The notes under the pieces were generated by a model that was not told the DNA's origin, did not search any database, and saw only the letters and a list, made by a program, of their open reading frames with translations. From assembly GCA_964412825.1 (NCBI GenBank), contig CAYPQH010000005.1:1-34397 (forward strand): DNA of 34,397 nucleotides, written 5' to 3'. The stretch's first letter is position 1. Each line of letters begins with the position of its first letter. The DNA comes from an uncultured Nitrospinaceae bacterium (GTDB lineage: Bacteria; Nitrospinota; Nitrospinia; Nitrospinales; VA-1). The position numbers and the translations under genes are program-made. Below are positions 1-34,397 of this stretch, in pieces.

Positions 1-130
1 GCGGGGCATGAAGGCAAAGGTCGAATATCACATGCTCGCAATGACGGTCAAATGATCTCCCAAAAAATTTCTTGATCTTCCTCACCAGTGGCTATCTGTG
101 ATTTCGACCGATCTCTTTTAGAGGTCCCCG

Positions 131-1747
131 TCAATTAAACTGTTTGTATGCGGCACGAAAAGGATAAATCACCCTTATTTTAGGTTGTTCGGTTTTCAGA
201 TAACGGAACCAGGGTTGCACGACAAAACCGATTTTTGCAATCCCGGAATTAAATTTTTTGAAATCTTTTGGGTGATTGCGAATCGCTCCCAGCTCTATTA
301 CCAACGGAGTTCCGTCCGGGAGTGAAAATTTCTTTTCCGCAGTAGCGGCTAAATCAATTTTGACAGAACCGTTGCCTCCCTCTGTCACCACCAATTTTCC
401 CTGGGCAATGGGCCTGGCCCCCTTCCCTTCCGCAAATAAACGCCAGATATATTTTGAATCATAGCCTCGTGCGTGCGCCACTCCGATCACCGGGTCAAGA
501 AACTGAAGGATATCGCGTCCGTTTTCCCGAAAAAAAAGGATGTTCGCCAAAGGCCATTTGACGAGACTCTTTTCGAAGATACTTCCGCTCACACGAACAC
601 AGCGCTCCTGCTTTAAAAAATTTTCCACAGGAATGCGGTTTTCACGAACCAGGAGTTTACGAAACTCCAAAGCCTTTGGGTCCAAAAAATAACAACTGGC
701 AAATGCCAATTGATGATCTCTATCTTGGTCGGAGGGTCCCGACTCGATGGCATCCTCAAGGCGACGAATCATCTCGGATTCAAGTTTGGGATGATAGCCA
801 CGGCTCACTTCGATAATAATACCGGTCGCCCCGGACCAATCATTTTTTGCCATCGCGGCCTCAAAGTCGGCGAGGATTTTATCATGATAACTTTGGTTTT
901 TATCTCCAGAGGAAAAATATTCCTTACCGCCAAATACTTTCTCTTTAAGAAAATTGTAGCGTGCGGGATGGCTGTACTGAAAATATGGATAATGAATATA
1001 AGCGGCGACCGAGTTGGCAAAGTCTTCCTGCATATTTTGCCGTGAATAGGTGGGTAAATGGCGAATCGAAATGGGCGCGTAATTATCCACTTCTGCGGTA
1101 TTCAAAAAGGTATAACGAAAATCGCTATTCGATTTGCCGTCTAAAGATGGAATATTAAGAAGGCGAAATTTTGTCAGCGCCGACCACTCATCGGAAAAGC
1201 TGATGAACCCATGCGTCATATCAAATAAATGAGCCATCTCATGGTGAACGATGTTTTTAAAATTCGTTTCATCTTCATAAAACAGTGGATTATAAAATTC
1301 CGCCCGTGGGTCCTGATCTCCTACAAAAACTTTATAGGATTTTGTTTGTTGCTCGTAAACGGCATTAAAAGCCGGCAAGACAGCGCCGGGGATTTCATCG
1401 GCAGGAATTTTACCGGAGCCGACCATGAGAGCCTCCAAGCGGTAAAGCCCTTTAACCCCCGGCATTCGATAAAAAGTAGGGGGCAGTTCTAAAAACGCTG
1501 CATGCATTCGTTCTATCTCGCCCTTGTGCCAGGCTTGCCCAAACTCCACCAGTTCGTAACCAAAATCCGACTTGAATTTATCCATCAATTTTTGTACTTC
1601 CTGACCGTAATCTCCAGGGTATTCATAAAATTTATTTTTACGGGATTTCTCTTTAGGTTCGGATGCCTGATCTGTATAGTGAAATTGAAATCCGCACAAA
1701 ACTGAAGTCAAAAACAATAGGCCGGTCACGATTAAAATTTTTTTCAT
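131..1747 (-). CDS. Exported putative zinc metallopeptidase (zincin-like, HExxH)
   Basis: 538-aa ORF with an N-terminal signal peptide (MKKILIVTGLLFLTSVLCG). It has an HExxH motif (VHHEMAHLFD) and a downstream YSRQNMQEDFANS segment like the third-ligand Glu region of anthrax-LF/Peptidase_Mx-type zincins. Confidence 0.6.
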   Translation of the reverse strand: MKKILIVTGLLFLTSVLCGFQFHYTDQASEPKEKSRKNKFYEYPGDYGQEVQKLMDKFKSDFGYELVEFGQAWHKGEIERMHAAFLELPPTFYRMPGVKGLYRLEALMVGSGKIPADEIPGAVLPAFNAVYEQQTKSYKVFVGDQDPRAEFYNPLFYEDETNFKNIVHHEMAHLFDMTHGFISFSDEWSALTKFRLLNIPSLDGKSNSDFRYTFLNTAEVDNYAPISIRHLPTYSRQNMQEDFANSVAAYIHYPYFQYSHPARYNFLKEKVFGGKEYFSSGDKNQSYHDKILADFEAAMAKNDWSGATGIIIEVSRGYHPKLESEMIRRLEDAIESGPSDQDRDHQLAFASCYFLDPKALEFRKLLVRENRIPVENFLKQERCVRVSGSIFEKSLVKWPLANILFFRENGRDILQFLDPVIGVAHARGYDSKYIWRLFAEGKGARPIAQGKLVVTEGGNGSVKIDLAATAEKKFSLPDGTPLVIELGAIRNHPKDFKKFNSGIAKIGFVVQPWFRYLKTEQPKIRVIYPFRAAYKQFN

Positions 1748-1953
1748 TAGGCAATGCCTCTAAAATCGGAAAAAGTGGTTTCATTCAGACTATCAAACGG
1801 TCGGATCAAAAGCCAATGGTTGTGTTTCCCTCCCGGATTAAAAAAATTTAATCCAGGTCGCCCCTTTTTTTATTGATGAATTTTTGCAACTTTGGCCCAA
1901 TATACTCATCTTAAACAGATAAATTTCACTCAAAGAAAAAGGAGATTGTATAA

Positions 1954-2427
1954 ATGGCGCAGTTACCTGGAATTGACGAAAAATTGATCAAGTTAAACCC
2001 CGATTGGACGGTGGAAAATGCCGGTTCCACTCCTCTGGAAAAAGAAGTTTCTGTTAATGATTTCAAAGGAAAGCGTCTGGTTGTGACTTTACCCGGAGCG
2101 GGTGGGTTTTGTAACAAAGAACTGGACCTGATTAAAGAAAATATGGGCAAGTTCAAGGAAGCGGGAGCCGATGAGGTCGTTATTGTGGTGGGCACAGATG
2201 TTCTGAGCAACGCGGGACATGGATTGCCAAATCTCCTGCAAGACCCCGATCAGGCGTTCGCTAAGGCCAATAAATTGAATCTGGAAGGAGTGCGTAGCCG
2301 GTATCTGAATCGATCTGCCATTGCCGTTGACGCAAGCGGAAACCAGGTTGGCCGCGAAGATGCGGAATTGCTCGCCTGCCGGACGATTAATGGTTTAGTG
2401 GATGTTGCTAAAAAGGCATTTTCCTAA
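1954..2427 (+). CDS. Redoxin / peroxiredoxin-5-like protein with atypical active-site motif
   Basis: Strong RBS (aaggag) upstream. FKGKRLVVTLPGAGGFC resembles Prx5 FKGKKVVLFxxPGAFTPTC. FKEAGADEVV, QDPDQAFAKA and NRSAIAVD match the Prx5 layout. Confidence 0.65.
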   Translation: MAQLPGIDEKLIKLNPDWTVENAGSTPLEKEVSVNDFKGKRLVVTLPGAGGFCNKELDLIKENMGKFKEAGADEVVIVVGTDVLSNAGHGLPNLLQDPDQAFAKANKLNLEGVRSRYLNRSAIAVDASGNQVGREDAELLACRTINGLVDVAKKAFS

Positions 2428-2571
2428 GAGCTTTTGAAAACCCATACACCTCTAAAGCCCTCTGCCCTTTGCGGCGGAGATTCGCTTCTTTCTGACGTTT
2501 CACAATGAGAGGCAAGATGATTATTCACGCTTCTTTTTGATGGGAAATAAGGGTTCTCTTCATTTTTATAT

Positions 2572-2602
2572 AAAAAAACCCAGGAACCTTTTGGTTCCTG
2601 GG
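2572..2602 (-). terminator. Rho-independent terminator of the PG-binding protein gene
   Basis: Perfect 10-bp stem cccaggaacc-tttt-ggttcctggg (2579-2602) preceded on + by A7 (2572-2578), i.e. a hairpin then a U-tract on the minus strand, 30 nt after the stop at 2632. Confidence 0.8.
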
Positions 2603-2631
2603 CATAAAATTCGTCTTGAGGGTTTTCAGGT

Positions 2632-3033
2632 TTAACCTTTGTGACGCCCCCACGCAATATTTCCATCTGCGGCATCGGGTCCGGTATCTTCTTCAGAAAA
2701 CGCAGGAGTGTTTAGCATGGGAACCGCCTTCGCCATTGATTCTGGCTCACTTGCACTTCCCAACAAACCGCTTCTGGTGGGACCGTCGATTTGCCCATTT
2801 GCCGTTAACCCCGCGCTTTCTTGAAACTTCATGACCGCCGCTTTGGTTTTTGATCCCCATATTCCATCAATCGAACCGGGATCAAACCCTTTTTCAGTCA
2901 GCGCTTCTTGAACCATCCTTGTCATGCTATCGGCAAACGAATTAGAAATACCGCCTTGGAAAAACAGCGCAATAAACACTAAACCAATTACGAACCCGGA
3001 AGCTTTGGATTTTAAAAACATGGAAACTTTCAT
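2632..3033 (-). CDS. Exported peptidoglycan-binding domain (PG_binding_1) protein
   Basis: RBS aaggaggag and a signal-peptide-like N-terminus. VQEALTEKGFDPGSIDGIWGSKTKAAVMKFQESAGLTANGQIDGPT is a typical PG_binding_1 motif. Confidence 0.85.
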   Translation of the reverse strand: MKVSMFLKSKASGFVIGLVFIALFFQGGISNSFADSMTRMVQEALTEKGFDPGSIDGIWGSKTKAAVMKFQESAGLTANGQIDGPTRSGLLGSASEPESMAKAVPMLNTPAFSEEDTGPDAADGNIAWGRHKG

Positions 3034-3207
3034 TTCTCCTCCTTGAATTGAGATTTATTCTTTAAAATAAAAAGGGCATCCAAATTGGATGTAAAATTTT
3101 AAGGGATTGTAATCTATACCATATATTCATATTCAGATGCCAGTACATTTTTCATAAGAATACAGGTTTGACATCCCCCCTCAAGGTCACCCTTTCTGGA
3201 GCAGATT

Positions 3208-4779
3208 TTATTCGCTGGAAGATGATTTTGGAAAAAAAACCACGAAGGGTTTTTCCATAAAGCCGAGAGAATAATTTTCTTTCAGCAAGGTCAGAAAGTC
3301 CGGCGGAAAATGGACTCCCCCATAGAACTTTTTGGCTCCGAGAACAAAGTGATTTTCCATAGCGCTTTGTATTTCGGATTCAGGAACGCCTGAAAAATCC
3401 ATAAGAATCACCGACTGAAAGAATTTATTTTCCATCTTTTGGCTAAAATCTCTTAAAATCTCCGGGCGGGTCAAGGACAAACGCCTTAAAGCAAAAGCAT
3501 CTAAAAGCACAGGTCTTTGGTTCATTAATATGGGAACCAGTGGGTTTTCACTCAAAATATATTCGGGATCTTTCCCCAACCCCGCAATGACCCGTTCCAC
3601 AGTTTGGCGAGTGGGTTTTCCTCCCCCGGCTTCCATAAACTTTTTGATGGAGATCGTTCCAGGCAACCAGGTGAATATCAGCCCGGCTGTCAACAAAAGG
3701 AACAAACTATTCCAGATTCTGGGAGTACAGGCATGCTTGTGAAATTGAATGCCCAACACCAAAATGCAAGCCACGATCAGGTCCAGCATGTGGTTGTAAT
3801 CCGTGCCGGGGGATGTGAGAATGAACAGGGTGAATCCCATGACAATGAAAAAATAAAACTTTGGGAATGATTCACGCAAAGGAGTCTGGTCTCTAAAAAC
3901 AAAATATAATGTAAAACCAAACAGCAGAAGAAAAAAAGGATCGCGCCCCAATTGCATCAAGAACCATAACGGAAATTTAAAAAAATAATCCCAATGGACG
4001 GGCCCTTGCCCAAAGGACATGAAGGAGGATAGTATCCTCCCATCGCTCACCTCGTAAGAAACCCAAAGGGCTCCTAATATCAAACATCCCGTTCCGGTTA
4101 TCAATTGAAACATGGTTCGCGATCTTTGATGCATCCAGAGAAAAATACAAACCGCCGTCAACCCCATCAGGGAACTGAATTTAGTCAAAAATGACCCGGC
4201 AAAACCAAGTGCGCTCAAAATGAGAAAAAAAGAGGAATCTTTTTTCAGGAGCTTGAGAGCAAAAACAATTCCAAAAACATTGAGGGCGCAGGAAAGAAAT
4301 TCCCCCATGATTTCCAAAGTTAATAATTGATAAGTAATGCAGACGGTTGTCAGAATGGAAAATGCGGTGGACAAAAATACTTGCAACTTCAACTGGCGAA
4401 ACAAAAAATAGATCCCCAGGTTCAATGAAACTGCAGAAACCAGAACCAAAGAAAACCCTGTGAGGACAGGATCGTTGAAAATTCGGATCAATATTCCGTG
4501 CAGGGTAAAAAATAAAAATAAGTAACGCGTTCCCCCGTATCCAAAATCATCAAACACGGGCCGGTAAAAAATTCCCCTGGAAAAATCATATGCCAAAGCG
4601 GTCCAAACCCCGCCCGTGGCCCCCATCGGGATAGCGTCCGGGTGATACCAGACTAAAAGAAAAATTAAATTGAGAAAACTGAACGTTGCCGCAATGCCCA
4701 ATAAATATCTGGAATATTGAAAGGGTCCGTGACGCTCCGAGCTGAATATGGATTGAAGGCTGAATTTCATATTGGACAA
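3208..4779 (-). CDS. Polytopic membrane protein, probable GT-C fold glycosyltransferase (ArnT/PMT_2-like)
   Basis: 523 aa with many hydrophobic segments, an N-terminal extracytoplasmic loop (GIFYRPVFDDFGYGGTRY), an FLTKFS motif typical of GT-C enzymes and a C-terminal soluble domain. The start may be the ATG at 4770. Confidence 0.5.
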   Translation of the reverse strand: MSNMKFSLQSIFSSERHGPFQYSRYLLGIAATFSFLNLIFLLVWYHPDAIPMGATGGVWTALAYDFSRGIFYRPVFDDFGYGGTRYLFLFFTLHGILIRIFNDPVLTGFSLVLVSAVSLNLGIYFLFRQLKLQVFLSTAFSILTTVCITYQLLTLEIMGEFLSCALNVFGIVFALKLLKKDSSFFLILSALGFAGSFLTKFSSLMGLTAVCIFLWMHQRSRTMFQLITGTGCLILGALWVSYEVSDGRILSSFMSFGQGPVHWDYFFKFPLWFLMQLGRDPFFLLLFGFTLYFVFRDQTPLRESFPKFYFFIVMGFTLFILTSPGTDYNHMLDLIVACILVLGIQFHKHACTPRIWNSLFLLLTAGLIFTWLPGTISIKKFMEAGGGKPTRQTVERVIAGLGKDPEYILSENPLVPILMNQRPVLLDAFALRRLSLTRPEILRDFSQKMENKFFQSVILMDFSGVPESEIQSAMENHFVLGAKKFYGGVHFPPDFLTLLKENYSLGFMEKPFVVFFPKSSSSE

Positions 4780-4951
4780 ACTTGTTCCATTATGGACTCG
4801 TTGTGTAAATGCAGTTTTTCTGATTGATCAAAATTATGAAGGTTGTAATTATAGTATAAACATGATTTATGAACCACTGGGTAATCGAGGAGGCTATTTT
4901 CACGTCTTTGCTTATCATTTATCAATTAAAATCAGAGGACTGAGCAAATAA

Positions 4952-5554
4952 ATGGCGCCCTGGATAGAAAATATATCTTCAAAAATAAAAACCCGATGTT
5001 TGCTTTACGCCTGGATGCTGGGGTTTTACCTGCCGCCAGATCGAAAAGTTCTTGAGGAGACCATTCTTCCCTATTATGCAAAGAAGTTTGACGGAGGCCG
5101 GATTCTATTTGTGGGCGTGAGAGCCTACGTTTTTCACTATAAACGAATATTTCAAAATTGCGAATACATCACGATTGACAACAGACCTTCCAGCCGTTTA
5201 TTTGGAGCCGAAAACCACCGGGTGGGCCGAATCGAAAACCTGGGAGATTATTTTGCGCCTGAATATTTTGACCTGATAGTTATGAACGGGGTAATCGGAT
5301 GGGGACTCAATGACGAACGCTTAATAAATCAAGGACTGGAAGTTTGTTTTGAACGCTTGAAACCGGGGGGAGAACTTTTGCTGGGAATCAATGAAGAATT
5401 GCCTGCGGTTCCGGAAATTTCCGCGATAAAATCTTTAGACCTGTTTGATTCGACCAACTTCCCCCCTCTGGCTGTGCATTGCCATAAAGTCCAGACTCCC
5501 TTCGACGAAAAGAGTCACAGTTATTTTTTCTTCAAAAAACCTGTTAAACGCTAA
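4952..5554 (+). CDS. Class I SAM-dependent methyltransferase-like protein
   Basis: Motif I-like ILFVGV, YITID, FDLIVMNGV and LKPGGELLLG. Confidence 0.7.
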   Translation: MAPWIENISSKIKTRCLLYAWMLGFYLPPDRKVLEETILPYYAKKFDGGRILFVGVRAYVFHYKRIFQNCEYITIDNRPSSRLFGAENHRVGRIENLGDYFAPEYFDLIVMNGVIGWGLNDERLINQGLEVCFERLKPGGELLLGINEELPAVPEISAIKSLDLFDSTNFPPLAVHCHKVQTPFDEKSHSYFFFKKPVKR

Positions 5555-5786
5555 AAGTTTCAGTCCCTTCTCCGTTGTTAAAAATTAAACTATGATAAAA
5601 TAAAGTATTGAAATACTTCATCACCATTACCATTGAGGGAGATGATGAGTTTACCAAACTAACCGCCGAAATGTCTTCCGCAACCTCGGACTGACGAGTG
5701 ACAAGAAATTCCCGTGCACAAAACCGCCCTGCCAGAAAAAAAATTTCGTGGAAGCGCGGGTTTTTAATCTTTTTTAATACTCAGTA

Positions 5787-7016
5787 ATGAAAACCATCCA
5801 TCGATACCTGTTTATAGAATTGTTAAAAATATTCTCCATTAGTGTCGTCTTCCTGACGACCATTTTTTTGCTTGAACAAATGCTGTACATGTCGCAGATG
5901 ATCGCCAACCGGGGAATGACTTTTTTGGAAGGTTTGAAATTGATGGCTTTCACCTGTCCGGTATTCCTGACGATCAGCTTGCCGTTCAGCGTGTTGGTGG
6001 CCTCAGTTGCTTTGTTCAACCAGGTCTGCGGGGATAATGAATACGTCGCGATGAAAACAAGCGGCTGGAGTTTTTTTTTCTTGCTGCGACCGGTCATCCT
6101 TTTTTCCGTTATAGTTTATCTGGCAACCAATTTTGTTGTATTTTACGCCACCCCCTGGGGAACGCACTCCTTTAGAGAAACGATTTTCAATATTGTTAAA
6201 AACCGGGCTCACATTGACATCAAACCTAAAACCTTCAATAGAGATTTCCAAAACCTTGTCTTGTATGCAAACGATAAAAAAGCCGGCAATATATTGATCG
6301 ACGTTTTTGTTTCAGATAAATCCAAAGAAGGCGATTCAACAATTATTTTAGCTAAACAGGGAATCATTATTGCCGATCCTAAAACATTCAAAATTAAACT
6401 TCAATTTCAGGATGGGACCGTCCACGATGTGACAAAGGATGGGAAAAGTTACAATATTCTCGACTTTGACCGGTACGAACGATATCTGGAAATCCCGGAT
6501 GTTGAAAGGTTGAAAAAAAAACTCACCGTAAGACATAAGGACATTTCTTACGGGGAATTAGTAAAAAAAATCGCGAACGATAAAGCAGAAGGAAAAAACA
6601 CGGACCGCGATGAGGTTCGGCTCAGTAAGAAATTTTCCATTCCGTTCGCCTGTCTGATTTTTGGGGTGCTGGGGGCAACTCTGGGAGTCAAATCAAATCG
6701 TTCAGGAAAGTCCGGCGGGATGATCGTCAGCATCTTCGTCGTGGCGCTGTATTATATCACCATGATATTTTCCCAAAATCTGGGGGCTCACGGTTTGATA
6801 AACCCCATTTTCTCCATGTGGATACCCAATATCTGGGTGTCTGTCCTGGCACTTTACATGGTCTGGAAAACGGTCCGTGAAACCCCATTCACATTTTTTA
6901 CCAATTGTGAGAATTTATTCATAGGTGGGTACGAGTTTTTCCGAAGTTATTATAAACGGTTTACTTCAAGAAAAAAGCGTCCAAAGGCATCGCTTCCTTT
7001 TAAAAATATTGGATAA
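5787..7016 (+). CDS. lptF: LptF/LptG family permease (LptF-like)
   Basis: MKTIHRYLFIELLKIF start, ISLPFSVL and DNEYVAMKTSGWS motifs, a central beta-rich periplasmic domain, KKFSIPFACLIFGVLGATLG...RSGKSGG and a C-terminal MWIPN, in a 3+3 TM layout. Confidence 0.85.
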   Translation: MKTIHRYLFIELLKIFSISVVFLTTIFLLEQMLYMSQMIANRGMTFLEGLKLMAFTCPVFLTISLPFSVLVASVALFNQVCGDNEYVAMKTSGWSFFFLLRPVILFSVIVYLATNFVVFYATPWGTHSFRETIFNIVKNRAHIDIKPKTFNRDFQNLVLYANDKKAGNILIDVFVSDKSKEGDSTIILAKQGIIIADPKTFKIKLQFQDGTVHDVTKDGKSYNILDFDRYERYLEIPDVERLKKKLTVRHKDISYGELVKKIANDKAEGKNTDRDEVRLSKKFSIPFACLIFGVLGATLGVKSNRSGKSGGMIVSIFVVALYYITMIFSQNLGAHGLINPIFSMWIPNIWVSVLALYMVWKTVRETPFTFFTNCENLFIGGYEFFRSYYKRFTSRKKRPKASLPFKNIG

Positions 7017-7071
7017 AAATTGACTGCCATTCGGATCTGGCCTCACCTTGCGCCCTATTCCATCCCTGGGT

Positions 7072-7932
7072 TCAATTTTTCTGCATTTCTTCTTCCTCTG
7101 CGTTTCCTTTTTTTTTCAAAGAAATTTGTTTCTTTAGTTCGTGACGGGCAAGTACAGCAAAAAGAAAAGCGTCATAACTTTCTCTGAGTTCGTTAAAATC
7201 GTGATCCAGCCAGCTCGGAATTGATAATAAGTGGGGAATCCCGTACAGAGAAAAGTTAAAGAGCATTAAAACCCCGATCCACAGAGGCGGTACGGGCAGT
7301 CCCCTCCTGGAAATTTCCCTGCCGGCCCGCAAAGAATACCGGTTTACCAAAGGCAGAATCAGGCAAAAGGAAAACCAGAATGAGAAAAACCAGGTATCGA
7401 CGTCCATCAATATAGATAGGATCGGCCTTTCCTCGTTTTCCAGAGGATTTCCCTGACGATATCTCATGTCATTAAATATATTGAAATTGTGAAAATTTAT
7501 CTCTCTTTGGCTGTTCTTTTCCTGAAAAAATACGGGCGATGGTACTTGAAATATCCTTTGCCCCCAACTGATTTCCTCACCACAACCGATAAAAAATATT
7601 ATCGCCAGAAAAAGATAAAATTTATTTTTTTTCGGACAGGGAGCATCCTTGCCCGATCGGGATGAGAATCGATAGCACAAAAAAAACAGGACGGATGCTG
7701 TTAAAAAGAAAAAAGCCCCCAGGTATTCTATCAGGCGATCTTCGCCCCTGATAGGTTCCAGTTCGTCCCATAGCGCGGCAATTAAAATATACCCACTGAG
7801 AATAAACAGGCCAATCAGGACTATTTTTAAATTATTTCCTTTTTCAAGTATAGTCCTCAAGCTTTTCAAGATTGCGCCTGAAGGTTTGTCTTTAAAGTTT
7901 TTCACACTCTTTTTTCTTTCATCAACAGTCAA
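7072..7932 (-). CDS. Uncharacterised polytopic membrane protein (EEISWGQR family)
   Basis: Hydrophobic protein with EDRLIE, GEEISWGQRIF and NSQREINFHN motifs shared with 29949..30911. TTG start uncertain. Confidence 0.7.
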   Translation of the reverse strand: MTVDERKKSVKNFKDKPSGAILKSLRTILEKGNNLKIVLIGLFILSGYILIAALWDELEPIRGEDRLIEYLGAFFFLTASVLFFLCYRFSSRSGKDAPCPKKNKFYLFLAIIFFIGCGEEISWGQRIFQVPSPVFFQEKNSQREINFHNFNIFNDMRYRQGNPLENEERPILSILMDVDTWFFSFWFSFCLILPLVNRYSLRAGREISRRGLPVPPLWIGVLMLFNFSLYGIPHLLSIPSWLDHDFNELRESYDAFLFAVLARHELKKQISLKKKGNAEEEEMQKN

Positions 7933-8090
7933 TTTTGATCACCAACCGGGGTTTCAATTCACCAAGCGCCAGGACCGAAAACACGAGCCGCATTACTCTC
8001 CACTATTTCCATAAAAGTTTCCTTTCATAAAATACGTTCTTTGCCAGGCCCTTGATAAAAATTGAAGGTAAAACTTCCCTGCCAAAAAAT

Positions 8091-9371
8091 TTAATCTGAA
8101 GAACCTTTTGCCCAAGCAGAAAATACCACACATGCTTTTCCTTTAGGGTGTTTACATTCCTGCTCGGTGGAACGAGGCTCAATGACCGCAAAGCGAGTTT
8201 CACCGGATTGCAAATAATCCACCGCAATAAATCCTCCTGTTTTTCTGTTGGTGTGAGAAAAAAGCATCCCCTCACCCTGCCCCACCCTCGTCGCCCCCAA
8301 AGCCGACCCGGCACCACTGACCAGATGAAACATGCCCTTCCCGCCTTTGATGATCTGCAGACTGTGGTCGTGTCCTGCCGCGTAGATCAATGGAGTTGTT
8401 ATTTTTTCATAAGCCCTCTCAATAGCCTTCTCGATTTTCACTCGCATATTTTTGTAAACGGGGTTGTGCAAATCCTGACGGCCTGCAAAAACAGATTTTC
8501 GGATCATTTGTCGAGCAAGATGGATGGGACGGACCAGATCTCCCAGAGAATAATACCCTCCGTGGGTTCCATAGGATTTCAGGGGATGATGCGCCACCAG
8601 TAGGATGTGACGTTGTTTACTCGATTCCTCTTTAATGGTTTTTTCAAGGGAAGCAATGACTCCCGTTTCAGTCACTTGTTTGCATTCAGAAACATTGTCA
8701 CCCGCAACCGGTTTTTTGTATTCATGGAGCCACCATTGCGTGTCGAGCGCAATCAGCGCGACCTCCACCTTTGCTCCCAACAAAGGAACCGTGACAGGAC
8801 CGGGGCAACCATTTTTGGGAACCAGATCAACATTCGCCTTTTTCGTTTTTCGCCAATTGGTTAAATGTTTTCTCAGGTTATTGACCCGTTTCCAGCCTTT
8901 TCGGCCTCCATTATCCCAATCATGATTGCCCGGAACAAAAAGCCCCCTCGCACCGCTTCTTTTCAACACTCCGATCTGCGCGTCGATCCTTTGTTCTGCA
9001 CAGGCCCGGCTTTCGCAGGCTTTGTCGATACCGAAAAAGTTCTGGTCCTCATCGGGTAATCCTGCATCATAAATATTATCCCCCAAAAAAACGATGGCCG
9101 TACGATCTGGAGCCAATTCCGCAAAATATTCAAGCGTCTTCAAAAGAGGAGACGGCGCGGGACTTTTGTTGTCATTTACAACGAGAGCACCCGCATCCCC
9201 AACCAGAAGAACCCTGTAGCCTACCTCGCCCTTTTCAAGGGGTGCCTGCAAACACGGTTCGTCTTGACAATACACGTGGGAGTCATCAGAGGGAGAACCA
9301 CTGCAGGAAGCGATGGCGATCAGCGTTGAGGATACTGCAATATTTACGATTTTAGTTATAATAGGAAACAA
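8091..9371 (-). CDS. Calcineurin-like metallophosphoesterase, probable lipoprotein
   Basis: Complete metal-ligand motif set VGDAG, FLGDNIY, PGNHDW, VAHHP and AGHDH. Lipobox-like LIAIASC near the N-terminus. Confidence 0.85.
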   Translation of the reverse strand: MFPIITKIVNIAVSSTLIAIASCSGSPSDDSHVYCQDEPCLQAPLEKGEVGYRVLLVGDAGALVVNDNKSPAPSPLLKTLEYFAELAPDRTAIVFLGDNIYDAGLPDEDQNFFGIDKACESRACAEQRIDAQIGVLKRSGARGLFVPGNHDWDNGGRKGWKRVNNLRKHLTNWRKTKKANVDLVPKNGCPGPVTVPLLGAKVEVALIALDTQWWLHEYKKPVAGDNVSECKQVTETGVIASLEKTIKEESSKQRHILLVAHHPLKSYGTHGGYYSLGDLVRPIHLARQMIRKSVFAGRQDLHNPVYKNMRVKIEKAIERAYEKITTPLIYAAGHDHSLQIIKGGKGMFHLVSGAGSALGATRVGQGEGMLFSHTNRKTGGFIAVDYLQSGETRFAVIEPRSTEQECKHPKGKACVVFSAWAKGSSD

Positions 9372-9486
9372 TTTTTCTCGATTAGGAAAATAACCATTAT
9401 TTCATAAAAAAATCTGAATATAAGGTAGAATCTTAGGGAGCGCAAGCTTGAGACTCTAATCACAAATTAATTTCTTACGAATCATT

Positions 9487-10224
9487 ATGTTGAAAGTTTG
9501 CTTCACCGTCGATGTGGAACCGGACTGCTTGCCCTATATGAACACGTTCCGGGGAATGGAGGAAGGAACCGACTCGCTTCTTCAGGTTTTGGATGAAGAG
9601 AATGTTCCCGCCACTTTTTTCACCACCGGGCAGATCGCGGAAATGTTCCCTGAAAAGGTGGAAAAAATTGTTTCATCGGGGCATGAGCTGGGAAGCCATG
9701 GGTTTTCTCATACGGATTTCACAACGCTCGATAAAACCAGTGCGGCGGAAGATATTGCGAAGTCTACCAAAACCCTTCGGCAATTTTCCCCGGTGACTTC
9801 CTTCAGGGCGCCTTATCTTAAATTCCCGGATGCCTATCTGGGATTACTCGAAAATGACGGTTTTCTTCTGGATTCTTCCCAGGCCAAATACAAACTTGCC
9901 TATTATCAAAAATCAATTTCCACTTCACTCAAGCGGATTCCCGTATCCATGAGTTCCTCGCACCTTCGCTTCCCTCAATGGATATGCAAGCCTTATCTGA
10001 ATTTTCTGTCGAGTCCCGTCGTGTTGTACGTCCATCCCTGGGAATTCGTCGATTTGAGGAATACAAAACTACGGTTTGACTGTAGATTTAAAACCGGGCA
10101 AATCGCCCTCGATTGCCTCCGTTCCGCTCTCAGGCATTTTAAACAAAAAAATGCTCAATTTCTGAAAATGAAAGATGTGGATTCCGACAAAACCCAGACC
10201 GCCGGAGAAGAAAAATACTCTTAA
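9487..10224 (+). CDS. Polysaccharide deacetylase family protein (CE4/NodB-like)
   Basis: FTVDVE, ATFF, HELGSHGFSH, FRAPY and YVHPWE motifs. No signal peptide. Confidence 0.9.
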   Translation: MLKVCFTVDVEPDCLPYMNTFRGMEEGTDSLLQVLDEENVPATFFTTGQIAEMFPEKVEKIVSSGHELGSHGFSHTDFTTLDKTSAAEDIAKSTKTLRQFSPVTSFRAPYLKFPDAYLGLLENDGFLLDSSQAKYKLAYYQKSISTSLKRIPVSMSSSHLRFPQWICKPYLNFLSSPVVLYVHPWEFVDLRNTKLRFDCRFKTGQIALDCLRSALRHFKQKNAQFLKMKDVDSDKTQTAGEEKYS

Positions 10225-10258
10225 AAAAGCACCACTCTGAACAACTTCTACCCCATCC

Positions 10259-11263
10259 ATGACCTCGGCTTTACATTCTAAAAATAAAAGGTTGCTATAC
10301 ATCCTGGCCTGGACTGTAGCGTCGGTGTGCATATATTTCGCAGTCCAAAAACTTCAATGGAATTCCGTTTGGGAGGAATTAAAAAATGCCAGCGTTTTTT
10401 GGGTGTCTTTGGCGGTTGCCGGTAATTTTTGCATCCTGATTTTCGGGACCCTGCAATGGCTCAACTTTCTTCCCAAAAATTATCATGTGGGATTTCCGAG
10501 AATGCTGGAGGTCAACGCGCTTGTGGCCATGACGAGCAACACCGTGCCTTTTTTAGCCGGTCACGCGCTTGCGGTTGTTCTTCTGGCCAAGCGGGAAAAG
10601 GTGGGGCATGCCGTCGCTTTATCGGTGATCGCGTTGGACCAGTTAGCCGAGGGATTCGCCAAGCTCTCGCTTTTCCTTTTGGTCGCCGTTCTCACCCCGG
10701 TTCCCGACTGGATGCGGCAGGGTATTCTGCTCGCGTTGTCGGCCATTCTTTTACTTTTCGGGGTGCTATTTTTTTTCGCGTTTCGACATCGGCATTTTAA
10801 AGTTTTCATGGGAAAAAAGTCCCATCCCCGCTGGTATAAAGTCTGGCATTTTGTTTCCCGCTGGGCTCATCATCTGGAAGCTCTGAGAAGCGTCCGGATT
10901 TTTTCCGTGGGTATGGGAACGGCTCTGGCAATGAAAGGTGCTGAAGTTTTCGCGATATGGGCGATTCAAAAAAGCCTTGGCGTGGATTTGCCGCTATGGA
11001 CCATTTTTTTGGTCCTCGCCTCAGTAAGTCTGGTGACCATGGTTCCTGTGTCTCCCGGCAACCTGGGAGTTTACGAAGCTGCCGTTTTTTTTGTTTATCA
11101 ATACCTGGGGTTGCCCGCTGAACAAGCGTTGGGGTTGGCTATCCTGCAACACGTTTGCCTTCTGATCCCCAGTATCGGGACGGGATACCTCATCCTGATA
11201 TATCGAAATTTTTATCCCATTCGCCCCCATCAGGCCAAAGAAGAAATTTCACAGGCGGAATAA
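10259..11263 (+). CDS. UPF0104 / lysylphosphatidylglycerol-synthase TM-region (flippase-like) membrane protein
   Basis: About 8 TM segments, SNTVPFLAG and the VPVSPGNLGVYE signature. Confidence 0.85.
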   Translation: MTSALHSKNKRLLYILAWTVASVCIYFAVQKLQWNSVWEELKNASVFWVSLAVAGNFCILIFGTLQWLNFLPKNYHVGFPRMLEVNALVAMTSNTVPFLAGHALAVVLLAKREKVGHAVALSVIALDQLAEGFAKLSLFLLVAVLTPVPDWMRQGILLALSAILLLFGVLFFFAFRHRHFKVFMGKKSHPRWYKVWHFVSRWAHHLEALRSVRIFSVGMGTALAMKGAEVFAIWAIQKSLGVDLPLWTIFLVLASVSLVTMVPVSPGNLGVYEAAVFFVYQYLGLPAEQALGLAILQHVCLLIPSIGTGYLILIYRNFYPIRPHQAKEEISQAE

Positions 11264-11264
11264 T

Positions 11265-12410
11265 CTACCCGGTCGAATCACGTCTCATCCTTATCGCCTT
11301 TTGATACACTGCTTCGTGCAGTTTTATAACCTCTTTCCAGTCAAAAGGAGGCTCTGTCTCCCGATTGTTACGGGCGATGGATTCTCTAAGTTCAGGCTCT
11401 AGAATCAAACGAACCAGGTGGTCCTCCATTTCCTGATCGGTCTGCGCCAAAAACCCCTCCTTGCCAGACCGGATGAACCCTTTGACCCCCCCATGAATTT
11501 TCGCCACAACAGGCAACCCCGCGCAACGGGCCTCAAGAGCGGCAATACCGAAGGATTCCCATCGCGTGGGTTGAACATAAATATCCGTTCTGGAAAATAA
11601 TTTTCGTATCTCATCACGGCTACGGTATCCGGGAAGTTCTACAATATGTTCCAATCCTAAACGTTTGATCTGTTTTTCCAGGGCAGTCCGTTTGGGTCCT
11701 TCGCCAATGATCTTTACTTTTATGCGGATGTTTTCCGGCAGACGCTTAATGACATTTGGCAGTAATCCCACCAAAGCCTTGCCCCGTTTTTTGCGGAACA
11801 ATCGCATGACAGAAACAATCCACACTTCCTGCCGGTCTCTTTCAACGGGAGTCCCTTTCCATTCGCACACATTCAACGCATTGGGCAATACGATAGCAGT
11901 CTGATTTTTTACCAGGGAGGCAACGTCTCTAACGACCACCTCGCTCACACCGGAAAATAAAACCGGCCAACGGGACCATTTAAACACCCCGTCCAATAAA
12001 GCCAGCCCCCAACGATACGGACCTATGATGGAATCCCAGGTGATGACTGCGGGAATCCCAAGCTTCTGGCTCAAATAAAGGCTTCCATAGGAAGTGGGAG
12101 AAATAATATTGCAGTGGCAATGAACAATATCGAAGGCTTCTTTTTTTAATATGGATTCAATTTTTCTAAACGCGCTTCGAGTATAAACACAACGAGCATA
12201 GGGCAATAAGGGAACGTTTAATCGGTGGATGCGAAATTTTTCACCCTTCTCACTGCCCGGAATCGGGGTGATCACATGAACCTCGTGGCCCGCTTGAGAG
12301 AGTCGATCAGCTAAATCCTGCATGTGCATCTCTGTCCCGCCCATTTGCGGCAAAAACCAGTCGCAGATCAAGGCTATCTTAAGCTTATGGGAAAGAACCG
12401 AATCCGTCAT
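11265..12410 (-). CDS. Glycosyltransferase family 4, PIG-A/PimA-like
   Basis: N-terminal IALICDWFLPQMGGTEMHMQDLADRLSQAGHEVHVIT, RLFRKK, and the GT4 ExFGxxxxE motif (WESFGIAALEARCAGLPVV). Confidence 0.9.
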   Translation of the reverse strand: MTDSVLSHKLKIALICDWFLPQMGGTEMHMQDLADRLSQAGHEVHVITPIPGSEKGEKFRIHRLNVPLLPYARCVYTRSAFRKIESILKKEAFDIVHCHCNIISPTSYGSLYLSQKLGIPAVITWDSIIGPYRWGLALLDGVFKWSRWPVLFSGVSEVVVRDVASLVKNQTAIVLPNALNVCEWKGTPVERDRQEVWIVSVMRLFRKKRGKALVGLLPNVIKRLPENIRIKVKIIGEGPKRTALEKQIKRLGLEHIVELPGYRSRDEIRKLFSRTDIYVQPTRWESFGIAALEARCAGLPVVAKIHGGVKGFIRSGKEGFLAQTDQEMEDHLVRLILEPELRESIARNNRETEPPFDWKEVIKLHEAVYQKAIRMRRDSTG

Positions 12411-12692
12411 CGTCTTGAAATTTCATGTTCACGAAAGATAAAAGCCTCGTGACAAAGTTTTTAATAAACGTCCGTTTGGAAAGAACGGGCGGAACTCCCA
12501 CACCAAAACCCATCAAAGGGCCAGCCAAGCCCACGGGAATTAAACCGGGTACAACCTTGTACACGAACTGCTGTGGATGGTATTATGGGAATTGCTTTGA
12601 AATCAATGCAAATTTGGCAGGTCACTGAAATAGTTCCTAAATTTTTTCGACAAATCATTTTCTCTTTAAAATTACCTGAACAGGAGCCACAG

Positions 12693-13373
12693 TTGACAAT
12701 TCATCGGTATGGCATCTTCTTGGCCATTTCCATATTAACGATTTTTCCTGGTTTCTCCTTATTAACCGGTTCTTTGGCTCTCGCGACCCACTCAGAGCAA
12801 ATGGAAAGTATCGATGAAGGCCGTTGGGTATTCATAAATGGTGAAGGCGTCATCGACGCTCCTCTCAGCATTGTGGAGGATCATTTCAGGGATGTCCAAA
12901 AATCAGACTCCATGATTCCAGGGCTTAAAATAAAAAAAATATTAAAACAAATTTCCACTAGTGAACGCATCGATTACGATCATTATGGATTGCCCTGGCC
13001 TTTTAAAGATCGGTACACGATTTACCGTGCCAAGGCAAAATACGTCGCCGAACGAGAAATCCTCATAACTCTGAACTCTATCGATAACTACCCTTTCGAG
13101 GACAATAAAAAAGTTTCGGCCCGAATAAAAGAAAGCAGTTTTCTGTTAAAATCCCTGCCGGAAGATGAAACGAAAACCAGGGTCACTATAAAGTTGAAAC
13201 TGAACCCCGGCGGATTTTTGCCAATCTGGCTCATCAATTTAAACGCCAACAATTGGTCGAAAGATTTTTTTAGAAATTTACGGAAAAATATCAGAAAAGA
13301 AATGGCCCAACAAAAAATTTCTGAGACAAACTGGACCCGAAGCTTGAATACAAGCCCATCCTCCAGTTTTTAA
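12693..13373 (+). CDS. Exported START-domain lipid-binding protein
   Basis: START signatures LPWPFKDRY and LNPGGFLPIWLIN. The ORF opens at 12573, but an in-frame TTG at 12693 follows aggag (12682-12686) and gives a clean signal peptide ending ...SLALA. Confidence 0.75.
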   Translation: MTIHRYGIFLAISILTIFPGFSLLTGSLALATHSEQMESIDEGRWVFINGEGVIDAPLSIVEDHFRDVQKSDSMIPGLKIKKILKQISTSERIDYDHYGLPWPFKDRYTIYRAKAKYVAEREILITLNSIDNYPFEDNKKVSARIKESSFLLKSLPEDETKTRVTIKLKLNPGGFLPIWLINLNANNWSKDFFRNLRKNIRKEMAQQKISETNWTRSLNTSPSSSF

Positions 13374-13439
13374 GAACGTTTCCAGAAACGCATATTGCCC
13401 CTTCAGGCTTAACGATTTATTTGCAGGCAACCCATAGCA

Positions 13440-14501
13440 ATGGAAAATCCGGATTTCATTCATGTCACTTATCCCCAACCCCACCTTGGGCGCAGGAAGG
13501 AAATTTTAAAAAAGTATCCAGAGGTCAAAAAACTTTTCGGGCCCACTCCTTCGACGGCAATATGGACCCTTGGAATTGTAGTGTTGCAGTTTTCAATCGC
13601 CATTGCCTTACAGAATACCGCATGGTGGCTTGTTCTTCTGACGGCCTGGGGGATTGGCGCGTTTTGCGAGCACGCTTTATTCGTCATCATCCACGAATGT
13701 TCGCACAATCTGGCTTTCAAGCGCGTTTCCTGGAACAAGGCCCTTGGGGTCATCGCCAATATTCCGGGATTTTTTCCCGCCGCCATCGGCTTTCGCAATT
13801 ACCATTTACTGCATCATCGGGATCTTGCGGAACCCGGTTGGGACGCCGACATTCCAGGACCCAAGGAAGCTGACTGGGTGGGAAACAGCGCCTTCCGCAA
13901 AGCGCTCAGTTTATTTTTCTTCTTCGCGATTCAGGGAATCCTCCGACCCGCCCGTTTAAAAAAAATTAACCTGCTGGAATCCTGGGGACTGATCAACGGA
14001 ATTTCTTCCATAGGCGCAGGCCTATTGATCCTCTATCTGTTTGGAGCGTCGTCCTTCTGGTATCTGGTTCTATCCTGCATTTTTGCGATTGGCCTCCACC
14101 CTCTTGGCGGTCGGTGGATTCAGGAGCATTATCTTTTCAAACCGGGGCAGGAAACCTACTCTTACTATGGCCCCCTAAACAAATTGTGCTTTAACATGGG
14201 GTATCACAATGAGCATCACGACTTTATGGGAATCCCCTGGTCGCGGCTTCCCAAAGTACGGAAAATGGCCCCGGAATTTTATGACAACCTTTTTTATCAC
14301 ACCTCCTGGATCAAGGTTCTTGTCCAATTTATCTTTGATCCCAACTTTACCTTTTTCAGCCGCATCGTTCGCCCCGACCACGAAGAAAAGACCTCGAAAA
14401 AAATGACGACGCGGGAAACCGATGAAATCAGCGAGGGAGTCATGAATTCGGTTCGGGAAGACCCTGCAACAATACCTGTCAGCCCGGCCAATTCAGAATG
14501 A
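13440..14501 (+). CDS. Sphingolipid delta-4 desaturase / C4-hydroxylase (DEGS1/DES1-like)
   Basis: N-terminal Lipid_DES-type segment DFIHVTYPQPHLGRRKEILKKYPEVKKLFGP. His boxes HECSH, HLLHH and HNEHH. ETYSYYGPLNKLCFNMGYHNEHHDF...LPKVRKMAPEFYDNL closely follows the eukaryotic DES1 consensus. Confidence 0.88.
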   Translation: MENPDFIHVTYPQPHLGRRKEILKKYPEVKKLFGPTPSTAIWTLGIVVLQFSIAIALQNTAWWLVLLTAWGIGAFCEHALFVIIHECSHNLAFKRVSWNKALGVIANIPGFFPAAIGFRNYHLLHHRDLAEPGWDADIPGPKEADWVGNSAFRKALSLFFFFAIQGILRPARLKKINLLESWGLINGISSIGAGLLILYLFGASSFWYLVLSCIFAIGLHPLGGRWIQEHYLFKPGQETYSYYGPLNKLCFNMGYHNEHHDFMGIPWSRLPKVRKMAPEFYDNLFYHTSWIKVLVQFIFDPNFTFFSRIVRPDHEEKTSKKMTTRETDEISEGVMNSVREDPATIPVSPANSE

Positions 14502-15507
14502 TTTTTCCGGTGGACTCCCTCATCTCCAGAAACTCATGCGCCTCGGCGATCTGATCTGCCGGGAAGACTCCGCCCACCTTCGGACTCAGCTCTCCTTTTT
14601 CGGTCAAACCCACCACAGCTTGCATGCAACGTTGCAAAACTTCGGGCCGGCCTTCCGCGATACGAAGCATATTGACTCCGAGGACGCTTTTGGAATTGGA
14701 GATCAGCGCAAGGCTGTGAAAAATCCCAAACCCCAGCACGGTCCGCAAAATACGAGGGAAATTCAGGCGATGTCCCGTCATTCCCGCCACGCCGCAAACC
14801 ACGATCCTGCCGCCGGAACCTAAGAGGTTGTATCCTTTGCGGAAAGTTTTACCGCCGATAGAATCAAACACAACATCCAATCCCCGGTGGCCCGAGACTT
14901 TTTGGACCACCTTCGCAAAGTCTTCTTGCCGATAATTTATGCGATGATCGACGCCCAGACTTTTGAGGTAATCGAGTTTGGCTTCGGAACCTACGGTTGC
15001 AAAAACAACGCAACCCCGACGTTTGGCGATTTGCACAAGAGCCGTCCCGACTCCGCCCGCACCTGCCTGAATGAGAACGTGGTCTCCCGCCTTGAGGCGA
15101 ACCATTTCCTCCGCCGCGTACCAGGCCGTGCAATACTGGGTGGCGAGCGCCGCCGCGACACCGGCAGGCATCTCTTCGGGGATTTTCACGTTTGTGGTCC
15201 AATGGGCCACGATTGTGTCGGCGTACCCTCCAAATCGAGTGAACGCCAGCACCCGGTCGCCTGCATTCAATGCCTCAACCCCAGCCCCCACTCCTGCTAT
15301 CCGGCCCACCACCTCATAACCCAGAACGCAAGGTTTCCCGGGCGCATCGGGATAAAGCCCGCGCCGTGCCAGAACATCCGCGAAGTTTAGCCCGGAGGCT
15401 TCCACTGTGATCAAGACTTCGCCGTCACCTGGCACAGGGTCTTTTGCCTCGCGCATTTCAAACGCAGTTTTCGAGTCACCGTTACGAACCAGATAGATGG
15501 ATTTCAT
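14479..15507 (-). CDS. Medium-chain dehydrogenase/reductase (NADPH:quinone reductase / enoyl reductase, VAT-1-like)
   Basis: GLNFADVLARRGLYP, VLGYEVVG, VLIQAGAGGVG, GLDVVFDSIGG and a C-terminal STGKIIL. No Zn-ligand cysteine pattern. Confidence 0.9.
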   Translation of the reverse strand: MKSIYLVRNGDSKTAFEMREAKDPVPGDGEVLITVEASGLNFADVLARRGLYPDAPGKPCVLGYEVVGRIAGVGAGVEALNAGDRVLAFTRFGGYADTIVAHWTTNVKIPEEMPAGVAAALATQYCTAWYAAEEMVRLKAGDHVLIQAGAGGVGTALVQIAKRRGCVVFATVGSEAKLDYLKSLGVDHRINYRQEDFAKVVQKVSGHRGLDVVFDSIGGKTFRKGYNLLGSGGRIVVCGVAGMTGHRLNFPRILRTVLGFGIFHSLALISNSKSVLGVNMLRIAEGRPEVLQRCMQAVVGLTEKGELSPKVGGVFPADQIAEAHEFLEMRESTGKIILNWPG

Positions 15508-15598
15508 TTTTTTATGATATTGTAGCCGGAATTATTTTTAATGAATTTTTAATGCTAGGCATTTAAAGTGCGCGTTCACAACCTCTAAGGATTTCTGA

Positions 15599-16591
15599 AT
15601 GCCGGAAACAGATCAAGTTCAAGACCCTGCCATGCCAGCCGATTCAACACTATTCACCTTGTATGAGCAATGGTTGATCTGGTGGAAAAATCGCTCCCTA
15701 AAGCAAAAAATTTTACCGCTGGTTTTTTTGGCAGGTTTCTGGGGGCTCCACATAAGCATGGGCGGTTTTCGGACAGACCACCTCGTGGTCATTTTCCTTG
15801 CACTCGCTTATTATGGAGGACCTCGCACGCAAAACCTTTTCTGTTTCTTCCTCCCTTTTACTCTGTATCTGACCCTGTATGACAGTCAGGGCTATTACGC
15901 GGAATGGCTACGCGGGGATGTCCGGGTTGCGGAGCCTTATCAGTTCGACATGACGTTTTTTGGCATTGAAACTTCCGAGGGAAGGCTCCTGCCCAGCCAA
16001 TGGTTACAAAACCACACCTACCCGGCTTTGGATGTCATCACAGGCCTGTCCTATATAATTTTCATTCCCGTATTTTTGGCGGTGGGCCTTTATTTTCGGT
16101 TCGGATTGGCAAAAATGAAGAACAACCGCCTGAGTCCTGAACGCATCCGAATAAAGACCCATGCTTTAATGTGGGGCATGTTCTGGTTGAACATCATCTG
16201 CTGTTCCACTTATTACTGGTATCCCGCCGCCCCGCCCTGGTATGTGGATATTTATGGTTTGGGTCCCGCGCAATTGGACGCGGCCCCCAGCGCGGCGGGG
16301 GCCCTGAGATTTGACGCTATTTTAGGCGTTAATTTATTTGCCGATCTTTACGCGAAGTGCCCGAATATTTTTGGCGCCATACCCTCTCTCCACGTGGCCT
16401 TTCCTTTGCTCTCCGTGTACTTCGCTTTTAAGTTAACATCGCTTCGCGTTTTCTGTCTGGGTTTTTACCTGCTGATCTCCTTTTCCGCCGTTTATCTCAA
16501 CCATCACTACATATTAGATATTCTTTGGGGCTCTGCCTATGCCCTGCTTGTGGCGTGGGCGATGGACAGGTATTACTGTGTCCAGAAATGA
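15599..16591 (+). CDS. PAP2-superfamily Aur1/Ipt1-like inositol-phosphorylceramide synthase
   Basis: YPAAPPWY, AAGALRFD, FGAIPSLH and AVYLNHHYILD motifs (catalytic H, H, D) in a polytopic membrane protein. Confidence 0.85.
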   Translation: MPETDQVQDPAMPADSTLFTLYEQWLIWWKNRSLKQKILPLVFLAGFWGLHISMGGFRTDHLVVIFLALAYYGGPRTQNLFCFFLPFTLYLTLYDSQGYYAEWLRGDVRVAEPYQFDMTFFGIETSEGRLLPSQWLQNHTYPALDVITGLSYIIFIPVFLAVGLYFRFGLAKMKNNRLSPERIRIKTHALMWGMFWLNIICCSTYYWYPAAPPWYVDIYGLGPAQLDAAPSAAGALRFDAILGVNLFADLYAKCPNIFGAIPSLHVAFPLLSVYFAFKLTSLRVFCLGFYLLISFSAVYLNHHYILDILWGSAYALLVAWAMDRYYCVQK

Positions 16592-16775
16592 CCGCGCCCA
16601 CTGCAACCCTCCGGGGTTTCCGGTTTTTATGAACCCAAAAAATTGCATCACAAAACTTCATTGATGACAAGTAGTTACAACGCCTTTTATCAAGTGACTT
16701 TTTACCGGTGAATAGTATAATGGCCCCCTGCTGACACCAAGAACCCAATATTATTTCACTTGGAAGAAATTACCA

Positions 16776-17600
16776 TTGACTGCCATCTCCCCTAAAACAA
16801 TTGATCGCGTTCTGGTCGTCCTGCCCACTTACAACGAAGCCGATTCCTTGGTAAAAGTGATGGACGCGATACTAAAATTACCTGAGGATCTGGATATCCT
16901 CGTGGTGGATGATTCCTCGCCCGACGGCACCGCCGATCTGGTAAAAAATCATGCGGCTTTTGACAAACAGATTTTTCTGTTACTGCGGCCCAGCAAGCAG
17001 GGGCTTGCCACAGCTTACAAGGAAGGGTTCCAATGGGGGTTGAAGCAGGGATATGACGTGTGCATGGAAATGGACAGCGACCTTTCCCATGATCCTAAAG
17101 ATATTTCCCGTTTACGGCAAACCATCGTGGAGGGAGCCGACATCGCCATTGGCTCACGCTATTTAACTGGCATCAGCGTCATCAACTGGCCGCTCAGGCG
17201 ATTGATGGTCAGCATCGGTGCCGGAATCTATACGCGATGGATATCCGGCCTGCCGCTCACCGACCCCACAGGAGGGTTCAAAGCGATCCACCGAAATGTA
17301 ATCGAAAGCCTCGACTGGACAAAGATAAAAAGCGACGGCTATGGGTTTCAAATCGAAGTGAGCTTTTTTGCTCATAAAAAAGGCTTCATCCTGAAAGAGA
17401 TCCCCATCATATTTACCGAGCGACGCGATGGGGAATCCAAATTTTCTCTGTCGATCGCGGTCGAGGCTGCCATTCGAGTCCTGCAACTTGGAATATTCGA
17501 ACGCTTCCAAAAATCCAAAAAGGCTTCCCCAACTTCCTTCGCCAGAGACCTGTACGAAACCGGGAAAACCCAGCACCACGGTGAAGAGAAGACAGGCTGA
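16776..17600 (+). CDS. GT2 polyprenol-monophosphomannose synthase (Dpm1/Ppm1-like)
   Basis: PTYNE, VVDDSSPDGT, MDSDLSHDP, IGSRY, DPTGGFK, GYGFQIE and EIPIIFTERRDGESK. TTG start. Confidence 0.9.
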   Translation: MTAISPKTIDRVLVVLPTYNEADSLVKVMDAILKLPEDLDILVVDDSSPDGTADLVKNHAAFDKQIFLLLRPSKQGLATAYKEGFQWGLKQGYDVCMEMDSDLSHDPKDISRLRQTIVEGADIAIGSRYLTGISVINWPLRRLMVSIGAGIYTRWISGLPLTDPTGGFKAIHRNVIESLDWTKIKSDGYGFQIEVSFFAHKKGFILKEIPIIFTERRDGESKFSLSIAVEAAIRVLQLGIFERFQKSKKASPTSFARDLYETGKTQHHGEEKTG

Positions 17601-17672
17601 CCCCGCTACGCGGGGGAGAAAATTCCGTACGGATAAAAAATCCAGCGCTTGTGATATCCCTCCATTGCCTTC

Positions 17673-19208
17673 ATGCCTTGGGAAAGTAATGCAACAGAAC
17701 ACAGTCAACCTATGAATCCATCGCGTGCTAATACCGGGTCCCGCGACACACGGGCCAGCCATCAGAACCGCTGGTGGAATTCAAAAACCGTCCTCTTGGC
17801 TTTGGCCCTGCATGTATTTCTTTTTCTGGGCCTGTTCCAGTTGAGTTACCCGCCCGATGAGTGGAAACGTATCGAAACAGCCTATTTGGAACAATCCATT
17901 GGAGACGCGGCCAACCTCATCAAGCGGGAGCATGGGCTTTTCGGATTTGTGGTCTGGTACTACAACACCCACGGTGAAGCGGAGTTGTATTACCGTTATG
18001 CCAAACTGACTTTGTTCGGGGATGCCGAGCACTGGACAAAAAACACGAACCTGAAAATCGAAAATGAACGCCCCTGGCCTTATCGCGATATCCCCATCGA
18101 ATACCAACCTGGAGCTTTGCTGGCAATCTCACTGCCAGCATTATTTGCCGATGATTTCAAGGGATACCAATACTGGCTGGGCGGTTGGTTCGGATTCCTT
18201 CACCTGCTGAACCTTTTCATGGGCATCAAACTCATTACCGGTAGTTCTCCCACTGTTTCCCAGATGAACCGGTTGCTCTGGTGGTCTCTCGCGTTTTTAA
18301 TTTTTTTAGGCGGTTTGGTCACGTCCAGGTTCGACCACATCGTGGTGACCTTTGTTTTGCTCTCCACACTGTTATTCGGCCAAGCTTTGCAAAAGGAAGG
18401 AACACGATCGTTAATGGGTTTTGTACTTTTTGGTTTCGTCACGTCGATCGGAGTGTTGACCAAGATCGTTCCGGGCCTCGTCATGATTTCAGCCACGCTG
18501 ATGTTACTCGTCATGCAGAAAAAAACTCCACGCTGGGCGGCAGCTTGCGCCTCGGCAACAGGCCTGGGAGTGGGGCTCATTGTTCTCAATGCAGGGTTTT
18601 ATGCCCTCTTTGGCCCCGGCTATCTGGAAAGCTTTACTTATCATATGGACCGGGGAATTCAACTGGAGTCGGTTTATGCGGGGGTCCTGCTACTGGCCAG
18701 AATGGCGGGTCTGACTATCGTGACGTATGATTATTCCTTCGGGTCTTCAAATGTGATCTCAACTTTCACCAACGAGGTCAAGCTCATTTCCCCTTTTCTA
18801 TTTTTTGGAATCGTGGCTTTTCTCGGAATAAAAGTCTGGCGCGATCGCCAGCCGGAAAGCAAGGCTCCCGAACATTTTATTCACAGCCAGTTCATCATGA
18901 TGACCCTGATCCTGCTCTTTGCGTTCATGCTCACCAACAAGGTCTTTTCCCCGCAATACATGATATGGGTCGGACCGTTGATGGCCGTTCTGGTTGCCGT
19001 TCACCAAAACTTGTGGAAAATTGGCATTTTGTTATTGATCGCGACTGCGATGACCCAGATACTTTACCCTCAGCTGTATATTTTTCTGGAACACTTTCAT
19101 CCGGCTCTGGTCATTGTTTTGAACCTGCGCAATGCATTGCTCATCGTTATCCTGGTCCTGCTGATTCGGGAACTGCCAGGATTAATAGAGAAAAATCACT
19201 CCTCCTGA
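17673..19208 (+). CDS. GT87-like (GT-C fold) polyprenol-phosphate-sugar-dependent glycosyltransferase
   Basis: PYRDIPIEYQPGAL, SRFD, LTKIVP, YHMDRGIQLES and NKVFSPQYMIW motifs with many TM segments. The start may be the ATG at 17712. Confidence 0.75.
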   Translation: MPWESNATEHSQPMNPSRANTGSRDTRASHQNRWWNSKTVLLALALHVFLFLGLFQLSYPPDEWKRIETAYLEQSIGDAANLIKREHGLFGFVVWYYNTHGEAELYYRYAKLTLFGDAEHWTKNTNLKIENERPWPYRDIPIEYQPGALLAISLPALFADDFKGYQYWLGGWFGFLHLLNLFMGIKLITGSSPTVSQMNRLLWWSLAFLIFLGGLVTSRFDHIVVTFVLLSTLLFGQALQKEGTRSLMGFVLFGFVTSIGVLTKIVPGLVMISATLMLLVMQKKTPRWAAACASATGLGVGLIVLNAGFYALFGPGYLESFTYHMDRGIQLESVYAGVLLLARMAGLTIVTYDYSFGSSNVISTFTNEVKLISPFLFFGIVAFLGIKVWRDRQPESKAPEHFIHSQFIMMTLILLFAFMLTNKVFSPQYMIWVGPLMAVLVAVHQNLWKIGILLLIATAMTQILYPQLYIFLEHFHPALVIVLNLRNALLIVILVLLIRELPGLIEKNHSS

Positions 19209-19852
19209 TCCTTTTCTGCAAGCTGGTTCCTAACGTAAAGGATTCTTTGCACAGCCGTATAATTACCCAGAGCGGCGATAATTAAAATAGTACCTATCAT
19301 AATAAAAGGGCCCACGACAGGAAGACCCGCCAATAATGAGCCCAATATTAGAAGGGCCAGACGTTCCGGCCTTTGCATCCAGCCGATCTTGCAATCGACG
19401 CCCAAACCTTCGGCTCGGGCACGCGTGTAACTGACCATGAACGAACCCGACAATGCCAGAAGAATGATCATTACCACTACGGACCCAAGCGCCGACTCCG
19501 GGTTTTCTCGGGACAGGCTGGAAAAATGCCAGGCCAGACCCAGAAAAATAAACAACTCGCTGAACCGGTCTATGGAACTGTCCAGAAAAGCCCCAAACAG
19601 GGAAATTTTACCGGTCAGTCTCGCCATTTGGCCATCCAGCACGTCGCATGTTCCTGCTAGAATCAGGATCAACCCCGCGCAAAAAAATGAACCCCCTGCA
19701 TAAATCAACCCGGAGATCATACTCAGAGACAAACCCGCCAGGGACAGAGCGTTGGGGCTCACGCCCAGGCCGGAAAGAAAACGGCAGAAAGGCGCAATCG
19801 CCTGAACAAAGCCCTCCTTGATTTTTTCACTCAATATGGAAAACTCCGACAT
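19196..19852 (-). CDS. CDP-alcohol phosphatidyltransferase, PI/PIP-synthase-like
   Basis: SPNALS, the family signature DVLDGQMAR...FGAFLDSSIDR, and SYTRARAEGLG...GWMQRPER typical of the PIP-synthase/archaetidylinositol-phosphate-synthase subgroup. Confidence 0.88.
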   Translation of the reverse strand: MSEFSILSEKIKEGFVQAIAPFCRFLSGLGVSPNALSLAGLSLSMISGLIYAGGSFFCAGLILILAGTCDVLDGQMARLTGKISLFGAFLDSSIDRFSELFIFLGLAWHFSSLSRENPESALGSVVVMIILLALSGSFMVSYTRARAEGLGVDCKIGWMQRPERLALLILGSLLAGLPVVGPFIMIGTILIIAALGNYTAVQRILYVRNQLAEKDQEE

Positions 19853-19889
19853 CTTCGATCGACCTCATGCACCCAACCTGAGTTTACTT

Positions 19890-22800
19890 TCATCCTCCAG
19901 ATTTCTGCGTTGCCTGACTCCCATTGCCCGCGACAGTCAAGGGTGCGTCCTCATCCTGTTCCTCCTCGTCGTCATCGTCCTCCTGGTTTTTGATTTCCTC
20001 CAACAACCAGGGAACCATTTGATCGATGCTGGGTCCCCCCAGAAAACGCACAACCGGAACGGTGATTTGTAAATCCGTTTCGATTCGGACAATCAACTCC
20101 ATGGCCATGAGTGAATCGAGACCCAAATCTGTCAGCGGGAGATCCATTTCAAGCTTGGATGGGGACAATCTTAAAACCCTTGCGATAGACTCCTTGAGAT
20201 GTTCTCCAAGAATCTCGGTTCGCTCTTCAGGAGAAGCCGCCAATAGTTTGGCCCGGATGAGATCATCGCCTTCCATGTCTCCAGCGTTCTCACCCTGGAC
20301 ATCATCCCCCAGCACATAAGAAAACCTTGGCGGGTTGGAACCCGAACGACTGAGAGAAAGCAGTTTTTTCCAATCCACTGGAAAAATACCGGTTTGAACC
20401 GGATTTTTATGCATCATTCGACCCAGCATCAGAACCGCCTGCCGGGAAGTCAGACTCATCAACCCCTGGCTCTCCAGACTTTTGATCAAGCCTTTTTGCC
20501 TGGCCGCCACCCCCACACCAGACAAGGGACCCCAGTCGATCACCTGTCCTGAATGACCCTGAGCCCTGCGATATCGGGCCAACGACTCGAGGAAAGCATT
20601 GGCGGCCACATAGTTTGCCTGTCCCGGATTGCCCACCACATTTGCCACCGATGAGAACATGACGAAAAAATCCAACGACTTGGTTTGTTGATGCAGGTTC
20701 CAGGCTCCGTGAACTTTCGCGGCCATGACTCGTTTGAAACGCTTTGGAGTCAGATGAATCATGAGGCCGTCGTCCAGGACAACCGCACCGTGCATGATTC
20801 CCTTTAGTGACGGCATGTTGGATTCGATCTCCTGCAATATTCGGCTGACATCTTCCGCCTGAGAAACATCGCCCCGGACCACCCGAACCACTGCCCCCTG
20901 CTCCTCCATTTGGGTGATGGCCGACTGCGCTTCCTTAGAGAGTGTCTCGCTCCGGCCCATGAGCGCGAGATGCCTTGCTCCCTGCTCAACCATCCACCCG
21001 GCAATGGCCAACCCAAAACCCCCCAGGCCGCCGGTGATCAGATACGTAACATCGGCCGAAAACTTTATTGAAACATCTTCATCCTGGGAGATTTTTAAAT
21101 CCGGTTCTTCCAGAGACAAAACCACTTTCCCCATATGTCTGGCCTGAGCCATAGTGCGAAAAGCGTCCACCGCATTGGATATGGGAAACACACGATTGGG
21201 AAGCGGATGCAGGTTGCCTTCCCCCATGTGGCGCATGATTTCCGTAAAAATAGCGCGAAACTCGTTGCCCAGAGATAAAAACCCCTGCTTGATGTCCACC
21301 ATGGTGATGAACGAAATTCCCTTCAAAAAGGGTCGCAATCCTAATTTGTTATTTTCATAGATATCGCGTTTTCCGATTTCCAGAAAACGGCCCAGGGGCT
21401 TGAGAATTTCAATGCTTTTAAAAATAAATTTACCGGCAAGTGAATTCAAAACCAGATCCACACCTTCGCCTCCGGTCTGATCCATGATCTGTTCCGCAAA
21501 GGCAAGCGATCGGGAATCGAAAATGTGTTTCACTCCCAGATCGCGAAGGAAACCTCTTTTTTCGTCATTGCCTGCGGTGGCAAACACTTCCGCACCGGCA
21601 AGCTGGGCAATTTGCACCGCCGCCATTCCCACGCCGCCTGATGCCGCGTGGATCAAAACCCGTTCGCCCTTTTTCAGGTTGCCCGCAGAATGCAACATGT
21701 ACCAGGCGGTTAAAAAAGTCACCGGGATGGTGGCGGCGTCTTCAAAACTGATCTGTTTCGGTTTGTGCGCCGTGGCAAACGCCGGAGCCATCGTGTAAGA
21801 ACCGAAGCATCCGCCTCCTGAAAGAGCCGCCACTTCATCTCCAACCTGAAAGCCCTGCACGCCTTCGCCCACTCTGCTCACCACTCCCGAACACTCCAAC
21901 CCCAGTGTCTCCCAAGTGTTTTTCACGCCTTCGAGCTCACCGGGAAGCAGCCCCAAGCCGATCATCACGTCTCGAAAATTAAGGCCCGCCGAACACACTC
22001 TGATTTCCAGTTCGCCCGGACCGGGCCGGGAACGCTCAAGAGACCGGAGCTTGAAATTTTCCAGAATTCCGGGCGTTCCGATGTCCATGACGAAAGACGG
22101 CACCTCTGTTTTTTCACCTCGGACAAAACCATCCGCAGAAATTTCTTTGGGCTCCGGGCGATGCAAACGACAAACAAATCGCCCATTTTGACGTAACGCA
22201 ATTTCTTCTTCCTTGTCATTTTTCCACAGCTCATCAAACAACGCGCTCGCCGGGTCGGCCCCGACTTCAGGGTCGAGGTCTACAATCTTGCATTTGAAAT
22301 TGGATTGCTCGGACTGGATCACCCGGCCAATTCCCCAAACCGGGCCCTGCGCCACCGAAATATTTTTTTCGTTGGGTTGCACGAGTTGAGCGCCCCGGGT
22401 GACGATGAAAAGCCTGGGCGCTTTGGACCATTTAGTATGGCTGAGTTCATTGATGAGATAAATAACGCTCATATTCCCGAGAGATTCCATTTTTTGCAAG
22501 GAGCTTAACGACAGACCCTCGGTCTCAGGCAAATCCACATTCCATAAATGAACGATCCCGCGCAGCGCAGGCCCTTGCTTTCTCACCAGATCAATCAAAT
22601 CCCCCATGTCTTCCAGGGAATCCGGCCGCATTTGTATTTGCCCGCCCTCGCCTGCTGTAAACTCTTCTCCGGGAGACACAAGAAAACAATTTTCGCCCTG
22701 GCTTTTTAAGGATTCGGCCAGAGCCTGCCCCACTCCTTTACTGTCATTGAATAGCAACCAACTGCCTTTTTTATTGGGTCCGGGGTTTTTAGTTTCCTGT

Positions 22801-25800
22801 AAAGAATCGCCTGCGTTGACTTTGGGGCCTCTTGCGATCAGAAACGTTTGCAATGCATTGCCGCCCTTGGGCATATCAGCCCATTCAGACACATTTTGAA
22901 ATCCCGCCTCTTGCAACTCCCTTGATAAAACAAAAGCCGACTCATTTTCCGCCCCGGAATCCAGTTCACAAGACCCCAGAATCAATCGCAACCAGCTGGA
23001 GGTTGAGTTCCAATCAAGTTCAAGAAGAAGACCCTCGGATGCCAGTAACTTTTTGATATTCCCAAGAACGTTTTGCGGTTCACCAAAGTTCAGGCGTGAC
23101 CCAAAAACCAGATCAACAGAGTGGGGAGAAAATTCCTGATCGTCTGGAGAAATTTTTAAGTCCAGCGTTTGAAACTCCACGAATGAAAATTCGCGCAGTT
23201 TCTGCTCAGCTTTTTCAAGTTTTTCTTCAGACGATTCGGTGTGAATATATTCCACCCGGTCCTCAGGGCAGTGGCGAAGAAAGGCCGGAGCTATCGGTGT
23301 GCCTCCAATTGCCAATACTCTTAACTTTCGCCCCTTGGGCAAATGCTCGAATAATGAGGAAACAATTTTTTGCAATTGAAAATTAGTGCTCCGCGTGCTG
23401 CACGCGCTCAACTGGAGACGCTCCAAAATCGCGTCTGGTTCCGGAAAAATGCTTTCGAGGCTTTCGCATTCACCCGTGAGAATACCCGCAAGGTTTTCTC
23501 CCGCCAGTCTCAACAAGTTGAGTTCGGCTAAATAGGAGGGGAATTCTCCGATCAGCGATTTCCAGATTTTTTGCGGATTTTCACTTTCGGTTGCACCGGA
23601 ACCCATCTTCCATAGGTCCGCTTCCTTCCTTAGAATTCCTTCATTCGCGAGAATTGAAAAGCAGTTTTCCAGGTAGGCCAGGTGTTTGGGGTTCAGCTTG
23701 AACTGTTCGATAAAAGACCCGGCAGAAAACTCTGTCAGGGACTCAAAACCGGGCGCGATACTTTTTAACGCACTCAGAACATAAGCCGCGCTCAGACGAT
23801 TGAACCGGGGTTCAATGGAATCATAAAAATGGGAAGGATTGAGAACCGGAGCCAGATCATCCAGATTCTTATCCAATAAAGTTGCGATTTGATCGGGGGA
23901 CGGGAGAAAGGCGGCGGCATTCATGCGCGTGTCCGAGCCTTTTTCTGTGGAGAGTTCCCAGCGCCATTGATAAAGCCAGTTTTCCGGGTTTTGCAGGTCC
24001 CGCCCACGGGACGGATTCAACGCGCGGAAATGAAGCCCCTGGCACTCAACCCAAATTTTTCCCGAATCATCAAACAGTGTCATATCGACCACGGCCTGAC
24101 TGCTGTCAAAATTCACCGCTTTCACGTGGACCCAAAGAGGGCCTTTGGGGGAGCCGTTGAATTGCAGACGGTCCACCCCGACTGGGAGAAAAAGTTTTTT
24201 CCCAAGCGTTTCCGATTCCAAAGCCAGTAATGCAGAAACCTGAAAGGCCGCATCCAGAATGGCGGGGTGGATCTGGTAAGGCTTGACATTAAGACCCAGA
24301 TTTTTGGGGCTTTTCAGCAATGCCAGAGCCTCTCCATCACCGCGCCAGGAGCGTTCGATCCCCTGGAAGGCCGGACCATAGAACAAGCCCATTTTCTCAA
24401 AGGTTTCGTAAAGCTCTTTCGACACGACTTCATTCACGCATCGGCTTTTAATTTTTTCCAGGTCGATTTTTCTTGGAGCCTTGTGGTTGAATTGATCGCC
24501 CAGTGTTCCTTTAGCATGCAAGGTCCAGGTTTGATTGGCCCGGTCGGAAAGGCTGTGAATTTTAAAGGAACCATCGGAGGGATCGTGGGTCATCTGGGTT
24601 TTGAGTCCACGATTTTTTGGGAGAACCAGTGCGTTTTGAAACTCCACCGATTCCAACACACAAGACGTGCCCTCATTGACACGGCTGGCCAGAGCCAAAG
24701 CCCACTCTATAAAACCCGCCCCAGGAAAAATGAGGAGTTTCTTGACGACATGGTCGCCAAGATACGTCAGGTCCCGTTTGTCAATGCGGGATTGCCACCC
24801 GGAGGATGAAAACTCCATCTCCCAACCGAGGAAGGGATGAACATCGGGAGCAAAAGGATCGTATCCTTTTTCCTCTCTTTCATGCCAATAACGTTCTCTC
24901 TGCCAGGGATAATAAGGAAGAGAAACGCAACGACCGCCATTTGGAAAAATCGGATTCCAATCGATGGATCGCCCCAGGCTGTACAGGTTCCCTAATGAAG
25001 TCACCATGACCTTACGGTCTTCCTCCTTGTGCTTGAGTGAAGGAAGAACCGTTCCCTGCCGTTTTAAATGGGAAAGGCATTCTGAGATATTGGCACCCAA
25101 AACGGGATGCGGACTGAGCTCCAAAAACGTCGTATACCCATCCTGGACCAGCTTTTCGGTCGCTTTATAAAACCGGACCGGGTTCCTGACATTGTCCCAC
25201 CAGTAATCGGCTCCCATTTGATCCCCGCGCTCTAGTTTTCCTCGCACGGTTGAGTAGAAAGGCAGGGACCCGGTTTGGCATTGAAGACCATTCAGGGATT
25301 CCATTAAATCCTTGTGGACCGAATCCATCTGATGGCTATGAAAGGCATAATTCACATGCAGGTAACGACAGAATATTTCTTTTTGTTCCAAAGGCTCCAT
25401 CAATTTTTCCAGAGCCTCGGGATCGCCGGACACGGTGACGGACTTGGGGCTGTTCACCGCCGCCAGGGAAATTTTGTTTTCCCAGCCTTTGAGCAGGTAG
25501 GCGGCTTTTTCTTCGGGAACACCAACGACCGCCATCTTGCCTTTTCCGGCCATTTTATGGAGCCAGCGTCCGCGATGATAAACCACGCGCACCGCGTCCT
25601 CCAGGGAATAAATCCCCGCAACATGAGCCGCCGCCGCTTCTCCGATGCTGTGGCCTATAACTGCGGATGGTTCGATGCCCCACGAGCGCCATAAATCGGC
25701 GAGACCCACCTGAATGGAAAATAACGCCGGTTGGGTGAGGTGAGTTTCGTTGATTTTAGATTGGCTCTCCTCAGCCATCAATTCTTCTAACAGGGACCAG

Positions 25801-27563
25801 TCGGCATGTCGGCTGAATAATTCATCGCACTTCTTGATGGTCGCGCGAAATATCGGTTCCTGCTCCATCAATTGACGGCCCATCCCCCACCATTGGGGAC
25901 CCTGCCCGGAAAATACAAACGCTATTTTTGGCTTTTCTTCTTCCGAGTTACCTCCACCGATTTTTTTTCCGGTAGACAGCCCATGATATTTATCATCGTT
26001 CAAAAATGCCTGCAGTCCATCTTTAAAGTCCTGAACCGACTGACCCGTCAGAGCGAAACGGTGGTCGTGATGGCTCCGCCTTAAAGCAGCGGTGTAGCAG
26101 ACGTCTTGCAGGTCACCGGGCGTCCAGTCATCCTTTGCGGCAAAGAAATCGACGTACTGCCTGGCAAAATCCTTCAAGGCTTCCTGACTGCGGGCCGAAA
26201 CGGGCAGGCAGAAAAAAGAATCGTCATCGCAGATTTGCTCCGGTGATCCGGATTCGATGGGCAGAGGATATTCCTGCAAAATCAGGTTTGCGTTGGTGCC
26301 ACCAAAGCCAAACGAATTGATGCCTGCAAGTGCCGGTTCGTCCCTTTTGGGCCAGGGGATCAGACTTTCGGGAACCTGCAATTGCAGTTTTTCAAAATCT
26401 ATTTCAGGATGCGGTTGATTGAAATGAAGGTTGGGAGGAATCTGTTTGTGTTTCAACGCAAGCGCCACTTTCATCAAACCCGCGATTCCTGAGGCGGATT
26501 CCAAATGACCGATATTGCTTTTTACCGAGCCCATATAGCAAACATTGTCTACAGGCCGGTTTTCAGAGAGAACCTCGCCCTGGGCATTGGCTTCTATCGG
26601 GTCGCCCAGGGGAGTCCCGGTCCCATGCGCTTCCAGGTATTGAATCTGGTTTGGTGAGATCCCGGCTTTTTCACAACCTTCCCGCAACAAAGTCTTCTGA
26701 GACTCTCCATTGGGAACGGGCATCGCCCAGGTTCGACCATCTTGATTGGAAGTGGAAGAAAGGATGAGCGAGTAAATGGGGTCTTTGTCCTCTAAAGCTT
26801 TGCTAAGCGGCTTTAAGATCGCAATTCCTGCGCCCTCTCCACGCACATAGCCGTTGCCCGCCGCGTCGAAAGATTTGCACCGCCCATCGGGAGACAACAT
26901 GCCCCCTTTGCCCAGACCTACGGTAACATCGGGAACAAGAATCGCATTGACTCCACCGGTGACAGCCAGGGTCGATTCTCCATTCCAAATACTCTGACAA
27001 GCCAGATGCGCGGCAACCAGAGAAGACGAACACGCCGTGTCGGTTATCAGACTCGGGCCTTTAAAATCAAAAATATAGGAAATTCGATTGGCACCCACGC
27101 TCAAAGCCACACCCGAAACGGTTTGCCCTTCTATAGCATGCAGATCCAGTTTCAGGTAACTCTGATATTCCCAGCCTGAAACTCCTAAAAAAACTCCAAC
27201 GGAAGTTCCCGCGAGACGCTCCGGCACTTGACCGCCGTCCTCCATGGCCTGCCAGACACATTCCAGCAGAATTCTTTGTTGCGGGTCCATTTGAATAGCT
27301 TCGCGGGGAGATATCTCAAAAAACCGCGCATCGAACATTTGCATGGATTCGATGAACCCGCCCCACCGGGTTGTCATTTTACCTGGAGCTTTTGGATTCG
27401 GACTGTAATAATTTTCTATATTCCAACGGTCGGGTGGAACCTCTATAATGGCGTCTTTTCCCTGACTGAGAAGGTTCCAATACTCCTGGGGGGAATTGGA
27501 ACCACCGGGAAACCTGCAACCCAATCCGATGATGGCAATAGGTTCTTTCTTGTTCGAACTCAT
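19890..27563 (-). CDS. Single-module reducing type I polyketide/fatty acid synthase (KS-AT-DH-pseudoMT-ER-KR-ACP)
   Basis: KS: DTACSSS, EAHGTGT, KSNIGHLE. AT: FSGQG, GHSIGE, YAFHS. DH: HPFLG, DHVVKKLLIFP, HPAILDAAFQ. ER: GLNFRD, IHAASGGVG. KR: TGGLGGFG, LDDG, GQANYVAAN. ACP: LGLDSLMA. No TE domain. Confidence 0.95.
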   Translation of the reverse strand: MSSNKKEPIAIIGLGCRFPGGSNSPQEYWNLLSQGKDAIIEVPPDRWNIENYYSPNPKAPGKMTTRWGGFIESMQMFDARFFEISPREAIQMDPQQRILLECVWQAMEDGGQVPERLAGTSVGVFLGVSGWEYQSYLKLDLHAIEGQTVSGVALSVGANRISYIFDFKGPSLITDTACSSSLVAAHLACQSIWNGESTLAVTGGVNAILVPDVTVGLGKGGMLSPDGRCKSFDAAGNGYVRGEGAGIAILKPLSKALEDKDPIYSLILSSTSNQDGRTWAMPVPNGESQKTLLREGCEKAGISPNQIQYLEAHGTGTPLGDPIEANAQGEVLSENRPVDNVCYMGSVKSNIGHLESASGIAGLMKVALALKHKQIPPNLHFNQPHPEIDFEKLQLQVPESLIPWPKRDEPALAGINSFGFGGTNANLILQEYPLPIESGSPEQICDDDSFFCLPVSARSQEALKDFARQYVDFFAAKDDWTPGDLQDVCYTAALRRSHHDHRFALTGQSVQDFKDGLQAFLNDDKYHGLSTGKKIGGGNSEEEKPKIAFVFSGQGPQWWGMGRQLMEQEPIFRATIKKCDELFSRHADWSLLEELMAEESQSKINETHLTQPALFSIQVGLADLWRSWGIEPSAVIGHSIGEAAAAHVAGIYSLEDAVRVVYHRGRWLHKMAGKGKMAVVGVPEEKAAYLLKGWENKISLAAVNSPKSVTVSGDPEALEKLMEPLEQKEIFCRYLHVNYAFHSHQMDSVHKDLMESLNGLQCQTGSLPFYSTVRGKLERGDQMGADYWWDNVRNPVRFYKATEKLVQDGYTTFLELSPHPVLGANISECLSHLKRQGTVLPSLKHKEEDRKVMVTSLGNLYSLGRSIDWNPIFPNGGRCVSLPYYPWQRERYWHEREEKGYDPFAPDVHPFLGWEMEFSSSGWQSRIDKRDLTYLGDHVVKKLLIFPGAGFIEWALALASRVNEGTSCVLESVEFQNALVLPKNRGLKTQMTHDPSDGSFKIHSLSDRANQTWTLHAKGTLGDQFNHKAPRKIDLEKIKSRCVNEVVSKELYETFEKMGLFYGPAFQGIERSWRGDGEALALLKSPKNLGLNVKPYQIHPAILDAAFQVSALLALESETLGKKLFLPVGVDRLQFNGSPKGPLWVHVKAVNFDSSQAVVDMTLFDDSGKIWVECQGLHFRALNPSRGRDLQNPENWLYQWRWELSTEKGSDTRMNAAAFLPSPDQIATLLDKNLDDLAPVLNPSHFYDSIEPRFNRLSAAYVLSALKSIAPGFESLTEFSAGSFIEQFKLNPKHLAYLENCFSILANEGILRKEADLWKMGSGATESENPQKIWKSLIGEFPSYLAELNLLRLAGENLAGILTGECESLESIFPEPDAILERLQLSACSTRSTNFQLQKIVSSLFEHLPKGRKLRVLAIGGTPIAPAFLRHCPEDRVEYIHTESSEEKLEKAEQKLREFSFVEFQTLDLKISPDDQEFSPHSVDLVFGSRLNFGEPQNVLGNIKKLLASEGLLLELDWNSTSSWLRLILGSCELDSGAENESAFVLSRELQEAGFQNVSEWADMPKGGNALQTFLIARGPKVNAGDSLQETKNPGPNKKGSWLLFNDSKGVGQALAESLKSQGENCFLVSPGEEFTAGEGGQIQMRPDSLEDMGDLIDLVRKQGPALRGIVHLWNVDLPETEGLSLSSLQKMESLGNMSVIYLINELSHTKWSKAPRLFIVTRGAQLVQPNEKNISVAQGPVWGIGRVIQSEQSNFKCKIVDLDPEVGADPASALFDELWKNDKEEEIALRQNGRFVCRLHRPEPKEISADGFVRGEKTEVPSFVMDIGTPGILENFKLRSLERSRPGPGELEIRVCSAGLNFRDVMIGLGLLPGELEGVKNTWETLGLECSGVVSRVGEGVQGFQVGDEVAALSGGGCFGSYTMAPAFATAHKPKQISFEDAATIPVTFLTAWYMLHSAGNLKKGERVLIHAASGGVGMAAVQIAQLAGAEVFATAGNDEKRGFLRDLGVKHIFDSRSLAFAEQIMDQTGGEGVDLVLNSLAGKFIFKSIEILKPLGRFLEIGKRDIYENNKLGLRPFLKGISFITMVDIKQGFLSLGNEFRAIFTEIMRHMGEGNLHPLPNRVFPISNAVDAFRTMAQARHMGKVVLSLEEPDLKISQDEDVSIKFSADVTYLITGGLGGFGLAIAGWMVEQGARHLALMGRSETLSKEAQSAITQMEEQGAVVRVVRGDVSQAEDVSRILQEIESNMPSLKGIMHGAVVLDDGLMIHLTPKRFKRVMAAKVHGAWNLHQQTKSLDFFVMFSSVANVVGNPGQANYVAANAFLESLARYRRAQGHSGQVIDWGPLSGVGVAARQKGLIKSLESQGLMSLTSRQAVLMLGRMMHKNPVQTGIFPVDWKKLLSLSRSGSNPPRFSYVLGDDVQGENAGDMEGDDLIRAKLLAASPEERTEILGEHLKESIARVLRLSPSKLEMDLPLTDLGLDSLMAMELIVRIETDLQITVPVVRFLGGPSIDQMVPWLLEEIKNQEDDDDEEEQDEDAPLTVAGNGSQATQKSGG

Positions 27564-27840
27564 TTAATATTCCAAGCCGTTGCTTTCGTTGATATCTTCG
27601 GGGAAAGGACTTCCCTGAAACCTTTTCCTTAAATTCCAGTGATGAGGAGGGTATTCTAATTTGTTGCACAATTGGAAGCAAATGATTTATTGATGGTTTC
27701 TCTTCTGTTACCTTTAAATAATAATATCCATCTGGATCGTCTTTCACCGCACGTTTTTTCTTCGTTGAAAAACCCAAGATATCATATAGTTCAAAAGCAT
27801 TGCGTTTCATAGAACGGCCAAACCATCAGGAGTCATTTTA

Positions 27841-28977
27841 ATGGTAATCGTAAAACAGGTGACCGGTGATAAGAAGGGAATGAAGGATTTTCTGGAATTC
27901 CCTTATTCTTTGTACAAAAACGATGAACACTGGTGCCCTCCTCTTAGATTCGAAAGAAAAGACTTCTTCAGCCAAAAAAATCCCTTCATGAAGCACAGCG
28001 AAGTCGGCTTTTTTGTCGCCTATAAAGACAACCGGGTGGTGGGCCGGGTCACGGCGCATCGGGATGACATCTACGACAAATTTTACAATACCCGGCAGGG
28101 GTTTTTTGGTTTCTATGAAGCCATTGAAAGCGACGAGGTCGCTGAAAAACTCATGCTTGCCTCTGAAGACTGGATAAAAACCCGTGGGATCGATTCTTTG
28201 ATGGGACCCTTCAATTTCACAACCAACCACGAAGTGGGGTTTTTGATCAAGGGATTTGACCGCCCCCCCGTGATCATGATGACTTACACCAAACCCTACT
28301 ACCCAGACCAATTGAAAAAACTTGGATATAAAAAAGAGAAAGAACTCATTGCTTTCTGGGTCGATAGAAACACGGAAAAGCCGGAATTTTTTACCGTCAT
28401 GGCCAAAAGAATAGCCAGGGAAATAGAGGGCTCTTATGAAATCAGAACCATGAACATGGCGGATTTCAAATCGGAACTAAAAATCATTCTGGATATCTAC
28501 AATGAGGCATGGAATAAAAACTGGGGTTTCGTTCCCATGACGGCGGAAGAAATCGATGACATGGCCCGCCAGCTCAAAGACATTATCCAACCTGAGTATA
28601 TTTATTTTTTGTATAAAGACGGAGAACCGGCGGCCTTTTTGCTCTGCCTTCCCGATATAAATAATGTCTTGATCCGCATTAAATCGGGAAAACTTTTTCC
28701 CACGGGAATTTTCAAACTTCTCTTCTTTAAGAAATATATACAGACGGGAAGGATTCTTCTCATGGGTGTCAAAAGCCAGTTCAGAAACCAGGGCCTCGAC
28801 GTTCTAATCTATAACCGTATGATTGAGGATATGTTCTCTAAAGTGCCCAAATCAATAAAGAGCGCTGAAATGTCGTGGATTCTGGAAGACAACTACGTGA
28901 TGGTGAACATTCTAAAAACCATGAATGCCGATCCTTATAAACGTTATCTCATTGTGAAAAAATCTCTCGGATTATAA
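27841..28977 (+). CDS. GNAT-fold N-acyltransferase resembling bacterial ceramide synthase (bCerS/YghO family)
   Basis: FPYSLYKNDEHWCPPL...NPF, VVGRV, GFFGFYEA, GPFNFTTNHEVGFLIKGF, PYY, YNEAWNKNWGFVPMT, LPDIN, MGVKSQFRNQG and EMSWILEDN match the pattern I recall for this family. RBS aggag upstream. Confidence 0.75.
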   Translation: MVIVKQVTGDKKGMKDFLEFPYSLYKNDEHWCPPLRFERKDFFSQKNPFMKHSEVGFFVAYKDNRVVGRVTAHRDDIYDKFYNTRQGFFGFYEAIESDEVAEKLMLASEDWIKTRGIDSLMGPFNFTTNHEVGFLIKGFDRPPVIMMTYTKPYYPDQLKKLGYKKEKELIAFWVDRNTEKPEFFTVMAKRIAREIEGSYEIRTMNMADFKSELKIILDIYNEAWNKNWGFVPMTAEEIDDMARQLKDIIQPEYIYFLYKDGEPAAFLLCLPDINNVLIRIKSGKLFPTGIFKLLFFKKYIQTGRILLMGVKSQFRNQGLDVLIYNRMIEDMFSKVPKSIKSAEMSWILEDNYVMVNILKTMNADPYKRYLIVKKSLGL

Positions 28978-28986
28978 TCAGGAGGC

Positions 28987-29715
28987 TCAATAGTCGAATA
29001 TTTCCCCACCGGGAATGCGGCGCGGTTTTTTACCGAATTCCAGGGGATGGTCGGTACCGGGCAGGATGGTGCCATCCATTGAATAAGCGCCGATTTTGCT
29101 CCAGGTCCCAGCCTGAAAGTTGGACACATATTCTATCTTCAAAATAGCCTTGGGGTTCTTATAGCCGTATTTAAATGGAACGATCACCCGCAAAGGAAAC
29201 CCATGCTCGTCCGTCAAAGGTTTTCCGTCCATGTTGTAGGCCAGAAGAGTTTCCTCCTTTAGCAAACTTTCGCGTGAAAGGTATTCCGTGTAGGCGTCGG
29301 CGCAATGAAACACGACGCCGATGGCTGAAGGCAGAGGCTGAACCTTCTTCTCCAGTTCTGCCATTGAAAACCCCTGCCACTGGGCACGCGCCGACCAGCA
29401 TTCCACACATTTCAGGCGCGAGTTCCGGGTTTTGACCGGAAAGGTTTTGATGTCCTCTAAAGTAAAGACGCCGGGATTTTCGCAAAGCCCTCCAACTTCC
29501 AGTTTCCAGCGTGCAGGCTGGATACGCCGCATGGGTTTCCAGTAATTGATGTAAAACCCTTCGTGCTCTCCGGCGCGGGTTTTGCCAACAAAATCCGTCC
29601 CGGCAAACGGGTCGGTGTCCGCCCAGCTTTTTGAAAAAGGGTGCAAAACCATCCCCCATGTCAGGGCAAAAAATGCACCCAACCAACGAATGAGAAAATT
29701 TCTTCTTGATTCCAT
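28987..29715 (-). CDS. Tat-exported molybdopterin-dependent oxidoreductase (sulfite oxidase family, MsrP/YedY-like)
   Basis: Tat motif MESRRNFLIR (ATG at 29715), WKLEVGGL, RLKCVECWS (Mo-ligand Cys), LLAYNMDGKPL and HGFPLRVIVPFKYGYKNPK. Confidence 0.85.
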   Translation of the reverse strand: MESRRNFLIRWLGAFFALTWGMVLHPFSKSWADTDPFAGTDFVGKTRAGEHEGFYINYWKPMRRIQPARWKLEVGGLCENPGVFTLEDIKTFPVKTRNSRLKCVECWSARAQWQGFSMAELEKKVQPLPSAIGVVFHCADAYTEYLSRESLLKEETLLAYNMDGKPLTDEHGFPLRVIVPFKYGYKNPKAILKIEYVSNFQAGTWSKIGAYSMDGTILPGTDHPLEFGKKPRRIPGGEIFDY

Positions 29716-29948
29716 TTCGATCCCGCGCAACGAAAAATCAAAAAAAATAAAACGACGATGGGTTGGAGTCCCGTGGCCTGTCTTAATTAACTTTCCATCT
29801 CTTTTTTGTAGCTGTCTTGTGACAGGTCTGTGACCTGCACGAAATTTTCAACGGTTAGTATTTAATACTGGCGATGGTTTTTATCCCTTTGCTTCGATAT
29901 ACTGGGCTTGGACATCTAATTAATTGAGCATAATTTCACAAGATCCTT

Positions 29949-30911
29949 ATGAAAGTATTTTATACATGTACTGGAAGCCTTGCATTTGTTTCACTCATTT
30001 ATTTATTTGGAGAAATAAATGGCATCCCTGAGGGAAACTCAGTTGGAAATTTTATTTTAGAAATTTTTTCTCCGTATATAACGTTAAATCTCAGCAGATA
30101 TTATTTTTTACTTTTTGTAAATGGCACCTGGGTCCTGATTTATAGCATCATTAATTTAAAATATTCATCAATCGTTGCAAAACCTCTGAATGCAAAATTA
30201 GGGCAATGCACTATAGTTACGATTTTATTCATGCTCCTTTATTTAACGGTATGGCCCGGCATGAATCGCAGCATTCCTCTTTCTTATAGCAAATGGCCCG
30301 AGGATTTCGCCACCTTCCTATATCAGGAGGATGGATTATTAGAAATATTAACAGCCAGTTTACTTTTCTTGGCTTCCATCCAATTTTATTTTGCGGGGAA
30401 AAATGCGACCAGACTTTTTCTAAAGCGCCAGGTTGTAATAGCATTTTTTCTTTTGAGTATTTTTTCCATGTTTGTTTTGATGGAAGAAATAAGTTGGGGG
30501 CAAAGGATTTTCTCATGGGATACTCCAGATACAATCAAAGCCATCAACCATCAGCAGGAAACAAACCTGCACAATATATTCAACCCCATACTCCTATACA
30601 TTGAGCAATTCGTTTCAGCATTCATAGCATTGGCATTACTCTTTGTTATATTATATAGAACTCGAATAGCACCAGCCCTCCAGAGCCTCTTACCATCCGA
30701 CAAATATTATTACCTCCCTATACTTATTACAAACTCAGTAATTATCAATCCAGAATTATTTGAAGAAGTTTTTGCTCTTTCTCTATTTTTCTACAGTCGC
30801 GATATGTGGAAAGCTTATTCACCAAAATGCCCGAGCTCCGGCTCCCATGTATCTCTAAGGAACTTTGGTTATTTGAAAGGACAAATCATTTACTCAATTC
30901 CAAAAAAATGA
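29949..30911 (+). CDS. Uncharacterised polytopic membrane protein (EEISWGQR family)
   Basis: EDGLLE, MEEISWGQRIF, NHQQETNLHN and ELFEE motifs. Homologous to 7072..7932 and visibly AT-rich. Confidence 0.7.
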   Translation: MKVFYTCTGSLAFVSLIYLFGEINGIPEGNSVGNFILEIFSPYITLNLSRYYFLLFVNGTWVLIYSIINLKYSSIVAKPLNAKLGQCTIVTILFMLLYLTVWPGMNRSIPLSYSKWPEDFATFLYQEDGLLEILTASLLFLASIQFYFAGKNATRLFLKRQVVIAFFLLSIFSMFVLMEEISWGQRIFSWDTPDTIKAINHQQETNLHNIFNPILLYIEQFVSAFIALALLFVILYRTRIAPALQSLLPSDKYYYLPILITNSVIINPELFEEVFALSLFFYSRDMWKAYSPKCPSSGSHVSLRNFGYLKGQIIYSIPKK

Positions 30912-30944
30912 AACCTTATATATCAAGAAGCTTTCCTCTTGATA

Positions 30945-31679
30945 TCATTTCGACCTAGCGCAACGAAACCCCAGAAAAATAAAACGACGATCGGGAGGGA
31001 TCAAATTTCGTTCATACGTTTTACTGTATTCATAATCCAGATGAAGGTTCCACAATCCGCCACGCACGACCGATTTTTCCTCGACACGATCCGCTGTCCA
31101 CTCCCAAACCGACCCCGCCATGTCCTTGGCCCCATAAAATGAAACGTCTTTTCGATTGAGCCCGACGCGGCGTTTGATAATTCCCGAATAGTAAGGATGC
31201 GGTTTTTTTTTGGGGCGTTTGTTGCCCCAGGGATAAATTCGCCCATCCGGCCCCCCTGCCGATTTTTCCCATTCCATTTCGGAAGGCAGACGTTTTCCCG
31301 CCAGCTTGCAAAACTGTCGCGCCTCGTGCCAGTTGATGTGGCTCACAGGATGGAATTCCGCTCCCGGCCAGAAAGTATGGGCGGGGAATTTTTCTTTAAA
31401 CTCTTTATTAGTGACTTCATGCGTGTCTATTAAAAATGTTTCCAGGTCGACACGGGGTTGGTTATCGAGGAGTGATTTGGGTGGGCTTCCCGGAGTGAAC
31501 GGCCCACCAGGGATTTCCACCATCCCAAAGGTTGAGGCCCAACCATTTGGGATAATGAACCCTGATGCAAAAATACACGCCGAAAGAAGTAGCAGAGATT
31601 TTGGAAAAACTAAATTTATCACCTTGTCATCGAAACTCGTGAACCCTAAGTTTACGTTGGCGGAAAAACTATTTTCCAA
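30945..31679 (-). CDS. Formylglycine-generating-enzyme (SUMF1/FGE-sulfatase) domain protein, probably exported
   Basis: MVEIPGGPF, IDTHEVTN, HPVSHINWHEARQFC, KRLPSEMEWEKSA, YPWG, DMAGSVWEW, VRGG and GFRC. True start uncertain (possibly GTG at 31622). Confidence 0.85.
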   Translation of the reverse strand: MENSFSANVNLGFTSFDDKVINLVFPKSLLLLSACIFASGFIIPNGWASTFGMVEIPGGPFTPGSPPKSLLDNQPRVDLETFLIDTHEVTNKEFKEKFPAHTFWPGAEFHPVSHINWHEARQFCKLAGKRLPSEMEWEKSAGGPDGRIYPWGNKRPKKKPHPYYSGIIKRRVGLNRKDVSFYGAKDMAGSVWEWTADRVEEKSVVRGGLWNLHLDYEYSKTYERNLIPPDRRFIFLGFRCARSK

Positions 31680-32409
31680 ACACCTGCTTTAGAAGACCGG
31701 TGACTCTGGCCGTGGGATTCGTCCTGATCTTCGCTTCTTCTTCTCCCACCCTGAGGAAAAGCCCCTTCATTGCCTGATCGGTCACATAATTGTCCAAGTC
31801 GAGGGATTGAGCGGACATGAATGGAAGGGAAGTGAACGACTGCATCATGGTTTTATAGGACTTGGTTGCACCCACTTCATCCAGACTGGATGACACCGTC
31901 GGTTTAAACGCCGCGGCAATTTTATCACGGGTTTTGGTGCTCAGATATTCAGTGGCCGCTTTGTCACCACCATTTAAAATTCCCTTGGCATCGTCAAAGG
32001 TCATCTCTTTGATGGCCTGCATAAAAAATTCCTTGGCCTGAGGAGCCGCTTTCTCCGCCGCCTGGTTCATGGTCGTCACAAAAGTATCCACCTGCGAACC
32101 CATCCCGACTTTTTTTAGCATGTCAGCGACGTTCTGGATTTTTTCCGGCATGAGAATTTTGGTCAATTCATTGCCAGAATAGCCTCCATTCTTTGAAAGC
32201 AGGGACACGGCATTCCCGGTTCCGACCGACAATGCTTCCTTAAGTCCCGAAATTGTTTGTTCGAGATTGAGGGCATTCCCCGTCGTCCCCTCACCTCCAC
32301 CTTTGAGCATCGGACTGACTTTTTCCATGAGATCATCAAACATGCCGGAACTGGCAGGGGAAGCGATAAAAAACACAAGGACCAAGATAACGCCAATTTT
32401 TATTTTCAT
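31669..32409 (-). CDS. DUF4197 domain exported protein
   Basis: Signal peptide from the ATG at 32409. GLKEALSVG, MNQAAEKAAP, MTFDDAKGILNGGDKAATEYL and EEEAKIRTNPTARVTGLLKQVFG. Confidence 0.85.
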   Translation of the reverse strand: MKIKIGVILVLVFFIASPASSGMFDDLMEKVSPMLKGGGEGTTGNALNLEQTISGLKEALSVGTGNAVSLLSKNGGYSGNELTKILMPEKIQNVADMLKKVGMGSQVDTFVTTMNQAAEKAAPQAKEFFMQAIKEMTFDDAKGILNGGDKAATEYLSTKTRDKIAAAFKPTVSSSLDEVGATKSYKTMMQSFTSLPFMSAQSLDLDNYVTDQAMKGLFLRVGEEEAKIRTNPTARVTGLLKQVFGK

Positions 32410-32544
32410 ATTAAACTCACTTTGGTTGAATTGTCGAGAAGGAGAACTTTTCATTAGCCTCTCGCAAACTCTGCTTCATTGCAAACAAATATTTTCGACG
32501 ATCGGCCTGTGTTACGGGGCGGCAAATTGCGCTCACGGGTGAGG

Positions 32545-34365
32545 TTAAAACGGAAGCCCCAGATCTTTCAACACACTCGGTAACTTTTCTTTGAACGGAA
32601 GTTTGTCCTGTATTCCTCGGGGAACGACACCTTCTTTGGCCTTATCCAATAATCCTGTCCAGGCCGTCGACTTGTCTCCAAGAAGATCTTCGAACTTCAA
32701 CATTCCGCCCAGGGAGTCGTTCAACCCCGCAAGCGGACTGCCAGTGGAGGAGAAAATAGAGCTTTTTAAAGATTTTTCAAACTCCTTTGCCTTTCCGGTC
32801 ACAGCGCCTTTTATGGCTTTTGAAATGATCTGATCCAAGTCGGAGTCAATTTTCACATTATAGTTTTCACGCGATCCATCAATGGCGATTTTTAAATAAA
32901 ATTTATCCGTCGCGGCCAGGGTGTCTGCAACGGCTTTAAGAATTTCATTTCCCTCCTGCGCCGGAAGTTTTAAAACCAGCCCGCCCAGGTCTGCCTGAAT
33001 AACGCCGGACATATTTTTCTCGTTCTCGATTTTAAAATTGCTTTGAATATTCGCAAACCCTTTTTCGATTCCCGCCCCCTCCCCTGCTTTTAGATTGTCA
33101 AGTTTCAGGGATTTGACATTCAGGTCTATGGAATCATTTGCAATGGCCTGGGTTCGATCCAATTTGGCGGTCAATAGAAAGCTGTCGAACTTTTCATCCT
33201 GATCCGAACTGAATTTCATCACAGCCGGCTTTCCATACACTCTCTGGTTGTCCGAAAAGTCATTCAAATCCCCCGCAATTTTTGTGCCCAGCAGATCCAT
33301 TGAAAGCTTGGCGTGTCGGATCAAAAAGTCCGGAAAAGGAGCTTGTTCCCTGAACTTAACGAACACGCCCTTGCCTCGCACATATTCCGTTTCTTCTTCA
33401 GGAGGTTTCCCATCGGACCCTTTATTCAAATAAGGGCTGACCATTTCGTAATATTTCCAGAACGTATCGATCTTTTTCTTGATCTCAGGACCGAGTACAG
33501 AAGCCAGAATATTGGAGCCGCCTTTGAGATCCAGAGCGTATTTTTTCTTCAGCCTCTCAAAATCTTTTTGCGGCATGTCCTTCAATTCGGCGATCAATTG
33601 TTTGGCTCGTTTGGCGTCCGCCTGCATCTCTTTTTTGTAATTTTTAACTTTATCGAGATTTCCTTCTATGGTTTCCTGAATGGCCTTTAAATCCTGAACG
33701 GCGGTGGCGATGCCCGCAATGTCAGCGGGGCTCTTTGTTTTGCTCGTGAGAGCTTCAATCTTTTTCTGCACGTCCTCAAGAGCTTTCGTGCTGAGTTCCG
33801 TTTCCAGCCGGTTTTCCCATTTAGCCTTCAACGCCTCGATCTCCTGTTTGGCTTTTTCGACCGCCTGCAAGGTTTCCAGGTTCTCGGATTTTAAAATTTC
33901 TTCTGGCGACATGGGGTTCAGTATTTTTCCAAAACCGAACGGGTCTTTACCGCCGCCCTCCTTTTCAGAAGCGCCTTCATTTTCTTCCGCTCCGGGAGGC
34001 CGATAGGCTTTGGCGGGAGACTTTCTTTTTTGATTCAGGCGGATGCCTTCCACCGTCATTTCATCGATCACCACTTTTCTCGAAATCGCCTTCATCGCGT
34101 CTACACTGAAGGCAATGGAGCTGATTTCAACGATGTTCTCCATGAGATTGTCGGCATTGGCTACGGCCAGATTTTTCAATCCAGCAGATTGCGATGGAAG
34201 CGAGGTTCCGACAGATTCCACTTCAATCTGCGTTTGCAGAATTTTCGACCCTTCCTCTTCCAACCCCTTCTTGATCAGCCCATCCAGATAAAACGATAAG
34301 AACCCCCAAATGAGGAGAAAAAGCACCGCGAAAACTGCCAATCCCTGCCAGCGAAAAATTTTCAT
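32545..34365 (-). CDS. TIGR03545 family (AsmA-like) membrane-anchored protein
   Basis: MKIFRWQGL plus an N-terminal TM anchor, an AsmA-like N-terminal region, a coiled-coil middle, RGKGVFVKF...FPDFLI and IDSDLD. Confidence 0.75.
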   Translation of the reverse strand: MKIFRWQGLAVFAVLFLLIWGFLSFYLDGLIKKGLEEEGSKILQTQIEVESVGTSLPSQSAGLKNLAVANADNLMENIVEISSIAFSVDAMKAISRKVVIDEMTVEGIRLNQKRKSPAKAYRPPGAEENEGASEKEGGGKDPFGFGKILNPMSPEEILKSENLETLQAVEKAKQEIEALKAKWENRLETELSTKALEDVQKKIEALTSKTKSPADIAGIATAVQDLKAIQETIEGNLDKVKNYKKEMQADAKRAKQLIAELKDMPQKDFERLKKKYALDLKGGSNILASVLGPEIKKKIDTFWKYYEMVSPYLNKGSDGKPPEEETEYVRGKGVFVKFREQAPFPDFLIRHAKLSMDLLGTKIAGDLNDFSDNQRVYGKPAVMKFSSDQDEKFDSFLLTAKLDRTQAIANDSIDLNVKSLKLDNLKAGEGAGIEKGFANIQSNFKIENEKNMSGVIQADLGGLVLKLPAQEGNEILKAVADTLAATDKFYLKIAIDGSRENYNVKIDSDLDQIISKAIKGAVTGKAKEFEKSLKSSIFSSTGSPLAGLNDSLGGMLKFEDLLGDKSTAWTGLLDKAKEGVVPRGIQDKLPFKEKLPSVLKDLGLPF

Positions 34366-34397
34366 CCTCGCCCCCCGGTGATAGTTTGGTAAACTCG

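Follow-up and report, generated by a model that had tools for sequence, protein, structure and literature searches.

A Nitrospinota gene cluster that may encode a glycosylated inositol lipid pathway with GPI-like early steps

The window analyzed here, a 34,397-nucleotide stretch of DNA from an uncultured Nitrospinaceae bacterium, contains a gene cluster that we read as a pathway for a glycosylated inositol phospholipid or sphingolipid, its early steps following the order of the GPI core; we hold this reading to be about evenly balanced between right and wrong. The proposed route, transfer of an N-acetylhexosamine (HexNAc) onto PI or IPC followed by de-N-acetylation, flipping and mannosylation, has in our judgment an equal chance of being correct. 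Computation established the family assignments, the synteny, the GT-C fold class, the association of the GT4 glycosyltransferase with a deacetylase and with a PIP synthase, and the occurrence of inositol-phosphate synthase. A sequence-only reading of this DNA had proposed GPI-like logic leading to a Man-GlcN-inositol-P-lipid; the in silico tests able to overturn it were all favorable to that proposal, in which the sugars and the acceptor lipid are deduced.

Gene content and conservation of the cluster

All genes named by the sequence-only reading were recovered at 9487-19208 using ORFs, Pfam and NCBIfam (Table 1); the PIP-synthase-like gene lies just beyond that interval. The flippase-like gene starts 34 bp past the CE4 gene, and the GT4 gene converges on this two-gene unit, as described earlier, with a gap of 1 bp to the flippase-like gene. 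Cluster order is conserved in eight other Nitrospinota genomes, with GT4 identity as low as 50%, and the gene arrangement is therefore non-random. Orthologs of the GT4, the PIP synthase and the GT-C were detected in 10, 11 and 10 of 120 Nitrospinota genomes, respectively; the 11 PIP-synthase genomes are the 10 GT4 genomes plus one fragmented assembly (G045), and the GT-C co-occurs with the GT4 in 9 of its 10 genomes, counts that overstate independent support because the genomes of one phylum are kin.

Table 1 Features of the cluster and its flanks
Product	Coordinates	Strand	Basis
Cytoplasmic CE4 de-N-acetylase, 245 aa	9487..10224	+	Pfam Polysacc_deac_1, 79.9 bits, E 1.9e-22
MprF-type flippase-like membrane protein, 334 aa	10259..11263	+	LPG_synthase_TM E 1.7e-38; TIGR00374
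GT4 retaining glycosyltransferase, predicted HexNAc:inositol-lipid transferase	11265..12410	-	Pfam Glycos_transf_1 + Glyco_transf_4
Membrane-anchored START-like lipid-binding protein, 266 aa (putative role)	12573..13373	+	Atlas feature search
Sphingolipid delta-4 desaturase-like	13440..14501	+	Pfam Lipid_DES + FA_desaturase
Medium-chain dehydrogenase/reductase	14479..15507	-	Pfam ADH_zinc_N + ADH_N
PAP2-family phosphoinositol-(dihydro)ceramide synthase-like enzyme	15599..16591	+	Pfam PAP2_3 E 5.1e-14
Polyprenol-phosphate-mannose synthase-like GT2	16776..17600	+	Pfam Glycos_transf_2 E 2.1e-27
GT-C glycosyltransferase, PIG-M / PimE (GT87) / ALG3 structural class, 511 aa, polytopic	17673..19208	+	Fold, relatives
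PIP-synthase-like CDP-alcohol phosphatidyltransferase	19196..19852	-	Pfam CDP-OH_P_transf
Type I PKS (KS-AT-DH-MT-like-ER-KR-ACP), putative role in lipid chain supply	19890..27563	-	Pfam domains
Acyl-CoA N-acyltransferase-like (GNAT-like), 378 aa	27841..28977	+	Weak Pfam Acetyltransf_1

Linkage to inositol lipids

The PIP-synthase-like protein scores under the cut-offs of two NCBIfam models, archaetidylinositol-P synthase (147.5 bits against 180) and PIPSynth (133.4 against 170), and its closest solved relatives are the Renibacterium PIP synthase (5d92, E 1.2e-24) and Mtb PgsA1 (6h53, E 5.5e-21). Its gene resides within the cluster in 8/9 other Nitrospinota genomes. In Hoeflea, it is positioned immediately upstream of the GT4 gene, a Desulfurococcales archaeon (Thermoproteota) carries a single operon of flippase, GT4, CE4 and AIP synthase, and in two further archaea the PIP-synthase-like gene adjoins GT4-CE4. 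A PIP-synthase-like neighbor of a GT4 with a CE4 hence recurs in Nitrospinota, in Hoeflea and in archaea of the Thermoproteota, three lineages separate from one another. The genome from which the window derives encodes two inositol-phosphate synthases, and this enzyme is present in 5/5 tested outside genomes carrying GT4-CE4. The inositol-lipid link, first proposed from the letters of the window, is upheld by these neighbors and synthases.

For the PAP2 enzyme, present in the cluster of 8/9 other genomes, the sole NCBIfam match is NF052609 (PhinosDhcerSyn; E 9.7e-43, 146.7 bits against a cut-off of 480). The desaturase-like protein exceeds the cut-offs of both Lipid_DES (E 6.5e-14) and FA_desaturase (E 1.2e-29), and three histidine boxes are visible in its translation; the dehydrogenase/reductase, which accompanies the desaturase gene in four other genomes, matches PIG3-type quinone oxidoreductase at 260 bits, under the cut-off of 296.8. 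The START-like protein, with a single N-terminal TM-like window, has no match in Pfam or NCBIfam; its proximity to START-domain clusters in the Atlas feature search (score 0.94) is a lead only, and its gene adjoins the GT4 gene in 5/9 other genomes by tblastn.

Flippase-like protein and the three-gene module

The claim of a flippase-like protein in one unit with the CE4 holds: alongside its LPG_synthase_TM match, the protein scores 64.8 bits for the TIGR00374 flippase-like domain, over the cut-off of 43.2, and possesses six TM-like windows. Its gene adjoins the GT4 gene in 8/9 other Nitrospinota genomes, in two Gemmatimonadota loci and in the archaeal operon. The Bacteroidetes inositol clusters presented in PMC9246714 have a flippase-like gene together with neither GT4 nor CE4, and the protein may therefore flip plain inositol lipids.

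The make-up of the GT4-CE4-flippase trio is that of two synthase-deacetylase-flippase precedents, gpgSDF, described for GlcN-PG in P. aeruginosa (PMC12713373), and hexSDF, described for an aminohexosyl glycolipid in C. difficile (PMC10128005). It is conceivable, if improbable, that the trio is a self-contained charge-modifying module of this type whose substrate is not an inositol lipid but, for example, PG or a diacylglycerol glycolipid, and that the inositol-lipid and GT-C genes next to it are unrelated. Besides the products of these like trios, the original definition of the flippase-like family on PG derivatives, reflected in its Pfam name, and a weak C-terminal GlcN_PG_synth match of the GT4 speak for such a module. 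However, the GlcN_PG_synth match stops at 39.1 bits where the cut-off is 480, which excludes the GT4 as an ortholog of GpgS; GT4-CE4 has a PIP-synthase-like neighbor in three lineages that are unrelated, in one case within an archaeal operon; and the GT4, PIP synthase and GT-C share the same narrow distribution within the phylum.

Acyl chain supply and the fate of the amine

The PKS gene adjoins the PIP-synthase-like gene in 6/9 other genomes. The GNAT-like gene is syntenic in Nitrospinota, and homologs with 34-39% identity lie within ~9 kb of GT4-CE4 in 3/3 CE4-bearing Gemmatimonadota loci. Its product has no NCBIfam match and is nearest to acyl-CoA N-acyltransferase clusters (Atlas score 0.98, a lead only), making it a candidate for a ceramide synthase or for an N-acylase of the freed amine.

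The second of these roles would mean that the free amine is not final and that the GNAT-like enzyme re-N-acylates the glucosamine with a PKS-made chain to yield an N-acyl-GlcN inositol lipid, which we regard as unlikely. Deacetylation followed by N-acylation has parallels in LpxC/LpxD for lipid A and NodB/NodA for Nod factors. NodB is a CE4 enzyme which the cluster CE4 matches below threshold, and the synteny of the PKS and GNAT-like genes with the cluster, like the Gemmatimonadota loci, fits this possibility. Against it, GT4-CE4 was found to have no GNAT-like neighbor in archaea or in Hoeflea, family membership of the protein finds no backing in NCBIfam, and the gene could equally encode a bacterial ceramide synthase, an enzyme described in PMC11087976 as a cytoplasmic acyltransferase devoid of TM segments.

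Mannosylation genes

The GT2 bears out the earlier assignment as Dpm1-like: its best solved relative is the Pyrococcus (P. furiosus) dolichol-P-mannose synthase (5mlz, E 3.4e-27), with ArnC at ~3e-9, and its gene is in the cluster of 8/9 other genomes. While the GT-C protein itself has no Pfam match, 78/102 of its aligned relatives match GT87 and 21/102 match PIG-M. Its AF2 model (pLDDT 92.1, pTM 0.92) was queried using Foldseek; the top PDB fold match was the C. glabrata GPI mannosyltransferase I (9wno_A, E 5.9e-5, TM 0.56/0.68), followed by PIG-U and PimE. The relatives and the fold agree with the GT87-like label given from sequence. The matched GPI mannosyltransferase I structure is bound to Dol-P-Man.

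The GT4 glycosyltransferase and its de-N-acetylase partners

BshA is the top NCBIfam and PDB match of the GT4, which nevertheless scores below all NCBIfam cut-offs, including those of BshA (109.5 bits against 273.7) and MshA (69.8 against 462.5); PimA as a PDB match (E 1.5e-17) is almost equal to BshA. The sequence-only reading had likened the GT4 to PIG-A. The N-terminal stretch that it quoted is present in the translation and, on visual comparison, is alike in form to motif CM1 as listed for PIG-A in Table 3 of PMC2446393, with some positions differing. Membership in Pfam PIGA is not supported, the match covering the second half of the domain only and reaching 16.4 bits where the cut-off is 27.

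Trees were built with PimA (drawn from three actinomycetes, in each case from the pgsA1 operon), MshA and BshA-like sequences as references. In the mixture-model tree, with which FastTree agrees, PimA, MshA and BshA-like sequences form separate clades with 100% support each, and the bacterial family of the cluster GT4 is recovered with 99% support to the exclusion of all three. The tree comparison suggested by the earlier reading, run against PimA, MshA and BshA, hence places the GT4 in a family of its own. The BshA-like clade sits between the bacterial GT4 family and archaeal groups in the mixture-model tree, and an AU test of the bacterial family and archaea as a single clade gave p 0.34, which neither rejects nor establishes that clade; the deep GT4 branching is poorly supported. 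Identities as PimA, MshA, BshA or GpgS were ruled out by NCBIfam scores and clade separation.

A de-N-acetylase adjoins the GT4-family gene in 48/56 loci, as compared to 0/23 flavobacterial BshA-like control loci. The neighbor is of the PIG-L type in 44/56 loci (Pfam PIG-L E 1e-27 and 8e-27), lying within 226 bp of the GT4 gene in 42 of the 44, and a CE4 in 4/56. These neighborhoods constitute the enzyme swap between PIG-L and CE4 that the sequence-only reading had put forward. For MshB, whose cut-off is 224, the GT4-adjacent PIG-L proteins score 121-138 bits, and since actinomycetes with this GT4 encode the true MshA and MshB elsewhere, they represent a separate paralog. The closest solved relative of the CE4 is HpPgdA (3qbu, E 5e-14). 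No TM-like window was detected in GT4 or CE4; the CE4 is assigned to the cytoplasm, as anticipated, because it possesses no hydrophobic window, signal peptide or TM segment. CE4 orthologs adjoin the GT4 gene in 6/9 other Nitrospinota genomes, and also in Gemmatimonadota, Hoeflea and archaea. Among congeners, only a 46-aa remnant of the CE4 is left in G047, where the GT-C is retained, and G048 has no CE4 at all; de-N-acetylation is therefore not obligatory everywhere.

We consider it distinctly unlikely that the GT4 resembles MshA or BshA in using a soluble acceptor, for instance inositol phosphate, affording a soluble GlcN-inositol metabolite or a pre-assembled head group. The BshA and MshA matches point that way, as does the pairing of a GT4 with a PIG-L-type deacetylase, which is the logic of MshA/MshB and BshA/BshB as well, and in Microbispora the GT4 gene is separated by 298 bp from a CysRS-like gene. 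That neighbor occurs in 1/56 loci only, however; the scores fall far short of the cut-offs, neither clade includes the GT4, GT4-bearing actinomycetes have true MshA and MshB in addition, and the module includes a flippase-like membrane protein in bacteria and archaea alike.

A PIM-like mannoside, with the GT4 a GDP-mannose-dependent PimA/PimB-type enzyme, the GT-C of the PimE type and the CE4 unrelated, was the alternative offered by the sequence-only reading and is very improbable. The near-equal PimA match, PimE among the top GT-C folds and the automatic JGI name ‘phosphatidylinositol alpha 1,6-mannosyltransferase’ on two close GT4 relatives are outweighed by the separate, long-branched PimA clade and by de-N-acetylase neighbors that would be pointless for a mannosyltransferase. 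Slimmer still is the chance that CE4 and GT4 process polysaccharide or peptidoglycan (exopolysaccharide, PNAG-like) rather than lipid, to which the top CE4 family matches (polysaccharide and peptidoglycan deacetylases) and the JGI label ‘involved in cell wall biosynthesis’ on several GT4 relatives allude: the named CE4 matches are far under cut-offs for a protein devoid of export signals, the ten genes at 9487-19852 include no polysaccharide polymerase or exporter by Pfam and NCBIfam, and the conserved partners are lipid enzymes.

Proposed pathway

Taken together, a model for the inositol lipid pathway emerges, in which we infer what sugar is donated and what lipid accepts it, the step order, the flip direction and the action of the GT-C on a GT4-derived lipid. 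Inositol phosphate would be furnished by synthases encoded outside the cluster, and PI by the PIP-synthase-like enzyme; the PAP2 enzyme may transfer the inositol-phosphate head group to ceramide to generate IPC, with the DES-like enzyme desaturating the ceramide. At the cytoplasmic face, the inositol lipid would receive an N-acetylhexosamine, most likely GlcNAc, from the GT4 and then lose the acetyl group through the CE4. The MprF-type flippase-like protein would carry the lipid with its amino sugar across to the periplasmic leaflet, where the GT-C may add a hexose from polyprenol-phosphate-mannose made by the GT2. Gene neighborhoods cannot prove that the GT-C acts on the GT4 product.

No C13 transamidase, as used in GPI-style protein anchoring, scored over the cut-off in any of five genomes. 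A glycolipid free at the cell surface is a likelier product than one that anchors proteins. We know of no demonstration of the GPI-type initial step order in bacteria; the order proposed for the Nitrospinota cluster would be the same as that by which eukaryotic GPI anchors are initiated.

Results

A conserved ten-gene locus in Nitrospinota

Gene calling from open reading frames combined with Pfam and NCBIfam profile searches placed ten genes in 9487-19852, on a contig of a genome bin that comprises 1.84 Mb in 140 contigs and is 68% complete. The sequence-only reading had described 9487-19208 as a glycosylphosphatidylinositol (GPI) anchor-like set made up of a PIG-A-like GT4 glycosyltransferase, a CE4 deacetylase standing in for PIG-L, a flippase, a Dpm1-like enzyme and a GT-C mannosyltransferase, and this gene list proved correct.

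Genes called at the locus and on either side of it, with positions in the window
Product	Position (nt)	Strand	Assignment
Calcineurin-like phosphoesterase	8091-9371	-	N-terminal hydrophobic segment ending in cysteine
CE4 deacetylase	9487-10224	+	Pfam/NCBIfam
MprF-type flippase-like protein	10259-11263	+	Pfam/NCBIfam
GT4, convergent with flippase gene	11265-12410	-	Pfam/NCBIfam
266-aa protein	12573-13373	+	No family match; START-domain lead only
Sphingolipid delta-4 desaturase-like protein	13440-14501	+	Lipid_DES N-terminal + FA_desaturase
Medium-chain dehydrogenase/reductase (MDR)	14479-15507	-	
PAP2 enzyme	15599-16591	+	Pfam PAP2_3; sole NCBIfam match phosphoinositol dihydroceramide synthase
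GT2	16776-17600	+	
511-aa polytopic protein (GT-C)	17673-19208	+	
CDP-alcohol phosphatidyltransferase (PIP-synthase-like)	19196-19852	-	Top matches archaetidylinositol-P and PIP synthases
Type I PKS, reducing, 2557 aa	19890-27563		
Acyl-CoA N-acyltransferase-like protein (GNAT-like), 378 aa	27841-28977		

Two of the products point to sphingolipids. Both desaturase domains, Lipid_DES and FA_desaturase, score above their Pfam cut-offs, the combination that marks a sphingolipid delta-4 desaturase, and the PAP2 enzyme passes Pfam PAP2_3 and aligns with positions 16-280 of the 305 in NF052609. At 146.7 bits against a cut-off of 480, the PAP2 enzyme is not a member of that equivalog family. The gene for the calcineurin-like phosphoesterase adjoins CE4 in the window and in four relatives; its product is possibly a lipoprotein, judging from its N-terminus, and could serve as a pathway phosphatase. 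DNA near-identical to 9487-19208 (at least half of the sampled words) is present in five runs, which come from two studies; three carry the label hydrothermal vent metagenome, and one of these is a possible source of the DNA.

Among 120 sampled Nitrospinota genomes, orthologs of the GT4 (at least 50% identity) occur in ten, the window's own included, which span five genera and two families; these genomes are kin, and the count amounts to a few independent observations rather than ten. Window proteins were mapped onto ~40 kb around the GT4 gene in the nine other genomes. The flippase-like gene abuts GT4 in eight of the nine, the ninth genome being fragmented; the PAP2, GT2 and PIP-synthase-like genes are likewise in the cluster in eight, GT-C is in seven, and CE4 lies at the locus in six and on a separate contig in a seventh. 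Orthologs of the PIP synthase (11/120) and of GT-C (10/120) fall in the GT4-carrying genomes, the exceptions being a fragmented bin and a single loss. Loss of CE4 is seen in two congeners: in G047 the gene has decayed to a 46-aa remnant immediately upstream of the flippase gene (positions 17527-17664 of L098, the locus fetched there), and in G048 (locus L096) it is absent together with GT-C, the desaturase and the MDR gene. Because G047 keeps its GT-C, de-N-acetylation is not a universal prerequisite.

Relatives also carry one or two extra GT-C-like genes (500-550 aa), lipid desaturase/hydroxylase genes and SDRs, and in two of them ~680-aa sulfatase-superfamily membrane proteins are encoded between CE4 and the flippase gene (L104:11300-15423; L112:4183-6225). 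By size and domain these may be EptA/LtaS-type enzymes; the ethanolamine-phosphate transferases of eukaryotic GPI synthesis belong to the sulfatase superfamily too. A GT4 relative at 71% identity carries the label Nitrospinaceae.

The GT4 belongs to a family apart from PimA, MshA and BshA

Names and database scores leave the GT4 between known enzymes. Automatic names of its close relatives conflict ('N-acetylglucosaminyl-phosphatidylinositol biosynthetic protein' versus 'phosphatidylinositol alpha 1,6-mannosyltransferase'), its best PDB matches, BshA (E 6e-19) and PimA (E 1.5e-17), are equally distant, and it scores below every NCBIfam cut-off, those for BshA (109.5 of 273.7 bits), MshA (69.8 of 462.5) and GlcNAc-PG synthase (39.1 of 480) included. 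A bacterial and archaeal version of the GT4 tree proposed in the sequence-only reading was built with FastTree and under a mixture model, with three MshA (found via TIGR03449), three PimA (from pgsA1 operons), flavobacterial BshA-like proteins and archaeal GT4s as references. It sets the enzyme apart from all three bacterial reference groups: PimA, MshA and the BshA-like proteins form separate, long-branched clades in both trees with 100% support each, and the window GT4 sits at 99% support inside a bacterial family shared with Gemmatimonadota, Hoeflea and many Actinomycetota. The PimA-like route held in reserve as an alternative is dismissed by the position of the GT4 outside the PimA clade in both trees, the three PimA forming a 100% clade that stands apart from the family with a branch length of 1.7-2.2. 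Identity with BshA or MshA fails on the equivalog cut-offs and on exclusion from both 100%-support clades, and identity with GpgS (NF053787) on its score and on a match confined to the C-terminal part. FastTree joins the bacterial family with the archaeal GT4s at a support of 85, and the mixture-model tree draws in BshA; a single clade of the family and the archaeal GT4s, which fall in two groups, is neither rejected nor shown by the AU test (p-AU 0.34).

The relation to PIG-A is one of resemblance, not membership. Pfam PIGA (PF08288) aligns with the window GT4 over profile positions 37-86 of 90 at 16.4 bits (E 0.015), short of the gathering threshold of 27, and this domain lends no support to membership of the PIG-A family. 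Its relatives score 17-28 bits, the archaeal GT4 of a flippase-GT4-CE4-AIPS operon 29.6 and the GT4 of a further archaeal locus, L146, 31.0, and the PimA, MshA and BshA-like controls gave no match to PIGA at E<=10. Compared by eye with CM1, the first of the published PIG-A motifs CM1-CM12 (Oswal et al. 2008, PMC2446393), the N-terminus agrees at most, not all, specified positions, and the family consensus retains D17, P21, G24, G25 and E27. The N-terminal likeness to PIG-A noticed in the bare sequence thus survives as a family-wide, CM1-like feature and falls short at the Pfam threshold; 'PIG-A-like' is used here in that sense. A sequence search of the PDB returned no eukaryotic PIG-A, and the best 120 matches in a database search from the archaeal PIGA-positive GT4 were unnamed or archaeal-named proteins only.

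Two unrelated de-N-acetylases partner the same GT4 family

Gene neighbours were counted at 56 family loci from a species-genome collection. Among the matches listed, a PIG-L/LmbE gene adjoins GT4 in 44 of the 56 (within 226 bp in 42, at ~1.1 kb in two), a CE4 gene homologous to that of the window adjoins it in four, and eight have neither, three of which end at the GT4. By comparison, neither PIG-L nor CE4 stands beside any of the 23 flavobacterial BshA-like genes among the matches listed. PIG-L was confirmed by Pfam on two example loci. In Microbispora and Dactylosporangium the PIG-L beside GT4 is not MshB (121-138 bits against a cut-off of 224), and the true MshB lies elsewhere. By gene neighbourhood, a single GT4 family has held on to a de-N-acetylase as its partner while the partner itself comes from either of two unrelated families of enzymes, a pattern that speaks for an N-acetyl amino sugar as what the GT4 transfers. 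The proposal that CE4 is a non-homologous replacement of PIG-L is borne out by these 44 and four pairings among the matches listed. In the window, the genes for the glycosyltransferase, a predicted cytoplasmic deacetylase and the MprF-like flippase abut at 9487-12410, the make-up of a synthase-deacetylase-flippase module, and the arrangement is conserved.

Actinomycetota loci fetched around GT4 relatives (among L001-L055, e.g. L010:9042-9983 and L013:9159-9998) pair the GT4 family with a non-MshB PIG-L/LmbE paralog, and many of the carriers are Streptosporangiaceae and Intrasporangiaceae. The term 'glucosamine-containing phospholipids' has long been in use for actinomycete chemotaxonomy. Such lipids (phospholipid type IV) are reported, in the cited portions of the descriptions, for members of the carrier groups just named, Intrasporangium calvum (PMC3035309) and Thermobispora (PMC3035289); a literature search found neither a structure nor a gene assignment for them. 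The actinomycete GT4 and PIG-L pair is a candidate maker of the type-IV glucosamine phospholipid.

Inositol genes accompany the GT4-CE4 pair

The PIP-synthase-like protein passes Pfam CDP-OH_P_transf and scores below two NCBIfam cut-offs, those of archaetidylinositol-P synthase (147.5 of 180 bits) and PIPSynth (133.4 of 170). Its five best PDB matches are all PIP synthases, the bacterial ones being its best solved relatives, and Arg-rich stretches are conserved in the alignment. The window's own genome holds two copies of inositol-phosphate synthase, confirmed by Pfam with PF01658. PF01658 found every such gene in this genome and five relatives and PF07994 (NAD_binding_5) missed all of them, so that a blank from PF07994 alone is not readable as absence.

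A second inositol locus in the same genome (contig C14, L124:1388-12075) encodes one of the two inositol-phosphate synthases, here a fusion with a nucleotidyltransferase (633 aa), and, divergently transcribed, a 434-aa CDP-alcohol transferase, along with a sulfatase-superfamily membrane protein (864 aa), a GDSL lipase and a YdjC-like protein. The arrangement is similar to that of a CDP-inositol route which the cited part of PMC9246714 proposes for Bacteroidetes. Open frames of the fused length (636-652 aa) were found eight times in the phylum search, and for seven of them the same genome carries the GT4 cluster.

Outside Nitrospinota, the GT4-CE4 pair is joined to a PIP/AIP-synthase-like gene twice, in Hoeflea and in a Desulfurococcales archaeon. 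In Hoeflea the PIP-synthase-like gene lies directly upstream of GT4, with an inositol-phosphate synthase ~9 kb away; here (L038:12528-13364) the order is PIP-synthase-like, GT4, CE4, then a gene with a Gly_transf_sug (DXD) domain, the family that includes the yeast mannosyl-IPC synthases. The archaeal operon (L054:9166-12531) consists of flippase-like, GT4, CE4 and AIP synthase genes; in this and a second archaeon an inositol-phosphate synthase lies a few kb from GT4-CE4 on the same contig. GT4-CE4-AIP synthase recurs in two more Thermoproteota genomes, and GT4-CE4 in another (L140, L141, L142). Inositol-phosphate synthase and a PIP-synthase-like gene were each found in all five outside genomes tested. 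The deacetylase neighbour at 48 of the 56 loci among the matches listed and the PIP-synthase neighbour in three lineages are indirect evidence that the GT4 may transfer GlcNAc from UDP-GlcNAc to phosphatidylinositol.

Candidate enzymes for an outer glycosylation step

For the GT2, the best solved relative is dolichol-P-mannose synthase (5mlz, E 3.4e-27), much closer than ArnC (~3e-9), and the enzyme is predicted to make polyprenol-P-mannose (PPM), the sugar being part of the prediction. The family of the 511-aa GT-C is large, counting 2464 representatives at E<=0.001. Although the protein itself has no Pfam match at E<=0.01, 78 of 102 aligned relatives match Pfam GT87 and 21 match PIG-M, and an Asp of the first loop (D139) is nearly invariant in the alignment. 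Searched against the PDB, its AlphaFold model (pLDDT 92.1, pTM 0.92) found Candida glabrata GPI mannosyltransferase I with bound Dol-P-Man as best match (E 5.9e-5, TM 0.56/0.68), followed by PIG-U, PimE and ALG3.

Discussion

A model for an amino-sugar inositol lipid

Taken together, the computed family assignments and gene associations suggest a pathway whose sugars, acceptor, step order and sidedness we predict as follows. The PIP synthase would lead to phosphatidylinositol (PI) or, after head-group transfer by the PAP2 enzyme, to inositol-phosphate on ceramide (IPC). The GT4 would add HexNAc to this inositol lipid and CE4 would remove the acetyl group from the HexNAc-lipid, both on the cytoplasmic face; neither protein has transmembrane windows. 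The flippase-like protein would then move the amino-sugar lipid outward, where the GT-C would add a hexose from PPM supplied by the GT2. We regard this scheme, taken whole, as evenly poised between right and wrong. Counting against it, CE4 is lost in the two congeners named above, and a flippase-like gene also accompanies inositol clusters of Bacteroidetes that have neither GT4 nor CE4, as described in the cited portion of PMC9246714.

As for the fate of the product, no GPI transamidase (Peptidase_C13) scored above the cut-off in any of the five genomes searched, one of which, G007, gave an 18-bit match, and this makes a free glycolipid likelier than a protein anchor. The PKS and GNAT-like genes are syntenic with the cluster, and GNAT-like homologs lie near GT4-CE4 in all three Gemmatimonadota loci that have CE4. 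The two might take part in ceramide synthesis or put an acyl chain back on the nitrogen of the amino sugar; because its gene travels with GT4-CE4 in Gemmatimonadota too, the GNAT-like enzyme may re-acylate the amine rather than make ceramide.

A wider reading, in which we place less trust than doubt, is that a module of PIG-A-like GT4 and de-N-acetylase makes glucosaminyl-inositol phospholipids across Bacteria and Archaea, and that in Nitrospinota a flippase, a PPM synthase and a GT-C of the PIG-M/PimE class have been added to it to yield Man-GlcN-inositol-P-lipid, the GPI core, on PI or ceramide. The de-N-acetylase of the module is PIG-L in Actinomycetota and CE4 in Nitrospinota, Gemmatimonadota, Hoeflea and Thermoproteota.

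Relation to known pathways

By analogy, the GT4-CE4-flippase trio may work like GpgSDF/HexSDF, the outer step like that of mycobacterial phosphatidylinositol mannosides (PIM), and the order of steps may be that of the GPI core. Predicted step order and sidedness are the same as in eukaryotic GPI synthesis (PIG-A, PIG-L, flip, DPM1, PIG-M), and individual proteins share the likeness: GPI mannosyltransferase I is the top fold match of the GT-C, DPM synthase the top match of the GT2, and the GT4 is CM1-like by eye. The window differs in its CE4 deacetylase in place of PIG-L, in a GT4 below the Pfam PIGA threshold, in the lack of a detected transamidase, in a single GT-C and in a lipid that may be ceramide; its flippase-like protein is of the MprF type, whereas the eukaryotic scramblase is CLPTM1L, according to the cited part of PMC9169118.

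GpgSDF, for GlcN-PG of Pseudomonas aeruginosa, and HexSDF, for the aminohexosyl glycolipid of Clostridioides difficile, follow the same logic of synthase, cytoplasmic deacetylase and MprF-like flippase in the portions cited here. GpgS is also a GT4, yet the window enzyme is not its ortholog, and the acceptor in the window is most likely an inositol lipid. A published table files GpgD under COG3233, and the cited portions of the GpgSDF (PMC12713373) and HexSDF (PMC10128005) reports make no mention of a PPM synthase or a GT-C, to which the window trio is coupled.

The actinobacterial PIM/LM pathway (PgsA1, PimA, PimB', PimE, Ppm1) likewise builds on a PI anchor made by a PIP synthase, with a cytoplasmic GT4 first and an outer, PPM-dependent GT-C; PimE is a good fold match of the window GT-C, and PgsA1 of Mycobacterium tuberculosis a good sequence match of the PIP-synthase-like protein. 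The window GT4, in contrast, does not fall among the PimA sequences and has a deacetylase as its partner, which makes an amino sugar, rather than mannose, the probable first sugar, and the host is a Gram-negative Nitrospinota member with sphingolipid genes as well. The mycothiol and bacillithiol pathways (MshA/MshB, BshA/BshB) also pass from GlcNAc transfer by a GT4 to a de-N-acetylase, the acceptor of MshA being inositol phosphate. Their products are soluble and need no flippase, and the window GT4 groups with neither clade and reaches neither cut-off.

The Bacteroides cluster (BT_1522 PI-DHC synthase, BT_1523 PIP synthase, BT_1526 MIPS, BT_1521 LPG-synthase-like; PMC9246714) shares with the window a pair of PIP-synthase-like and PI-DHC-synthase-like genes and a flippase-like gene nearby. 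The window proteins score below the equivalog cut-offs, and no GT4, CE4, PPM synthase or GT-C is described for the Bacteroides cluster in the cited portion of that study.

In archaea, GlcN-archaetidylinositol is a lipid of methanogens. Lipids with hexosamine or N-acetylhexosamine on a phospho-hexose or inositol head group are reported from Thermococcus barophilus in the part of PMC9294538 cited. In the archaeal flippase-GT4-CE4-AIP synthase operon the module of the window has a homologous counterpart, the difference being ether core lipids, and on gene content this operon is a candidate for these hexosamine-inositol lipids, for which literature searches found no gene assignment.

Implications

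To our knowledge, the GPI anchor is regarded as having arisen in eukaryotes, archaea offering no more than hints of it, and in bacteria the main known source of PI-anchored glycolipids is the actinobacterial PIM/LAM route, which begins with mannose. Literature searches found no papers assigning genes for GlcN-inositol lipids in prokaryotes and nothing specific on inositol lipids, GlcN-inositol lipids or sphingolipids of Nitrospinota. If the proposal is true, the locus would represent a prokaryotic counterpart, possibly an antecedent, of the eukaryotic GPI pathway and would offer a testable prokaryotic model for its origin. It would also bring inositol lipids within the range of the synthase-deacetylase-flippase aminolipid modules discovered recently and supply candidate genes for the type-IV glucosamine phospholipids of actinomycetes, the hexosamine-inositol lipids of archaea and GlcN-archaetidylinositol. 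For the organism itself, the model predicts that the surface of this marine group of Nitrospinota, on which few studies exist, carries a zwitterionic glycolipid of an unusual kind.
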